64,000 bases of DNA, from the NCBI GenBank assembly GCA_036703985.1, contig DATNQN010000123.1, positions 62,816-126,815 of the forward strand, in the 5' to 3' direction. The DNA comes from Leptolyngbyaceae cyanobacterium. GTDB taxonomy: Bacteria; Cyanobacteriota; Cyanobacteriia; Cyanobacteriales; Aerosakkonemataceae. The notes beneath the pieces were generated by a model. That model was not told the origin of the DNA. It did no database searches and was given only the letters and a program-made list of their open reading frames with translations. Of this stretch, positions 1 through 64,000 are shown piece by piece (the stretch's first letter is position 1; each line of letters starts with the position of its first letter). Position numbers and translations under genes: made by a program.

Positions 1-304
1 AACCCTAAACTGTTGATTGGTTCCACAATCGCTTCATCCAGAAACGGTGACAAACCTTGCTGATACCAAGGTTTTTCTTCTTGTCCTTGCTGAAGTTGTT
101 GCCTTTCTTCCTCAGTCAACTCCTGCCAAGGAAAAATCACGAAATCTTTTGGCAGTTGATATTTTTTAATCCAAGGAATTTCCGGGATTCTTTCTGCTTC
201 TGCTTTAACTAAAATGAGCGAAACTTTCGGCGGTTTCCAACCTTGGCGTTGTAAGATTGGTTTTAATGCAAGTTGGGTGATTTCAGTCCAAGAGTGTAAG
301 GGCA
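1..304 (-). CDS. Partial hypothetical protein running off the window start (N-terminus at 304; MPLHSWTEITQLALKPILQRQGWKPP...)
   Basis: Open reading frame read by hand on the minus strand from ATG at 302-304 to position 1 without a stop. Not in the ORF track because it is edge-truncated. It overlaps the 3' end of the DUF29 gene in another frame. No recognisable domain. Confidence 0.3.
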
Positions 305-703
305 TTCTAGAGGAAAATTCACCTTATTTTGAGTTTTAATTTTCACAAATCCTAACGCATCTTGATAAATAGAATTTAATTCGCTAGCCAAATAGTTACG
401 AAGATTAGTAGTCAGCCTACGTCTCAATTGTACTCGAAAAGAATAGATTTCTCCCTGCCAGTGAACTGCGTTATACTCTAATTCACTTGTCCAATATTGC
501 AATAATAATAAATGACGGATTACCTGCTCTAAAAGGCTAGCCACTGCATTTTTCTTTTCTTGACCCAATTCTTCTAATTCCTCAATTAAATTCTCTAAAT
601 CCAGGGCGTTAAATTGCCGATTTTTAAGCAGTTTTATCGTTGACTCTAACCATTGAGAATCGTCTATTTCGTAAAGAGGTTTTAAATCAGTAACGCTCAT
701 CAT
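263..703 (-). CDS. DUF29 family protein (cyanobacteria-abundant small protein)
   Basis: Motifs LKPLYEIDDSQWLE...NRQFNALDLENLIEELEELGQ and C-terminal ECPYTL are typical of DUF29. The likely start is MMSVTDL at about 703, with a GAAAGGTG ribosome-binding site just upstream. The ORF-track start at 778 is probably too long. Confidence 0.7.
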   Translation of the reverse strand: MMSVTDLKPLYEIDDSQWLESTIKLLKNRQFNALDLENLIEELEELGQEKKNAVASLLEQVIRHLLLLQYWTSELEYNAVHWQGEIYSFRVQLRRRLTTNLRNYLASELNSIYQDALGFVKIKTQNKVNFPLECPYTLGLKSPNLH

Positions 704-780
704 CACCTTTCCCTTCAAGCTTGTGTTTGCTGTTCTAGCACAAACCTGTAAATTCGCTATTGGATAAAGAACGGGCATTG

Positions 781-860
781 AATAACTGATGCTACATTTA
801 TGGTAATCCCAAAGTGGCGAAAATGGGTCATGGCTTTTTCTATGATTTTATTAATATCGA
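781..860. repeat. ~75-bp dispersed repeat (second copy at 1905-1985) located upstream of the DUF29 and Uma2 gene starts
   Basis: gctacatttatggtaatcccaaagtggcgaaaatgggtcatggctttttctatgattt vs gctacattcatggtaatcccaaagcagcgaaaattcgtcacggttttttctatgattt (about 85% identity). Confidence 0.6.
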
Positions 861-1042
861 TTACTTAAATGTTTGCTACAGATGCTTGGGTTGGACGGGT
901 TTTGACTTTCATCTTAATTACTAGGAATTTCAATCTTTTGGCTTATGTGTCAAGGAAGAACTAGGTTAAATTTTATAACAGTAGTCAAAGTGCGATCGCT
1001 TTCTGATTCAAATTATTTGGGGTAAAGTGCGAGCGCTATCTA

Positions 1043-1726
1043 CTACTTCGCTAATTGTTGCACAAAATCTTGATGTGATTGACTTGCCAAACCTTGTTGC
1101 AAAACCTCTAAAACTTTAGCTAAATTTCCCGCTAATAAAGCCGCTTTATCTAACCACAATCCGGGGAAAATTTGCGAATAAATTATCCCATTGCTATCAG
1201 GTTCAAGTTTAATATATTCTCCGGCATTTAACCTAAACCAATCAAATTCACTATCTAAAACTCGCCAAACTAAATATTCTTGTACCCCATTCCGACGATA
1301 AACCTTTAGCTTTTGGTTAAAATCAATTGACACAGTACTGGCAGCAATTTCTACGATTAATTCTGGCGCACCTTCGACATAACCATCCTGACTAATAGTA
1401 GATTGTCCGCCTACGGCAATTCTTAGTAGTGCATCAGGTTGAGGTTCGTTATCCAAATCGAGCCTAACAGTACAATTATCTCCTAACTGTAGGTTGGGGG
1501 TAAAGGCTTTGTAGAAACTTAGCCATCCTATAATGTCAGCATGGGGTTCGCCATGTTGCGTAATTCTCAAGGCAGATGCCATATAAACTACTCCTTCGAT
1601 TAATTCTGCCTTTTTTAGATCGGGCATTGCATTATAGCGGCGTTCAAATTCTACACGGGTTAGTTGGTCGCCGTTTTCTAATGGTGGCAGAGTTGTAGTC
1701 GGAGAAAAGGTAGTAGAAGTAATCAT
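1043..1726 (-). CDS. Uma2 family endonuclease (DUF820, putative restriction-endonuclease-like)
   Basis: RVEFERRYNAMPDLKKAELIEGVVYMAS...PELIVEIAAS...YLVWRV is the characteristic Uma2 signature. Paralogs lie at 29820..30371 and 46187..46879. Confidence 0.8.
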   Translation of the reverse strand: MITSTTFSPTTTLPPLENGDQLTRVEFERRYNAMPDLKKAELIEGVVYMASALRITQHGEPHADIIGWLSFYKAFTPNLQLGDNCTVRLDLDNEPQPDALLRIAVGGQSTISQDGYVEGAPELIVEIAASTVSIDFNQKLKVYRRNGVQEYLVWRVLDSEFDWFRLNAGEYIKLEPDSNGIIYSQIFPGLWLDKAALLAGNLAKVLEVLQQGLASQSHQDFVQQLAK

Positions 1727-2323
1727 AGTTTTGGGGGAAGCGATATTGCCGCACTGCTACGCGATTGCACGAAGCGCAGCGCCAGAGGCGATCGCTAATC
1801 ATCCTAACAAATTGCTGATATTATGCGATCGGCTTTGGCTGAAAAGGATGTAATGAAATCGCATTTGCCCCCATAACAATCAACCATATCAAACAGGGCA
1901 TTAAATACCTTACGCTACATTCATGGTAATCCCAAAGCAGCGAAAATTCGTCACGGTTTTTTCTATGATTTCAGTAACTATGGCAGCTATTTTCGGGCAT
2001 CCGGCTTTCTTGAGACTGGGTAACAGCTTAGAGGAATGTGCTAGGAAGTACAAAGGTTTTTGCCAGAAGTATAAACCCAAGAGGAAGAACCCAAGCAAGT
2101 GCCATTGGGGTAGTAGGCTACTTGCTGGGTTCATCTCACAAACAATGGTTCAACCACCAACCCCAAAAAGTCGCAGTCCCATTTTGCCTCAAGCAAGTGC
2201 CAGGTAACGGAAAACTCCGAACTGACTCATGTTGTACGTCAATTCATCCAGGCGAATAGAGCGGTAAATGAGGTGGAAAAAGACTTTTGATATGAATTGA
2301 GGTGAGTGATAGAATTAGGCTAA

Positions 2324-2464
2324 TTACTCCGCGTCGTCGCCCGCAAAAGGAGGAAGTATAGCGGTTATAAATGATGCGCTTGCTCCTTTTTCTCCCGACA
2401 AAGTTGCATTAGTTTCTCGTTGCACAGGAGCAACTTGTTGGGGGCGTAAGTTTTTCTTAGTCAT
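2324..2464 (-). CDS. Cyanobactin-type precursor peptide (anacyclamide AcyE-like): MTKKNLRPQQVAPVQRETNATLSGEKGASASFITAILPPFAGDDAE
   Basis: Hand translation of the minus strand; the ORF is too short for the track. The N-terminal MTKKNLRPQQVAPVQRE and C-terminal FAGDDAE closely match my recollection of the Anabaena anacyclamide precursor AcyE (MTKKNIRPQQVAPVERE...FAGDDAE). The core ends in Pro-Pro, the usual requirement for PatG-type macrocyclisation. The gene is divergent from the PatA-like protease gene. Confidence 0.65.
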   Translation of the reverse strand: MTKKNLRPQQVAPVQRETNATLSGEKGASASFITAILPPFAGDDAE

Positions 2465-2915
2465 GGTTTTTCTTGACTCATAACTTGGGTTGAATTAATC
2501 ATTGGCTTGATTAATTTATTTGTCAAGGGGAGTCAGGTTAAGTTTGATAACAACTTATTACTTATTACCTAAAGGCTAACCCCAACGACTTGCTCAGGAA
2601 ATTGAGCGGGAGTGCGATCGCCACTTAGTCTATTCTTGACAACTTGAGTTAGTATAAACCCTGCAAAGAAACCCGATTAAATGTGTTTATCCTTGGCTTT
2701 AAGTCTTCCACCTGGGGTGATTCATCTGCCAAAAGAGAGATAATTGGACAATCATTGTAAAGCTTTATTTAAGAATAGGATAAAGGTGTCAAAAGACTCG
2801 ATCGAGGGGCATAAGTCAATCACCCAATGGTGAAGTTTTATAAATAAATTACAGAGTGACAGCCACTCATAGTAAAATCTTGAACTTAGATTGCCCAAGC
2901 ATTTTTAATTAATAA

Positions 2916-4895
2916 ATGCCTGACCCTAAACAAATTCCAGGAATACAACAACTATGGGCAGAAACTCAAGGCGACTCCACCATTTGCATTGCCGTCCTTG
3001 ATGGGGTAGTTGACCAAAATCACCCTTGTTTTACAGGGGCATCTTTAACGCGACTGCCTACTTTAGTAGCCGGGGAAGCTAGCACCGATGGTTCCATGTC
3101 CGCACACGGTACCCACGTTGCCAGTATTATTTTCGGTCAACCCGGTTCTCCCGTGCGGGGAATTGCACCCAAATGTCGCGGTTTAATCGTTCCCGTCTTT
3201 GCAGATGAAAGACTGAAGCTATCGCAACTCGACTTATCCCGCGCCATTGAACAAGCCATCAATGCCGGGGCGCACATCATTAATATAAGTGGCGGACAAC
3301 TCACCGACGAAGGAGAAGCAGAAGGCTGGCTAGAAAAAGCCGTGCGTCTGTGCAACGAACATAACGTTTTAATAGTTGCTGCTGCGGGAAACGATGGTTG
3401 CGAATGCTTGCACGTTCCCGCTGCCATACCAACTGTGCTAGCAGTCGGTGCAATGGACGAACACGGAAAACCCATCGACTTTAGCAACTGGGGAGAAACC
3501 TACCAAAGCCAAGGCATCCTCGCCCCGGGTGAAAACATTTTAGGAGCCAAACCCGGAGGCGGTACAATTCGGCTGAGTGGCACCAGCTTCGCCACTCCCA
3601 TTGTCAGCGGAGTTGCCGCCTTACTTCTGAGTATGCAATTGCAAAGGGGAGAAAAACCCAATCCCCAAAAAGTCAGGACAGCCTTGCTAAAGACCGCCAT
3701 TCCCTGTTCGCCAACTGATACCAACGATCCCCATCGCTGTTTAGTTGGCAAATTAAATATTCCTGGTGCTTTGCAATATCTGATAGGAGAAACCGTGTCA
3801 GAAGAATTAGAAACAGTTCTCGCCTCTGGTTGTGGCTGTGGCAGCCCCCAAACCAGTGATACCCTACCCAATAGCCAAATTCCAGAAGAAGTTTTGATAA
3901 TTGAGCCTGCCGAAGTTGTTGCTGCAACTCCCGCACCCATACCAACTTCTAATCCACCCGCATTTACTAATTCATCTACTCCCAGACAGATTACCATGTC
4001 AAATCGCGCCTCTAATTACGTTACTGCCAGCCAAGCACCCAGCGAACTCGCCGATGCCAACTTGGTTTACGCTTTGGGAACCCTTGGTTATGACTTCGGT
4101 ACAGAAGCAAGGCGCGACTCCTTCAAGCAACTGATGCCGGGAGCTACAATAGACAACACAGCGCTCCCCGCCAACCCCTACGATGCGCGGCAGATGGTGG
4201 ATTATTTAGCAGACACTCTTTCGGAAGCTAAAGCTTTAATTTGGACGCTCAACCTAGAATTAACCCCGATTTATGCCATTGAACCAGTAGGCGGTTTTGC
4301 TAGAGATGCCTATGCAGTATTGCAACAACTGCTCGCCGGACAAATCCAACCTGAAGATAACGCAGAATACGTCGAACGAGTCAGCATCCCTGGCGTTTTA
4401 CCTGGGCGCAGCGTCAAGCTATTCTCCGGCCAAGTCGTTCCCGTCATTGAACTTTACAACATTCGCGGACTCTACGGCTGGAAAGTCAACAACTTAGTTA
4501 ATGCCGCGATCAATACTGTACGAGCTACAGCCACAGACGCGCAAGAAGATGCCATCCGTCGCACTCTCAGCAGCTTCCTCAACCGTATTTATTATGACTT
4601 ACGCAATTTGGGCACTACGTCCCAAGATAGAGCGTTGAATTTTGCCGCTACTAATGCGTTCCAAGCGGCGACAACGATCGCCCAAGCAGTAGCAGAGGGA
4701 ATGGAATTAGATAGTATTACAGTAGATAAAAGTCCCTTCTGTCGCCCCGATAGCGATTGTTGGGATGTGAAACTAAAATTTTTCGATCCAGAAAATAGTC
4801 GCCGTGCTAAGAGAGTATACCGCTTTACTATAGATGTCAGCGATATCATTCCCGTTACCTTGGGCGAAGTACGTTCTTGGTCTACACCTAATTAA
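2916..4895 (+). CDS. patA: Cyanobactin maturation protease, PatA/AcyA family (N-terminal subtilisin S8 domain, Pro-rich linker, C-terminal PatA/PatG DUF)
   Basis: S8 catalytic residues are in context: D in AVLDGVVD, H in HGTHVASI, S in GTSFATP. A Pro-rich linker follows. The C-terminal domain (LVYALGTLGYDFGTEARRDSFKQLMP...) matches the conserved PatA/PatG C-terminal domain. The length of 659 aa is PatA-like, and no macrocyclase domain is present. Confidence 0.75.
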   Translation: MPDPKQIPGIQQLWAETQGDSTICIAVLDGVVDQNHPCFTGASLTRLPTLVAGEASTDGSMSAHGTHVASIIFGQPGSPVRGIAPKCRGLIVPVFADERLKLSQLDLSRAIEQAINAGAHIINISGGQLTDEGEAEGWLEKAVRLCNEHNVLIVAAAGNDGCECLHVPAAIPTVLAVGAMDEHGKPIDFSNWGETYQSQGILAPGENILGAKPGGGTIRLSGTSFATPIVSGVAALLLSMQLQRGEKPNPQKVRTALLKTAIPCSPTDTNDPHRCLVGKLNIPGALQYLIGETVSEELETVLASGCGCGSPQTSDTLPNSQIPEEVLIIEPAEVVAATPAPIPTSNPPAFTNSSTPRQITMSNRASNYVTASQAPSELADANLVYALGTLGYDFGTEARRDSFKQLMPGATIDNTALPANPYDARQMVDYLADTLSEAKALIWTLNLELTPIYAIEPVGGFARDAYAVLQQLLAGQIQPEDNAEYVERVSIPGVLPGRSVKLFSGQVVPVIELYNIRGLYGWKVNNLVNAAINTVRATATDAQEDAIRRTLSSFLNRIYYDLRNLGTTSQDRALNFAATNAFQAATTIAQAVAEGMELDSITVDKSPFCRPDSDCWDVKLKFFDPENSRRAKRVYRFTIDVSDIIPVTLGEVRSWSTPN

Positions 4896-5021
4896 TGCTT
4901 CTTTTTGAGTAGGTTGGGTTGTACTGAGCTTCACCCAAGATCGAGTTTCAATAAGTATTGAGTTTTACTTTTTTGAACCCAACCTACAGACTTGTATTTT
5001 GATTAACTTAGAGAGGAAAAA

Positions 5022-5216
5022 ATGAGATTACCCAACCTTTCTCCCCCCGTAAAAAGACCCGATATTATCTATCCTCATCAGGCAGTAGATGTCATTCACG
5101 GAACAGTAGAAGATTTAGTCCGCATTCGGATGGATTTATTGTACGGCGCGAACTTTAACGACCCAGCAGCATTTGCCTATAGAAGTTATCACCAACTTAA
5201 GTCTTCCGGCAGATGA
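5022..5216 (+). CDS. Small hypothetical protein; positionally analogous to the small PatB/PatC-type ORFs of cyanobactin clusters
   Basis: 64-aa ORF with a GAGAGGA ribosome-binding site 7 nt upstream. It sits 127 nt after the protease gene on the same strand. No domain recognised. Confidence 0.35.
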   Translation: MRLPNLSPPVKRPDIIYPHQAVDVIHGTVEDLVRIRMDLLYGANFNDPAAFAYRSYHQLKSSGR

Positions 5217-5269
5217 AATCTCTTATCTAAATCGAGAATAAATCTAAAATTGCCCGGTCAAAATAGAAG

Positions 5270-5515
5270 GTGGAGCAGTCACGCACTATGGCTAAAAGTT
5301 CAGAGAAAAAACAGCCCAAAGAAGCAGTTACAGAAGGGCAAGAAGCTCAGACAGAAAACGCCTCAAAGCCTGAAAACAAACTGGAAGATGCGAAGCAACA
5401 CTTGTTAGCCACCGGATTTAAAGACAATGGCTTTTGGTGGCAGGAAATGCTTAAAGAGCAAAAAGCTTCAGAAAAAGAACAGAAAACATTCCGCAGAGGT
5501 CGAATTTGGTCTTAG
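5270..5515 (+). CDS. Small hypothetical Lys/Glu-rich protein
   Basis: 81-aa ORF (GTG start at 5270, or ATG at 5288), same strand, in the gap between the protease gene and the vWA-like gene. Highly charged and low-complexity. Confidence 0.3.
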   Translation: MEQSRTMAKSSEKKQPKEAVTEGQEAQTENASKPENKLEDAKQHLLATGFKDNGFWWQEMLKEQKASEKEQKTFRRGRIWS

Positions 5516-5572
5516 CAAATCAGTTAGATTTTTGAGAAAGTAAAAAAAAACATATTCAGAGAATAAAAAATA

Positions 5573-7222
5573 ATGGCTGCAACCGCTCGATCTGCAAAAG
5601 AAGCTACCAAAGTCGATTTAGTAATTGTCATTGACACCAGCCCCTCAATGAAAGACAAAATTGACATTCTTAACCACGCTACAGAATCTGCTATAAAAAA
5701 AGCTAGTTTAAGCTGTCCGTGCGATTTGCGAATTGAGTGGTTCGGCATTGAGGGAACTTGGGAAAATACTAATTTCCAGCAGACTTTGCGAGAATACCTA
5801 ATTAATAATTGCGGAGTCGATGAAACAAAAATCCGAGGTCGCAAGCGCGGCGAAGTTCCTGGAAACGGCGCACAAGAGGACGGAGCTAGAGCTATAGAAG
5901 ATATTTCAACTTATTTTAATTGGCGATCGGGTGCAACCCGTGCCATTTTTTATTTAGGTGACGAAGCTTTAGAAGGTGGCGACAATACCGAGCAAGAGGA
6001 TATCGAGGCAGCTAATCGCGCCATTGAAACAGCCAGAAGTGCCGGAGTCGTCGTCCATACTTATTTTGGAACACCTAAAAGCAAAGGAGAAGAAAAAACG
6101 GCGGCTGAGTACGTCCGCCTAGCACAAGAGACGGGCGGACACGGTTTTAGGAATCAAAATGCGATTGGTGGTTTTGCTGAGATTCTGAAAACGGTTATTT
6201 GCTCGACTAGAAATAGAGATACTACCCCTCAACTCGTTCCCGTCATCCCTGTTTACTTCGTACAGGCGCAGCATTTGGTTGGTTATTCAGGGACTAGCAC
6301 CCAGTCAAGCCAGAGTTCTACTCCTCAAAATAAGTCGGTTGACTTGGTGATAGTCATCGATACCAGCGTTTCTATGAAAGACGAAGCAGAAGGTTTGAGC
6401 AATGCTGCAGAAGCTGCTATAAAAAAGGCTAGTTCAAGCTGTCCGAGCGATTTGCGAGTTGAGTGGTTTGGACTCGAAGGAACTTGGAAAAACACCAATT
6501 TCCAGCAAACTTTGCGGGACTATCTAATTAATAATTGCGGAGTCGCTGAATCAGAAATCCGAGGTCGCAAGCGGGGAGAAGTTCCTGGTGGCGGAGCGCA
6601 AGAGGATGGAGCTAGAGCTATTGAAGATATCTCGACACACTTTAATTGGCGAGAGGGTGCATCCCGTGCGATCTTTTATTTAAGTGACGAAGCTCTTGAA
6701 GGTGGTGACGATACCGAACAAGAGGATATCGAAGCAGCTAATCGCGCCATTGAAAAAGCTAAAAGTGCTGGAGCGATCGTCCATACTTATTTTGGCACAT
6801 CTAAGAGCAAGGGACGAGACAAAACAGCGGCTGAGTTCGCCCGTGTAGCACGAGAAACAGGTGGACAGGCTTTTACTGACAAAGATGCTTTGGGAGGATT
6901 CGCGGAAATCCTCACCCAAATTATTTGTGCTTCTAGCGAAGCAAAAGTAGAGGAAACGGGACAGTTGATTCCTGTGGTGCCATTATATTTCGCCGCGATC
7001 GCAGGTGGAGCACTTGTCGCCCAATCAACGCAGATGTCAACTGTTAAATCTGCAGTTCCAACTACTGCACTAGCTAGCACTGGAGGATTATTTTCTTTAA
7101 CAGCAGCTAATTTGGTCGCTGCTCCTCAAAGTAGTATCTCAACGACAGCAATGAATATGCCAATCTATATGATGGCAGTCCAACCGACGAATGGGGAAAG
7201 CGATCGAGGGACTTCGGTGTAA
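5573..7222 (+). CDS. Tandem-duplicated vWA-like (MIDAS DxSxS) protein with a C-terminal hydrophobic tail
   Basis: Two repeats of about 240 aa with about 75% identity, each starting DLVIVIDTS(P/V)SMKD (a DxSxS MIDAS-like motif). The C-terminal 90 aa are hydrophobic, Ala/Thr/Ser-rich. The gene is co-directional and tightly spaced after the protease and the small ORFs, so an operon is likely. Confidence 0.5.
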   Translation: MAATARSAKEATKVDLVIVIDTSPSMKDKIDILNHATESAIKKASLSCPCDLRIEWFGIEGTWENTNFQQTLREYLINNCGVDETKIRGRKRGEVPGNGAQEDGARAIEDISTYFNWRSGATRAIFYLGDEALEGGDNTEQEDIEAANRAIETARSAGVVVHTYFGTPKSKGEEKTAAEYVRLAQETGGHGFRNQNAIGGFAEILKTVICSTRNRDTTPQLVPVIPVYFVQAQHLVGYSGTSTQSSQSSTPQNKSVDLVIVIDTSVSMKDEAEGLSNAAEAAIKKASSSCPSDLRVEWFGLEGTWKNTNFQQTLRDYLINNCGVAESEIRGRKRGEVPGGGAQEDGARAIEDISTHFNWREGASRAIFYLSDEALEGGDDTEQEDIEAANRAIEKAKSAGAIVHTYFGTSKSKGRDKTAAEFARVARETGGQAFTDKDALGGFAEILTQIICASSEAKVEETGQLIPVVPLYFAAIAGGALVAQSTQMSTVKSAVPTTALASTGGLFSLTAANLVAAPQSSISTTAMNMPIYMMAVQPTNGESDRGTSV

Positions 7223-7382
7223 GGGGTTTCTGTTTTTCGTAATCTGCCTTGAGCAACGCCTAACGGCATAAAGCCACGAATCACAGCACGCTAATTACGG
7301 AAGAACCGAAATTTCTACATCACGAATAGGATAACTAACTATTCTCCTTGTACAGCAACTATAGCGATCCTATTTAAATAAA

Positions 7383-7430
7383 TAACCCCTCCCAACCCTC
7401 CCCTTGGTAAGGGGAGGGCTAGGGTGGGGT
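7383..7430. terminator. Bidirectional hairpin (CCCTCCCC-ttggtaa-GGGGAGGG) between the convergent vWA-like gene and glmS
   Basis: A GC-rich perfect inverted repeat followed by T-rich sequence on both strands, located between two convergent gene ends. Confidence 0.5.
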
Positions 7431-7479
7431 TTAGTTGTTCGCAATTCATTTACAATCGCTATACATTCCCCATAATTAA

Positions 7480-9381
7480 CTATTCAACAGTTACCGATTT
7501 CGCCAAATTACGAGGCTGATCGACATCTAAACCGCGACGGGCGGCAATGTGATAAGCTAACAATTGCAAAGGAATTACCGTCACAATTGGCGAAAGAATT
7601 TCATCTACTATCGGCACTGGCAAAATATTATTAAAAATTTCGGCTGCCTCACCTTCTTTCATCGGCGTTACGCCAATCAAACTGGAATCTCGTGCTTTAG
7701 CTTCCTGTGCGTTGGAGAGAACTTTCTCAAAGTTAACGCCTCCCGGCATAGCGATCGCAACTACTGGTACTTTAGCATCTAATAATGCGATCGGCCCGTG
7801 CTTCATTTCCCCAGCCGGATAACCCTCCGCATGAATATAGCTTATTTCCTTCAGTTTGAGCGCTCCTTCCAAAGCAATCGGATAATTAATTCCCCGCCCG
7901 ATAAAGATAAAATCTTGCGTATCGCTAAAGCCGTGAGCCAACTCTTCGATATACCGTTCCTGGCTTTCTAAAATTAACTCAATCTCCGAAGGAAGTATCC
8001 GCAAACCTTCTAAAATCTTTGACAAAGATTCGACAGGTAAAGTTTTCCGGCGATAAGCCAACTCCAGCGCCAAACAATAAAAAGCCACCAACTGCGCCAT
8101 AAAAGTTTTAGTCGCCGCTACCCCAATTTCGATTCCCGCATGAGTATCGATAATATGAGATACTAACTGACTCAAAGAACTTTCCGGGCGATTAGAAATT
8201 CCCAGTAATCGCGGTTTAAACTTTTCTGGTAAACCGATGCGGCGCTCTTTTTCCATTGCCAACGCAGCCAAAGTATCAGCCGTTTCCCCCGACTGAGTAA
8301 CGCCAATCGTTAAAGTATTGGGTATCAGTGGTGGTGGTGCATAGCGAAACTCAGAAGCATACTGTACCGTCGTGGGAATTCCCGCTAATTGTTCCAGCAA
8401 ATATTTACCAACTAAACTAGCGTGCCAACTAGTGCCACAAGCAACAATTTGAATGTGTTCTAAATCTTCTAAAAGTTGATTTGGTATGCCTAATTTAATG
8501 GGAATTGAACCGTTAGATGCTTTCCAATCACTATTTATATATGCTTCTAAACAACTCCGCACTACTCCCGGTTGCTCGTAAATTTCTTTGAGCATAAAAT
8601 GCCGGAAGCCTTGCTTCTCTACTAAAATCGGGTTCCAGTTCAGGGTGCGAGGGGTTTTTTTGAGCCTTTCCCCGGCAAAATTATAAACCTCCACACCCAG
8701 TGGCGTCAGACGTGCCATTTCTCCGTTTTCCAGAGTTAGTACGGTGCGGGTATAAGGTACTAGTGCTGGGGTATCGGAAGCACAGAAAAATTCTCCCGAA
8801 CCGAAGCCGATCGACAAAGGAGCCTGTTGTCTGGCTACAATCAATTCATCGGGATAATCCGCACAAAGTACCGCTATGGCAAATGCTCCCTCCAATCTAT
8901 TCACCGCCTGCTGCACCGCCTCTAAAAAAAGTGAGGGAGAGAGAGAAAGAGAGGAAGAAGGGGAAACAGCCAAAAATTCACCAATTAAGTGGGGAATCAC
9001 TTCCGTATCGGTATCCGAACGAAATTTATGTCCTCTAGCTTTCAGTTCTTCCCGCAATTCCCGATAGTTTTCAATAATGCCATTCTGTACCACCGCCACC
9101 CGCATCGCCGTATCCATATGGGGATGCGCGTTGTACTCTTCCGGTTTGCCGTGAGTAGCCCACCGGGTATGTCCAATCCCTATCTGGGCTGGGTTTTCAT
9201 CACCAGCTAGTTTGTCTCGCAAGTTCTGAAGTTTACCTTTAGCTCTAACACAGTGAATTTCTCCTTCTCTCACCGTGGCGACGCCAGCAGAATCATAACC
9301 GCGATATTCTAGTTTTTCTAATCCCGCCAACAAAATTTCGCTAGCTGCTTGGGTGCCGATATAGCCAACGATTCCGCACAT
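7480..9381 (-). CDS. glmS: Glutamine--fructose-6-phosphate aminotransferase (isomerising)
   Basis: MCGIVGY N-terminal Ntn-type amidotransferase motif, two SIS domains and the C-terminal ...LAKSVTVE. It carries an in-frame low-complexity insertion (SPSSSLSLSPSLF) encoded by an AG-rich simple repeat at about 8930-8980. Confidence 0.9.
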   Translation of the reverse strand: MCGIVGYIGTQAASEILLAGLEKLEYRGYDSAGVATVREGEIHCVRAKGKLQNLRDKLAGDENPAQIGIGHTRWATHGKPEEYNAHPHMDTAMRVAVVQNGIIENYRELREELKARGHKFRSDTDTEVIPHLIGEFLAVSPSSSLSLSPSLFLEAVQQAVNRLEGAFAIAVLCADYPDELIVARQQAPLSIGFGSGEFFCASDTPALVPYTRTVLTLENGEMARLTPLGVEVYNFAGERLKKTPRTLNWNPILVEKQGFRHFMLKEIYEQPGVVRSCLEAYINSDWKASNGSIPIKLGIPNQLLEDLEHIQIVACGTSWHASLVGKYLLEQLAGIPTTVQYASEFRYAPPPLIPNTLTIGVTQSGETADTLAALAMEKERRIGLPEKFKPRLLGISNRPESSLSQLVSHIIDTHAGIEIGVAATKTFMAQLVAFYCLALELAYRRKTLPVESLSKILEGLRILPSEIELILESQERYIEELAHGFSDTQDFIFIGRGINYPIALEGALKLKEISYIHAEGYPAGEMKHGPIALLDAKVPVVAIAMPGGVNFEKVLSNAQEAKARDSSLIGVTPMKEGEAAEIFNNILPVPIVDEILSPIVTVIPLQLLAYHIAARRGLDVDQPRNLAKSVTVE

Positions 9382-9654
9382 TTAGCCACCACTCCTGCTC
9401 TAATTAAAATTATTTAAGCGCTGTAAAAAAGGGATAATCCCAACCATCATAAGTATTGAGTATGAAAGTAGAAACCCTTTTTTGTGACGAAACGATTTCA
9501 TTTCTAGCCAAGAAGTCCCAACTAGATACTCAATACTGTTGTCTCAACACTATAAGACCTACTTGCTAAAACCTACTCAGCTATCCGGATAAGGTTAAGC
9601 TTGGGTAAGTTACCTTTACCCTTGTTCTATCAACTGTTGATAGCCTAATTCCGT

Positions 9655-9720
9655 ATATAGCTGCTAGGGGCTAGGGACTAGGGGCTAGGGGAAGAGAAGG
9701 GAGAGAGGGGAGAGGGGCTA
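9655..9720. repeat. GCTAGGG / GGGGAGA heptamer-type tandem array (similar arrays at 23095-23125 and 52965-53000)
   Basis: gctaggggctagggactaggggctaggggaagagaagggagagaggggagagggg, with related CTAGGGG runs at two other intergenic sites. Confidence 0.7.
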
Positions 9721-9859
9721 AGTAAATATTCCCAATGACCAATGACCAAAAAACAATGCTGAGTACCAAGCAACGAGTGGAGATAGGGCAAAAGCAGATA
9801 ATCCCCACTTAGAGCTTAGTACTCAGCAAATAACTCAGGACAGAACCAAACCCAGCTTA

Positions 9860-10165
<306 letters not shown>

Positions 10166-11077
10166 CTATAAGCACTCTCAGGATCAAAGCTTAGTTTACC
10201 GCAGGCGTTTCTGCCCCTCGTGCAAAACTCAGCAAAACTTTAAAGAACGTAATACGATGCTTGAATTTGTGGGCCACTCCCTGGCTGGGTAGGAGGCAGG
10301 AGGCTCTCAGGCAGGGCGTAAAGGGCTGGAGGAAAGATTTGTGACACTTTGTAAATTTAATTGGTCTAGAATTTTCTCTTTCCTTATTTTTTAATTGGTA
10401 GCCCATTTTACTTAAAAGACTTATCATTTTAGTTTATTTTCATTAAAAAGTGAAGCGTTTATATACGTAGACATTATTTTTATTTGCTACTGGGTTGTTT
10501 AAAAGTTTGGCAAACTAGAAGGAATTTGGTTAATAAGCTATTGACCTTTGTTGGTGGAAGAAAAACTTTTGATAGATGCGAAAGAGTAATGCTATAGCTT
10601 TACTAAAAATTTATCTAAATTTGATATTGCGATCGCATAACCTTCATATTCTTAAGGTTATGCTGCATCTAGCTTGGTTGCCCTAAAAAACAAAACGCCT
10701 CATCCTTTTAATATCTATCTTAGGGTAGATCCATCAGGTTAAACAACTGCTTTTCCTTCCAGGGTTATATCTACAGATAGACGCTCTAGGCAACAATAGC
10801 TCTTTTTTTGGATCTATCTTTAGATAGATCGGATTTTCATGCGTGCAAATCTATACTCACTTACTTGGGTATATTTTCAGAAAAAGAAATGCACCTAAGA
10901 AAGGCTAGTATGCTTCCCCATCAAGCACTTAAAAATATCATCAAGTGATGAAAATTTATTTTTTAAGGGTCGGGAACATGGTTTTTAAAACTACCGTCTA
11001 GTCGGTTATCGCATCTACCATTGTGTACTAAACGAAAGCCAAAAGCCTGTCCATAGTTTTTGCGGGAGATAAATTGT

Positions 11078-13048
11078 ATGAGTTTAAGTTCAAAAGACCT
11101 CTTCAACGAAAAGGATTATCGCAAAAAGTATAAAGATGTAGATGACGCGATTAAAAAAGGCAAAGTAAAAGATGCCAAAACACACTACGATTTGTTCGGA
11201 AAGTTTGAGGATCGCGCTCCTTGTGACTTATTCGATCCGAAGCAATACCGCGCACTAAACCCAGACGTTGATGAAGAAATTAAAAAAGGAAACGTCACCA
11301 GCGCGATCGATCACTTCTTGAAAAAAGGTGACAAAGAAGGTCGAAGCACGGGTAGTTCTTTCTTCAACGTCCAACAATATCTTTCGCTTAATGTAGATGT
11401 CAAAGTAGAGGTTTCTAGCGGCAAAATCGGTGCTTTAGAACACGCCCTCAAATATGGCTCTAATGAAGGCCGTTCTATTGCTCCTGGCTTTGATAGCAAA
11501 TCCTACGGTAAAAATAAGAAAGTCAAGGATGCGATCGCAAAAGGTGAAGCTTCTAGCCCCTTTGACTACTACGTGAAAAAAGGCTCCTCTGAAGGAGACA
11601 TCCCCAACCCCTATTTCAACAAAGACGACTATCTGAAGAATAACAAAGATGTCAAAGATGCTTTTGACAAGGGGTTAATTACCGATCTATTTAAACACTT
11701 TAGCGAATTCGGCATCAAGGAAAATCGTAAGTTCAACGATCTGATCGACCTGGATGTGTATTTCGATAAAAACAAAGATGTAGCACAAGAAGTTCAAAAA
11801 GGCAAAATCTCTGTTTTTGAACACATCACCAAATTTGGCTTCACTGAAGAACGTACATTTAGCACGAAGTTCGACTTCAAAATGTACAAGAGCATTAACT
11901 CTGAAGTGAAGATTTCCCTTGAAAAAGGCGAATTTGAAAACAGTTTTCTGCACTTCTTGGAAGTAGGAAAAGGCAAAGGCTTAGTTGCTTCTACAGAATT
12001 TGAAGGTGCTACTGACAAAGCAGGTTTGATCAAAATCGCTCTTGAAGACAGCAAGGGTGGTGGAAAAGGTGGCAAACACGTAGTAATTGCCACTGAAGAC
12101 GAAGATGCGGTAATTGAAGGTAGCAAGGAAAAAGCCAACGTCCTGATTGGTGGCGGTGGTGATTACGTCATGGTAGGCGGAAAGAGCGATGACGTAATCA
12201 TCGGTGGTGGAAAATATAACCTTGCTGTTGGTGGTGAAGGTAACGACCTGATCTACATCGGAGATGCAAAAGGTATCGCATTTGGTGGTGAGGGAGATGA
12301 TGTCATCATCGGCGGTAAGAAGGATGTCGTGATTTACGGTGGTTTGGGTAAAACAACCGTTGTCGGCGGTGAAGGTAAAGAAACTATTGTGATCGTCAAC
12401 ACGAAGAAGAGTAAGAGTACAGAAACCGATACTGACGATGACGATAATAACGATGATGACGACATGGGTAGTGATAGTGGTACTACTACCAAGAGTGGCG
12501 ACGACACCATGACAGGTGGTACTGGTACTACTGGTACGAAGACTGGTGAAGGCGACACCATGACAGGTGGTACTGGTACTACTGGTAGCGATTCTGTAAC
12601 TGGTGAAACCGACAAGATGACGGGTGGCGCGTACACTATTTACAACTTCGACGTTAAGAAAGACGTACTGCAATTAGCTGATTTCGGTTTCACCGATGGT
12701 GAAGAAGTGTTGGATGCAATCACCACCAGCGGTCAATCTACCAGTGGCAAGTTCTACTCAGTGGTTGAGTTGAGCAGCAGTATGAAGGTCACCATCTTCA
12801 GCGAAGGCGAACTAACTGAGAAGAACTTCACGATCGGTACTGGTTCGCTTCCAGGTGGAAAACTTACTTCTGCGATCGAAACAGGAGATTTGGCGTCGGT
12901 TGGCAAAGTGAAGGGTCTGCCTCCAGGAATCAAGATGCAGTTGGAAACTGGAATGCGCGATGAATTACCTCCTGGATTGGCAGGAGCAGGAGACACAGTA
13001 TTGGCGGGAACGCCAACAATGCCAGGAATGGATATGGCAGCAATGTAG
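11078..13048 (+). CDS. Large secreted repeat protein: N-terminal ~35-aa repeats (Y..LNPDV...I..G...SA.DHF...G..EGR), Gly/Asp nonapeptide repeats (Ca-binding-like), a Thr/Gly/Asp low-complexity tract and a C-terminal domain
   Basis: At least 8 copies of a 33-36 aa unit ending in ...G.(N/K)EGR(S). The nonapeptide-like repeats are GGKSDDVIIGGGKYNLAVGGEGNDLIYIGDAKGIAFGGEGDDVIIGG. A poly-D and TGGTGTTG tract follows. The likely start is MSLSSKDL at 11078, with GGAG 10 nt upstream. Confidence 0.6.
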   Translation: MSLSSKDLFNEKDYRKKYKDVDDAIKKGKVKDAKTHYDLFGKFEDRAPCDLFDPKQYRALNPDVDEEIKKGNVTSAIDHFLKKGDKEGRSTGSSFFNVQQYLSLNVDVKVEVSSGKIGALEHALKYGSNEGRSIAPGFDSKSYGKNKKVKDAIAKGEASSPFDYYVKKGSSEGDIPNPYFNKDDYLKNNKDVKDAFDKGLITDLFKHFSEFGIKENRKFNDLIDLDVYFDKNKDVAQEVQKGKISVFEHITKFGFTEERTFSTKFDFKMYKSINSEVKISLEKGEFENSFLHFLEVGKGKGLVASTEFEGATDKAGLIKIALEDSKGGGKGGKHVVIATEDEDAVIEGSKEKANVLIGGGGDYVMVGGKSDDVIIGGGKYNLAVGGEGNDLIYIGDAKGIAFGGEGDDVIIGGKKDVVIYGGLGKTTVVGGEGKETIVIVNTKKSKSTETDTDDDDNNDDDDMGSDSGTTTKSGDDTMTGGTGTTGTKTGEGDTMTGGTGTTGSDSVTGETDKMTGGAYTIYNFDVKKDVLQLADFGFTDGEEVLDAITTSGQSTSGKFYSVVELSSSMKVTIFSEGELTEKNFTIGTGSLPGGKLTSAIETGDLASVGKVKGLPPGIKMQLETGMRDELPPGLAGAGDTVLAGTPTMPGMDMAAM

Positions 13049-13234
13049 TTGGTTAGTTGTCTGAAAAGATGTTCTGACTATCAAGCCATTGATTTTGTTC
13101 TCCAGTAAGTAAGACTGTGGCGATCGCATTTCTACTCATCAGTAGTGCGATCGCCTTTTTTTTCAAAGTTAAATATTTGCAAACAGCATTCTCATTCGCT
13201 AAAAATTGAAAAGCGCAACTAAATAACCTCTCTC

Positions 13235-14413
13235 ATGCTTACCCAGATCAAAAATCTAGCCGCCAAACTCGCACCGCGTTTAATTGAAATTCGCCGTCAT
13301 ATCCACTCTCATCCTGAATTAAGCTCTCAAGAATACCAAACAGCCGCTTACGTGGCAGGTGTGTTATCATCTTGCGGTCTTCGCATTCAAGAAACTGTTG
13401 GCAAAACAGGTGTAATCGGAGAGTTACTTGGGAAAAGTAGCGATGAGGGATTGCTGGCAATTCGGACGGATATGGATGCTTTGCCAATTGAGGAACGTAC
13501 CAATTTAGAATTTGCTTCTAAACAACCTGGAGTAATGCACGCTTGCGGTCATGATGTGCATACTACCGTCGGTTTAGGCACGGCAATGGTTCTGGCTGAA
13601 ATGGGAGAAAATTTTCAAGGTAACGTCCGCTTTTTATTTCAGCCAGCCGAAGAAATTGCTCAAGGCGCTAACTGGATGATCGAGGATGGGGGGATGAATC
13701 GGGTACAAGCTATCCTTGGCGTTCATGTTTTTCCCAGTATTCCAGGAGGATCGATCGGCATTCGATATGGAGCTTTAACAGCAGCCGCCGATGATTTAGA
13801 AATTATTATTATTGGAGAATCAGGTCATGGCGCTAGACCGCACGAAGCAATCGATGCGATTTGGATCGCCGCTCAAGTAATTACTAATCTTCAACAAGCA
13901 ATTAGTCGCACTCAAAATCCTCTCCGTCCGGTGGTATTGACGATCGGTAAAATCGTGGGAGGACGAGCGCCAAACGTGATCGCCGACCAAGTAAAATTGT
14001 TAGGTACCGTGCGAAGTCTCCATCCAGAAACTCGCAAGGCTTTACCGGGTTGGATCGAACAAATAGTAGCTAATGTTTGTCAAACTTACGGTGCTACTTA
14101 TGAATTAAGTTACAGACAAGGCGTGCCGGGAGTACAAAACGATCCCGCTCTTACTCAACTTTTAGAGGCGTCCGGTAGAGAAGCTTTGGGAAGCGATCGC
14201 GTAATTGTTTTACCAGAACCTTCTCTGGGAGCCGAAGATTTTTCTCAGTATTTACAATACGCTCCCGGAGCGATGTTTCGTTTGGGTGTTGGCTTTGTAG
14301 ATAAACCAAATTATCCCCTCCATCATCCCCAATTTGAAGTAGATGAATCTGCTATCGTGACGGGAGTTGTTACTCTCGCCTATGCTGCCTACAAATATTG
14401 GCATTGTCATTAA
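13235..14413 (+). CDS. M20D family amidohydrolase (N-acyl-L-amino-acid amidohydrolase / hippurate hydrolase-like)
   Basis: Metal-binding motifs MHACGHD and the E(S)GHGARPHE region, 392 aa, typical M20D architecture. Confidence 0.8.
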   Translation: MLTQIKNLAAKLAPRLIEIRRHIHSHPELSSQEYQTAAYVAGVLSSCGLRIQETVGKTGVIGELLGKSSDEGLLAIRTDMDALPIEERTNLEFASKQPGVMHACGHDVHTTVGLGTAMVLAEMGENFQGNVRFLFQPAEEIAQGANWMIEDGGMNRVQAILGVHVFPSIPGGSIGIRYGALTAAADDLEIIIIGESGHGARPHEAIDAIWIAAQVITNLQQAISRTQNPLRPVVLTIGKIVGGRAPNVIADQVKLLGTVRSLHPETRKALPGWIEQIVANVCQTYGATYELSYRQGVPGVQNDPALTQLLEASGREALGSDRVIVLPEPSLGAEDFSQYLQYAPGAMFRLGVGFVDKPNYPLHHPQFEVDESAIVTGVVTLAYAAYKYWHCH

Positions 14414-14610
14414 TAAAGAATTCAGGAGTCAGAATTCAGAATTCAAGAAGGCTGGGAGAAAATCGCTCGAACTTTTAAAGTGAATTACAGAAATATTGAA
14501 TGATAGAAATAACTAATAAATTAAGAACCATAACTTTTGAATTCGGCATTCTAACTCCTAAATTCTGACTTGGAGAATTCTGACTACTGACTCCTAACTC
14601 CTGCCTCTTC
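14412..14610. repeat. MITE-like element built from CTGACTCCTGAATTC-type units, with terminal inverted repeats GAATTCAGGAGTCAGAATTCAGAATTC ... GAATTCTGACTACTGACTCC
   Basis: Imperfect inverted copies of the same heptamer-based unit bracket about 140 bp of AT-rich DNA immediately after the M20 gene stop. Confidence 0.4.
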
Positions 14611-14700
14611 TATTCTTTTCGCTCTTGAGAGGGATGAAGCCATACTCAGCATTGATTAAGGTACGAGTAATGTAGAAAGAAAGGAGAAATATCTGAGTTT

Positions 14701-14955
14701 ATGGCATCATCTACACCACTGATGGGTACTGATTTAATTGATTGTGCAAAAGCCAATGCCAAACAGGGGATTGAAACGGCTGCATACTTATGTGGCTATG
14801 GCAAAAACCTGGATAATTTCAAGCAAAATTTGGTACAAGCTTGTGATAATATTGGTGTACAAGTTTACGAACTGAGCGATCTGATTACCGATCAACAAAC
14901 AGTTAAAGAATCAGGAGGATTGGAAATCGCTCCTGAGACACCATCAAATCTTTAA
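14701..14955 (+). CDS. Hypothetical protein (84 aa)
   Basis: ORF with a GGAGAAA ribosome-binding site upstream. No recognisable domain. Confidence 0.35.
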   Translation: MASSTPLMGTDLIDCAKANAKQGIETAAYLCGYGKNLDNFKQNLVQACDNIGVQVYELSDLITDQQTVKESGGLEIAPETPSNL

Positions 14956-15430
14956 ATAAGGCAATTGTGAGAAGAAAATTTACAGATTCTTGGCTCTCTC
15001 TTACTTGGGATGGATAACTATTTTTTGGGCATCAAGCATCGGGTATAGAAAATGCCGAGCGAGCAAATATCGTAGCAAATGAATCGGTTTGTTGGATCGC
15101 ACTATGTAGGGGAGAGCCTGCTTTTTTTTGCTGGACTGTCTAAAGGGAGGCGGTAAATGTAAGAGCGCTGGCGTGAAATGGAAGAGATTTTGTAATTAAT
15201 TAAATTTTGATTAAGCCAAGCTGAGTTAAAATATGGGCTGAATTAAAGTTGAGCAGCATTAAATAAGCAAATGGAAACAACTGATTGGCAGAATATAATA
15301 GCAGGTGGGTTAGCGATCGCGATTATCATCGGCGCGTTTCTAATGATGTTTACCGATGCTTGGACTACCAAAAAAAAGAAATAATTTCCATTAATACGCT
15401 CTTTCCGATTGCCCATTACCATTTATTTAC

Positions 15431-15793
15431 ATGATCGATTTTCATTTTTTATCAGAGTTTTCCCGTACCCACTGCGCCGCTATTTGTGCGTTTCTAGTCC
15501 CAGCCAACTTGCTATTTACCTTATACACGATCGCGGTAACGGTACTAGGTCGCCCAAGAGTGCAAATTAATCAAGCTGCTGCACTAGCCTATATCCCAGC
15601 AGTATTGATGATACTCCACGTCTTTAGTTGGTTGGTAATTGGGGTGGTGATGGCTCCTACGTACATTCTGTTTGCGTTGGGAACGGTTTGTTTGACCATC
15701 AACAGTTGGGCGATCGCTTATCCGGCCAGTATAACCCGGCTGTTCAAGTCCGCGCTCTCAAAAGCTACAGTTGCTCTAGACTTGGTTAAATGA
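15431..15793 (+). CDS. Hypothetical integral membrane protein (about 4 TM segments)
   Basis: Hydrophobic segments AAICAFLVPANLLFTLYTIAVTVL, ALAYIPAVLMILHVFSWLVIGVVMAPTYILFALGTVCLTI. Confidence 0.4.
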   Translation: MIDFHFLSEFSRTHCAAICAFLVPANLLFTLYTIAVTVLGRPRVQINQAAALAYIPAVLMILHVFSWLVIGVVMAPTYILFALGTVCLTINSWAIAYPASITRLFKSALSKATVALDLVK

Positions 15794-16078
15794 GCTAATC
15801 AGCAATTAAGTTGCTAGTTGAGGCAAGCAGGGGAGTAGGGATAAACATCGACAAATTTTCAAACCCTTGATTTTTCCCTCTTCCCTAGCCTCTAGCCCTT
15901 AGCCCTCTATAATACCAACTTGCGATCGATATCACTCACTATGTGAATAGCCAGTCACTATACCGCTAGCAACTAATCACGGATTTGCAAATTTTTTATC
16001 ACACTTGGCTGAATTTCCCATCACTGAAGTATCTTGAGTAACGACTCATAATAATTGAGTCTTTAGGAGGTCGGTGAT

Positions 16079-16255
16079 ATGAATTATCTAATCAAAGTTA
16101 CAGGGATATTTACATTAACTATTGGGTTGCAATTTATTCACGTTCAAGCTAACTTGGCAGCCTTACAACCCCAAAACTCGATACAAATCCAAGAGTACCA
16201 ACCTCCGACAGACAGGGGTGGGCCAAATAGTAGCCAAGGTGCAGGAACGCGCTGA
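16079..16255 (+). CDS. Small secreted peptide (58 aa: predicted signal peptide ...HVQA|NLAAL, then Pro/Gln/Gly-rich mature part ending GAGTR)
   Basis: Hand translation; not in the ORF track. A strong ribosome-binding site (TAGGAGG) lies 8 nt upstream of the ATG. The N-terminal hydrophobic h-region has an AxA-type cleavage site. It sits 90 bp upstream of the GH63-like gene. Confidence 0.4.
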   Translation: MNYLIKVTGIFTLTIGLQFIHVQANLAALQPQNSIQIQEYQPPTDRGGPNSSQGAGTR

Positions 16256-16348
16256 TATCACATTATTAATTATATTTTTATGAACCTTAATAATTAAAAA
16301 TATTTTTTATTGATAACTATATAATTCAGTCACGGTAATGAGTGAAAA

Positions 16349-19021
16349 ATGACCAAAGAAGAAGCCAGATTAACCGAAGATAGAGAACGCAAAGCCTACT
16401 GGAAACGCTGGGGGCCATATTTAAGCGAACGGCAGTGGGGAACGGTGCGAGAAGACTACAGCGCTACGGGGGAAGCTTGGGATTATTTTACCCACGAACA
16501 AGCGCGATCGCGTGCCTATCGGTGGGGGGAAGATGGGATTGCCGGAATTTCCGATAATCATCAACGGCTGTGTTTTGCGATCGCGCTTTGGAACGAACAA
16601 GACCCCATTCTGAAAGAGCGCTTATTTGGCTTAACGGGAAAACAAGGAAATCACGGAGAAGATGTCAAAGAATATTACTTTTATCTGGACAGCACTCCCA
16701 CTCATTCCTACATGAAATACTTGTATAAATATCCCCAATCAGCATTTCCTTACGACCAATTAATTGAGGAGAATTGCCAGCGCGATCGCCATGCACAAGA
16801 ATATGAATTTATCGATACAGGAGTATTCGACGATAACCGTTATTTCGATGTTTTAGTCGAGTATGCAAAAGCCGCTCCCGAAGATATTTTAATTCGCATT
16901 AGCATCACCAATCAAGCTTCAGAATCAAAACCAATACATCTATTACCTACTTTGTGGTTTCGCAATACTTGGTCATGGGATGTGAATAGCCAAAAACCAG
17001 TACTTCAAGAAGTACATTCTAATCAAAAATTAAGCATCATCGAAGCCCACGATCCAACGATAGGAAAGCGATGGTTGTATTGGGACGAAATACCGGAATT
17101 ATTATTTACCGAAAACGAAACTAATTACGAATATTTATTTGGTACACCTAATGCTTCGCCATATGTAAAAGATGGTATTAACAATTATTTGATTCACGGT
17201 CAACAAGATGCTGTTAATCCCGATCGGGTTGGCACTAAAGTTTCACCTCATTACCACATAGTACTAGCTCCGGGCGAAACAAAAATAATTAAATTAAGGT
17301 TAACTGACATAGAAAATCATGTTCAACCTTTGGGTTGGGAATTTGACCAAATTTTTCAAGACCGGATGACTGAAGCTGATGAATTTTATACTCGTATTTG
17401 TCCATTTGAATTATCAGAAGACCAGCGAAACTTACAGCGACAAGCTTTCGCGGGAATGTTGTGGAGTAAACAATATTACTACTATGTAATTCAAGACTGG
17501 ATCGAGGGCGATCCAACTATGCCCATTCCACCCAAGGAACGCAAATCCGGCAGAAATTCCGATTGGAAACATCTATTTAATGAAGATATTATTTCCATGC
17601 CCGATAAGTGGGAATATCCTTGGTATGCCGCTTGGGATTTAGCTTTTCATTTAATACCTTTTGCGACGATCGATCCAGACTTTGCCAAACTGCAACTCGA
17701 TCGATTAACTAGGGAATGGTATATGCACCCAAACGGTCAAATGCCAGCTTATGAATGGGCATTAGGCGATGTAAATCCACCAGTTCATGCTTGGGCGGCA
17801 ATGCGGATTTATCAAATCGAAAAAAAAATGTACGGTCGCCAAGATATCCAATTTTTAGAGCGAGTATTTCAAAAGCTATTACTGAATTTTACTTGGTGGG
17901 TAAATCGCAAAGATATTGAAGGAAGAAATGTTTTTCAAGGCGGATTTTTAGGATTAGATAATATTGGCTTGTTCGACCGGAGTGCGCCCTTACCTACTGG
18001 AGGATGTATCGCTCAAGCAGACGGCACCAGTTGGATGGGAATGTATTGCTTAAATCTGCTGAAAATAGCTTTGGAATTGGCTACGAAAATGCCAGTTTAT
18101 GAAGATATTGCCAGCAAGTTTTTCGAGCATTTTCTTTATATTGCCGATGCGATGAATCATATCGGTGGCGATGGTACCCAATTGTGGGATGAAACTGATG
18201 GTTTTTACTATGATGTGTTGCATTTTCCGAATGGAGAAATGCAGCGCGTTAAAGTGCGATCGATGGTGGGACTAATTCCCTTATTTGCCATTACTACTAT
18301 TGAACCGGAAACCCTCTCTAAATTACCTAATTTCAAACGGCGATTGGAGTGGTTTATTCGCCATCGTAAAGATTTAAAGCAAAATGTTGCTTGTATGGAA
18401 ACTCCTGGTATGGGAGAAATGAGATTGCTATCAATTGTTTGCCAAAGTAAATTAAAACGCATTCTCGAAAAAATGCTAGATGAAAAAGAATTTTTAAGCG
18501 ATTATGGCATTCGTTCCTTATCTCGCTATCATGCCGATCGTCCTTATATTTTTCACTTTAACGGTCAGGAATACCGAGTAGATTACGAACCAGCAGAATC
18601 GAGTACGGGAATGTTTGGCGGAAATTCTAACTGGCGCGGGCCAATTTGGTTTCCGGTGAATTATTTGATTATCGAATCTCTCCAAAAATTTCATTACTAT
18701 TTGGGAAATGACTTTAAAGTAGAGTGTCCTACAGGTTCGGGAAACATGATGAATTTTTGGGAAATAGCGACAGAATTATCTCACAGACAAATGGCAATTT
18801 TCCTAAAGGATGAATCCGGGCGACGCCCTGTTTATGGAGATACGAAAATATTTCAAACTCATTCCGATTGGCAAGATTTAATTTTATTTTATGAATATTT
18901 TCACGGCGATAATGGTGCTGGAATTGGCGCTTCTCATCAAACTGGTTGGACTGGCTTGGTAGCGAAATTAATTCAGCAATGTGCCGAGTATAGAACGAAA
19001 AATGCTGAAGCAGCAAGGTAA
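16349..19021 (+). CDS. GH63-like (alpha/alpha)6-barrel glycoside hydrolase (MGH1-like / mannosyl-oligosaccharide glucosidase family)
   Basis: 890 aa. The conserved N-terminal W(K)[19 protein letters not shown] motif and the central [14 protein letters not shown] motif recall bacterial GH63 / glucosyl- or mannosylglycerate hydrolases. Assignment is from memory of family motifs. Confidence 0.5.
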
Positions 19022-19032
19022 ATAAACAACTA

Positions 19033-20172
19033 TTAATTAGTACTCCAGAACTTGATGGTCATGTCTTGGCTGCCACTAATTAATAGCTTTCCATCTGGAC
19101 TGAAAGCAACTGAATTAACACCACCTAAGTGTCCGGAAAGAGTACGCAGCAACTCTCCGGTTGTAACGTTCCAAATTCTAATTGTTTCGTCATCGCTACC
19201 GCTAGCAATTAACTGACCAGTCGGATTAATTGTAACGGTTCTTACTGGTTCTAAATGTCCGTATAAAGTTCGCTGCAAAGAACCCGTTTTTACATCCCAA
19301 ATTTTGATGGTTTTATCCGAACTACCACTAACAACAATATTATCTTGAGGACTGAAAGCAAGAGTATTAATAGATCCGGAATGTCCGGACAGAGTAAAGA
19401 TAAGTTCTTCTGTATTGAGATTCCAAAGTTTGGCGGTGTTGTCTGTACCACCACTGGCTATTATTGTTTTGTCTGCACTAATCTTAACTACTTTTACGCT
19501 TCCTTTCGCGTGCCAATCAAGAGTATTTTCGGAATGCCAAGCAAAAGAACGTAGTTGTTCTCCCACTGGCAGATCTAAGATGGTAATTTCTCCTTCACTA
19601 TTACCAGCCACAAGTAACCGACCGTCGAGACTAATAGCAACTGAATAAACCTCACCTGGTTCCATTGAAAAGCTGCGAGGTAGTTCCCCGATGCGAAAAT
19701 CCCAAATTTTGATATGGGAACCACTACTATTTGCAAAAGTCTGTCCATCTGGGCTAATCGCAACCGACGCAACCCCAGATGCACCAGAGATAGTACGAGT
19801 TAGTTCGCCTGTGGGGATATCCCAAATTTTGAGGGTGTTGTCTTTACCAACGCTGCTGAGGAATTGCCCGTTTTGGCTAATTGCGATCGAACTAACTCCG
19901 CCTCGATGAGCGGAAAGAGTAGCTAAACATTTCCAAGGCTGAGTTTGAGGCGTTGGTAGCGAAGCAACTGGCGCTGGCTGATTCGATCGTGTAATTTCAT
20001 CTAGGCGTTTTTGAACAGCTTCTTCTATTTGATTGGGAATATCTGCCAATTTGCGATCGATCTGAATCATCGCGTTTTCTAAGCTGCTGACCCGACCGAT
20101 CAGCTTGCCAATGAATTCTTTAAAGTTTTCATTCTGCTGTGTCATGACAGATATAGATTTTGTAACGATCAA
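19033..20172 (-). CDS. WD40-repeat protein with N-terminal coiled-coil region
   Basis: Seven WD40 units (GH...WD pattern: LSGHSGSINTLAFSP...IKIWD and similar), preceded by a ~70-aa coiled-coil and a Pro-rich linker. Confidence 0.8.
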   Translation of the reverse strand: MIVTKSISVMTQQNENFKEFIGKLIGRVSSLENAMIQIDRKLADIPNQIEEAVQKRLDEITRSNQPAPVASLPTPQTQPWKCLATLSAHRGGVSSIAISQNGQFLSSVGKDNTLKIWDIPTGELTRTISGASGVASVAISPDGQTFANSSGSHIKIWDFRIGELPRSFSMEPGEVYSVAISLDGRLLVAGNSEGEITILDLPVGEQLRSFAWHSENTLDWHAKGSVKVVKISADKTIIASGGTDNTAKLWNLNTEELIFTLSGHSGSINTLAFSPQDNIVVSGSSDKTIKIWDVKTGSLQRTLYGHLEPVRTVTINPTGQLIASGSDDETIRIWNVTTGELLRTLSGHLGGVNSVAFSPDGKLLISGSQDMTIKFWSTN

Positions 20173-21821
20173 TTACGCTGCCAAATATCGATCGTACCAT
20201 CTACTCTACCGCTAACTAATATTTTCCCATTCGGGCTAACGGCAACTGATATCACTGAAGCAACAGAATTAGTATTAAGGCTACAAATTTGTTTACCTGT
20301 TTGCCAATGCCAAATTTTCAGCGTACCGTCTGCACTGCTACTGATTAAAGTTTCTCGATCTGGACTGAATACTACAGATGTAACAGCGCCAAGATGACCT
20401 GTGAAAATGCCGCTCTTTTCTAAAGTTGTTAAATTCCACAATTTAATAGTTTTATCAGTGCTAGCACTCGCCAAAAGAAGTCCGTTAGGATGAAAAGCTA
20501 CTGCACCGATCGCACCTAAATGACCACCTAAAGTGTGCAGCAATTGTCCGGTATTCCAATGCCAAAATTTGATATTGCCATCACCGCCACCACTAGCCAA
20601 AATTTTTCCATCGGGACTGAATGCGATCGCGCTAACTGCCCCTTGGTGTCCGGTTAAGGTATTTATTAATTTGCTCGTTTGTAAAGACGCTATTTTAATA
20701 GTTTGGTCGAAGCTGCCACTAGCAAGAGTTGTTCCATCTGGGCTAATAGCTACCGACCGAATCGAACCCGAATGTTCTTTAAAGTTTTCAATTAAGGCAC
20801 CTGTTTGTAATTCCCATACTTTTACGCTTAAATCGGAACTGCCACTGGCAAGTATTTCGGCATCTGAATTAAGGGCGATCGCGTAAACTACTCCAGCATT
20901 TTCCGATACTACCCGAATTAATTCCCCGGTTGGCAAATCCCAAAGTTTAATTTGACCATCAAAACTGGCACTGGCTATTTTTTGACCATCAGAGCTAATT
21001 ACTAATGATGATATCCAATCAGAATGTCCGGCGAAACTTTTTAGGCAACTCCAACTTTCCGCCGGAAGGTTTTGGGGAGATGGCAGAGTGGGGGGATGGG
21101 GGGATGGGGAGATGGGGGTAATTTTCAATTCTTCTCCCGCACTCCCGCATTTCGGCTCTTGTACGCTGCCACTTTCTAAATTAGGTAAACTAACGGTTTC
21201 TCTAATTTTTTCTCTGGAAGCTATTTCAATTTTGATTAGTTGTACTTGTTGTTTTAGCTCATCTAGCTGTTTTTGTAGTTTTGCATCAAATTGGTAAGAA
21301 ACATCTCCCATTCCTTGGGATATTTTGGCGATCGACTGCTCCAAATGGTCTACTCTAGCTGATAAGGAAGAATTGTTCAGGTATTGAATTACACTGCCGA
21401 TCGAATCTTGTAAGGTAGCGCACTGTTCCTTGAGTCGATCGATATCCCGATTAGCTGCATTGACGTTTACTTTGACCAGCGAAGCTATATAGTCTTGCAT
21501 TTCATCGGAAAGGTGACCCTGTTGTTGGCGATTCCGATCTTGAATGGAGGCTGGAATGGGGGGTAAAGAACGAACGGAGGCATACAGAGATTGTATTTCC
21601 GCAGATAGCTGCCGCTGAACTCGCACGATCGCAGCATTAGTACTTTGTTTTGTCAATACTTCAAAGCTACGCCGCGCGATCGAACTCACTAGTGCTAAAG
21701 CACACAAAGGTACAGCTACGTAAATCACCTGTCCGCTAATCGTCGCTACTACTGCCCCAACGACTGAGCCAGCCAAGCAAACATATTCTACGATCTGGAA
21801 CTGACGCGAGTTGTTAAACAT
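20169..21821 (-). CDS. WD40-repeat protein with N-terminal transmembrane segment and coiled-coil
   Basis: A TM helix (VCLAGSVVGAVVATISGQVIYVAVPLCALALV), a long coiled-coil, a Pro-rich linker partly encoded by a GGGGGAT heptamer array, then about 7 WD40 repeats. Its stop overlaps the start of the downstream WD40 gene (ATGA). Confidence 0.8.
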   Translation of the reverse strand: MFNNSRQFQIVEYVCLAGSVVGAVVATISGQVIYVAVPLCALALVSSIARRSFEVLTKQSTNAAIVRVQRQLSAEIQSLYASVRSLPPIPASIQDRNRQQQGHLSDEMQDYIASLVKVNVNAANRDIDRLKEQCATLQDSIGSVIQYLNNSSLSARVDHLEQSIAKISQGMGDVSYQFDAKLQKQLDELKQQVQLIKIEIASREKIRETVSLPNLESGSVQEPKCGSAGEELKITPISPSPHPPTLPSPQNLPAESWSCLKSFAGHSDWISSLVISSDGQKIASASFDGQIKLWDLPTGELIRVVSENAGVVYAIALNSDAEILASGSSDLSVKVWELQTGALIENFKEHSGSIRSVAISPDGTTLASGSFDQTIKIASLQTSKLINTLTGHQGAVSAIAFSPDGKILASGGGDGNIKFWHWNTGQLLHTLGGHLGAIGAVAFHPNGLLLASASTDKTIKLWNLTTLEKSGIFTGHLGAVTSVVFSPDRETLISSSADGTLKIWHWQTGKQICSLNTNSVASVISVAVSPNGKILVSGRVDGTIDIWQRN

Positions 21822-22442
21822 TTAATACTTTTACCCCCTCTTCCCTACTGAATCATATCAGCCTCAGCTATAGGGTGAATATTTTGTATATAAGTTAAAA
21901 AGTGCTTATGATGAGACATTTATTAAAATAGAATATATGATTTAACCAATTAGTGCTAAATATTACTTTTTTTGACTGAAGAAAGTTTTATCCTGGTAGT
22001 TGGATGAGAGAATGATTCAAAACTGAAAAATTTTACTAATATTTACTTCTAGTCCCTTCCATTCCATTGCTCCTAGCCCCAGCCCGATCGCCCTACCTGC
22101 CTCAATCTTTATAACTAGCAATTCGGGTTATTTAAGCTAATGGGGATCGCTAGTAAGTATGGTAAGAGGGATTGATAGTTTTATTACCAAATTAGAAGTA
22201 TTCAAATTAGCTCTGCTTTCGCTGAATTGCGATTGTTGTTCTTAAATTATAATATTAACATAATTTTAAAACTTTTTCCTACTATCGATAACTTAAGCAA
22301 ATGTTAGGTGTGCTAAACCGTACTTACTCGTGGGCGTTAACCATCATCTGATAAGTAATTGAATTCGTTACAATTATACAAAATATGGCGATCGACCGAT
22401 CGCTGGTCAATGAAATAATAATCACAACATAGGAGAAAAATC

Positions 22443-23087
22443 ATGACAGAAGAAAATAGCGTTCCTAAAGAATCTGCAATTGTAGAAGTTAATGAAACAA
22501 CTGAAATTGTAAAGGTAGATGAATCAACTGAGATTGTAGAGGCTAGCCAACAGACAACCGAGATCGTCACCAAGGAGATGCCTGCTAATACCCCAGAACA
22601 GGTGATTAAGGAAACGGCGGCTTTGTTTGAAGCAATCAAAAAACGGGCAGAAGCAGAATTTCAATCAGCTAGCGAACTGACCCGCGAAGCTTACATGAAC
22701 GCGATTAATAAAGCGCGGGAAGCGATCGAACAAAATCAAGCTTCTGCCAAAGAGCGCGTTGACCAAGCATCGGAAATCATTAAAAAAGAAGCTGAGAAAA
22801 ATTGGTTATTAGTAGATGCGATTAAAACTCGCGCTCAATCGGAAATTCAATCGGCTGGTAACGTTACCCTAGAAAATTATCTCAAGTCCGTGCGACAAGC
22901 GCGGGAAGCGATCGAACAAAATAAATCGATCGAAAAAGAGAGAATCGAACAAGCCGTACAAGACGTTCAAAAACAAGCCGAAAAGAATTGGCAAGTGGTA
23001 GCGAGCGAAATCGAGTCTTTTGGCGTCCGGCTGGCAGATGCGGCCAAAAATGCCTGGAATTCGTTGATGGCTTATTTTTCTAAGTGA
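22443..23087 (+). CDS. Hypothetical alpha-helical protein with two ~60-aa internal repeats (AREAIEQN...AEKNW)
   Basis: Internal duplication ...AINKAREAIEQNQASAKERVDQASEIIKKEAEKNW / ...SVRQAREAIEQNKSIEKERIEQAVQDVQKQAEKNW. Acidic Thr/Glu-rich N-terminus. Confidence 0.5.
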   Translation: MTEENSVPKESAIVEVNETTEIVKVDESTEIVEASQQTTEIVTKEMPANTPEQVIKETAALFEAIKKRAEAEFQSASELTREAYMNAINKAREAIEQNQASAKERVDQASEIIKKEAEKNWLLVDAIKTRAQSEIQSAGNVTLENYLKSVRQAREAIEQNKSIEKERIEQAVQDVQKQAEKNWQVVASEIESFGVRLADAAKNAWNSLMAYFSK

Positions 23088-23156
23088 AAGGGACAGGGGC
23101 TAGGGGCTAGGGGCTAGGGAAAGAGAAGGAGTATAAGAGACAGAGAATAGTTGTTT

Positions 23157-23245
23157 TGTATTCTGAATTCTGAATTCTGACTCCTGACTCATGAATTCTG
23201 ACTCCTGAATCCTGACTCCTGAATTCTGAATTCTGACTCCTGAGT
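23157..23245. repeat. STRR-type heptanucleotide tandem array (TCTGAAT / CCTGACT, about 12 units)
   Basis: Directly visible tandem 7-mers: ttctgaattctgaattctgactcctgactcatgaattctgactcctgaatcctgactcctgaattctgaattctgactcctgagttc. Confidence 0.8.
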
Positions 23246-23458
23246 TCTACCCTATTGTCATCAAAAGGAGACATGGAAAGAGGGACAGAGGTGTTCCTTC
23301 TTCCGAATGTGCTATCACAAAAGTACCTGGGATGCTGGATAATGGGGAGGTTTTCTTATATTGTCTGGTGAAGGTAGGTAGCTTCTGGTATCCACCATCC
23401 GAGACTGAGAATACATTTAAATTTCCCATTTTCCAGCAGGATTTCTGAATTAACCACT

Positions 23459-25246
23459 ATGCGAACCCATTATTGCGGCCAAATTAACGCTTCCCATGTG
23501 GGAGAGACTGTCACCCTTTGTGGCTGGGTGGATCGTCGCCGCGATCACGGGGGCGTCATTTTCTTGGATTTGCGCGATCGCTCTGGCGTTGTCCAAATTG
23601 TCAGTGACCCAGTACGCACCCCAGATTCCTACGCACAAGCTGAAAAGCTACGTAATGAGTATGTTGTAAAAATTACTGGTCGGGTAACGCCACGTCCGCC
23701 GGAATCGCTTAATCCGAAATTACCCACTGGTGAGATTGAAATTTACGCAGACCAAATCGAACTACTCAATCAGGTATACAAACAGCTGCCTTTCCAGGTA
23801 TCGGCTGGCGAAGAAGAGTCGGTAAGGGAAGAATTGCGGCTAAGATATCGGTATTTGGATTTGCGGCGCGATCGCATGACGGCAAATCTACAACTGCGCC
23901 ACCAAGTTGTCAAAGCGATTCGCCGCTTCTTGGAAGACCAAGAAAACTTCATCGAAGTGGAAACACCAATTTTGACTCGTTCCACTCCCGAAGGTGCAAG
24001 AGATTATTTAGTACCCAGTCGCGTTAACCCCGGTGAATGGTTTGCACTACCGCAATCACCCCAATTATTTAAGCAATTATTGATGGTATCTGGCTTCGAT
24101 CGTTACTATCAAATTGCTCGTTGTTTCCGGGATGAAGACTTACGCGCCGACAGACAACCAGAATTTACTCAACTGGATATGGAAATGAGTTTCATGACTC
24201 AAGAAGATATTCTCCAGTTGAACGAAGAATTAGTTTCTCACGTTTTCAAAGCAGTCAAAGGAATTGACTTACCTCGACCTTTCCCTCGGTTAACTTATGC
24301 CGAAGCGATGTCACGTTACGGTTGCGATAAACCGGACACTCGCTACGATTTAGAATTAGTTGATGTTTCCGATATCGTCAAAGATTCCGGTTTCAAAGTG
24401 TTTTCCAGTGCGATCGCATCCGGCGGTATCGTGAAAATATTGCCCATTCCCGGCGGTAACGATATTATCTCCAACGTGCGGATCAAGCCAGGTGGCGACT
24501 TATTTAAAGAAGCTGCGGAAGCTGGTGCAAAAGGTTTGGCTTATATCCGCGTGCGAGAAAATGGCGAAATCGACACTATTGGCGCGATTAAAGATAACCT
24601 GACAGAAGAACAAAAGCAGGAAATACTCAGACGCACCAATGCACAAGCTGGGTGTTTGTTGTTATTTGCAGCCGACTCAACAGCAGTAGTGAACAAAACA
24701 CTCGATCGTTTGCGCCAAGTCATTGCACAGCAAATGGGATTAATCGATAACAATAAAATTAACCTGCTTTGGGTAACCGATTTCCCGATGTTTGAATGGA
24801 ATGCTGATGAGAAACGACTAGAAGCATTGCACCACCCATTCACTGCACCTCATCCCGATGACGTGGACGACTTGAAAACTGCCAGAGCCCAAGCTTATGA
24901 CTTAGTATTCAACGGCGTAGAACTTGGCGGCGGAAGTCGGCGGATTCATCAACGCGATGTTCAAGAGAGAGTGTTTGAAACGATCGGCTTTTCTCCAGAG
25001 GAAGCGCGAAATAAATTTGGATTTTTGCTTGAAGCATTTGAATACGGTACGCCGCCTCACGGTGGTATTGCCTACGGCTTAGATCGTTGGGTGATGCTGT
25101 TAGCTGGTGAAGAGTCAATTCGCGATGTAATTGCATTCCCGAAAACACAACAAGCTCGTTGTTTGTTAACAGGTGCGCCATCTGGTGTAGATGAAAAACA
25201 GTTGAAGGAATTGCAAGTGCAATCGACTTATAAGCCGAAGAGTTAA
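23459..25246 (+). CDS. aspS: Aspartate--tRNA ligase
   Basis: 595 aa. The N-terminal anticodon-binding OB fold (MRTHYCGQI...[23 protein letters not shown]), the class II motifs ([18 protein letters not shown]; GGGSRRIH) and the insertion domain are present. Confidence 0.95.
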
Positions 25247-25408
25247 TTAATAGGAGTTAGGAGTCATCATTCAGAATTTAGAATGATTTTGAGTGATCAC
25301 TCCACTTCCCAATACTAACAAGGAGCCTTGGGAGGGGACGAAATACAGGATGAGAAAAGCTGATTTTTTAGAATACTGGAATGGACAAGCTGTTTATTAG
25401 ATAGCACA

Positions 25409-25708
25409 ATGAAAACCCAAGTTATTTCTATCAAACCTGCATCAAAAAACCTCGGTTTCAATGTGGTAGTGTTAATTGGTACGGAGCGACATGAATTTAC
25501 TTTAAATGTGGAAACTTATACTATTGCAAATTGTCAAATTCAAGGTATTCGGGGGTATGAATATTTTTTGAAGCTCTTTAGATTTAATCAGAATTTAGGA
25601 GTAGAAATTTATCAGCTAGTTTCACAGATGCGCGAGGGAAATAATTTAAGATTTCCAGTGGAAATTGGGGATTTTTATGTTGAAGAAATGGAATTAGCTT
25701 CTAAGTAA
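25409..25708 (+). CDS. Hypothetical protein (99 aa)
   Basis: ORF only; no domain recognised. Confidence 0.3.
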   Translation: MKTQVISIKPASKNLGFNVVVLIGTERHEFTLNVETYTIANCQIQGIRGYEYFLKLFRFNQNLGVEIYQLVSQMREGNNLRFPVEIGDFYVEEMELASK

Positions 25709-25818
25709 TTGGGAAAGAGTTTCAAGAGCTACATTACCAGGAAAATAAGGAATGACAATCATGGTAAGTGGGATGTGTTAAAATAAGAAGAGAAAGAACT
25801 ATATCAATATTATTAAGA

Positions 25819-26025
25819 ATGGCTCGAACTTTCACCGCAATCGTTTATTGGGAAGAAGATGTATATGTTGCAGAATGTCCTGAGGTAGGAACTGCTAGCC
25901 AGGGAGAGACGATTGAAGAAGCGATCGCTAATCTCAAAGAAGCAACAGAACTTTATTTAGAAGAATTCCCTTTGCCTAAAACTTCTCCTCGTCTTCTCAC
26001 TACATTCGAGGTGTTGAGTGCCTAG
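25819..26025 (+). CDS. hicB: HicB-family antitoxin (type II TA)
   Basis: MARTFTAIVYWEEDVYVAECPEVGTASQGETIEEAIANLKEATELYLEE is the HicB/UPF0150 RNase-H-like fold signature. The likely start is the internal Met at 25819. It overlaps the downstream HicA-like gene. Confidence 0.7.
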   Translation: MARTFTAIVYWEEDVYVAECPEVGTASQGETIEEAIANLKEATELYLEEFPLPKTSPRLLTTFEVLSA

Positions 26026-26275
26026 ATTACCACGAATTAGTAGTGCAGAAGCTATACGTGCTTTAGAACGTTTAGGCTTTGTGCAAGTGCGGCAGCGGGG
26101 AAGTCACGTCATTTTAAAGAAACAATTGCCAGTAGATGATGAACAAAATCTTCAACGGGTAATAGAAGTAGGTTGTGTAGTGCCAGTACAGCGAAAAACT
26201 TTGGCGATTGGAACTCTTAAAAGTATTTTAGAGCAGGCGGGTGTTTCTGTTGAGGATTTTTTGATGAATCTTTAA
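26018..26275 (+). CDS. hicA: HicA-family toxin (mRNA interferase, YcfA-like)
   Basis: AEAIRALERLGFVQVRQRGSHVILKK is the HicA dsRBD-like motif with the conserved GSH. GTG start overlapping the hicB stop. Confidence 0.7.
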   Translation: MPRLPRISSAEAIRALERLGFVQVRQRGSHVILKKQLPVDDEQNLQRVIEVGCVVPVQRKTLAIGTLKSILEQAGVSVEDFLMNL

Positions 26276-26369
26276 AAGTCAAGTAAATGCGTTAAGTCAC
26301 AAAAAGCGATCGCACTTAATTTGGGTAAGGTGCGATCGCAATTGCGATCGCGCTTCAGGCATAATTTAG

Positions 26370-26633
<264 letters not shown>

Positions 26634-27002
26634 ATGACAATGCTTGTTAAATTAGATGAGAATATGAGTAACTTCCACGCCGAGTTTCTGCGACAGGCGG
26701 GTTATGATTGCGACAGGGTTACTGATGAAGGACTATCGGGTGCAGATGACGAGATTGTATGGCAAAAAGTTTGTGCCGAAGGGCGTTTTTTTATTACGCT
26801 AGATTTAGATTTCTCTGATGTTCGTCGTTTTCCAGTTGGAACGCATCCCGGTATTTTATTGTTGCGTCCCCGCAGTCGTAGCAGTCAGGCGGTGCTAAAT
26901 CTTCTTTCTCGTATTTTGAGCGAACAAAGATTAGAAAGTTTGCAAGGTTGTTTAGTAGTTGCAGATGAAATACAGACACGAATTCGTCGTCCACCTAGTT
27001 AA
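26634..27002 (+). CDS. DUF5615-like (PIN-like) putative toxin partner of the DUF433 protein
   Basis: 122 aa. The conserved pairing with DUF433 is widespread in cyanobacteria; acidic residues at D-E positions are consistent with a PIN-like fold. Family assignment is from memory. Confidence 0.55.
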   Translation: MTMLVKLDENMSNFHAEFLRQAGYDCDRVTDEGLSGADDEIVWQKVCAEGRFFITLDLDFSDVRRFPVGTHPGILLLRPRSRSSQAVLNLLSRILSEQRLESLQGCLVVADEIQTRIRRPPS

Positions 27003-27090
27003 TTGAAACAAAAGCGATCGCACATATTTTGGGTAAGGTGCTTGGTGCAGAATGAGGAGGGAGTGGAGGAAGTGCGATCGCATCTTCGTC
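27003..27090. repeat. HIP1-containing ~90-bp dispersed repeat (copies at about 26318-26350, 27003-27090 and 27588-27710) interspersed among the small TA-like genes
   Basis: The shared core gcgatcgcac(a/t)tattttgggtaag(g/a)tg...ggtgcagaatgaggagggagtg(g/a)ag.aagtgcgatcgca follows the HicA-like gene, the DUF5615-like gene and the small-ORF pair. Confidence 0.6.
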
Positions 27091-27167
27091 CAAGTAGTAA
27101 CGATGATACCAATAGTAAGAAACGGGCTAATTCCTAAGAATATTTTATAATTGTATAGCAGAGCTTT

Positions 27168-27362
27168 TTGAAAGGAGTACGTATTCTTCCAACAACAGAA
27201 CAAGGTCTAACCTGCATTAGGTTATGTCAAGCTTTGACTAATTTTTACCGCTCAATTGAAATATTACGTTTGGATGAGCGCGATGGCTCGATATTCATTT
27301 TGGCAGGGGAAGAACTTCAAATCCAAATTTATCGTGATGGAACGTGGGAGTTTTTGATATGA
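27168..27362 (+). CDS. Small cyanobacterial hypothetical protein (64 aa), first gene of a small overlapped pair
   Basis: ORF overlapping the next small ORF. Lies in a TA-rich island between repeat copies. Confidence 0.35.
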   Translation: MKGVRILPTTEQGLTCIRLCQALTNFYRSIEILRLDERDGSIFILAGEELQIQIYRDGTWEFLI

Positions 27363-27568
27363 AACCAGATTTTGAAACGATGAGCAAGGCTGAATTACGA
27401 AGCTATGTAATGGCTCACAGAGATGATAATGAAGCTTTCTATAAATTGGTTGACCGTTTGAAGGCTGATAATAAAAATACAGTAAGATATCCATGTCCCA
27501 AAAATCCAGAGGATTGGGCAAAATTACCAGAATTAATTGAGGAACAGATCAAGAAGCTGGAAAAATAA
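27359..27568 (+). CDS. Small cyanobacterial hypothetical protein (about 70 aa; MSKAELRSYVMAHRDDNEAFYKLVDRL...)
   Basis: ORF with a recognisable cyanobacteria-restricted small-protein pattern; family name not recalled. Start chosen at MKPDFETMSKAEL. Confidence 0.35.
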   Translation: MKPDFETMSKAELRSYVMAHRDDNEAFYKLVDRLKADNKNTVRYPCPKNPEDWAKLPELIEEQIKKLEK

Positions 27569-27822
27569 GGGTTGAGATGTTTGGGTGAGAAAGTGCGATC
27601 GCACATATTTTGGGTAAGATGTGTTGGCGTAGCCTGCCGTAGGTATTCGCTTTTAGCTAAGAGCTTTGGTGCAAAATGAAGAGGGAGTGAAGTCAGTGCG
27701 ATCGCACCCTCGAAGCTTAAAGGTTCTCAACTTGAAATGCTAAGTATAGGCATCAACATCGCATACAAGGAGCGACGCATTAGCGTCATCCCTTTAAAAA
27801 ACGAGGGAGGTGCAGCACTTAA

Positions 27823-37945: not shown

Positions 37946-37976
37946 GAAACCCGGTTTTTTGAAGAAACCGGGTTTC
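37946..37976. repeat. Perfect hairpin repeat GAAACCCGGTTT-(loop)-AAACCGGGTTTC; copy 1 of 3 (others at 28757-28787 inside a CDS and at 46908-46940)
   Basis: An identical ~30-bp palindrome is found immediately after the dacB and Uma2 (46187..46879) stops, where it may act as a terminator. A third copy is embedded in the NB-ARC coding region, encoding ...KNPVSPRNRVF.... Confidence 0.7.
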
Positions 37977-38072
37977 TGGTAAGTGAAGGAGCGGGAAACA
38001 TCGTTTATTAAATCAGATATCAGCAGGTGTAAGATCTGAGAAATATCATAACGTCCGCGAAGTATCTCTTCA

Positions 38073-38549
38073 CTAATACTCAACATCTTCCCATTCCCCC
38101 CATTCATCTTTACACCACCCAAAACTACGCCAACATCCATGTCCGTTGGCTTGTTTTTCAAAAACAAACTCAAGAACACTTTCTCCAGTTTTTAGAGACA
38201 AACGCTTTTTGCTAGTAGCATCGAACAAAAACAGCGTAAGACTCACATAAAAAATATTCTTAACATTTCCTCCGGCTTCAGTTCCTACCATATCGCCACC
38301 AATCACAGCTGACCAAACTGTAGATAGCGGAGATATTTTTTTTTCCTCACTCCATATCCACTGACTAAATAACGGTGAATGTGGGTATTCGATACTTAAG
38401 TAAATTTCAGGTTCACGTTGAAAATTCTCTCCAATGAACTTCTGAAAATCATCCAGAAGAATATCAATAATTTCGTACCAAGTTTCTTTGGTATATGGTT
38501 CTTCACCTTGACCTGCACTCCAGAGCTTTTGTTCAAGATCGGTATTCAT
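38073..38549 (-). CDS. Hypothetical protein (158 aa, Trp-rich)
   Basis: ORF only; no recognised domain. Confidence 0.35.
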   Translation of the reverse strand: MNTDLEQKLWSAGQGEEPYTKETWYEIIDILLDDFQKFIGENFQREPEIYLSIEYPHSPLFSQWIWSEEKKISPLSTVWSAVIGGDMVGTEAGGNVKNIFYVSLTLFLFDATSKKRLSLKTGESVLEFVFEKQANGHGCWRSFGWCKDEWGEWEDVEY

Positions 38550-38802
38550 CTTTTGACCTCAAAACGGGTCTCCCGTTCTTGTTGTGATAACGCAAGCTTA
38601 TAATCTAGCTGCATCAAAGTTTTCAGCCTTTATTACCGAGCAAAAATGTATCAACCACTACTTTTTACACAAACATCCGGGAGAGCCCTATACGCCAGAA
38701 TATTACCTCTTTGATCGAGATAAACACATCATTCTGAATTGTGAATTCTGACCCCTAAAAAAATAATAGGGTGAGCATCGCTCACCCTACAAACTAAACA
38801 AC

Positions 38803-39864
38803 CTAATACCGATCTTCTTCTTCGTATTCTGGCGTTTTCGTTTTTTCCGGTATATTCAACTTAGGAGCTTTGTAAGGTTTAGGTGATTCTTCATCAGCCC
38901 AAACATCTTCTACCTCGTCCTCTTCTTCCTCGTAGTCATCCTCATATTTTCTGTTGTCGTAACGGGGGGGAGGTTCCGGGGTCGCATAGGCTTTTTTGGC
39001 GTAATTGTTGCGGGTGGGTGTTGCTTCGCTCCAATTATCCTCTTCTTCTAGTTCGTCTTCTTCGTAATAAAGTGTTTCAGGTTCGGGACGAGGTAATGGT
39101 TGCGCTTTGCGTAAAGGTTGGGGACGGGCGGGGGGTGCGGCTTCTTCCCATTCGTCGTCGGACTCCTGCCACGATTCTTGCACAACTGGTCTGGCTCGGC
39201 GAATCGGTTCGGCTTTTTGGAGGGGAACGCCTGTGGGTAGTTGATTTTCTGGTCTGATGGTGGTAGGTCGGTAGTATTCTTCGTCTTCTTCTCTTTCCCA
39301 AGGTGCTCTACCGATGCCAAGACGTTCTAGGACGCCTACGGTTAATTGTACCAGTCGTTCTTCCGATCCCTCGAATACGATCAGACGATTTGGGCCACTG
39401 CTGACAATTTCCTCGATGGGAAGTTCGTAAGTACTAATTGTCTCAAAACCTGCAATGCGATCGGGTATTTGGGGAACTCCAATCGAAGCGATGATCAGGG
39501 AGGTTACTTTACCAGTTTCTGTATCGAATTTGAAACCCCTCACCCGTCCTAGCATTTCGCCAGTTTCGGTGATCACTTCGCAGTTGATCAGGGTGCTGTA
39601 AATTTCTACATCAACATCATCTTCCAGTACGCTTTCGTCATCGACTAGGATCACGTCACCGATTTGACGAATGCGGCTGAGTAGCATATACCTGGGAATG
39701 TTGCCGATCGAGATCAGGCTTTCTCGCAAACCGAGTGCTACGATCTCTCGCCGATCGATATCTACCCACAGTTGACTAACCACCCCAAGGCGTTTACCTG
39801 TGTCGCGGGTGATTACCTGGGTACCCAAGATGTCTGAGCGTAGGCGGATCTGTTCAGATGTCAT
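38803..39864 (-). CDS. Tandem PRC-barrel domain protein with a long acidic/Pro-rich C-terminal tail
   Basis: Two PRC-barrel-like units (GTQVITRDTGKRLGVVSQLWVDIDRREIVALGL; CEVITETGEMLGRVRGFKFDTETGKVTSLIIA). The C-terminal 150 aa are E/D/P/Y-rich. Confidence 0.6.
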   Translation of the reverse strand: MTSEQIRLRSDILGTQVITRDTGKRLGVVSQLWVDIDRREIVALGLRESLISIGNIPRYMLLSRIRQIGDVILVDDESVLEDDVDVEIYSTLINCEVITETGEMLGRVRGFKFDTETGKVTSLIIASIGVPQIPDRIAGFETISTYELPIEEIVSSGPNRLIVFEGSEERLVQLTVGVLERLGIGRAPWEREEDEEYYRPTTIRPENQLPTGVPLQKAEPIRRARPVVQESWQESDDEWEEAAPPARPQPLRKAQPLPRPEPETLYYEEDELEEEDNWSEATPTRNNYAKKAYATPEPPPRYDNRKYEDDYEEEEDEVEDVWADEESPKPYKAPKLNIPEKTKTPEYEEEDRY

Positions 39865-40053
39865 TATGTATCCCGAATCTGGGTCTCTAACCCTGTTACA
39901 ATACTTATCTTAATTATTGAAACTCCTATTGACCTCTTTTACCAATTAACTTTAACAGAGTAATTAATAATCTTTCTCCGTGCCCCCTGCCCCCTGCCCC
40001 CCTGCGAGGATAGTAAATGGACAGAGCTTAATTAGAAATGGTATTTGAGGCTA

Positions 40054-43000
40054 TTAGGACTGTAACTTAATTCCCAAAACTTGGGTATAAGCTCCCCTGG
40101 CTTGGGTAACACCAATCACGCGCTCTGCCGATTTAATCATGGGGCCTTTATGACTTACGACGATAAACTGTGCTTGGGTTGACTGTTGTTTGATTATTGT
40201 AGCCAATCGATCGACATTTGCCCCGTCTAAAAACATATCTACTTCATCAAAAGCGTAGAAAGGTGAAGGACGGTAACGTTGCAAGGCGAAAATAAAGCTA
40301 AGAGCAGTCATGGATTTTTCGCCACCAGACATGGATGCTAGGCGTTGTACTGGTTTACCTTTGGGATGAGCAACTAGGTTTAGTCCCCCGGAAAAGGGAT
40401 CGTCAGGGTTATCTAATGTTAAACTGCCATCTCCGTCGGAAAGTTCGGCAAAAATGCTTTGGAAGTTTTCGTTTACGGCGTCGAATGATTCTCGAAAAGC
40501 ACGTAACCGCAAGGTGGTGAAATTCTCAATTCGCAACAGTAATTCGGTGCGCTCTTGTTCTAGGGTAGTTAGTTTTTGGGTGAGTTCGTCGAGACGGGCT
40601 TGAGTGCGATCGTATTCTTCCAGGGCTAACATATTTACGGGTTCCATCGCCTGGAGTCGTTTTTGCAGAGATTTCATTTCTTTCTGCAATTCATCTAAAT
40701 TGACATCTTCTGGCACGCTTGGCAATGGTTCGGGTAACTCGGTTTGTTTGGCTTCCCGTAGTGCTTTGATGTTAGTTAATTCTTCCCGACGAGTAGCTTG
40801 AGTTTCTTGCAGTTTTTGCAATTCCCATTCTAATTGTTGTTGAGATAAGCGATGTTTTTGCAATTCGCTTTCCGTGCGATCGCGTTCTTTTTTCTCTTCT
40901 CCTAATTTCTCTTCTGCTTGAGTCATCGCAACTTGCGTTTGCGCTATCTGTTCGCTAATTACTGATAGCTGAGTTTTCACTCCTGACTCCTGACTCCTGA
41001 CTCCTGATTCCTGATTTTGATATTCTTCCACTCGTCGATGACAGTCTTGAATTTTTTCCTGCAACCGTTGTTGTTGATTTGCCAAATCTTTAACTCGTTG
41101 TTCCGCATTGCGAACGGCTTCTTCTCTTTCTCGTAATTCGGCTTCCTGCAATTTAATTCGAGCTTGAATTTGTTGCCATTCACTATGAGTTTGGGATTGT
41201 TCCAACTCTGCCAAAGCTTGACGCAGTTGGGCGAGTTGCGCTTCTTGTTCGGGTAATTGAACATCTAAAGATTGCAAACGAGATTCTGCGTTCGCTAGTT
41301 CTTGACTATTTTTTGCTAATTGCGATCGCGCTTGTTCTTGTTGCGCGATCGCATTCTTAATTTCTTTCTGCAATTGCTCAAAATGCAACTCCTGTTCCCG
41401 CCGTTGTTGGCGTGCTTCCGTCAACTCCTGACTTTTCTGTTTTACCTTACTAGTTAGAGAATGAATTGCCTCTCCACAGCGATCCAAAATGCGATCGATT
41501 TCCTGCAATCGATTTTTCAAAGCAACTGCTTCCGCCGACTCACTCGGATCGCCAATCCCAAAATGAAGAGTAGAACGTTGACTGAGACTACCACCAGTCA
41601 TCGCGCCACTAGTTTCTAACAATTCACCATCCAAAGTAACGATGCGATATTGCCCGATGTAAACTCGCGCATCATCCAATCTTTCAAATACAACCGTACC
41701 GCCAAATACATATTGAAAAACATTCCGATATCGAGAATCGTAATCGATTAAATTAACGCAATAATCGATAAATCCATTAGCATATTTTAATGATGTTGCC
41801 GGATGAAATGGGGGTGATTGAATTTTGTTTAAAGGTAAAAACGTAACTCGCCCTGCTCGTTTTTGTTTGATCAATTCAATTCCGGCAGCCGCCACTCCAT
41901 CATCTTCTACCACCAAATTACCCAAACGCCCACCAGCCGCCGTTTCCAGAGCGATTTGATAACGTGGATCAACTCTCCCCAATTGTGCAACTAAACCGCA
42001 AACTCCCGGCAATCCAGATTGTTGAATTAACTGAATTGCATAAGTACCTTGCGCTTCTTGTTGAGCTTGGGCTTGCGCTTCCAGTTTATCTAATTGGCGA
42101 TGTTTTTCTCGTTGTTCTTGTAATAAACGTTTTTGGGTTTCTTGCTGAAGTTGCAGTTCTTGTTCGGCAGCGGATAAAGTTTTGGCTAAGGTTTGTACTG
42201 TTTGAGCCGATTCTGATAATTGAATTTCAAAATCAGCCGCACGGGATTGTTTAGTTTCCAGTTGCGGTTCTAAGTCTTGCAAAAGTTGAGTTTGTTCTTC
42301 GATTTGACGAGATAAATTAGTATAACGTTCTCTTAGTTGCGCTTGTTCCGTGCGTTGGGGGTCGATGGTTTGCAAGAGGTTTTCCACTTGGCGAGTTAGG
42401 GCAGTTTGTTGTTGTACCCAAGCTTCCGATGCAGATGCGATCGCACTCGCATTTTCTCTGTTTTGATTTAAATCCTGGTGCGCTTCATTCCGTACCGCTA
42501 TTAAAGAAGATAACTGATGTTGCACAGTTGTCTGTTCGTGAGATAATTGTTCTATATTTTCTTCATATCTGGCAATCTCTTGCTGAGTTTCTTGCAAACG
42601 CCGTGCGGCTTCTTTGCCAGTATTTTCTAATTCCCGTTTCTGTCTTTCTAATTGTCGTTGTTCGGCTTGTTGAGTCGCGAGAACTGATTGCAAAGATAGT
42701 AATTCTTCTTCTCCCAAAGCTTTTACCCGCACGTTTAAGTCTTCTAATCGGGCAGTGGTTTGGGCGATTTGGGCGTTAATATTGGTTAGCTGTTCTGTTA
42801 ATTGAGTAGAATTGCGATCGCCAGCTTCGATTTGTTCCCTGAGATTCCATTCGTGTTGTTGCAGAGAACGCCACGCCAGCACGATTTCCCACTTTTCCTT
42901 TTCTTGAAGTTCGGCGCGAAGTTTTTGATATTTTTCTGCTTTAATGCGATCTTGAGAAAGACGATCGCGTTGCGCTGTCAATTCCTTTTCCACAATTCGA

Positions 43001-43719
43001 CAGCTATCTTCTTTTTCTTTAACTGTCTCTAAAGTTTCCTTTGCTTGGCTAATTTTGCGGTCAAAAGCTGCCACTCCCGCCAATTCATCGATGATTTCCC
43101 GCCGTTCTCTCCCATTCATCGAAATGATACTGGTGACATCCCCTTGCAGCACCACATTGTAACCTTCTGGATAAATTCGCAGCCGTTCTAACTGTTCGTG
43201 CAGTTCGGAAACGTTACAAGTTTGGCCATTAATGTAATAAGTCGAAGTGTAGCTACCCTGTTTGGTAACGCGCAACCGACGGGTGACACTCCATTCCTTT
43301 GCTGACTTAGCATCGGGATTTTCCGCCGTCGCACCATTTTGCGTCCCTACTTCCTCGCTCCCCTGCTCCTCTGCACCCCCGCTCCCCTGCTCCTCTGCAC
43401 CCTCGCTCCCCTGCTCCCCCGCTTCCTCCGTCACATCTGTTGGGAATGTATCCTCATCGCTCAAATCAAATGTAACAGTTACGATCGCTTCTGCCGCACC
43501 CCGCTGCATCTGATTTTGGTTCACCAAATCTGGCAGACGTTCCGCACGCATTCCCCTAGAACTCGCCAATCCCAGACAAAACAGCAGCGCATCCAGAATA
43601 TTCGATTTGCCCGAACCATTTGGCCCAGTAACCACAGTAAACCCAGGCAGCACGGGGATTTGGACAGTGCCACCAAAAGATTTAAAGTGAGTTAGTTCTA
43701 GGCGCTTGATATAAACCAT
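40054..43719 (-). CDS. smc: Chromosome segregation protein SMC
   Basis: 1221 aa. N-terminal Walker A FTVVTGPNGSGKSNILDALLFCLG, long coiled-coils and a hinge. C-terminal signature LSGGEKSMTALSFIFAL and Walker B FYAFDEVDMFLD. It contains two in-frame repeat-derived insertions (EEQGSEGAEEQGSGGAEEQGSEE near the N-terminus; ESGVRSQESGVKTQ mid-protein). Confidence 0.9.
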   Translation of the reverse strand: MVYIKRLELTHFKSFGGTVQIPVLPGFTVVTGPNGSGKSNILDALLFCLGLASSRGMRAERLPDLVNQNQMQRGAAEAIVTVTFDLSDEDTFPTDVTEEAGEQGSEGAEEQGSGGAEEQGSEEVGTQNGATAENPDAKSAKEWSVTRRLRVTKQGSYTSTYYINGQTCNVSELHEQLERLRIYPEGYNVVLQGDVTSIISMNGRERREIIDELAGVAAFDRKISQAKETLETVKEKEDSCRIVEKELTAQRDRLSQDRIKAEKYQKLRAELQEKEKWEIVLAWRSLQQHEWNLREQIEAGDRNSTQLTEQLTNINAQIAQTTARLEDLNVRVKALGEEELLSLQSVLATQQAEQRQLERQKRELENTGKEAARRLQETQQEIARYEENIEQLSHEQTTVQHQLSSLIAVRNEAHQDLNQNRENASAIASASEAWVQQQTALTRQVENLLQTIDPQRTEQAQLRERYTNLSRQIEEQTQLLQDLEPQLETKQSRAADFEIQLSESAQTVQTLAKTLSAAEQELQLQQETQKRLLQEQREKHRQLDKLEAQAQAQQEAQGTYAIQLIQQSGLPGVCGLVAQLGRVDPRYQIALETAAGGRLGNLVVEDDGVAAAGIELIKQKRAGRVTFLPLNKIQSPPFHPATSLKYANGFIDYCVNLIDYDSRYRNVFQYVFGGTVVFERLDDARVYIGQYRIVTLDGELLETSGAMTGGSLSQRSTLHFGIGDPSESAEAVALKNRLQEIDRILDRCGEAIHSLTSKVKQKSQELTEARQQRREQELHFEQLQKEIKNAIAQQEQARSQLAKNSQELANAESRLQSLDVQLPEQEAQLAQLRQALAELEQSQTHSEWQQIQARIKLQEAELREREEAVRNAEQRVKDLANQQQRLQEKIQDCHRRVEEYQNQESGVRSQESGVKTQLSVISEQIAQTQVAMTQAEEKLGEEKKERDRTESELQKHRLSQQQLEWELQKLQETQATRREELTNIKALREAKQTELPEPLPSVPEDVNLDELQKEMKSLQKRLQAMEPVNMLALEEYDRTQARLDELTQKLTTLEQERTELLLRIENFTTLRLRAFRESFDAVNENFQSIFAELSDGDGSLTLDNPDDPFSGGLNLVAHPKGKPVQRLASMSGGEKSMTALSFIFALQRYRPSPFYAFDEVDMFLDGANVDRLATIIKQQSTQAQFIVVSHKGPMIKSAERVIGVTQARGAYTQVLGIKLQS

Positions 43720-43976
43720 AAGTACGGGACAATCGATCGATTTTAGATTTTAGGTTTTAGATTTTAGATTGACCCTACGGATAAATCCGGGGAACGGTCA
43801 CTTGGACATGATGGTACAAGCGTATTACTAGGGATTTTCAACAGGTTAACACGGCCAGTCATATAGATGGAAGATACTATTCTATTCTCCAGCACGGGTA
43901 GAGATCACCCTGCTAGATTAGCAATTAATACTCCCCTATCCTTGGCAGTTCAGTAATTTACCCCTACTCAGTTTCT

Positions 43977-46136
43977 ATGACAATTCCTGAAATCCTCCAG
44001 CTAGTCCTCCAGCTAGTACCACTATGGCTACTGAACGGATTACTAATCGTTACTACGGGTCTTTTGATTAATGAATGGGGTAAGCCAGGTATTTCATCCC
44101 GACACAAATGGTTAATTCTTGGGCTAGGTGCTGTGTGTGGTTTAATGACAGCCTTAGTGAACTGGGCAAGTGATGCCACCTCAGAAGATAACCAAAGATA
44201 TTTTTTAGTCTTGGGCTATGCTTACTCGTTTTTAACAATCTTTTGGATTACCTACCAGCAAAATGCCGAAACTCCTTCCCCTCGCAATCAACTGCTTAAG
44301 GCTATCCGGGAAGAAGTAACCCAACGGCTAGAAACCTCGCTGCACAACCAAAAAATGATTGACTTAGCAGCAAAAGAGTTACCCCATCACGTCGGGAGAA
44401 TGCCGATTTCCGAGAAACCGCAACCGATAAACTGGATTGAACAATCGAAAGAGTGGATGTCGCAATTTTTGAGAATGCCAAATTCGGGAATTGCGACAAC
44501 TGATAACAGGGAAGATATTACCGCTCAAGAAAAAATCATTGATGTTTTTAAGAACAAAGACGGTAAATTACTAATTCTGGGAGAACCGGGTGCGGGAAAA
44601 ACTACAACCCTGCTAGATTTAGCGAAAGATTTATGTGTTGATGCAGTAGCAGACGAAAACAAACCCATCCCGATAATAGTTGACCTTTTTTCGTGGAAAG
44701 ATAACCGCCTTTCTCTACCTGATTGGTTGGCAGTAGAACTGAAAAATAAGTATGGTGTACGCGCCGATATTACTAAACAATTACTAGATAATCATCAGTT
44801 ATTACCATTACTGGATGGTTTCGATGAATTGGAAGAAAATCGACAAGTAAGCTGCATTCGACAAATAAATGAATTTCTGGAAACAGACGCTAGGGCGCAA
44901 CATTTGGTAGTTTGTTCTCGACTGAAAGAGTTTGAGCGATGCAATACACCTTTACGCCTAAACGGTGCAGTGTGTTTGCAACCTTTGGAACCAGCACAAA
45001 TGCAGAATTATTTACGCGAAGTAGGTTGTCTTAATTTATGGGATGGTATTAAATATACTTCTGATTTGTCGGAGTTGGCAAAGTCGCCCCTACTATTAAC
45101 TTTGATGGCGCTGGCATCTGGTTCTATTTCGATTTCGGATTGGCAAAAATGCAATACCGCTACGGAACGTCGTCGCTATCTGTTTGATGCCTATATCAAG
45201 CAAATGTTTAAGCGCGAGATTAAGCATAAATTTGAAAATTGTGACAATAAAAAGAAGGAATTAATAGAAAAACAACATTGCAAATGGTTGGCTTTTTTAG
45301 CAAAATCTTTAATAATAAATAATCAAACAGATTTTCTCATAGAAAAAATTCAGCCCAATCTGATAAATAACTCCAATCTTATTTTATGCTATCAGTTAAT
45401 ATTAATATTGCTTTCGCTTATACCAATCATACCATTTTTTGTAATTGTGTTATCACTTGGTGAACGTTTAATTTTAGGATTTTTAATGCTTATTATGGCA
45501 AAAGAAATTTTGAATTACTCTAATAATATTAATCCTTTAGCAACTTGGAAAATTTATTTAGTAGCAAGAGTAAATATGCCGCAATGGTTGGTTCGTAAAA
45601 TTATTTTTAATATGTTATTTATGGTAATATTACTTTCTCTAATTTTTGTAGTGTACTATACGCTATATACATTAATAATACCAATATATTCAGTGCTATT
45701 GTTAGTTATATGCCTATTCATTATATTAGTTTTGTCCGAATTTACAAAGGCTTTAAGAGTTGAAATAAAATATTTAATTAAACCAAATCAATTAATTTGG
45801 GAATCCGTTAAAAGCGCAATATCTTTTAGCGTCTTAACTTTCTTATTATTTATGATTCCTCTAATAACTTCAAAAATAGAAAAAATTAATTTTGATTTGC
45901 CATATGTACTTGCATTCGCAACATTTTCTGGAATATTATTTGGATTTTTTTTAGGTGGGGGTTTTGCTTGTATTCAACACTTTAGCTTGCGCCTAGTTCT
46001 TTGGTTGCATGGCGATATACCCTGGAACTATGCCAAATTCCTTAATTACGCCTCAGAGAAATTGTTTCTACAACGAATTGGTGGGCGTTATCGTTTCATT
46101 CACGATTTATTACGAGAGCATTTTGCTAATATGTAA
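43977..46136 (+). CDS. Membrane-embedded NACHT-family NTPase: N-terminal 3 TM, NACHT domain, polytopic TM region, then a C-terminal winged-helix-like end
   Basis: P-loop ILGEPGAGKTTTLLDLA. NACHT-type Walker B LLPLLDGFDELEE (hhhhDGhDE). A (V)VCSR motif follows. About 8 hydrophobic helices are encoded by a strongly AT-rich stretch (about 45300-45960). The terminal ...GDIPWNYAKFLNYASEKLFLQRIGGRYRFIHDLLREHFA resembles the STAND winged-helix FxHxxxQE(Y/H)FAA motif. Paralogous to 48521..51298. Confidence 0.65.
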   Translation: MTIPEILQLVLQLVPLWLLNGLLIVTTGLLINEWGKPGISSRHKWLILGLGAVCGLMTALVNWASDATSEDNQRYFLVLGYAYSFLTIFWITYQQNAETPSPRNQLLKAIREEVTQRLETSLHNQKMIDLAAKELPHHVGRMPISEKPQPINWIEQSKEWMSQFLRMPNSGIATTDNREDITAQEKIIDVFKNKDGKLLILGEPGAGKTTTLLDLAKDLCVDAVADENKPIPIIVDLFSWKDNRLSLPDWLAVELKNKYGVRADITKQLLDNHQLLPLLDGFDELEENRQVSCIRQINEFLETDARAQHLVVCSRLKEFERCNTPLRLNGAVCLQPLEPAQMQNYLREVGCLNLWDGIKYTSDLSELAKSPLLLTLMALASGSISISDWQKCNTATERRRYLFDAYIKQMFKREIKHKFENCDNKKKELIEKQHCKWLAFLAKSLIINNQTDFLIEKIQPNLINNSNLILCYQLILILLSLIPIIPFFVIVLSLGERLILGFLMLIMAKEILNYSNNINPLATWKIYLVARVNMPQWLVRKIIFNMLFMVILLSLIFVVYYTLYTLIIPIYSVLLLVICLFIILVLSEFTKALRVEIKYLIKPNQLIWESVKSAISFSVLTFLLFMIPLITSKIEKINFDLPYVLAFATFSGILFGFFLGGGFACIQHFSLRLVLWLHGDIPWNYAKFLNYASEKLFLQRIGGRYRFIHDLLREHFANM

Positions 46137-46186
46137 GTGCCTTCTCACAGTAGTTTAAAATAGTTCTATTATCAAGTGAAACAAAT

Positions 46187-46879
46187 ATGGCAACCCACGT
46201 AATTAACCAGCCAGTTCTTGAAATACCACCCTTAGAAAGTGGCGACAGATTAACGCGCAATGAATTTGAACGGCGTTATGAAGCTATGTCGCATATTAAG
46301 AAAGCAGAATTAATTGAAAGAGTGGTTTATATCCAGACATCAGTGCGTTGTAAAAGTCATGCAGAACCACACGCTAAAATAGTCGCTTGGTTGGGTAACT
46401 ATTGTGCAAAAACACCAGGGGTTGATTTACTAGATAATACAACAGTTCGTCTGGATGAAGATAACGAACCACAACCAGATGCAATGTTGCGAATAGATGT
46501 AGGCGGACAGTCTCGAATTACTGATGATGACTATGTGGAAGGTGCGCCGGAATTAATTGTTGAAATAGCAGCTAGTAGCGCTTCTTATGATTTACACGAT
46601 AAGTTAAAAGTTTACCGACGCAATCGAGTACAAGAATATTTAGTGTGGCGAGTTTATAACAAAGAGTTTGATTGGTTTAGATTAAATCAAGGTGAATATC
46701 TACCTGTAGAACTAAATACAGATGGTGTTATTTGCAGTCAAGTTTTTCCAGGTTTGTGGTTAGCAGTTGCTGATTTGTTAGATGGAAATTTAGCGGAAGT
46801 GTTGGCTGTGTTGCAGAAAGGATTGGAAACGGCAGAACATCAGGCTTTTGTGGAAAGGTTATCTACTTCAACGCCTTGA
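46187..46879 (+). CDS. Uma2 family endonuclease (DUF820)
   Basis: About 60% identical to the product of 1043..1726 (RNEFERRYEAMSHIKKAELIERVVYIQ...PELIVEIAASSASYDLHDKLKVYRRN). Confidence 0.8.
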   Translation: MATHVINQPVLEIPPLESGDRLTRNEFERRYEAMSHIKKAELIERVVYIQTSVRCKSHAEPHAKIVAWLGNYCAKTPGVDLLDNTTVRLDEDNEPQPDAMLRIDVGGQSRITDDDYVEGAPELIVEIAASSASYDLHDKLKVYRRNRVQEYLVWRVYNKEFDWFRLNQGEYLPVELNTDGVICSQVFPGLWLAVADLLDGNLAEVLAVLQKGLETAEHQAFVERLSTSTP

Positions 46880-47186
46880 TTGTAAGGAAATTGTGAATGG
46901 AGTACATAGAAACCCGGTTTCTTCAAGAAACCGGGTTTCTATCTTCTATTTCATGCAACTGCGATCGCACTTTTCAATAAAAGTAGGTATCATAAATCAA
47001 ACAACAGTATAAATTTCACTAAAAACAGTACTTAATCAAACATACCCATTACAAAAAATCGAACTTTTTGAATAGCAAATATGTATTATTAGTAAACTTT
47101 TCTAACATCTTCTTACCCAACAGTTGAATAAATAAAAAAATCGGGAACAATGAAAATACAAATCAAAGTTCCACGGGTAATTTTCT

Positions 47187-48317
47187 ATGCCAGTTAACAT
47201 TTACTCCAACTTAGTTGGAGATGGTTTAGAGTCGGAAGAAATCAAGCTGTATAACTTAATCAATCAGTATCGCGCTCAAAATGGACTACCCCCCATTGCA
47301 GCATCAAAAGCACTAACAACTGTTGCTAATCGCCACGTTCAAGATGTAGCAGAAAATTTACAAATAAAGATTAACGATTCCCGGAATCCACATTCTTGGA
47401 GTGATGCACCTTACGATCCTAATAATCCCAATACCTACTCTACTGTATGGGAAGCACCCAAACGTTTGAATACAGGTTATCCGGGTTTCGGTTATGAAAA
47501 TTTTTATATAACAACTGCACCTTTTACAAGTGCAGAACAAGTATTTGAAGCTTGGCAAAAGAGTCCTCCGCACAAGGCTTTAATGCTCAACCAAGATATT
47601 TGGCAGGAGCGAACTTGGAACGCTTTAGGAATTGGTATATATAAAGGATATGCTGCTTTGTGGGTTGGCGAACAAATCGATCCTACTGGTACGCCAAGTT
47701 TCGCCAACGATTCGATTACAGGTACGGATAATAGCGATACTCTGACGGGAACCGATCGCAATGATACGATAATTGCTTTAGCAGGCGATGATGTACTATT
47801 CGGTTATTCTGGCGATGATGCGTTATTCGGTAACTTGGGAAACGATACTATTTTTGGCTGGGAAGGTAACGATACGCTGCAAGGAGGTAAAGATAATGAT
47901 TGGTTATTCGGCAATCTAGGTAAAGATATTATCTATGGAAATCAAGGCAACGATACTATTTTTGGCGGCAAAGATGATGACATCATTTATGGCGGTAAAG
48001 ATAATGATGCGTTATTTGGCGATATAGGTAACGATCTGATATCTGGCGATTTTGGTGCTGATGTTTTAACGGGTGGTGCTGGTAACGATTTGTTTATTTT
48101 ACAATCTGCTAAAGGTGCAGATGTAATTACTGATTTTGCCGATGGAGTTGATTTAATTGGCTTAAGTAATGGGCTGAATTTTGCTAGTCTGACAATTACT
48201 CAAGGTACTGGTAATGATGTTGGTAATACTTTGATTAGTAGTAAAAATCAATTACTAGCGGTGCTGACAGGAGTGCAAGCAACGGCTATTACTGATGCAG
48301 ATTTCCGCCAGATTTAA
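47187..48317 (+). CDS. Secreted CAP (SCP/PR-1-like) domain protein fused to RTX-type Ca-binding nonapeptide repeats
   Basis: N-terminal YNLINQYRAQNGLPPIAASKALTTVANRHVQDVA...GYENFY (CAP-like). Then more than 12 consecutive GG.G.D..x-like nonapeptides (GTDRNDTIIALAGDDVLFGYSGDDALFGNLGNDTIFGWEGNDTLQGGKDNDWLFG...). Confidence 0.7.
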   Translation: MPVNIYSNLVGDGLESEEIKLYNLINQYRAQNGLPPIAASKALTTVANRHVQDVAENLQIKINDSRNPHSWSDAPYDPNNPNTYSTVWEAPKRLNTGYPGFGYENFYITTAPFTSAEQVFEAWQKSPPHKALMLNQDIWQERTWNALGIGIYKGYAALWVGEQIDPTGTPSFANDSITGTDNSDTLTGTDRNDTIIALAGDDVLFGYSGDDALFGNLGNDTIFGWEGNDTLQGGKDNDWLFGNLGKDIIYGNQGNDTIFGGKDDDIIYGGKDNDALFGDIGNDLISGDFGADVLTGGAGNDLFILQSAKGADVITDFADGVDLIGLSNGLNFASLTITQGTGNDVGNTLISSKNQLLAVLTGVQATAITDADFRQI

Positions 48318-48520
48318 AGATTATTTAGCAAAATAAATTAATTATACACGCGATTTTATTACATCTTGTATTAAGAGGCAGAGCCTCTATTTTTTCGTTC
48401 CCAGGTTGAACCTGGGAACGAGATCTGGGAGGTTCTACCTCCCTTACTGCAAACCAACACAAAACACCTATTCTCATCTATGATTCTGATAGACTAAAAA
48501 AGCCAGTCAAGTGATATCAG

Positions 48521-51298
48521 ATGACATCAGCGCTGTTAAACAACCGCTATCGCATCATTCAGGCGCTAGGAAAAGGTGGATTTGGCGAAACCTTTCTGGC
48601 GGAAGACACTCATATGCCTTCCCGCCGTTTGTGCGTGATTAAACAACTAAAACCCGTCATTACCAATAATCCCCAAATTTACCAAATCGTGCAAGAGCGA
48701 TTTGAACGGGAAGCGGCGATTTTAGAGCAGTTAGGGGAAGGTAATCACCAAATTCCTAAATTGTATGCTTATTTTGCTGAAAACGGACAATTCCACTTAG
48801 TACAAGAGTGGATAGAAGGGGTTACTCTGACTGAAAAATTGCAGCAAGAGGGACTAGTTGACGAGACAGTAGTTAGAGAAATTCTTTTAAGTCTTTTGCC
48901 AGTACTTGATTATATTCACAGTCGAGGAATTATTCATCGCGATATTAAACCTAGCAATATTATTTTAAGGAAGCGAGATCGCAAACCTGTTTTAATTGAT
49001 TTTGGTATTGCTAAAGAAACGATGAGTACCACAATTGACGATGCTGGAGAAATTACTAGCTCGATTGTAGTTGGTACAAAAGGTTTTATGCCACCGGAAC
49101 AAGCTGCTGGTAAACCAGTGTTTGCTAGCGATATTTATAGCTTGGGTTTAACAGCAATTTATCTGCTCACAGGGAAACGTCCCCACGAATTAGAAACCAA
49201 TTTACAAACAGGGGAAACTAGTTATAATTCAGAAACCAAAAATATTAGTTCTAACTTAGCAATTGTATTAAATAAAGCAGTGCGATCGAATCACAAAGAA
49301 CGCTATCCCACTGCCAGAGAAATGCTAGTTGCTTTAGAACCAGTCGATCGCATACACCATTCACCACAAATTAACCAATCTTCTCCTATTTTACCATCAT
49401 CTCAGTCAGCCATAACCGAAGCCCACGAAGGAGAAACAGCCACTTTCGTTACCAACGCTCAAACCAAAGCAACTACCCAAATTTCTTATACCAGACAAGA
49501 GTGCCGCAACCGCCAAATCTTACTAAACAAAGTTAAAAATTACTGGATTAAGGGAGTGTTGGAAAGTTCATTACATGGCAAAGCGCTGATTGAACTTGGT
49601 TTGGAAAAACGGTTAGATGCAGTCGAGCGTCCTTGGGGATTAGTTTGGGAAACAACAAATTCGTCCAGGCAAACTTTACCCCCCAAAACTAAGTTAATCC
49701 ACCAATTCGATAAATTAGGAGAAGGACGCACTTTACTGATATTAGGAGAACCGGGAGGCGGTAAAACAACTACGCTTCTAGAACTTGCACGAGATTTAAT
49801 AAATCGCGCTGAAGGAGATATAAATCATCCCATTCCCGTGTTGTTTAACTTATCCTCTTGGACGAATGAAAAAATAGGTTTAATCAAGAAAAAAGCCGTA
49901 GCGTCTTTTGCCGATTGGTTAGTTCAAGAACTCAATACTAAATATCAAGTTTCTCAACAAATCGGGCAAAGTTGGGTAAAAAATCAAGAATTAATTTTGA
50001 TGTTAGACGGTTTAGATGAAGTTAGTGCTAACCGTCGGGAATTGTGCGTGCAAGCCATCAATTCATTTATGCAAGAAAACGGACAAACAGAAATTGTCGT
50101 TTGTTGCAGGATCGAAGATTACGAAGCGCTGTCCAATCGTCTGAAATGTCAAGCAGCAATTGTCATTCAACCTTTAACGATCGAGCAAATTCATCAATAC
50201 TTAGCTGCTGCTGGTGATGATTTAACCGCCGTCAATCAAGCATTATCAGCAGATAGCATCCTCCAAGAGTTAGCGCGATCGCCTTTAATGCTAAGTATAA
50301 TTACTCTAGCATACCGGGGAATGTCAATCACCGAATTACCGGAAATGAATTTAGAACAACGCCGCCAACATCTATTTAACAACTATGTTAAAAGAATGTT
50401 CGAGCGGCGAACTACTAAATTTAAATATTCAAAAGAGCAAGCCATGCACTGGCTGATTTGGCTAGCAAAAAAAATGGTTGAAGATTCCCAAACAGTATTT
50501 TTAATCGAGCGAATGCAGCCAAAATGGTTATCGAATCAAATCCAAAAGCAAGTGTATTTTGTAGGTTTATTAATTGCCTTTATTATCATCGGTGGTTTAA
50601 TCGGTCAAATGCTTTTACCGATTAAAAGAGTAATTTTTTGGCTCATTCTAGTAGGAATTATTCTCAGCTATCTTTTTGGTATTAATCAAATCAATCCCGT
50701 CGAATCTCTCAAATGGTCGTGGAAAAACGCTCGCAATAACATATTGGGCAGCTTGATTATCGGGGCGCTTTTGGGATTCTTACTCAGAATTCCTTACGAA
50801 CTGATCTTTCGTCCCCAGCAGTGGCAAATATTTGCGCCTCATTTAATTCATTTTCAACTTTATTCATTAACTCGCGCCACGGTTTTTGGTATGAGCATCG
50901 GCTTAATTTTTGGCTTAGTGCGTGGCTTAACCGCTCCCTCTATTGACGAAAACGTAACAGTTCCCAATCAAGGCATTTGGCAATCCGCCAAAAACGCTTT
51001 AATTTTTGGTGTCTTGGGTTTTTTAGTATTGGGAATAGCCGCTAAAATATTAAATTGGTCTATTTTCTTTTGGGGAACTTTCGGATTATCCTTTGGCATG
51101 GTAATGGGCGGAGGAGAAGCTTGTTTAAAACACTTTATTTTACGCCTAGTCCTCTATTTTAACGGTTATATTCCTTGGAACTATGCCCGTTTTCTCGACT
51201 ATGCCAGCGAGCGCATCTTTTTGCAAAAAGTAGGTGGCGGTTATATTTTCGTTCATAGATTATTGTTAGAACATTTCGCCCAAACTCCAGAGCGTTAA
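48521..51298 (+). CDS. Hanks-type Ser/Thr protein kinase fused to a NACHT-family NTPase with a polytopic membrane region and a terminal winged-helix-like end
   Basis: Kinase: GKGGFGETFLAEDT...VIKQL, HRDIKPSNIIL, DFGIAK, GTKGFMPPEQ. NTPase: ILGEPGGGKTTTLLELA, Walker B LILMLDGLDEVS, VVCCR. About 8 TM helices, then FILRLVLYFNGYIPWNYARFLDYASERIFLQKVGGGYIFVHRLLLEHFAQ, which aligns with the C-terminus of the 43977..46136 product. Confidence 0.75.
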   Translation: MTSALLNNRYRIIQALGKGGFGETFLAEDTHMPSRRLCVIKQLKPVITNNPQIYQIVQERFEREAAILEQLGEGNHQIPKLYAYFAENGQFHLVQEWIEGVTLTEKLQQEGLVDETVVREILLSLLPVLDYIHSRGIIHRDIKPSNIILRKRDRKPVLIDFGIAKETMSTTIDDAGEITSSIVVGTKGFMPPEQAAGKPVFASDIYSLGLTAIYLLTGKRPHELETNLQTGETSYNSETKNISSNLAIVLNKAVRSNHKERYPTAREMLVALEPVDRIHHSPQINQSSPILPSSQSAITEAHEGETATFVTNAQTKATTQISYTRQECRNRQILLNKVKNYWIKGVLESSLHGKALIELGLEKRLDAVERPWGLVWETTNSSRQTLPPKTKLIHQFDKLGEGRTLLILGEPGGGKTTTLLELARDLINRAEGDINHPIPVLFNLSSWTNEKIGLIKKKAVASFADWLVQELNTKYQVSQQIGQSWVKNQELILMLDGLDEVSANRRELCVQAINSFMQENGQTEIVVCCRIEDYEALSNRLKCQAAIVIQPLTIEQIHQYLAAAGDDLTAVNQALSADSILQELARSPLMLSIITLAYRGMSITELPEMNLEQRRQHLFNNYVKRMFERRTTKFKYSKEQAMHWLIWLAKKMVEDSQTVFLIERMQPKWLSNQIQKQVYFVGLLIAFIIIGGLIGQMLLPIKRVIFWLILVGIILSYLFGINQINPVESLKWSWKNARNNILGSLIIGALLGFLLRIPYELIFRPQQWQIFAPHLIHFQLYSLTRATVFGMSIGLIFGLVRGLTAPSIDENVTVPNQGIWQSAKNALIFGVLGFLVLGIAAKILNWSIFFWGTFGLSFGMVMGGGEACLKHFILRLVLYFNGYIPWNYARFLDYASERIFLQKVGGGYIFVHRLLLEHFAQTPER

Positions 51299-51632
51299 AA
51301 ATTGAAAAAACGGATTTTTGCTGGCTCTAATGCTGACTTAAGAAAAGTAGTTTGTAATTTTCATAACAAAATGCGATCGCAATTCCTCAATAGTACTTCA
51401 GCAACCTCATGTTTTATATCAAGCCACACCCTGACAATACGAAAAATCTTCATAGCAAGTACTAGATTACAAACGACACATTGCTGAAAATCAAACAACT
51501 TTCAGTAGAAGTACTGATTTTTATGCCGAAGGGTAGAAATGTTGTTATGATGGCTGGTTACAGTAGGGTAACATCTCTCCCTACTTAGCCCAAATATTAT
51601 TTATCCGCCAGATACTCAAGGAGGATTTACCC

Positions 51633-52895
51633 TTGTCTCGTCGCTACTTGTTCACCTCCGAATCAGTAACCGAAGGTCATCCAGATAAAATCTGCGATCA
51701 AATTTCCGACAGTATTTTAGACGCCCTACTAACCCAAGACCCCTACAGCCGCGTAGCCGCAGAAGTAGTGGTCAATACAGGCTTAGTGCTAATTACTGGA
51801 GAAATTACCACCAATGCACAAGTTAATTATGTTGATATAGCTCGAAAGAAAATTGCTGAAATTGGCTATATTCATGCAGAAAACGGTTTTTCTGCCAATA
51901 GTTGTTCCGTTCTAGTTGCTTTAGACGAACAATCCCCCGATATTGCTCAAGGGGTTAACGCCGCTCAAGAAACCCGCGAACAAACTAGCGACGAGAAATT
52001 TGACTCGATTGGCGCTGGCGACCAAGGTTTAATGTTTGGGTTTGCCTGCAATGAAACACCAGAATTAATGCCATTGCCAATTAGTTTAGCTCACCGCATT
52101 TCCCGCCGATTAGCAGCAGTCAGGAAAACAGGAGAGTTGTCTTACCTGCGTCCCGACGGTAAAACTCAGGTAACCGTTGTCTACGAAAGTGGAAAACCCG
52201 TCGGCATCGATACTATTCTGGTTTCCACCCAGCATACCGCCACCATTGGCGACATTACCGAAACGGAAGCCGTCCAAGCCAAAATCAAAGAAGACCTCTG
52301 GAGTGCAGTAGTAGAACCTGTTTTTGCCGATATTGACATCAAGCCAGATGCCAACACTCGCTTTTTGGTAAACCCCACCGGCAAATTCGTCGTTGGTGGC
52401 CCTCAAGGAGACTCCGGCCTCACCGGTCGTAAAATTATTGTCGATACCTACGGTGGTTACTCCCGTCACGGTGGCGGTGCTTTCTCCGGTAAAGACCCCA
52501 CCAAAGTAGACCGTTCTGCTGCTTATGCTTGTCGTTATGCGGCTAAAAATATCGTCGCAGCAGGTTTGGCAGATAAGTGCGAAGTGCAACTCAGTTACGC
52601 CATTGGCGTAGCTCGCCCCGTCAGCATTATGGTAGATACTTTCGGAACCGGCAAAGTAGATGATTACCTATTGCTGGATTTGGTGAAAAAGCATTTTGAA
52701 CTACGTCCGGCGGGTATTATCGAAACATTTAATTTGCGTAAACTGCCAGCCGAACGGAACGGTCGTTTTTATCAAAATGTCGCCGCTTACGGTCACTTAG
52801 GACGCACGGATTTAGATTTGCCTTGGGAGAAAACCGATAAGGCATCCATATTGAGAGAAGAAGCACTAGCCGCTACTGGCGCTGCTGCTCACTAA
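51633..52895 (+). CDS. metK: S-adenosylmethionine synthetase
   Basis: TTG start with an AAGGAGG ribosome-binding site 8 nt upstream. Conserved motifs: [58 protein letters not shown]. Confidence 0.95.
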
Positions 52896-52927
52896 TCATC
52901 AGTAGAAATTATTAAATTGAAGTATAG

Positions 52928-52950
52928 GGTGAGCTTTGGCTCGCCCTTAT
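52928..52950. terminator. Hairpin AGGGTGAGC-tttg-GCTCGCCCT after metK (related hairpin AGGGTGAGC-atc-GCTCACCCT at 38769-38791 after the PRC-barrel gene)
   Basis: Stem-loop followed by a T-run immediately 3' of the metK stop. A near-identical stem sequence recurs 3' of another gene. Confidence 0.45.
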
Positions 52951-53155
52951 TTTCGTGCAAATATAGCTAGGGACTAGAGACTAGGGGCTAGGGGAAAAAG
53001 GAACTAGTAATCAGAGTTTCAGCAATTAAGAATGCCTTAACCGTCTTGACGCTTGCTATATTAATCATTAGTTATTAAATATTTTTCAGGCAAAATTGCG
53101 AGAAAAACTCATATCTCTTAAAAAAGAAACTTATGCTATCTATCTAGCTTGTGAA

Positions 53156-54370
53156 CTACCGACACTTCTCTAACGAGTAAGTGTCGGCTTCTAACTTCAC
53201 AGCCCGTTGCCCCTTTCCTTTACAGGTATTCGGTCTTACACAGGCTCCATTAGCAGGAACGGGGTTCCCTCCGTCCATATTTAATATCCGAATGCCTTCA
53301 GTTCTGATGTTTGATGCTGCATTACCATCTCTGTCGTGATGAGTGCCACAGTTCTGGCAATCCCACTCCCGGATATCGAGTGGCAATTCATCAACAATAT
53401 GGTCGCAACATGAACACTTTTTAGAACTGGGAAAAAATCGGTCAATTTCTATCAACTTACCTTCTTTACGCTCTAGTTTATAAGCCAGGAAATTAACAAA
53501 CATCCCCCAACCAACATCGGATATTGTTTTTGATAGCTTTCGGTTTCTTATCATCCCTTTAACGTTGAGATTCTCTACAACGATGACTTGGCTTTCGTCT
53601 ACCAATTTTCGGCTGAGTTTATGCAAATAATCTTGGCGGGTATTTGATACTTTTTCGTGAACCTTGGCTACAAATTTTCTGTGTCTTTCCCTAGTTTTAC
53701 TTCCCTTAGTTTTACGAGCAAGCTTCTGTTGTTTCTTCCTCAAGTTCTTTTCATGACGTTTCAAATGTTTAGGATTAGAATACTTGGTCACTTGTTCGCC
53801 GTCATGAACAATAGCAAAATCCTTCAATCCCAAATCAATACCTAGCGTCTTGTCTCCAGAACTCTCCTGAGTAGAGTCTTCTGTCTGGCACAGGATAGAA
53901 GCAAAATACTTATCTGATGAAGTCTTAGTGATTGTTACCGTCTTGATTGTCCCAATAATGTCACGGTGAAATACAGCTTTGAGTTCACCAATTTTGGGAA
54001 CAACAAGTTTATCACCTTTAACGGTGACGTTCTGGGGATATTGGATTGACTGTAACCCGTGTTTAGACTTGAATCGAGGAAACTTGGCTCTACCCTGAAA
54101 AAAGTTTGTATAAGCCTTATTAAGATTTATTGCTACGCACTGTAATACAGCAGAGTAGCAATCTTCTTTCAACCAAGGAAATTCTTTCTTGAGTTGAGGC
54201 AACATCCCTTTATAAGTTGCCATCTTTAAAGTTTTACCTGTTTCCTGGTAGTGCTGAATACAGGCGTTCAAGGCGTGATTCCAATACCAACGCGCACAAC
54301 CAAATGACTTCGATAAAGCCAACTGTTGTTCTGGGTTTGGATAGAGTCTTACCTTGACCGCTTTTAGCAC
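53156..54370 (-). CDS. tnpB: IS200/IS605-family TnpB (OrfB; RuvC-like RNA-guided nuclease with C-terminal zinc ribbon)
   Basis: N-terminal MLKAVKVRLYPNPEQQLALSKSFGCARWYWNHAL (OrfB_IS605 HTH). RuvC motifs (LGIDLGLKDFA; ...VVENLNVKGM). Zinc finger CSCCDHIVDELPLDIREWDCQNCGTHHDRDGNAASNI. No adjacent tnpA. Confidence 0.9.
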   Translation of the reverse strand: MLKAVKVRLYPNPEQQLALSKSFGCARWYWNHALNACIQHYQETGKTLKMATYKGMLPQLKKEFPWLKEDCYSAVLQCVAINLNKAYTNFFQGRAKFPRFKSKHGLQSIQYPQNVTVKGDKLVVPKIGELKAVFHRDIIGTIKTVTITKTSSDKYFASILCQTEDSTQESSGDKTLGIDLGLKDFAIVHDGEQVTKYSNPKHLKRHEKNLRKKQQKLARKTKGSKTRERHRKFVAKVHEKVSNTRQDYLHKLSRKLVDESQVIVVENLNVKGMIRNRKLSKTISDVGWGMFVNFLAYKLERKEGKLIEIDRFFPSSKKCSCCDHIVDELPLDIREWDCQNCGTHHDRDGNAASNIRTEGIRILNMDGGNPVPANGACVRPNTCKGKGQRAVKLEADTYSLEKCR

Positions 54371-54432
54371 GTTTTGTTTACCTCCTTATGGCACCTATGT
54401 TAGCATTTTCGTGATGACACTGGGTAGACATA

Positions 54433-54591
54433 ATGAAGAATGCAAGATTAAATATACGAATGTCTGAACGCAGATTAAATAAGCTACGTCAATATGCAGC
54501 AAGTAAGGATAAAACAGTGACTCAGATTGTTGAGGACTGGGTTGATAGATTACCAACTATAGAGATTGACAAAAACTCGAACACCCCATAA
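54433..54591 (+). CDS. Small ribbon-helix-helix (CopG/antitoxin-like) protein, 52 aa: MKNARLNIRMSERRLNKLRQYAASKDKTVTQIVEDWVDRL...
   Basis: Hand translation; not in the track. The beta-strand (ARLNIRMSE) plus two-helix pattern is typical of RHH proteins. Divergent from tnpB and located inside the putative IS boundaries. Confidence 0.4.
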   Translation: MKNARLNIRMSERRLNKLRQYAASKDKTVTQIVEDWVDRLPTIEIDKNSNTP

Positions 54592-54669
54592 GGGGTGCAT
54601 CTCGTTTTTGTCTGGGCATTCATCCCACGTCTCACCCGAAGGGGAGCGTGGGATGAATGCCCAATTAAG

Positions 54670-54989
54670 CTAAAGATGCAAGAGTTCCCTGGTATGCGCG
54701 ATTACTAGCTGCTAGTATAGTAGCTTATGCTTTTAGCCCAATTGATTTGATTCCAGATTTTATTCCCGTCCTTGGTTATTTAGACGATATTATTATCGTG
54801 CCGTTGGGCATTTGGCTAGTGTTGAAGATGGTTCCTCCAGCAGTTTTAGCTGAATGTCGCGAAAAAGCCCAGGCGGTAATTGGGAAGGGTAAACCAACAA
54901 ATTGGAAGGCGGCTGTAGTGATTGTGGCGATTTGGTTTTTGTTGGGAATATTAATAGCGCTGTGGATAGGAAGAATCTTGAAACGTTGA
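54670..54989 (+). pseudogene. DUF1232 (YkvA-like) membrane protein gene, 5'-truncated by the IS605-family insertion
   Basis: The frame is open from the stop at 54667-54669 ([52 protein letters not shown]...), and the conserved WYAKLLA...[21 protein letters not shown]1232 core is present. However, no start codon or N-terminal region exists before the IS hairpin. The first in-frame ATG (54747) would delete part of the conserved core. Confidence 0.5.
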
Positions 54990-55017
54990 GCCTGATTTTT
55001 CGTTCAGTTTCCAATAT

Positions 55018-55090
55018 TGTAGGCTGGGTTAAGAAATAATTGCGTAAAAAATTAATTAAATAGGAAAAAACTCAACCCAACCTACAGACT
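55018..55090. repeat. Dispersed inverted-repeat element GTAGGCTGGGTT...AACCCAACCTACAGACTT (second copy at 4909-4996 after the PatA-like gene)
   Basis: Both copies end with the identical 18-mer AACCCAACCTACAGACTT and begin with GTAGG(C/T)TGGGTT. Both lie in 3' intergenic regions. Confidence 0.6.
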
Positions 55091-55117
55091 TACACAAAGA
55101 GTAGCTATCTCAAGCTG

Positions 55118-55756
55118 TTAACTCTTTTGATTATCTTTGCCGAAAACGTACTCTTTGAGATTGGTAACTAGTTGTGATAATTCTTCGCGGTTTCTTGCAC
55201 CGAGTAGATAGCGGTAAACAAACCAAGCTGAATATCCCAAACCAATTAACTCGAAAGTTGGCCCTATGAAGGGAATGTCATTAATAGAATCGAGCAAACC
55301 TGACAATAGTTTGATACTCAGGAAAACAGCCAGAATCAAACCAACGCTAGTTAAAGGTTGCTTGTACTTGTCGAAAAACTCGCTCAGGTAATCAGGCGGG
55401 TCGTTGAAAAAGTTGGTGATTCGTCCCAAAATTAGCTGCCATTGTTCTTTTGGAGATTCTTCGGACATTTCGGTAACCAGGGGTTCCGGTTCTTTTTCTT
55501 GAACTTTAACTTCTATTTTTGGCAGTTCGGCAGTGGGTGCGGCGGGTGGTTTCGGCGTCGAAGGCGGTGGCGGTGGGGGTGCGGGTGGTTCAGCTGGAGG
55601 GGGTGGTGGAGTTACATTTACTTTTGTAGTTTCTGGTTCTTTGGCAAATGGTGCAGGTGCTTGGGCAGCTGGAGGTGTTGCTGCGGCTGGGGTTGCTTCT
55701 GGTTTGGCAGGTTCGGCTTTTGGTACATCGCTCGGAAATTTGTCTTGCATATTCAT
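55118..55756 (-). CDS. CAAD-domain (CURT1-like) membrane protein with a long Pro/Ala-rich N-terminal extension
   Basis: C-terminal LILGRITNFFNDPPDYLSEFFDKYKQPLTSVGLILAVFLSIKLLSGLLDSINDIPFIGPTFELIGLGYSAWFVYRYLL resembles the CAAD/CURT1 two-helix membrane domain. The N-terminus is PAxP-rich. Confidence 0.5.
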   Translation of the reverse strand: MNMQDKFPSDVPKAEPAKPEATPAAATPPAAQAPAPFAKEPETTKVNVTPPPPPAEPPAPPPPPPSTPKPPAAPTAELPKIEVKVQEKEPEPLVTEMSEESPKEQWQLILGRITNFFNDPPDYLSEFFDKYKQPLTSVGLILAVFLSIKLLSGLLDSINDIPFIGPTFELIGLGYSAWFVYRYLLGARNREELSQLVTNLKEYVFGKDNQKS

Positions 55757-55844
55757 TTGTTCCTGAAAATCACAACGATAGATTATTTGCTTAAGTTTAA
55801 GCTGAACTGCCTATGCTTGGTTTTGGTAAGACAAAATAGTTTGT

Positions 55845-56669
55845 TTAAGTTTTAATAATCACCTCAACGCGCCGATTTTTCTGTCTCCCAGGGGGGTTGT
55901 CAGAACCATCGGTATTATTATTGGGGGCTATTGGTTTGGTTTTACCAAATCCTTGTGTTTGCAATCGGTTAGGTGGGACTTTGAAAACATTAATCAGATA
56001 ATATTTAACGGCGGCGGCTCTGAGTTGAGATAGTTTTTGATTATAAGCGTCATCGCCTTTGCTGTCAGTGTGTCCGTGAATTAAAATGGTTGATTTACTA
56101 TAATAAGTTACTAATTGATTGAGTTTATTAAGAGTTGGTTTGGCTTGGGCGCGAACGTAGTATTTATCAAAATCAAATAATATATTTTCTGGTAAGTTAA
56201 TGCGGATGCCTTCGGTGATTTTTTCGGCTTTTAGTTCGGTAAGTGTCCGTTCTACAGTAGCACTGGTTATTTTAGTTGGTGGTGGAGTTTCTACTTCTAC
56301 CTTTGTCGGGGAAACTGGTTGATTTTCTACTTCTAGTTTCGTTGTCGGTGATGGGGTAGGTTCTGTTTCTATCTCTGTTGTGTTAGGTTTATTTTCAGTA
56401 ATGGTAGTAGAAGTAGTAGCTTCTGTTTCTATTTCTGTAGTGGTGGTAGTGGCAGGCTCGGTTTCTATTTGCGTGGTAGAACTAGTAGGCTGATTGGAAA
56501 TTTCTAAGCTAGTAGTAGCAACGGGTTGAATTTCTAATGTGCTAACTGGAACTGGTATTGCTTCAATGGTTGTTTTAGGAGATTTATTGCGAATAATCCA
56601 ATAAGCTGCTCCTGCCAGCAGTAAGGATGAAGCAACCGCTAGGTAAAATAGTTTAATTAGGTTTTTCAT
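55845..56669 (-). CDS. OmpA-family protein (N-terminal TM, Thr/Glu-rich linker, C-terminal OmpA-like peptidoglycan-binding domain)
   Basis: OmpA-C motifs (ILFDFDKYYVRAQAKPTLNKL...IHGHTDSKGDDAYNQKLSQLRAAAVKYYLI). Its start overlaps the stop of the upstream lipoprotein gene (ATGA). Confidence 0.75.
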   Translation of the reverse strand: MKNLIKLFYLAVASSLLLAGAAYWIIRNKSPKTTIEAIPVPVSTLEIQPVATTSLEISNQPTSSTTQIETEPATTTTTEIETEATTSTTITENKPNTTEIETEPTPSPTTKLEVENQPVSPTKVEVETPPPTKITSATVERTLTELKAEKITEGIRINLPENILFDFDKYYVRAQAKPTLNKLNQLVTYYSKSTILIHGHTDSKGDDAYNQKLSQLRAAAVKYYLINVFKVPPNRLQTQGFGKTKPIAPNNNTDGSDNPPGRQKNRRVEVIIKT

Positions 56670-57211
56670 TTCTGTATATGTCTTTGCACTAAAATGTCAT
56701 TAAAATATAAGTAAGGACGGGAAGGGTTACGATCGGAATAACTCTTATAATTCATACTTAGTGATAACTTACTTGCTTGAGGTGCTAATCTACCGATAAA
56801 AACGAATCTTCCTTTCATAGTAGTACCTGGTTGAACCTGAATAGTTGGATTATCAGGCGGAACTGATAAATTGTATTGATTGCGATCGTACACGTTATCT
56901 GTGAGAAACATATCATTTTGAGCATTTAGTTGGATGGCATTATTACTGCCATTAGTAATTGCCATAGTGACTATAATGCTGTCATCAGCAAAAGAAACTT
57001 GTGTCAACCTTGCTACAATTGAATCTTTATTGACTTGAAGATCGTAAGTTTGAGTTGGTGGCAGGGAATTTGTAACAATTTGTTGAGCAGATGTGCCGGA
57101 TTGTGTTGTAGTTGTGGTAGAGGTTCGCGAATTAGAAGTGCCTTGGCTTGATTGGCAGGCAACACAGGAAATTGATAGTAAGAGTAAAAAAGGTAAGAGG
57201 CGAGAGTTCAT
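56666..57211 (-). CDS. Putative lipoprotein (signal peptide plus Cys lipobox LLSISCVAC), co-transcribed with the OmpA-family gene
   Basis: N-terminal MNSRLLPFLLLLSISCVAC, a Ser/Thr-rich linker and a beta-rich C-terminal domain. Confidence 0.5.
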   Translation of the reverse strand: MNSRLLPFLLLLSISCVACQSSQGTSNSRTSTTTTTQSGTSAQQIVTNSLPPTQTYDLQVNKDSIVARLTQVSFADDSIIVTMAITNGSNNAIQLNAQNDMFLTDNVYDRNQYNLSVPPDNPTIQVQPGTTMKGRFVFIGRLAPQASKLSLSMNYKSYSDRNPSRPYLYFNDILVQRHIQK

Positions 57212-57451
57212 GCCAATGTTTGATGGAACTTGGATGAATAGATTTTAATATCGATTAGGTGGCTTTTTATCCTTATAAATACGGAAATTATGGTAAAATT
57301 TTCACGTAAAAGGTAAATCGAGATAAAATTTGCATATTTAATTAAAAAAAGAAAGAAATCAATAAAAAATAAAGAAGCGAGCTAGTATTTCTTAACTCGC
57401 TTGATTATTCGCGATCCATAGTTGTTCACACCAAGCTAATAGAAATAATAC

Positions 57452-58639
57452 TTAGGCTGTTCTAGATGTCGCTTTATTATTAATGTCGGGAGTTTTGGTA
57501 ACGGGTGGGGTAATTGGTTTGGCAATCAAAAAGCCTTGAGCGAAGTTTGCTCCTCTTTGTCGTACCCATTCTAGTTCTTCTGGATATTCTATTCCTTCAG
57601 CAATAGTTTTGATATCCAAACTTTGAGCGATTTCTAATAGTTTTTCGGTAATCAATGCTTTGTATGAGTCTTGATGTACTTGATGGATCAAGTTTCGATC
57701 CAATTTAATAAAATCAGGACGTAATTCGTGAATGAGGTTTAAGTTGGAATAACCAGTACCAAAATCATCAAGTGCGATTAAAAATCCCGCATCTTGATAA
57801 AATTTCAATATTTTGATTAGATGGTTAATATCTGGTGGTTGTTCGGATTCCATTACTTCAAAAACAACGCGCTCGTGGGGAATGCCTGCTTCGCTAATTG
57901 CACGTACTGTCATGCGTAAGCAGGTAGTCGGATCGTAAACTGCGGTGGGAGAAAAGTTAATAAAAATTAGTTCTTGGATGCGGTGTTCGCTTGCTTCGCG
58001 AATGGCGATTTGCCGCGCTAAGGCGTCTACTTGAAATACCAAACCACTCTCTTGTGCATGAGTAAAGATGCGACCGGGGTTAATTATGTTACCTTGTTCG
58101 TCCAGTCCGCGCAGTAATGCCTCTTGTCCGAAAATGCGAGAAGTGTCATCAGCATATACGATCGGCTGAAAATAGGTGGTCAGCCGTTCTGATTCTAGTA
58201 GATCGAGCAACCATTCCGATTTATGCAGGCTAATAAAGTTATTGAGAGAATTAACCCGAGAAAAATCGCGAAATTCGGGTGGTGCGTCTCCAGGCATCCA
58301 CAATACTTGTGTTTCTTTTAACTCTTTAGAGGTAAATTTTGCTACTGCTGTACTGATAAATAGTTCGATATTATCGGGTTCGAGAATAATTTTCAAGCAC
58401 TGTTCTTCTTCTAAAATTTGATATTCTAAGGCGGCTTTTTCCAAAGCAGGGATTGCTTTGTGAAGGGAATGTCCCACTGGAAACCAGATATATAGAGTAC
58501 CTATGTGTTCTATTTTGCTAGGTAGAGTTTCGCAACGGGTGCAAATTCCCAAACTAGGACTTTTGTCAATCCTCTTCATAAGTAAATTTGTAAGGTTACA
58601 AGGTTCAAAAAGAGTGTTCAATTCTTTGATTGGTAACAC
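57452..58639 (-). CDS. EAL-domain c-di-GMP phosphodiesterase with an N-terminal uncharacterised domain
   Basis: EAL signature FQPIVYADDTSRIFGQEALLRG, plus the downstream DDFGTGYS and EGIE(Y) catalytic motifs. Confidence 0.8.
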   Translation of the reverse strand: MLPIKELNTLFEPCNLTNLLMKRIDKSPSLGICTRCETLPSKIEHIGTLYIWFPVGHSLHKAIPALEKAALEYQILEEEQCLKIILEPDNIELFISTAVAKFTSKELKETQVLWMPGDAPPEFRDFSRVNSLNNFISLHKSEWLLDLLESERLTTYFQPIVYADDTSRIFGQEALLRGLDEQGNIINPGRIFTHAQESGLVFQVDALARQIAIREASEHRIQELIFINFSPTAVYDPTTCLRMTVRAISEAGIPHERVVFEVMESEQPPDINHLIKILKFYQDAGFLIALDDFGTGYSNLNLIHELRPDFIKLDRNLIHQVHQDSYKALITEKLLEIAQSLDIKTIAEGIEYPEELEWVRQRGANFAQGFLIAKPITPPVTKTPDINNKATSRTA

Positions 58640-59192
58640 ATCTATCGCGGGTGGTAAATAAATTTACAGTATACCTATAAACTATACTCTAGGAAATAGG
58701 TTTTTTAATATAGTTCATTAATTTTAGTAATCTTCGATACAAATTAATTTTTAGTTAAGGCTGGCTATTTTACCAGACGCTACACTAGAAGAATAAAAGT
58801 TAAATGAAATTTTAGAAACGACCCTATCTTTATAAATAAGGTGTTAAAATCTATAAATCAATCATAAGGTAGAGCCTAAACGTCATAAAAATAACGTAAT
58901 TAAGTATATACGGAGATAAATATTTACATACGAAATATGTGAATTAACCAATTGTTAACCTGCAAATGTATGAAGAAATTATGAAGAATAAATTGATGTG
59001 AAGGAGTTACCCGCAAAGCTTAATAAATTGCTCGTATAAATAAATTTCCAGCAATTTTTGTGATTTTTTTTATAAAGGCTCTGTTTATATTTCTGTTTTC
59101 AAAAAAGTTAAAAGGAGAACATTTATTTAACACCAGATGAATTAAATGTTCAAACAAGTACAGCCTCCTCGCTTAGATAGGCAAGTGAATCC

Positions 59193-61196
59193 ATGACTGC
59201 TCAACACCTTAGTCTTTACGATCCTTCAACGAATCCTTTATTGGAAAGAGGAAAAGCAAAAGGGTCATCTACCAGAAAAGACGAACTGTGGCCAAACGAG
59301 AGCTATACTCGGCATTTATTGGCTAACATACCGGGTTTGATTTATCAGTTCTTACTCCGTAAGGATGGCTCCCTCAGTTTTCTTTTCCTCAGTCCTACTT
59401 TTCAGGAGTTTTTTGAAGTCGATTCGCCAGAGATGGAAATGGACACTGATACTCTGATCGCGATGATTCATCCAGAGGATCGGCAAGACTTTTACGATTC
59501 AATAGCAACCGCAGCAGGGATGTTGCAATCTTGGCGATGGGTAGGCCGTTTCATATTACCATCGGGTTTAACTAAATGGATTCAGTGGGATGCTCAACCT
59601 TCCTTGCAAAAAAATGGTAATATTTTTTGGAATGGGTTGTTAGTAGATGTGACGAGTCAGCAACAGTTGAATGCTGAAATTGAAAGGCTTTCTTTTTTGT
59701 TTGGGTTGACCGAATTATTGCAAACTTCTACTAATTTAAAAGATATTTCTGAGTTTGCTTTGGCTTATTTGGTGCAATCGACTAACTGTACGTTTGGGGA
59801 TGTAAAAGAGATTGTTGGTATAGATGAAAATTGTCAAGCTTGCCCTTTGACTAATTATATTGCTACGGAACTGGTGACTACTTATGGAAAAAGTGCGATC
59901 GCGTCAGGGTCAGCAAGTTCGGAAAGCGGTATCGTGAAAGGGGAAGGGCTGTTGTGGAAAGTGGTAGAAACTGGTAAACCAGTTTTTATTAAATACAATG
60001 CTAGCGAGCTTGATGATTTGCCAGAGTTTCGTCACCCGGCGGTTGGTGGTATGGGGATTTTTCCTATTACGGCTACCAGCGGGACGGTAATGGGTTTGCT
60101 AACTTTGGAGTGCCACCATTTGGAGCAAATCCAACATTCAGTGCAACAAGAATTACTATTAGCTGCTTGTCGGATTTTGGGAGTGCGGATAGAAAGGGCA
60201 AAAGATCGAGAACGGTTACAAAAAGTCAATGCTGCTCTGGAGTTAAAGTCACGAGAGTTGCAACACAAAGCTGAGGAATTAGAGGAAACTTTACAGGAGT
60301 TGCAACAAACTCAAACTCAACTAGTTCATAGTGAAAAAATGTCTAGTTTGGGCCAGTTGGTGGCGGGAATTGCTCATGAAATTAATAATCCGGTGAATTT
60401 CATTCACGGAAATATATCTCATGCGGCTAGAGATTTCCAAGATATGTTACATTTGCTGCATCTTTATCAAAGGCATTATCCAGATCCGGTGCCGGAAATT
60501 CGATCGGCAATTGAGGAAGTAGATCTGGATTTTGTAAGTGTTGATTTGCCGAAACTTATTTCTTCTATTAAAATAGGGGCCGATCGCATTCGGGATATTG
60601 TTTACTCTTTACGGAATTTTTCTCGTTTGGATGAGGCGGAAAGGAAACCGGTCGATATCCATGAAGGGATTGATAATACTTTGTTGATTTTAAACCATCG
60701 ACTGAGGACGCAACCGAATCGTCCGGAAATTCGATTGATTAAAGAGTATGGCAATTTGCCGTTCGTTGAGTGCTATGCCGGACAACTCAATCAAGTTTTT
60801 ATGAACTTGATCGCTAATGCCATTGATGCTTTGGAAGAGGAACATCAGAGGGAAAAATCTACTACGAAGAATGAAGATTACCCAACTATTCGTATCCGCA
60901 CGGAATTAGTAGATAATTGCCATGTTTCGGTGCGAATTAGGGATAATGGCTCTGGTATACCAGAATCGGTGCTGCCGCGAATTTTCGATCCTTTTTTTAC
61001 TACTAAACCTGTGGGTAAGGGGACTGGTTTAGGTTTGTCGATTTCCCACCGAATTATCATCGAACAACACAAGGGTAAATTGAACTGTATTTCTGCGCCG
61101 GGAGAGGGTACGGAGTTTGCGATTGTGCTACCGCACACGCTACGCGAACGAGATTCCGTTGCGACAGCCGATGTAATAGCGAAGAGGGAACGGTGA
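59193..61196 (+). CDS. Sensor histidine kinase (PAS, GAF, HisKA, HATPase_c)
   Basis: H-box LGQLVAGIAHEINNP. N box (NLIANAIDA), G1 (IRDNGSGIP) and G2 (GTGLGLSIS). The upstream coiled-coil LQQTQTQLVHSEKM is typical of cyanobacterial GAF-HKs. Confidence 0.8.
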   Translation: MTAQHLSLYDPSTNPLLERGKAKGSSTRKDELWPNESYTRHLLANIPGLIYQFLLRKDGSLSFLFLSPTFQEFFEVDSPEMEMDTDTLIAMIHPEDRQDFYDSIATAAGMLQSWRWVGRFILPSGLTKWIQWDAQPSLQKNGNIFWNGLLVDVTSQQQLNAEIERLSFLFGLTELLQTSTNLKDISEFALAYLVQSTNCTFGDVKEIVGIDENCQACPLTNYIATELVTTYGKSAIASGSASSESGIVKGEGLLWKVVETGKPVFIKYNASELDDLPEFRHPAVGGMGIFPITATSGTVMGLLTLECHHLEQIQHSVQQELLLAACRILGVRIERAKDRERLQKVNAALELKSRELQHKAEELEETLQELQQTQTQLVHSEKMSSLGQLVAGIAHEINNPVNFIHGNISHAARDFQDMLHLLHLYQRHYPDPVPEIRSAIEEVDLDFVSVDLPKLISSIKIGADRIRDIVYSLRNFSRLDEAERKPVDIHEGIDNTLLILNHRLRTQPNRPEIRLIKEYGNLPFVECYAGQLNQVFMNLIANAIDALEEEHQREKSTTKNEDYPTIRIRTELVDNCHVSVRIRDNGSGIPESVLPRIFDPFFTTKPVGKGTGLGLSISHRIIIEQHKGKLNCISAPGEGTEFAIVLPHTLRERDSVATADVIAKRER

Positions 61197-61284
61197 GCGG
61201 TAACTAGTTAGTAGTGATACCTTAATAAATGGTGACTGGCGATCGATCGCTGGTAACTGCTTTAGCGATCGCATATTCTCAATT

Positions 61285-63642
61285 ATGACTACTACCACTG
61301 ACTACCTCAGCCATCTCAATATCAGTCAACGCCGCGCCGTGGAACATTTCTGCGGTTCTTTGCTAGTTGTGGCGGGTGCCGGTTCCGGTAAAACGAGGGC
61401 GCTTACTTATCGGATCGCAAATTTAATTTTAAAGCATCAAGTCGATCCGGAAAATATCCTGGCAGTGACTTTTACTAATAAAGCGGCGCGGGAGATGAAA
61501 GAACGGATCGAAAAGTTGTTTGCAGCCAGGATCGCGGAACGCGAGACTGGTAAGGCTTTGGAGTCGCTGTCACCCCAAGAACAAACGAAATTGCGATCGC
61601 AAGCAGCAAAAACATATATCAAACCGTTATGGGTGGGTACTTTCCATAGTTTATGCTCTAGAATTCTCAGATTTGATATTGAAAAATATCAAGACGAAAC
61701 AGGACGCAAGTGGACGCGCAACTTTTCAATTTTTGATGAGTCCGATGTCAAAAGTTTAATTAAAGATATTGTTATTAAACAGTTAAACTTAGACGATAAA
61801 AAATTCGATCCCAACACCGTGCGTTATGCCATCAGCAATGCCAAAAACCAAGGTTTAACACCTCAACAATTTGAACTCGATCAACCTAATTATCGCGGCA
61901 AAGTAATTGCCCAAGTTTACAGCCGATATCAAGCAGCGTTAGCAGAAAATAACGCCCTTGATTTCGATGACTTAATTTTGATTCCCGTTCAATTATTTAA
62001 ACAAAACGAATCGGTTTTAGGTTATTGGCATCGCCGCTTTCAACATATTTTAGTAGATGAATACCAGGATACTAACCGCATCCAATACGACCTAATTCGG
62101 TTACTAGTTACGAACGGAGAAAACCCCAAAAACTTCAAAAACTGGCAAAATCGCTCGGTATTCGTAGTTGGTGATGTTGACCAAGCGATTTACTCCTTCC
62201 GCATGGCAGATTTTCGCATTTTGTTGGAATTTCAAGAAGACTTCGGCGACGGTTTGCCAGATGACGATACCCGCACGATGGTAAAATTAGAAGAAAATTA
62301 CCGTTCTAGAGAAAATATCCTGCAAGCTGCCAATCACTTAATCGAAAATAACACGCAACGGATTGAAAAAATACTGCGTGCAACTAGAGGAGAAGGAGAA
62401 CCAATTTTTTGTTATCGTGCTGATGATGAACTGGATGAAGCAGAATTTGTCATCCAACAACTTCGCCAATTAGAACGACAACAAGCAGATTTAGATTTAG
62501 GTAGTTTTGCGATTCTTTATCGCACCAACGCACAATCTCGTCCGTTTGAAGATGCGCTGTTGCGTTGGGGTATTCCTTACACGATGGTAGGGGGGTTGAA
62601 GTTTTACGATCGCAAAGAAATTAAAGATTCTCTTGCATATTTGCGGTTAGTTGTCAATCCATCCGATACCGTTAGTTTGCTGCGAGTAATCAACACCCCT
62701 CGACGGGGAATCGGTAAAGCTACTATAGACAACCTGATGAATGCAGCGCAAGAATTAGGCGTTCCATTGTGGGAAATTCTCAGCGATGAAACATCGGTTA
62801 ATACTATTGCCGGACGCGCTGCCAAATCAATTACTAAATTCGTCGAATTAATTGAAAAATGGAAACTACAATTAGAAGTACTTTCGGCATCGCAAATAGT
62901 GCAGGGAATCATGGAAGACTCTGGCTATGTTGATGATTTGAAAAAGCAAGGTACTGATGAATCAGAAAATCGATTAGAAAACGTCTTTGAATTGTTTAAC
63001 GCAGTGCTGCAATTTGAAGAAGAAAATGACGAACCGAGTTTAGAAAATTTCTTAGCTAATGCTTCCTTATCTTCCGACTTAGATAACTTAGAAGAAGGAC
63101 AAAAAGCCGTTTCTTTAATGACACTCCACTCTGCCAAAGGCTTAGAATTTCCGGTAGTATTTCTAGTCGGATTGGAACAAGGCTTGTTACCCCACGGACG
63201 CAGTTTAGACGATCCGGCTGGATTAGAAGAAGAACGGCGTTTGTGTTATGTTGGCATCACTCGCGCTCAAGAAAGATTGTACATCACTCACGCACGAGAA
63301 AGACGTTTATGGGGTAATCGAGAAACTGCAATTACTTCCCAATTTTTAGCAGAATTACCAAAAGATTTATTAAGTGGAAAAGTAGGTACGACGATTCGCG
63401 GTGGCGGGACGAGTTTAGGGAGAAAATCACCAACGCCAAAACCATCGGATGAAAGTAACGTTTCTGCCACTCCCGGACAAAATTGGAAAGTAGGCGATCG
63501 CATTATTCACAAAACATTTGGTGTAGGAGAAATCAGCCATATTTTCGGTGCGGGAAATAAACTTTGTTTGGCGGTGAAATTTCCCAGCGTCGGGCAAAAA
63601 ATTCTCGATCCGAAAATAGCACCATTGCAAAAAGTCAAGTAG
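61285..63642 (+). CDS. pcrA: ATP-dependent DNA helicase, PcrA/UvrD family
   Basis: Motif I AGAGSGKT(RAL), motif II (VDEYQDTN), motif III, motifs V/VI (LMTLHSAKGLEFPVVF..; VGITRA), and the C-terminal Tudor-like extension (WKVGDRIIHKTFGVGEI). Confidence 0.9.
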   Translation: MTTTTDYLSHLNISQRRAVEHFCGSLLVVAGAGSGKTRALTYRIANLILKHQVDPENILAVTFTNKAAREMKERIEKLFAARIAERETGKALESLSPQEQTKLRSQAAKTYIKPLWVGTFHSLCSRILRFDIEKYQDETGRKWTRNFSIFDESDVKSLIKDIVIKQLNLDDKKFDPNTVRYAISNAKNQGLTPQQFELDQPNYRGKVIAQVYSRYQAALAENNALDFDDLILIPVQLFKQNESVLGYWHRRFQHILVDEYQDTNRIQYDLIRLLVTNGENPKNFKNWQNRSVFVVGDVDQAIYSFRMADFRILLEFQEDFGDGLPDDDTRTMVKLEENYRSRENILQAANHLIENNTQRIEKILRATRGEGEPIFCYRADDELDEAEFVIQQLRQLERQQADLDLGSFAILYRTNAQSRPFEDALLRWGIPYTMVGGLKFYDRKEIKDSLAYLRLVVNPSDTVSLLRVINTPRRGIGKATIDNLMNAAQELGVPLWEILSDETSVNTIAGRAAKSITKFVELIEKWKLQLEVLSASQIVQGIMEDSGYVDDLKKQGTDESENRLENVFELFNAVLQFEEENDEPSLENFLANASLSSDLDNLEEGQKAVSLMTLHSAKGLEFPVVFLVGLEQGLLPHGRSLDDPAGLEEERRLCYVGITRAQERLYITHARERRLWGNRETAITSQFLAELPKDLLSGKVGTTIRGGGTSLGRKSPTPKPSDESNVSATPGQNWKVGDRIIHKTFGVGEISHIFGAGNKLCLAVKFPSVGQKILDPKIAPLQKVK

Positions 63643-64000
63643 TTTCTTGTTCGTTCGTAGTAAGGACTTTAGTCCTTTCTTTGAGGACTGAAGTCCTCAC
63701 TACGAACGATTGATTATTACAAAAAGCTAAACTTTCCCACAAGAATATATAGATGCGAGTAAAATTATCAAAGTTAAATAAACTAATTAATCTCCTATCC
63801 AGCGACATCAGATGCCTAAATAAATCTCTTTCTTATCTGCGTTAATCTGCGTTTATCCGTCTTACATCTGCGGTAAAAATTTAACCTTTGATTCCCACAG
63901 ATAATGTGAAAGCAACAGTACCACCGATGTAACCGGACACGATATAACTGCGTTAGGGCTTACGCAATGACGCTTTATGTGGCGGAATGGTGCGTTACGT

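What the first reader, a model, noticed from the sequence alone, without database searches (positions are those of the whole stretch)
2324..4895. Unannotated anacyclamide-type cyanobactin precursor gene divergent from a PatA-type protease, in a locus lacking PatD/F/G
A 46-codon minus-strand ORF at 2324..2464 encodes MTKKNLRPQQVAPVQRETNATLSGEKGASASFITAILPPFAGDDAE. It is below the ORF-track cutoff. Its first 17 residues and its last 7 (FAGDDAE) match, from memory, the leader and C-terminal recognition sequences of Anabaena anacyclamide precursors (AcyE: MTKKNIRPQQVAPVERE...FAGDDAE). The predicted core ends in Pro-Pro, as required for PatG-type macrocyclisation. The divergent neighbour is a 659-aa PatA/AcyA-type protease (subtilisin plus C-terminal PatA/PatG DUF). 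The leader is unusually short (about 28 aa) and lacks the LAELSEEAL recognition helix used by heterocyclases. That is consistent with the absence of a PatD heterocyclase gene. There is also no PatG macrocyclase or PatF gene anywhere in these 64 kb. This is therefore either a split cluster, a remnant, or a minimal linear or externally cyclised RiPP system. Immediately 5' of the precursor start (2465-2481) lies a degenerate 16-nt duplicate of its first codons (atgagtcaagaaaaac vs atgactaagaaaaac), which suggests past tandem precursor duplication.
Basis: partly seen in the sequence, partly recalled or inferred. Interest (0 to 1): 0.85.

Follow-up and report, generated by a model that had tools for sequence, protein, structure and literature searches.

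The report
Cyanobactin cluster cut by window edge
The small ORF is a genuine, already annotated precursor of a cyclic cyanobactin peptide, and its "missing" macrocyclase gene lies about 1.2 kb beyond the left edge of the window, so this is an ordinary anacyclamide-type gene cluster rather than a minimal or orphan system.

Summary
The 46-codon ORF at 2324..2464(-) exists and scores above the curated cutoff of the anacyclamide/piricyclamide precursor family. The divergent 659-aa gene is a PatA/PagA-type N-terminal cyanobactin protease.

Most of the interpretation does not hold.
- The precursor is already annotated in GenBank as HEY9853189.1.
- PatB (5022..5216) and PatC (5288..5515) follow the protease and were missed.
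- Public contigs 100% identical to the window continue past base 1. They carry two more precursor genes and then a PatG-type macrocyclase gene with the capping insertion and no oxidase domain, starting about 1,232 bp left of the window.

The locus is therefore a bidirectional C-B-A | E1…E2-E3-G cluster of the known acy/sph/pag type, cut by the window edge. Lacking PatD is normal for this type.

A PatF prenyltransferase does seem to be absent between A and G, probably by deletion. The products would then be unprenylated macrocycles, for E1 cyclo(SFITAILPP), [M+H]+ 940.55.

The "16-nt duplicate" is a conserved A-rich 5' leader, not a duplication relic.

The C-terminal half of G in this organism could not be recovered, so an inactive cluster is not excluded. 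This is a new member of a known kind, of low interest.

The parts
2324..2464 (-). Precursor gene E1 (46 aa). Leader MTKKNLRPQQVAPVQRETNATLS, putative N-terminal recognition sequence GEKGASA, predicted core SFITAILPP, C-terminal recognition sequence FAGDDAE.
   Evidence: TIGR04446 64.1 bits (cutoff 35) and DUF5840 62.6 bits. Paralogue and orthologue alignments show conserved flanks around a hypervariable core. GenBank HEY9853189.1.
2465..2915 (.). Divergent intergenic region between E1 and the A protease. It holds the A-rich 5' leader of E1, including the claimed 16-nt 'duplicate' at 2465-2481, and a promoter-like TTGACA-17-AATGAT on the minus strand (2526..2498).
   Evidence: The promoter scan is not above the shuffle expectation (3 found, 2.1 expected). 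A TTGACA box and the A-rich leader recur upstream of other precursor copies.
2916..4895 (+). A-type (PatA/PagA/AcyA-like) N-terminal cyanobactin protease, 659 aa: subtilisin domain plus C-terminal PatG_D/PatG_C (DUF) domain.
   Evidence: TIGR03895 959 bits. Pfam S8, PatG_D and PatG_C. PDB PagA 4H6W 517 bits and PatA 4H6V 438 bits, aligned without the macrocyclase insertion, versus PatG macrocyclase 4AKS 216 bits; the DUF domain matches 4UVQ at 334 bits.
5022..5216 (+). PatB/AcyB/McaB family gene (64 aa).
   Evidence: TIGR04220 132.4 bits, cutoff 55.
5288..5515 (+). PatC/TenC/TruC family gene (75 aa).
   Evidence: TIGR04447 52.7 bits, cutoff 30.
1895..2287 (+). Remnant of a RAYT/Y1-transposase-like gene (aa 115-253 of 253; catalytic domain missing), convergent with E1.
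   Evidence: tblastn with the L007 protein, 59% identity, E 1e-43. The intact gene matches Pfam Y1_Tnp at 68 bits. The same gene sits next to precursors in 44 fetched loci. A 'transposase between sphE and sphF' is reported in the active sph cluster (PMC6162287).
1043..1726 (-). Uma2-family gene (227 aa) inside the cluster, on the same strand as the precursors and G.
   Evidence: Pfam Uma2 93 bits. A Uma2 gene lies at the equivalent place in the characterised sph cluster (ORF6, PMC6162287) and in L005, L008 and L095.
263..778 (-). DUF29 gene (171 aa) inside the cluster.
   Evidence: Pfam DUF29 131.6 bits. Same arrangement in L005.
1..305 (-). 5' part of a truncated GNAT-like gene (196 aa, equal to aa 112-301 of the 301-aa two-domain protein of L007), cut by the window edge. 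To its left, outside the window, lie E2 (about -637..-476), E3 (about -888..-712) and the G macrocyclase gene (starts about -1232), all on the minus strand.
   Evidence: L001 and L086 are 100% identical to the window and extend it. GNAT: tblastn 90.5% identity and Pfam Acetyltransf_1. E2 and E3: TIGR04446 42.5 and 68.6 bits. G: PDB 4H6X 348 bits.

Best explanation
The ORF is precursor gene E1 of a bidirectional anacyclamide/sphaerocyclamide/prenylagaramide-type cyanobactin cluster that the left edge of the window cuts in two.

Layout:
- Right arm (+ strand, inside the window): A protease, PatB, PatC.
- Left arm (- strand): E1, a RAYT-like remnant on the opposite strand, Uma2, DUF29 and a truncated GNAT-like gene inside the window. 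Beyond base 1 come two more precursors (E2, E3) and an oxidase-less PatG-type macrocyclase gene.

Mechanism, inferred from the established biochemistry of the family: the A protease removes the leader after ...GEKGASA. The G macrocyclase recognises the Pro-FAGDDAE junction, removes FAGDDAE and joins the ends, giving a head-to-tail cyclic peptide made only of proteinogenic residues. For E1 that is cyclo(SFITAILPP), monoisotopic mass 939.543.

There are no heterocycles, because there is no D gene and no oxidase domain. There is probably no prenylation either, because no F gene lies between A and G.

Shown here: gene identities, gene order and the cassette-like hypervariable core. Inferred: the cleavage sites, activity and products.
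For: - Family scores above curated cutoffs for E1, A, B, C, E2 and E3.
- A is closest to PagA and PatA, not to the PatG macrocyclase domain.
- L001 equals window 1..7412 at 100% and adds 1,139 bp on the left, with E2 and E3.
- L086 and L087, from two other sequencing runs, are 100% identical to window 1..1236 and 1..1217. They run on into a gene of >=382 aa that matches the PatG macrocyclase best (4H6X 348 bits, 4AKS 343 bits, PagA 280 bits). It has the roughly 60-residue capping insertion, aligned Asp/His/Ser, and no oxidase domain before the protease start.
- L005 to L009 (91-98% identical A protease) all have a G gene on the opposite strand 6-8 kb from A. L005's G is 97.5% identical to the source fragment and is an open frame for 575 aa.
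- Orthologue alignment shows a near-invariant leader, FAGDDAE and flanks around an unalignable core.
- Aligning the leader with AcyE, whose core is the known TSQIWGSPVP (PMC2854353), places the core start after GEKGASA.
- The architecture C-B-A | E, transposase, (F), Uma2, hypothetical, ..., G matches the heterologously expressed sph cluster (PMC6162287).
Against: - The C-terminal half of G in this exact organism was not recovered. The identical contigs stop in a GC-rich repeat inside the linker after the catalytic domain.
- In relatives G is sometimes broken: by an IS66 insertion in L094, and split into 603 + 113 aa in L095.
- The locus shows decay: a truncated GNAT-like gene and a RAYT remnant.
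- No F gene was found.
- No expression or chemical data exist.
- The continuation comes from other assemblies of the same sequence, not from the window itself.
Confidence: 0.8

Rival explanations
1. The cluster is present but decaying or inactive. G is disrupted beyond its catalytic domain, or the cluster is otherwise silent, so E1 is an intact but unprocessed relic, as in the inactive mae cluster of Microcystis NIES-843.
For: - The identical contigs end in a repeat-like GC-rich element in the G linker, where the sequence diverges from L005 and L007.
- Related G genes are interrupted by IS66 (L094) or split into two frames (L095, L123-L126).
- The GNAT-like gene is truncated, the RAYT gene is reduced to a remnant and F is missing.
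- L005 carries clearly degenerate precursor copies.
- There is published precedent for frameshift-inactivated clusters (PMC4663559, PMC3428304).
Against: - A, B, C and E1-E3 are all intact and score well.
- The G catalytic domain (382 aa) is an open frame with its triad.
- The 97.5%-identical G of L005 reads through the linker into the C-terminal domain.
- The linker is naturally variable, and the contig break is what a multi-copy repeat would cause in a short-read assembly.
Confidence: 0.17
2. One reading: a split cluster, remnant or minimal system that has only a PatA-type protease and makes a linear or externally cyclised peptide.
For: No PatG, PatF or PatD gene was found anywhere in the 64-kb window.
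Against: - A macrocyclase gene lies about 1.2 kb left of base 1 in contigs identical to the window.
- PatB and PatC are present.
- Two more precursors lie between E1 and G.
- All close relatives share the same A...G layout.
Confidence: 0.03

Closest known systems
Sphaerocyclamide (sph) and anacyclamide (acy) clusters of Sphaerospermopsis and Anabaena (PMC6162287, PMC2854353)
   Same: - Bidirectional C-B-A | E...G layout.
- No heterocyclase, and G without an oxidase domain.
- One core per precursor, ending in Pro followed by FAGDDAE.
- Leader beginning MTKKN(I/L)RPQQVAPV.
- A transposase-like gene next to E, and a Uma2 gene inside the cluster.
   Different: - Three precursor genes instead of one.
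- No F prenyltransferase between E and G. Together with the N-terminal half of the transposase-like gene, it appears to have been deleted.
- DUF29 and a truncated GNAT-like gene in place of the hypothetical and XisI genes.
- The host is an uncultured filamentous cyanobacterium whose nearest cluster relatives are Microcoleus and Kamptonema.
Prenylagaramide (pag), piricyclamide (pir) and monchicamide (mon) clusters (PMC4663559, PMC11774001)
   Same: - Several precursor genes per cluster, each with one hypervariable core.
- The A catalytic domain is most similar to PagA (517 bits).
- A known core ending in Pro-Pro (MonE2, YMLSGAPP).
- E3 has two Cys, like the disulfide-bridged piricyclamides.
   Different: Those clusters carry an active F prenyltransferase and yield prenylated or geranylated products. 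Here no F was found.
Patellamide (pat) cluster of Prochloron
   Same: A, B, C, E and G homologues, with the same two-protease logic: N-terminal cleavage, then C-terminal cleavage coupled to macrocyclisation.
   Different: - No PatD and no oxidase domain.
- No heterocyclase recognition helix in the leader.
- A single core per precursor.
- Genes on both strands.

Membership tests
Anacyclamide/piricyclamide-type cyanobactin precursor (TIGR04446 / DUF5840) | Full-length match to the family profile above the curated cutoff | tested here: met
   64.1 bits against a cutoff of 35, residues 1-46 on profile positions 1-51. Pfam DUF5840 62.6 bits against 25.
Anacyclamide/piricyclamide-type cyanobactin precursor (TIGR04446 / DUF5840) | Core ending in Pro directly before a conserved C-terminal recognition sequence, with a hypervariable core between conserved flanks | tested here: met
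   ...ILPP|FAGDDAE. In alignments with orthologues and paralogues the leader and FAGDDAE are conserved and the core cannot be aligned.
Cyanobactin biosynthetic gene cluster (acy/sph/pag type) | N-terminal protease A: subtilisin domain without the macrocyclase insertion, plus a C-terminal DUF domain | tested here: met
   TIGR03895 959 bits. PagA 517 bits and PatA 438 bits aligned without the insertion, versus PatG macrocyclase 216 bits. DUF domain matches 4UVQ at 334 bits.
Cyanobactin biosynthetic gene cluster (acy/sph/pag type) | C-terminal protease/macrocyclase G with the capping-helix insertion | tested here: met
   G is not in the window. It lies in contigs L086 and L087, which are 100% identical to window 1..1236, and starts about 1,232 bp left of base 1. 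It scores 348 and 343 bits on the PatG macrocyclase structures with the insertion aligned. Only the first 382 aa were seen; the C-terminal domain in this organism was not recovered.
Cyanobactin biosynthetic gene cluster (acy/sph/pag type) | PatB and PatC family genes | tested here: met
   TIGR04220 132.4 bits (cutoff 55) and TIGR04447 52.7 bits (cutoff 30) for the ORFs at 5022..5216 and 5288..5515.
Cyanobactin biosynthetic gene cluster (acy/sph/pag type) | No D heterocyclase, and G without an oxidase domain (this separates the type from the pat/ten/mca types) | tested here: met
   No YcaO/PatD-like ORF between G and A or elsewhere in the window. G starts directly with the protease domain, MPDLITIPG.... 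The relatives L006 and L009 do have D and an oxidase.
Cyanobactin biosynthetic gene cluster (acy/sph/pag type) | F prenyltransferase (LynF/TruF/PatF family). It is usual in this type but is not needed for cyclisation. | tested here: not met
   tblastn with three F proteins (one verified as TIGR04445, 271 bits) found nothing in the window, L001, L005, L086 or L095, although it hit about 40 other loci. The region beyond G in the source organism was not seen.
Cyanobactin biosynthetic gene cluster (acy/sph/pag type) | Production of the predicted macrocyclic peptide | not testable with these tools
   This needs LC-MS or heterologous expression. Predicted [M+H]+ 940.5502 for cyclo(SFITAILPP).

The most novel reading that the evidence does not exclude
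The RAYT/Y1-transposase-like gene is as well conserved as the A and G proteases (64-87% identity across genera). In 44 fetched loci it sits near a cyanobactin precursor gene, usually directly convergent with it. It may therefore be a domesticated cluster component that drives duplication, exchange or diversification of precursor cassettes, rather than a passing insertion sequence. On this reading, the window's F-less, three-precursor locus with a truncated copy would be a snapshot of that process.
Probability: 0.12. Interest if true: 0.6.

Novelty: new member of a known kind. Interest (0 to 1): 0.2.

Why it matters
It matters little beyond bookkeeping.
- The locus adds three new predicted core sequences (SFITAILPP, a core around VGVGASLWVHAVP, and a two-Cys core ending ...CDKTEDRYFCYQTP) from an uncultured filamentous cyanobacterium to a well-studied RiPP family.
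- It may be a natural prenyltransferase-less variant of the acy/sph architecture.
- The main lesson is methodological. Saying a gene is absent "from the locus" means little when the feature lies 2-3 kb from a window edge.
- The recurrent transposase-like gene beside the precursors is the only lead that might repay further work.

Tried and rejected
- Rest of G in the same organism: four attempts failed. The metagenome scan with the G fragment gave a best hit of only 84-88% identity. A protein search with the G fragment gave a best cluster of 92% identity with no exact member. A protein search with the G-type C-terminal domain was followed by lookups of the closest cluster members. All of those came from other samples.
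- Why the contigs break inside G: I first supposed the break came from sequence shared with the A gene. No shared k-mers of >=17 nt were found. The break lies in a GC-rich repeat-like element that has no copy in the window.
- PatF: no trace in the window or in the extension.
- Promoter and terminator scan of 1700..3000: not above the shuffle expectation.
- Rfam and tRNA scans of the whole window: nothing found.
- The 16-nt 'duplicate' as a relic of tandem duplication: rejected. The stretch is homologous to the 5' leader of the L007 and L008 orthologues (ctgaattcaaggtaaaatc, no ATG). A-rich leaders of the form ...ggaaaaaacacc precede most family members. Tandem precursor duplication is nevertheless real in this lineage.
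- The 549-aa gene after PatC as a cluster member: there is no evidence beyond synteny. It has only sub-threshold VWA hits.
Full report
**Observation.** The minus-strand ORF at 2324..2464 is there and translates exactly as reported.
- It matches NCBIfam TIGR04446 (anacyclamide/piricyclamide family) over its whole length at 64.1 bits, against a curated cutoff of 35. It matches Pfam DUF5840 at 62.6 bits. This is far beyond chance for a 46-aa ORF.
- The divergent gene at 2916..4895 encodes 659 aa and scores 959 bits on TIGR03895, the PatA/PatG family, with S8, PatG_D and PatG_C domains.
- Against solved structures its catalytic domain is closest to the N-terminal proteases PagA (4H6W, 517 bits) and PatA (4H6V, 438 bits), aligned without gaps. 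It matches the PatG macrocyclase domain at only 216 bits. Its C-terminal 280 residues match the PatG DUF domain (4UVQ).

**What else is in the window.**
- Two small ORFs just downstream of A are PatB (5022..5216, TIGR04220, 132 bits) and PatC (5288..5515, TIGR04447, 52.7 bits).
- The other ORFs of >=100 aa that I scanned are housekeeping or unrelated genes: glmS, aspS, smc, metK, a PcrA/UvrD helicase, an amidohydrolase, a TnpB and others. None is a PatD, PatF or PatG homologue. tblastn with three PatF proteins also found nothing in the window.
- So the statement 'no D, F or G in these 64 kb' is correct.

**The window edge.** Exact-sequence lookups of the window's own proteins returned public short-read contigs.
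- L001 (8,551 bp) is 100% identical to window 1..7412 and extends 1,139 bp further left. That extension holds the rest of a GNAT-like ORF and two more precursor genes on the same strand as E1:
  - E2, 53 aa, MKKRNLKPTQAAPVERPQAGSTSRGPLAMFAAAVGVGASLWVHAVPFADDDAE
  - E3, 58 aa, MRKKNIRPQQVAPVQREITATSWAGKKGVVPLFGFTHCDKTEDRYFCYQTPFVGDDAE
  - Both pass the TIGR04446 cutoff.
- L086 and L087 come from two other sequencing runs. They are 100% identical to window 1..1236 and 1..1217 and to L001, and they continue another 1.2 kb. After E3 they enter a gene of at least 382 aa. This gene matches the PatG macrocyclase domain best (4H6X 348 bits, 4AKS 343 bits, PagA 280 bits). It carries the macrocyclase-specific insertion between the catalytic Asp and His, has aligned Asp/His/Ser, and begins directly with the protease domain, so it has no oxidase domain.
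- In window coordinates this G gene starts at about -1232, on the minus strand.
- The five closest genomes (A protease 91-98% identical; Microcoleus, Kamptonema and two MAGs) all have a second, G-type protease on the opposite strand 6-8 kb from A. The G of L005 is 97.5% identical to the source fragment and is an open frame for its whole 575 visible residues.
- The 'missing macrocyclase' is therefore an artefact of where the window begins.

**Architecture.**
- Going left from the 451-bp divergent intergenic region: E1; a C-terminal remnant of a RAYT/Y1-transposase-like gene on the opposite strand (1895..2287); Uma2 (1043..1726); DUF29 (263..778); a GNAT-like gene truncated to its C-terminal 190 residues (305 to about -285); E2; E3; G. 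Going right: A, B, C.
- This is the bidirectional layout published for the anacyclamide cluster, which lacks D and whose G lacks an oxidase domain (PMC2854353, PMC4663559).
- It is almost gene for gene the layout of the heterologously expressed sphaerocyclamide cluster: SphC, B, A | SphE, putative transposase, SphF, Uma2 endonuclease, hypothetical, XisI, SphG (PMC6162287).
- Multi-precursor versions are known from the pag cluster (seven E genes), from pir, and from mon in a Microcoleaceae strain (five E genes) (PMC4663559, PMC11774001).

**Prenyltransferase.**
- In L007 and L008 a verified LynF/TruF/PatF gene (TIGR04445, 271 bits) lies between G and the transposase-like gene. Most other relatives also have F.
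- In the source and in L005 there is no F and no remnant of one. The transposase-like gene has lost its N-terminal 114 residues, and Uma2 follows about 170 bp further on. The simplest reading, which is an inference, is a shared deletion that removed F and the 5' half of the neighbouring gene.
- In related clusters where the far side of G is visible (L008, L095, L123), unrelated genes follow G. An F beyond G in the source is therefore unlikely, but it is not excluded.

**Predicted products.**
- Precursors from the fetched loci fall into leader types. E1's type is conserved up to ...GEKGASA, then becomes unalignable, then resumes at P-FAGDDAE.
- Aligned with AcyE, whose product anacyclamide A10 is TSQIWGSPVP (PMC2854353), the leader/core boundary falls after GEKGASA. 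This gives the core SFITAILPP.
- By the established mechanism, A cuts before the core, and G cuts after the terminal Pro and cyclises. The product would be cyclo(SFITAILPP), monoisotopic 939.5429, [M+H]+ 940.5502.
- A single C-terminal Pro is what the family conserves (PMC2854353, PMC4663559). Pro-Pro is not required, though it occurs in MonE2 (PMC11774001).
- E3 has two Cys, like the disulfide-bridged piricyclamides (PMC4663559).
- The cleavage sites and products are inferred, not shown.

**The 16-nt 'duplicate'.**
- The similarity exists (atgagtcaagaaaaac against atgactaagaaaaac).
- However, an A-rich stretch directly before the ATG is common to most precursor genes of the family, for example ...ggaaaaaacacc ATG and ...caaggtaaaatc ATG.
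- In the closest orthologues the homologous stretch reads ctgaattcaaggtaaaatc, with no ATG, and in L005 the A-run is one base shorter.
- It is a conserved 5' leader that happens to resemble the Lys-Lys-Asn codons.
- Real precursor duplication is abundant in this lineage. L005 has about ten copies or remnants, each with a duplicated 3' flank derived from the end of the transposase-like gene.

[quoted passage not shown] They sit on a 162,260-bp contig of a MAG labelled Leptolyngbyaceae cyanobacterium. The finding is thus 'unannotated' only with respect to the first stage's ORF track.

**Open points.**
- I could not recover the C-terminal half of G for this organism.
- The identical contigs end in a GC-rich, repeat-like element within the variable linker after the catalytic domain.
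- Related G genes are sometimes broken.
- I therefore keep a decayed, inactive cluster as a rival at about 0.17.

**Verdict.**
- The 'minimal, split or remnant system lacking PatG' interpretation is refuted as a window-edge artefact.
- The locus is a new member of the known acy/sph/pag type of cyanobactin cluster. It probably lacks the prenyltransferase and encodes three new cores. Interest is low.

Noticed in passing
window 30660..33341 (+): An 893-aa ORF matches the eukaryotic Major Vault Protein domains along its length: Vault 221 bits, MVP_shoulder 176 bits, plus Vault_2, Vault_3 and Vault_4. This is a near-full-length MVP homologue in a cyanobacterial chromosome.
   Followed up: no
window 1895..2287 (+); L007 4701..5462 and 7813..8577; 44 fetched loci in all: A 253-aa Y1/REP-associated-transposase-like gene is conserved at 64-87% protein identity across Microcoleus, Nostoc, Planktothrix, Dolichospermum, Pseudanabaena and metagenomes. 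In most of these loci it lies directly convergent with a cyanobactin precursor gene. The sph paper lists it only as a 'putative transposase' (PMC6162287). A preprint reports a comparable link between TnpA_REP and lanthipeptide genes in picocyanobacteria (10.1101/2020.03.09.984088; title and abstract only).
   Followed up: partly
window 1..305 (-) and left of the window; L007 6909..7814 (-); L005 3882..4820 (-): A two-domain GNAT acetyltransferase-like gene lies among the precursor genes, but only in the source, L005 and L007. It is full length (301 aa) in L007, split in L005, and truncated to the C-terminal 190 aa in the source. It may be a lineage-specific tailoring gene, and here it is defunct.
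   Followed up: partly
L006 and L009 compared with window 2916..7222: The A-B-C genes and the following 549-aa gene are conserved at 87-89% nucleotide identity in Microcoleus asticus and Kamptonema UHCC 0994. In those genomes the other arm encodes a heterocyclase (PatD), an oxidase-containing G, and LAELSEEAL-type precursors. The arm carrying the precursor and tailoring genes seems to have been exchanged next to a conserved A-B-C arm.
   Followed up: partly
window 5573..7222 (+): The 549-aa ORF after PatC contains an internal duplication. Window positions about 5612..6149 and 6347..6912 cross-match at about 80-82% in relatives. It has only sub-threshold VWA-domain hits. It is syntenic with A-B-C in L006-L009, and its function is unknown.
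   Followed up: no
window 53156..54370 (-): An IS200/IS605-family TnpB RNA-guided endonuclease gene: NF040570 348 bits, against a cutoff of 100.
   Followed up: no
L086 about 3560..3616 (about 2.3 kb left of the window): A GC-rich, partly palindromic element (GGGGTATGACCCCTCCCCAACCCCTCCCCTAAGAGGAGAGGGGC) lies in frame in the linker of the G gene, just where the L086 and L087 contigs from two sequencing runs end (L087 a few bases inside it). No copy is present in the 64-kb window.
   Followed up: partly

What the first reader, a model, noticed from the sequence alone, without database searches (positions are those of the whole stretch)
43977..51298. Paralogous NACHT NTPases with a polytopic membrane insertion before the winged-helix end; one fused to a Hanks Ser/Thr kinase
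Both proteins have a NACHT-type NTPase (GEPGxGKTT; hhhhDGhDE Walker B; VVC(S/C)R). In place of the usual C-terminal WD40/TPR sensor repeats they carry about 8 hydrophobic helices. These are followed by a conserved terminal segment (…GxIPWNYA(K/R)FL(N/D)YASE(K/R)(L/I)FLQ(R/K)(I/V)GG.Y.F(I/V)H.LL.EHFA). That segment resembles the STAND winged-helix FxHxxxQEYFAA motif. The membrane region therefore appears inserted between the helical domain and the winged helix, and the protein ends there. The first paralog starts with 3 TM helices, and its membrane region is markedly AT-rich. The second starts with a complete Hanks kinase (HRDIKPSNIIL, DFGIAK). They bracket an Uma2 nuclease gene and a secreted CAP-RTX protein gene. 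Bacterial NACHT proteins are known antiphage/NLR-like factors. A membrane-embedded, repeat-less, kinase-coupled version has not to my knowledge been described.
Basis: partly seen in the sequence, partly recalled or inferred. Interest (0 to 1): 0.8.

Follow-up and report, generated by a model that had tools for sequence, protein, structure and literature searches.

The report
NACHT switches split by membrane helices
Two neighbouring cyanobacterial genes encode NLR-like NACHT ATPase switches whose final regulatory (winged-helix) domain is interrupted by a six-helix membrane bundle; they belong to a very large family that has been noted in one line of the literature but never studied.

Summary
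ORFs 43977-46136 (A, 719 aa) and 48521-51298 (B, 925 aa) are paralogs, 34% identical over 632 aa. Both have intact NACHT motifs, and B carries a complete PknB-like Hanks kinase. Two details need correcting. The hydrophobic block is six TM helices, not about eight, with an N-in/C-in topology. It also sits inside the winged-helix domain rather than before it. The conserved C-terminal segment aligns with the NLRP3 WHD 'FYSFIH..QEFFAA' motif, and the family's invariant His falls opposite NLRP3 H522.

The module is not rare. The TM block plus C-terminus alone finds 7,010 clusters at 50% identity. These are mostly from filamentous cyanobacteria, with a few Anaerolineae and one ANME-2 archaeal MAG. 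N-terminal domains are swappable: kinase, caspase, CHAT, TIR, cyclase, EAD1/8/10 or a 3-TM module. A few members add WD40 after the C-terminal segment.

[quoted passage not shown] The novelty claim is therefore not supported at the level of kind, although nothing is known about mechanism.

Two features appear to be undescribed. The TM helices are hypervariable and mosaic in the A lineage. Tightly coupled tandem gene pairs recur across the family. There is no defence-island context.

The parts
43977..46136 (+). Paralog A, 719 aa: 3TM - NACHT - helical/WH-N - 6TM insert - WH-C
   Evidence: ORF. Pfam NACHT above cut-off. 100% identical to P0121 from a Leptolyngbyaceae MAG. AF2 model pLDDT 78.3. 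Best PDB folds are NOD2, NLRC4 and NLRP3.
43977..44264 (+). A residues 1-96: three N-terminal TM helices, in the position where other members carry an effector
   Evidence: AF2 helices 5-34, 41-65 and 72-96. Conserved from Met1 in orthologs P0122-P0138. 70% identical to the Argonema orthologs but only 34% to P0122/P0123, so the region is mosaic.
44547..45026 (+). A residues 191-350: NACHT nucleotide-binding domain
   Evidence: Walker A at 202, Walker B D-G-F-D-E at 278, VVCSR at 311. Pfam match 199-348. 94-96% identical to P0122/P0123.
45027..45362 (+). A residues 351-462: helical domain plus the first part of the winged helix (…KWLAFLAKSL…DFLIEKIQP)
   Evidence: AF2 helices 353-447. Homologous to B 566-670. 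The spliced family profile always breaks here.
45363..45977 (+). A residues 463-667: six-helix TM insert, AT-rich and hypervariable
   Evidence: AF2 helices 466-491, 494-516, 536-563, 568-592, 605-632 and 641-678. GC3 is 0.19. Only 21-26% identical to orthologs whose NACHT domain is 94-96% identical. Open for 205 codons, P about 4e-8, 0 of 20,000 shuffles.
45978..46133 (+). A residues 668-719: C-terminal half of the winged helix, with invariant His709
   Evidence: 87-90% identical among orthologs. hhalign places the motif on NLRP3 'FYSFIH…QEFFAA'.
46187..46879 (+). Uma2-family PD-(D/E)xK protein, 50 bp downstream of A
   Evidence: Pfam Uma2 E 5.7e-35. PADLOC candidate PDC-S03 E 1.7e-18. Linked to A only in the close clade WIN, L001-L003, L005, L015, not in distant A-type loci.
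46906..46942 (+). 17-bp perfect hairpin followed by a T-rich tail, a likely terminator of an A-Uma2 transcript
   Evidence: Terminator scan. This is a pattern match only.
47187..48317 (+). CAP + RTX-repeat protein; a passenger gene, not part of the system
   Evidence: Pfam. Present in WIN and L002 but absent from the syntenic Argonema loci L001, L003 and L005.
48521..51298 (+). Paralog B, 925 aa: Hanks kinase - linker - NACHT - helical/WH-N - 6TM insert - WH-C
   Evidence: ORF. Pfam. AF2 model pLDDT 81.7. Orthologs are 72-97% identical with full coverage.
48521..49345 (+). B residues 1-275: PknB-like Ser/Thr kinase domain with all catalytic motifs
   Evidence: Pkinase E 1.1e-38. Foldseek hit to S. 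aureus and M. tuberculosis PknB, TM 0.77-0.80. Motifs confirmed.
49346..49705 (+). B residues 276-395: disordered linker (276-317), then a conserved pre-NACHT helical region (NRQILLNKVKNYWIKGVLE.SLH…)
   Evidence: pLDDT below 50 at 276-317, helix 325-350. Invariant columns K337 to W376.
49706..50215 (+). B residues 396-565: NACHT nucleotide-binding domain
   Evidence: Pfam NACHT 403-561, 33 bits. Walker A at 409, D-G-L-D-E at 496-500, VVCCR at 526.
50216..50530 (+). B residues 566-670: helical domain plus the first WH helix/strand (HWLIWLAKKMVEDSQTVFLIERMQP)
   Evidence: AF2 helices 566-663. The global hhalign puts 'LIWLA…' on NLRP3 'LCSLAADGIW…'.
50531..51136 (+). B residues 671-872: six-helix TM insert with two conserved cytoplasmic loops (INPVESLKWSWKNA and VPNQGIWQSAKNA)
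   Evidence: AF2 helices 673-698, 701-719, 734-763, 773-803, 817-843 and 848-880, pLDDT mostly 84-96. Six family-averaged hydropathy peaks. Positive-inside pattern. Internal repeat, hhalign E 8e-5.
51137..51295 (+). B residues 873-925: C-terminal half of the winged helix, with invariant His912
   Evidence: Near-invariant across 88 homologs. hhalign to the NLRP3 WHD. WD40 follows this segment in P0163 and P0368.

Best explanation
A and B are catalytically competent NACHT-clade STAND (NLR-like) NTPase switches that sit in a membrane.

Shown here:
- A bundle of six TM helices is inserted inside the winged-helix domain (WHD). It lies after the first WH helix/strand and before the recognition helix and the 'Y.F.H…EHFA' element.
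- Both ends of the insert, its two conserved loops, the NACHT core and the N-terminal domain are all on the cytoplasmic side. Almost nothing is exposed on the far side of the membrane.
- This NACHT-[6TM]-WH unit is a constant module. Variable output domains are fused to its N-terminus, and occasionally classical sensors to its C-terminus.

Inferred:
- In solved NLRs the WHD histidine contacts the bound ADP and locks the closed state (established for NLRP3 H522, NLRC4 H443 and Apaf-1). The family's invariant His aligns with it.
- The membrane bundle is therefore wired directly into the hinge that controls activation.
- I propose that a change within the membrane rearranges the bundle. Candidates are a bound membrane protein or lipid, or a loss of membrane integrity or potential, for example during phage entry or lysis.
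- The rearrangement would pull the two WH halves out of the ADP-locked state and allow nucleotide exchange and oligomerisation in the plane of the membrane.
- The N-terminal domains would then be activated by proximity: trans-autophosphorylation and substrate phosphorylation by the PknB-like kinase in B, and membrane perturbation or partner recruitment by the 3-TM module in A.
- The effector repertoire and phyletic pattern make the most likely biological role a conflict, abortive-infection or cell-suicide type response in multicellular cyanobacteria.
For: NACHT membership:
- Pfam matches above cut-off in both proteins.
- The D[GAS]hDE Walker B signature is present. Kibby et al. give this as the defining signature.
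- The best PDB folds for A are NOD2, NLRC4, NLRP3, NLRP7/9 and NAIP5, E about 1e-5 and 277-409 aligned columns, ahead of ORC/Cdc6 and Apaf-1.

Six TM helices, N-in/C-in:
- AF2 models and family-averaged hydropathy.
- Net charge is +2.4 before the block, +2.3 in loop 2-3, +1.2 in loop 4-5 and +2.0 after it, against about 0 for loops 1-2, 3-4 and 5-6.

C-terminal segment is the WH His motif:
- Local hhalign E 2e-4, score 26.9 against shuffles of 10.8 +/- 2.2, maximum 21.4, 0 of 200.
- The global alignment spanning the splice junction scores 12.5 against 3.2 +/- 2.2, 0 of 200.
- The NLRP3 bait segment is Pfam NOD2_WH, via the fragment P0388.

The insert is a separable element inside one module:
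- Its length ranges from 60 to 480 aa, with a mode of 200-240.
- Natural variants have about 2 TM (P0236), 4 TM (P0171, P0178) or only about 28 hydrophobic residues (L025).
- The spliced profile always splits exactly at the junction.
- WD40, Tll0287-like or S26 domains can follow the C-terminal segment.

Constant module with variable effectors:
- Pkinase, Guanylate_cyc, CHAT, Peptidase_C14, TIR_2, AAA_35, EAD1, EAD8 and EAD10 all occur.
- Among 56 diverse full-length representatives retrieved by TM block plus C-terminus alone, 55 have NACHT, 8 Pkinase, 4 CHAT and 2 cyclase.

Conflict-like evolution:
- In the A lineage the TM helices are 21-26% identical where the NACHT domain is 94-96% identical, and the N-terminus is mosaic. 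The frame is nevertheless held open.

Literature:
- Kibby et al. predict that the TM class senses 'intra-membrane or periplasmic signals'.
Against: - No function, trigger or oligomer has been shown for any member.
- Sequence profiles with the TM block deleted did not reach NLR structures or any Pfam WH family by HMM-to-sequence search. The WH assignment therefore rests on a short profile match plus model topology.
- AF2 confidence is lowest exactly at the predicted wing (B 899-910, about 57; A 699-705, below 50). No coordinates were available to inspect the His-nucleotide geometry.
- Neighbourhoods are housekeeping or regulatory, not defence islands.
- B is well conserved and syntenic next to smc across genera, including its TM block at 62-65% identity. 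That looks more like a vertically inherited signalling protein than a fast-evolving immune gene.
- Rapid divergence of the TM helices in the A lineage could simply reflect weak constraint on hydrophobic helices.
Confidence: 0.5

Rival explanations
1. The six-helix block is only a membrane anchor or 2-D scaffold. It concentrates the NACHT switch at a membrane, while the trigger is sensed elsewhere: by the conserved cytoplasmic loops, by the conserved pre-NACHT helical region, by a partner protein, or by the appended C-terminal domains in the members that have them.
For: - The parts of the block that are strongly conserved are the two cytoplasmic loops and the junction 'GGGEAC.KH', not the helices or the outward-facing loops.
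- The number of TM helices varies from about 2 to 8 or more without loss of the rest.
- Some members add WD40 or Tll0287-like sensor domains.
- The pre-NACHT region is nearly invariant.
Against: - A plain anchor would more simply sit at a terminus. Inserting it in the WHD, and conserving that site across thousands of clusters, suggests coupling to the switch.
- Most members, A and B included, end 5-15 residues after the WH and have no other candidate sensor.
Confidence: 0.22
2. These proteins are not immune or conflict proteins. They would be NTP-gated membrane signalling proteins for envelope, thylakoid or developmental signalling in filamentous cyanobacteria, with B acting as a regulated Hanks kinase.
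For: - The smc-A-Uma2-B synteny is conserved across genera, and B is 72-74% identical throughout.
- Flanking genes are housekeeping: smc, metK, PBP4, AspRS, GlmS, UvrD.
- Distant A-type genes sit among housekeeping and two-component genes.
- Cyanobacterial STAND proteins can be ordinary regulators, for example XssQ (PMC8205485).
Against: - The same module is fused to caspase, CHAT, TIR and the effector-associated domains EAD1/8/10. Kaur et al. (PMC7159879, PMC8195603) and Kibby et al. assign these to conflict systems.
- The A lineage shows a mosaic, hypervariable pattern.
- One copy lies on a plasmid (L075).
Confidence: 0.2
3. The TM block is itself the effector. NTP-driven oligomerisation would assemble the glycine-rich helices into a pore or a membrane lesion, with the N-terminal domains as accessories. 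This would apply especially to members such as A that have no enzymatic domain.
For: - The TM helices of most members are rich in GxxxG/'GLIFGL' repeats: 12% Gly and 7 GxxxG in B.
- About two thirds of diverse members have no recognisable enzymatic domain.
- TM effectors are common in abortive-infection systems (general knowledge).
Against: - In STAND proteins the variable end is the effector, and here the TM block is the constant part.
- A itself has lost the Gly-rich character: 3% Gly and 2 GxxxG.
- An effector embedded in the regulatory WHD has no precedent.
- Enzymatic effectors are present in many members.
Confidence: 0.08

Closest known systems
Bacterial NACHT (bNACHT / NLR-related) proteins, sensor class 4 'TM regions' of Kibby et al. 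(bioRxiv 10.1101/2022.07.19.500537; Cell 2023)
   Same: - NACHT core with D[GAS]hDE, and a tripartite logic with variable N-terminal effectors that include S/T/Y kinases, caspases, TIR, cyclases and EADs.
- Enriched and multi-copy in multicellular cyanobacteria.
[quoted passage not shown]
   Different: - The paper gives one sentence. It has no insertion site, topology or family description, and its Table S1 carries no TM annotation. I could not identify A/B relatives or their clade in it.
- No TM-insert member has a described function.
- The antiphage bNACHTs tested there are enterobacterial proteins with other C-terminal domains.
Animal NLR NACHT modules (NLRP3, NOD2, NLRC4/NAIP)
   Same: - Best structural matches to A.
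- The 'Y.F.H…E.FA' element aligns with the NLRP3 WHD 'FYSFIHMTFQEFFAA', which contains the ADP-contacting H522.
- Some NLRs work as pairs (NAIP-NLRC4), which recalls the tandem gene pairs seen here.
   Different: - Animal NLRs are soluble, have a contiguous WHD followed by HD2 and LRRs, and signal through CARD or PYD adaptors.
- Sequence identity is only 12-18%.
KAP-family P-loop NTPases (Aravind et al. 2004, Genome Biol 5:R30; cited in PMC8195603)
   Same: The precedent for TM helices inserted within, rather than appended to, a STAND-related NTPase. KAP proteins are also used in conflict systems.
   Different: - In KAP the TM segments interrupt the P-loop domain itself. Here the NBD and helical domain are uninterrupted and the insert is in the winged helix.
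- There is no Pfam KAP_NTPase match at E <= 0.1.
PknB/Stk1-type Hanks kinases and kinase-based defence proteins (PD-T4-6, MADS Mad6, BREX PglW)
   Same: - B's N-terminal domain is a complete Hanks kinase. PknB is the top fold match.
- It scores with PADLOC PD-T4-6 models (E 1e-106) and with NCBIfam MAD6 and PglW.
   Different: - Those hits cover only the kinase domain and lie far below the NCBIfam family cut-offs.
- There are no PASTA domains.
- None of those systems couples the kinase to a NACHT.
Avs/AVAST and other antiviral STANDs (PMC13581612)
   Same: Single-gene STAND architecture, with an N-terminal effector and oligomerisation-driven activation.
   Different: - Avs proteins belong to different STAND clades and have soluble C-terminal TPR-like sensors that bind phage proteins.
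- No TM insert in the NTPase module is described.

Membership tests
NACHT clade of STAND NTPases | Walker A GxxxxGK[ST] P-loop | tested here: met
   A has GEPGAGKT at 202 and B has GEPGGGKT at 409. The motif is invariant in 88 and 79 homologs respectively.
NACHT clade of STAND NTPases | Walker B with the D[GAS]hDE signature (definition quoted from Kibby et al.) | tested here: met
   A has LLDGFDE at 278 and B has LDGLDE at 495-500.
NACHT clade of STAND NTPases | Match to the Pfam NACHT model (PF05729) above its gathering score | tested here: met
   A scores 28.9 and B 33.0 bits against a cut-off of 26.7. 55 of 56 diverse family representatives match at E <= 1e-5.
NACHT clade of STAND NTPases | NBD-HD1 fold closest to solved NACHT proteins rather than to other AAA+/STAND clades | tested here: met
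   The Foldseek top 12 for A are NOD2, NLRC4, NLRP3, NLRP7, NLRP9 and NAIP5 (E 9e-6 to 8e-5). ORC1/Cdc6 and Apaf-1 rank lower.
NACHT clade of STAND NTPases | C-terminal winged-helix extension carrying the conserved nucleotide-sensing His | tested here: met
   - hhalign of the spliced family profile against the PDB-verified NLRP3 WHD aligns GGYIFVHRLLLEHFA with KFYSFIHMTFQEFFA (E 2e-4; 0 of 200 shuffles reach the score).
- The global alignment spans the junction.
- The support is moderate. The core is 18 columns, AF2 confidence is low at the wing, and HMM-to-PDB and Pfam searches were negative.
NACHT clade of STAND NTPases | [quoted passage not shown] | tested here: inconclusive
   A strongly conserved pre-NACHT helical region exists (B 329-376; A 106-130). 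It was not compared with the published signature, because that figure is not held.
bNACHT antiphage defence proteins | Protection against phage on expression | not testable with these tools
   No experiment was possible. No characterised close relative was found in the literature searches.
bNACHT antiphage defence proteins | Genomic association with defence islands or mobile elements | tested here: not met
   - Across 83 loci the only recurring neighbours are smc (8 loci), Uma2 (6), histidine kinases (13) and further family paralogs (10).
- The window flanks and three distant A-type loci are housekeeping.
- One copy is on a Sphaerospermopsis plasmid (L075).
Hanks-type (eukaryote-like) Ser/Thr protein kinases | Gly-loop, VAIK Lys, HRD catalytic loop with Asn, DFG and APE-like motifs; Pkinase model; kinase fold | tested here: met
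   GKGGFG at 17, CVIK at 38, HRDIKPSN at 139, DFG at 160, PPE at 191. Pkinase E 1.1e-38. PknB structures match with TM 0.77-0.80.
KAP-family NTPases | TM helices inserted inside the P-loop NTPase domain; KAP_NTPase profile | tested here: not met
   The NBD is uninterrupted: Pfam NACHT covers 1-160 of 167 profile positions in one stretch, and there is no KAP_NTPase hit. The insert starts about 110 residues after the NBD.
DGR-diversified STAND sensors | Template/variable repeat pair and a reverse transcriptase near the hypervariable region | tested here: not met
   No repeat involves A's TM block within 43000-52000. No RT-like ORF was annotated among the large ORFs of the window.

The most novel reading that the evidence does not exclude
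The membrane bundle inserted in the winged helix is the sensor. That would make this family an NLR whose ADP-locked hinge is gated directly by the state of the membrane: an intramembrane ligand, a phage membrane protein, or loss of integrity or potential. The recurrent, sometimes translationally coupled, tandem gene pairs would work as sensor/helper hetero-oligomers like NAIP-NLRC4 or plant paired NLRs. These pairs include A (a fast-evolving TM block with no enzyme) with B (a conserved TM block plus kinase), and the 14-nt-overlapping kinase pairs in L021 and L042.
Probability: 0.25. Interest if true: 0.75.

Novelty: new member of a known kind. Interest (0 to 1): 0.42.

Why it matters
NLR/STAND switches are central to innate immunity in animals, plants, fungi and bacteria. 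All mechanistic models come from soluble proteins whose sensors are appended repeats.

Here the candidate input element is a membrane bundle spliced into the domain that holds the switch closed. The arrangement defines thousands of protein clusters in multicellular cyanobacteria, with some spread to Chloroflexi and possibly to ANME archaea.

If the bundle does gate the switch, it would be a distinct way of coupling membrane events to NTP-dependent oligomerisation and to kinase, caspase or TIR outputs. The module is compact, the kinase gives a direct read-out, and natural 2-, 4-, 6- and 8-TM variants exist, so the question is experimentally tractable.

If the bundle is only an anchor, the family is still a large uncharacterised block of cyanobacterial NACHT proteins that current annotation labels simply 'protein kinase' or 'NACHT domain-containing protein'.

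Tried and rejected
1. **Spliced-profile searches.** I deleted the TM block in silico and searched PDB sequences with the spliced module profile (A2) and with the spliced WH profile (A3). Only generic P-loop hits (ORC1, RFC) or non-significant hits came back. Pfam on the spliced sequences gave no WH family. These tests were inconclusive, not negative evidence.
2. **Fold search with the full B model.** It returned only kinases. A was modelled instead to see the NACHT.
3. **Relatives with an uninterrupted WH.** I looked among 80 genome loci. The apparent 'contiguous' tblastn matches were extensions into TM1, and only L025 is a near-deletion variant. Every NACHT ORF in the fetched loci belongs to the TM family.
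4. **Last homolog search.** I spent it on the NLRP3 WHD to build an NLR profile. The collection holds almost no animal NLRs, and only one 63-aa fragment was found.
5. **A-Uma2 as a sensor-nuclease operon.** Rejected as a general system. Uma2 is adjacent only in the close syntenic clade and is absent from three distant A-type loci.
6. **CAP/RTX gene as part of the system.** Rejected, because it is absent from the syntenic Argonema loci.
7. **A as a decaying pseudogene.** Rejected. Despite the AT-rich block, the frame is open for 205 codons at P about 4e-8.
8. **DGR-type diversification of A's TM block.** Rejected, because no template repeat was found.
9. **KAP NTPase membership.** Rejected.
10. 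**Kibby et al. Table S1.** I searched it for TM or kinase+NACHT entries matching this family. The table carries no TM tokens and the clade could not be identified.
12. **Promoter scan.** The count was not above chance: 23 sites against 23.7 expected.


Full report
**1. What is in the sequence**

The interval holds four same-strand ORFs:
- A: 43977-46136, 719 aa.
- A Uma2-family gene: 46187-46879.
- A CAP + RTX-repeat gene: 47187-48317.
- B: 48521-51298, 925 aa.

smc (40054-43719, minus strand) lies upstream and metK (51633-52895) downstream.

Pfam places a NACHT domain above its gathering score in both proteins: A at 28.9 bits (residues 199-348) and B at 33.0 bits (residues 403-561), against a cut-off of 26.7. 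It also places a protein-kinase domain at B 10-268 (E 1.1e-38), Uma2 (E 5.7e-35), and CAP plus RTX repeats.

A and B are paralogs. BLASTP gives 34% identity over 632 residues (E 4e-95), and the alignment runs from the pre-NACHT region to the last residues.

All catalytic motifs are intact. This includes the Walker A motif and the D-G-h-D-E Walker B signature that defines the NACHT clade according to Kibby et al.. It also includes 'VVC[SC]R' and, in B, the Gly-loop, VAIK-type Lys, HRDIKPSN, DFG and PPE motifs.

A is 100% identical to an NCBI protein from a Leptolyngbyaceae cyanobacterium MAG (P0121). HIP1-like GCGATCGC sites fit a cyanobacterial origin.

**2. Anatomy of the membrane block**

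AlphaFold2 models were built with family alignments. The B model has mean pLDDT 81.7 and the A model 78.3.

Both models show six long helices in the hydrophobic region:
- B: 673-698, 701-719, 734-763, 773-803, 817-843, 848-880.
- A: 466-491, 494-516, 536-563, 568-592, 605-632, 641-678.

Two short helices follow, and then the protein ends.

Hydropathy averaged over 88 homologs also gives six peaks.

Charge distribution follows the positive-inside rule. The segment before TM1 (+2.4 net K/R per sequence), loop 2-3 (+2.3), loop 4-5 (+1.2) and the segment after TM6 (+2.0) are basic. Loops 1-2, 3-4 and 5-6 are neutral, and they are either 3-4 residues long or poorly conserved.

The topology is therefore N-in/C-in. 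The NACHT core, both conserved loops ('INPVESLKWSWKNA' and 'VPNQGIWQSAKNA') and the C-terminal segment all face the cytoplasm, and almost nothing is exposed on the other side.

The two loop-plus-helix units are weakly related to each other (hhalign E 8e-5; score 27.2 against 10.7 +/- 2.9 for column shuffles, 0 of 60). L078 contains a literal tandem duplication of such a unit. The block probably grew by duplication of hairpin units.

**3. Is the C-terminal segment the winged helix, and where is the insert?**

The segment '…IPWNYA[RK]FL.YA.E[RK].FLQ[KR].GG.Y.F.H.LL.EHFA' is nearly invariant in both lineages.

To test the assignment I retrieved the true NLRP3 WHD sequence from PDB (7pzc_A residues 469-539). 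Its only relative in the protein collection carries Pfam NOD2_WH.

A profile of family sequences with the TM block removed (A3) aligns 'GGYIFVHRLLLEHFAQTP' with NLRP3 'KFYSFIHMTFQEFFAAMY'. The statistics are E 2e-4 and probability 46%. The score of 26.9 compares with 10.8 +/- 2.2 (maximum 21.4) for 200 shuffled targets.

The invariant family His (B H912, A H709) falls on NLRP3 H522. From established structural work on NLRP3, NLRC4 and Apaf-1, this WHD histidine contacts the bound ADP in the closed state.

A global alignment spans the splice junction. It places 'LIWLA…' on the first WHD helix 'LCSLAADGIW…' and 'ARFLDYASERIFLQKV' on 'SAFLRMNLFQKEV'. It also beats all 200 shuffles (12.5 against 3.2 +/- 2.2), although per-column confidence is low outside the core.

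Structurally, A's best PDB matches are NOD2, NLRC4, NLRP3, NLRP7/9 and NAIP5, with E from 9e-6 and 277-409 aligned columns. ORC1/Cdc6 and Apaf-1 rank lower.

Independent support comes from architecture. Two unrelated members (P0163, P0368) carry WD40 β-propellers directly after this segment. Others carry a Tll0287-like domain or an S26 peptidase. This is the position where NLR sensors follow the NACHT module.

The weaker side of the evidence:
- HMM-to-sequence searches of the spliced profiles against PDB and Pfam found no WH.
- AF2 confidence is lowest at the predicted wing.
- I had no coordinates to inspect.

I conclude, with moderate confidence, that the six-helix block is inserted inside the wHTH, after its first helix/strand and before the recognition helix.

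**4. The family**

This is not a rare oddity.

The NACHT-TM-C-terminal module of B finds hundreds of full-length cyanobacterial homologs at 51-97% identity.

An exhaustive HMMER search with only the TM block plus C-terminus (B 664-925) finds 7,010 clusters at 50% identity with E <= 1e-3, and 4,384 with E <= 1e-10. The match almost always ends at the protein's C-terminus.

A scan of one genome per species returned at least 580 loci. The 80 best are nearly all from filamentous or otherwise multicellular cyanobacteria. The exceptions are two Anaerolineae MAGs (L045, L073), one ANME-2 'Ca. Methanogaster' MAG (L059; binning not verified) and one plasmid copy (L075).

The insert length between the 'FLIE.MQP' and 'IPWNY' anchors is usually 200-240 aa but ranges from 60 to 480. 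Natural variants exist with about 2 TM (P0236), 4 TM (P0171, P0178), 8 or more TM, and a near-deletion (L025). A spliced profile always splits exactly at the junction.

N-terminal domains are interchangeable:
- Pkinase
- Pkinase plus cyclase
- Guanylate_cyc
- CHAT
- caspase
- TIR
- AAA_35
- EAD1, EAD8 and EAD10
- the 3-TM module of the A type
- nothing recognisable

Among 56 diverse full-length representatives retrieved by the TM/C-terminal part alone, 55 have NACHT, 8 Pkinase, 4 CHAT and 2 cyclase.

This is the STAND pattern of a constant switch with variable effectors. The effector set is the one that Kaur et al. (PMC7159879, PMC8195603) and Kibby et al. assign to conflict systems of multicellular bacteria.

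**5. Surroundings**

smc-A-Uma2-B is conserved in a close relative (L002), in two Argonema species (L001, L005), in L003 and partly in Microseira (L015). The CAP/RTX gene is present only in the window and in L002.

Clustering of 885 neighbouring ORFs from 83 loci found no other conserved partner.

Three distant A-type genes stand alone among housekeeping and two-component genes, with no Uma2 nearby.

The window itself is housekeeping: GlmS, AspRS, PBP4, SMC, MetK and UvrD.

A strong hairpin after Uma2 (46906-46942) and another after the CAP/RTX gene suggest that A-Uma2 and B are separate transcripts. This is a pattern match only.

There is therefore no defence-island context, and the 'bracketing' is clade-level synteny.

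Pairing is a recurrent feature. Ten of 83 loci hold two family genes. These include two kinase-type genes overlapping by 14 nt in L021 and L042, and a 10-nt gap in L047.

**6. An unexpected feature of A**

A is a mosaic when compared with P0122 and P0123:

| Region | Identity to P0122/P0123 |
|---|---|
| NACHT domain | 94-96% |
| C-terminal segment | 87-88% |
| TM block | 21-26%, with indels |
| N-terminal 3-TM region | 34% (but 70% to the Argonema orthologs) |

All five close A-type orthologs differ from one another in the TM helices. They keep the two cytoplasmic loop motifs and the junction 'GG.ACIQHF.LRL'.

In this genome the block has GC3 of 0.19, against 0.30-0.44 elsewhere in the gene. 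It has also lost the Gly-rich GxxxG character of the family: 3% Gly against 12% in B.

It is not decaying. The frame is open for 205 codons (P about 4e-8; 0 of 20,000 shuffles), while the other two frames carry 29 and 13 stops.

No DGR-like repeat is present.

B shows no such pattern. Its TM block is 62-65% identical to orthologs, against 75-80% for the NACHT domain.

Whether the A pattern reflects diversifying selection, cassette exchange or weak constraint is open.

**7. How it most likely works**

Shown: an active NACHT core, a six-TM N-in/C-in insert, a WH-type C-terminal element with the invariant His, and variable N-terminal effectors.

Inferred: the WHD is the element that locks NLRs in the ADP-bound state, so a membrane bundle spliced into it is positioned to transmit changes in the membrane to the lock. 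I propose the following sequence:
1. A rearrangement of the bundle occurs, caused by an intramembrane ligand, a phage or host membrane protein, or a loss of integrity or potential.
2. The lock releases.
3. Nucleotide exchange and oligomerisation follow in the plane of the membrane.
4. The N-terminal domains are activated by proximity. In B this would be trans-autophosphorylation of a PknB-like kinase joined by a disordered linker (residues 276-317). In A it would involve the 3-TM module.

The minimal external exposure argues against a periplasmic ligand for A and B.

Rivals:
- The block is only an anchor, and sensing happens elsewhere.
- The proteins are housekeeping membrane-signalling switches rather than conflict proteins. 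The synteny and conservation of B support this, as does the XssQ precedent.
- The Gly-rich helices are themselves a pore-forming effector.

**8. Comparison with what is known, and novelty**

Kibby et al. (bioRxiv 10.1101/2022.07.19.500537, published in Cell 2023) classify bacterial NACHT C-terminal regions. [quoted passage not shown] They also list S/T/Y kinases among the effectors.

I found no description of several things:
- the insertion site within the WHD
- the topology
- the size of the family
- the hypervariable TM helices
- the tandem pairs
- any experiment on such a protein

KAP NTPases are the nearest precedent for TM helices inside a STAND-related NTPase. There the P-loop domain itself is interrupted, which is not the case here.

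I rate this a new member of a known kind. The anatomy is interesting and testable, but the mechanism is unproven.

Noticed in passing
window 30660-33341 (+): An 893-aa ORF is a full Major Vault Protein homolog: Vault repeats E 8.5e-67, MVP_shoulder E 2.3e-52, plus Vault_2/3/4. Vault-protein homologs are unusual in bacteria, so this may deserve its own look.
   Followed up: no
window 2916-4895 (+): PatG-like subtilase (Peptidase_S8 + PatG_D + PatG_C). This is the macrocyclase-type protease of cyanobactin pathways, so a cyanobactin cluster may lie at the start of the window.
   Followed up: no
window 45363-45977 (A residues 463-667) compared with P0122-P0125: Mosaic evolution. The TM block is 21-26% identical to orthologs whose NACHT domain is 94-96% identical, and GC3 is 0.19. 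The N-terminal 3-TM region matches a different ortholog group best, 70% against 34%. The frame is kept open.
   Followed up: partly
L021 3521-9029; L042 3494-9020; L047 5445-9137; L015 6261-11485: Family genes recur as tight tandem pairs. Two kinase-type genes overlap by 14 nt in L021 and L042, L047 has a 10-nt gap, and L015 pairs a kinase type with a non-kinase type. This suggests functional pairing.
   Followed up: partly
L059 1-2001 (Ca. Methanogaster MAG); L045 6285-9224 and L073 94-2943 (Anaerolineae MAGs): Complete family members occur outside cyanobacteria, in an ANME-2 archaeal MAG and two Chloroflexi MAGs. Contig binning was not checked, so horizontal transfer and contamination are both open.
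   Followed up: no
L075 7101-9821 (Sphaerospermopsis NIES-73 plasmid) and P0296: Some members add a TM helix plus a Tll0287-like domain after the WH segment. In L075 that domain contains a CxxCH haem-binding motif. This would be an extracytoplasmic sensor appended to the same module.
   Followed up: partly
window 46906-46942 (+): A perfect 17-bp inverted repeat (ATAGAAACCCGGTTTCT…AGAAACCGGGTTTCTAT) lies just downstream of Uma2. It is a likely terminator, but it is long enough to be a protein-binding or repeat element.
   Followed up: no
window 43262-43700 (SMC N-terminal region, minus strand): smc carries an acidic low-complexity insert (…EEQGSEGAEEQGSGGAEEQGSEE…). It shows up as an 8-nt-phased repeat and a local GC peak of 0.52. 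The insert is also present in the L002 ortholog.
   Followed up: no
window 53156-54370 (-): A 404-aa ORF that, by my own reading, looks like a TnpB/IS605-family transposon-associated protein; it was not scanned against any family library. Similar copies occur in 5 of the surveyed loci.
   Followed up: no
window 11060-13048 (+): A 662-aa ORF with no Pfam match at E <= 1e-5.
   Followed up: no
window 43977 compared with NCBI protein P0121: The public annotation of A starts 29 codons downstream (690 aa) and removes the first of three conserved TM helices. Ortholog alignment supports the ATG at 43977.
   Followed up: yes
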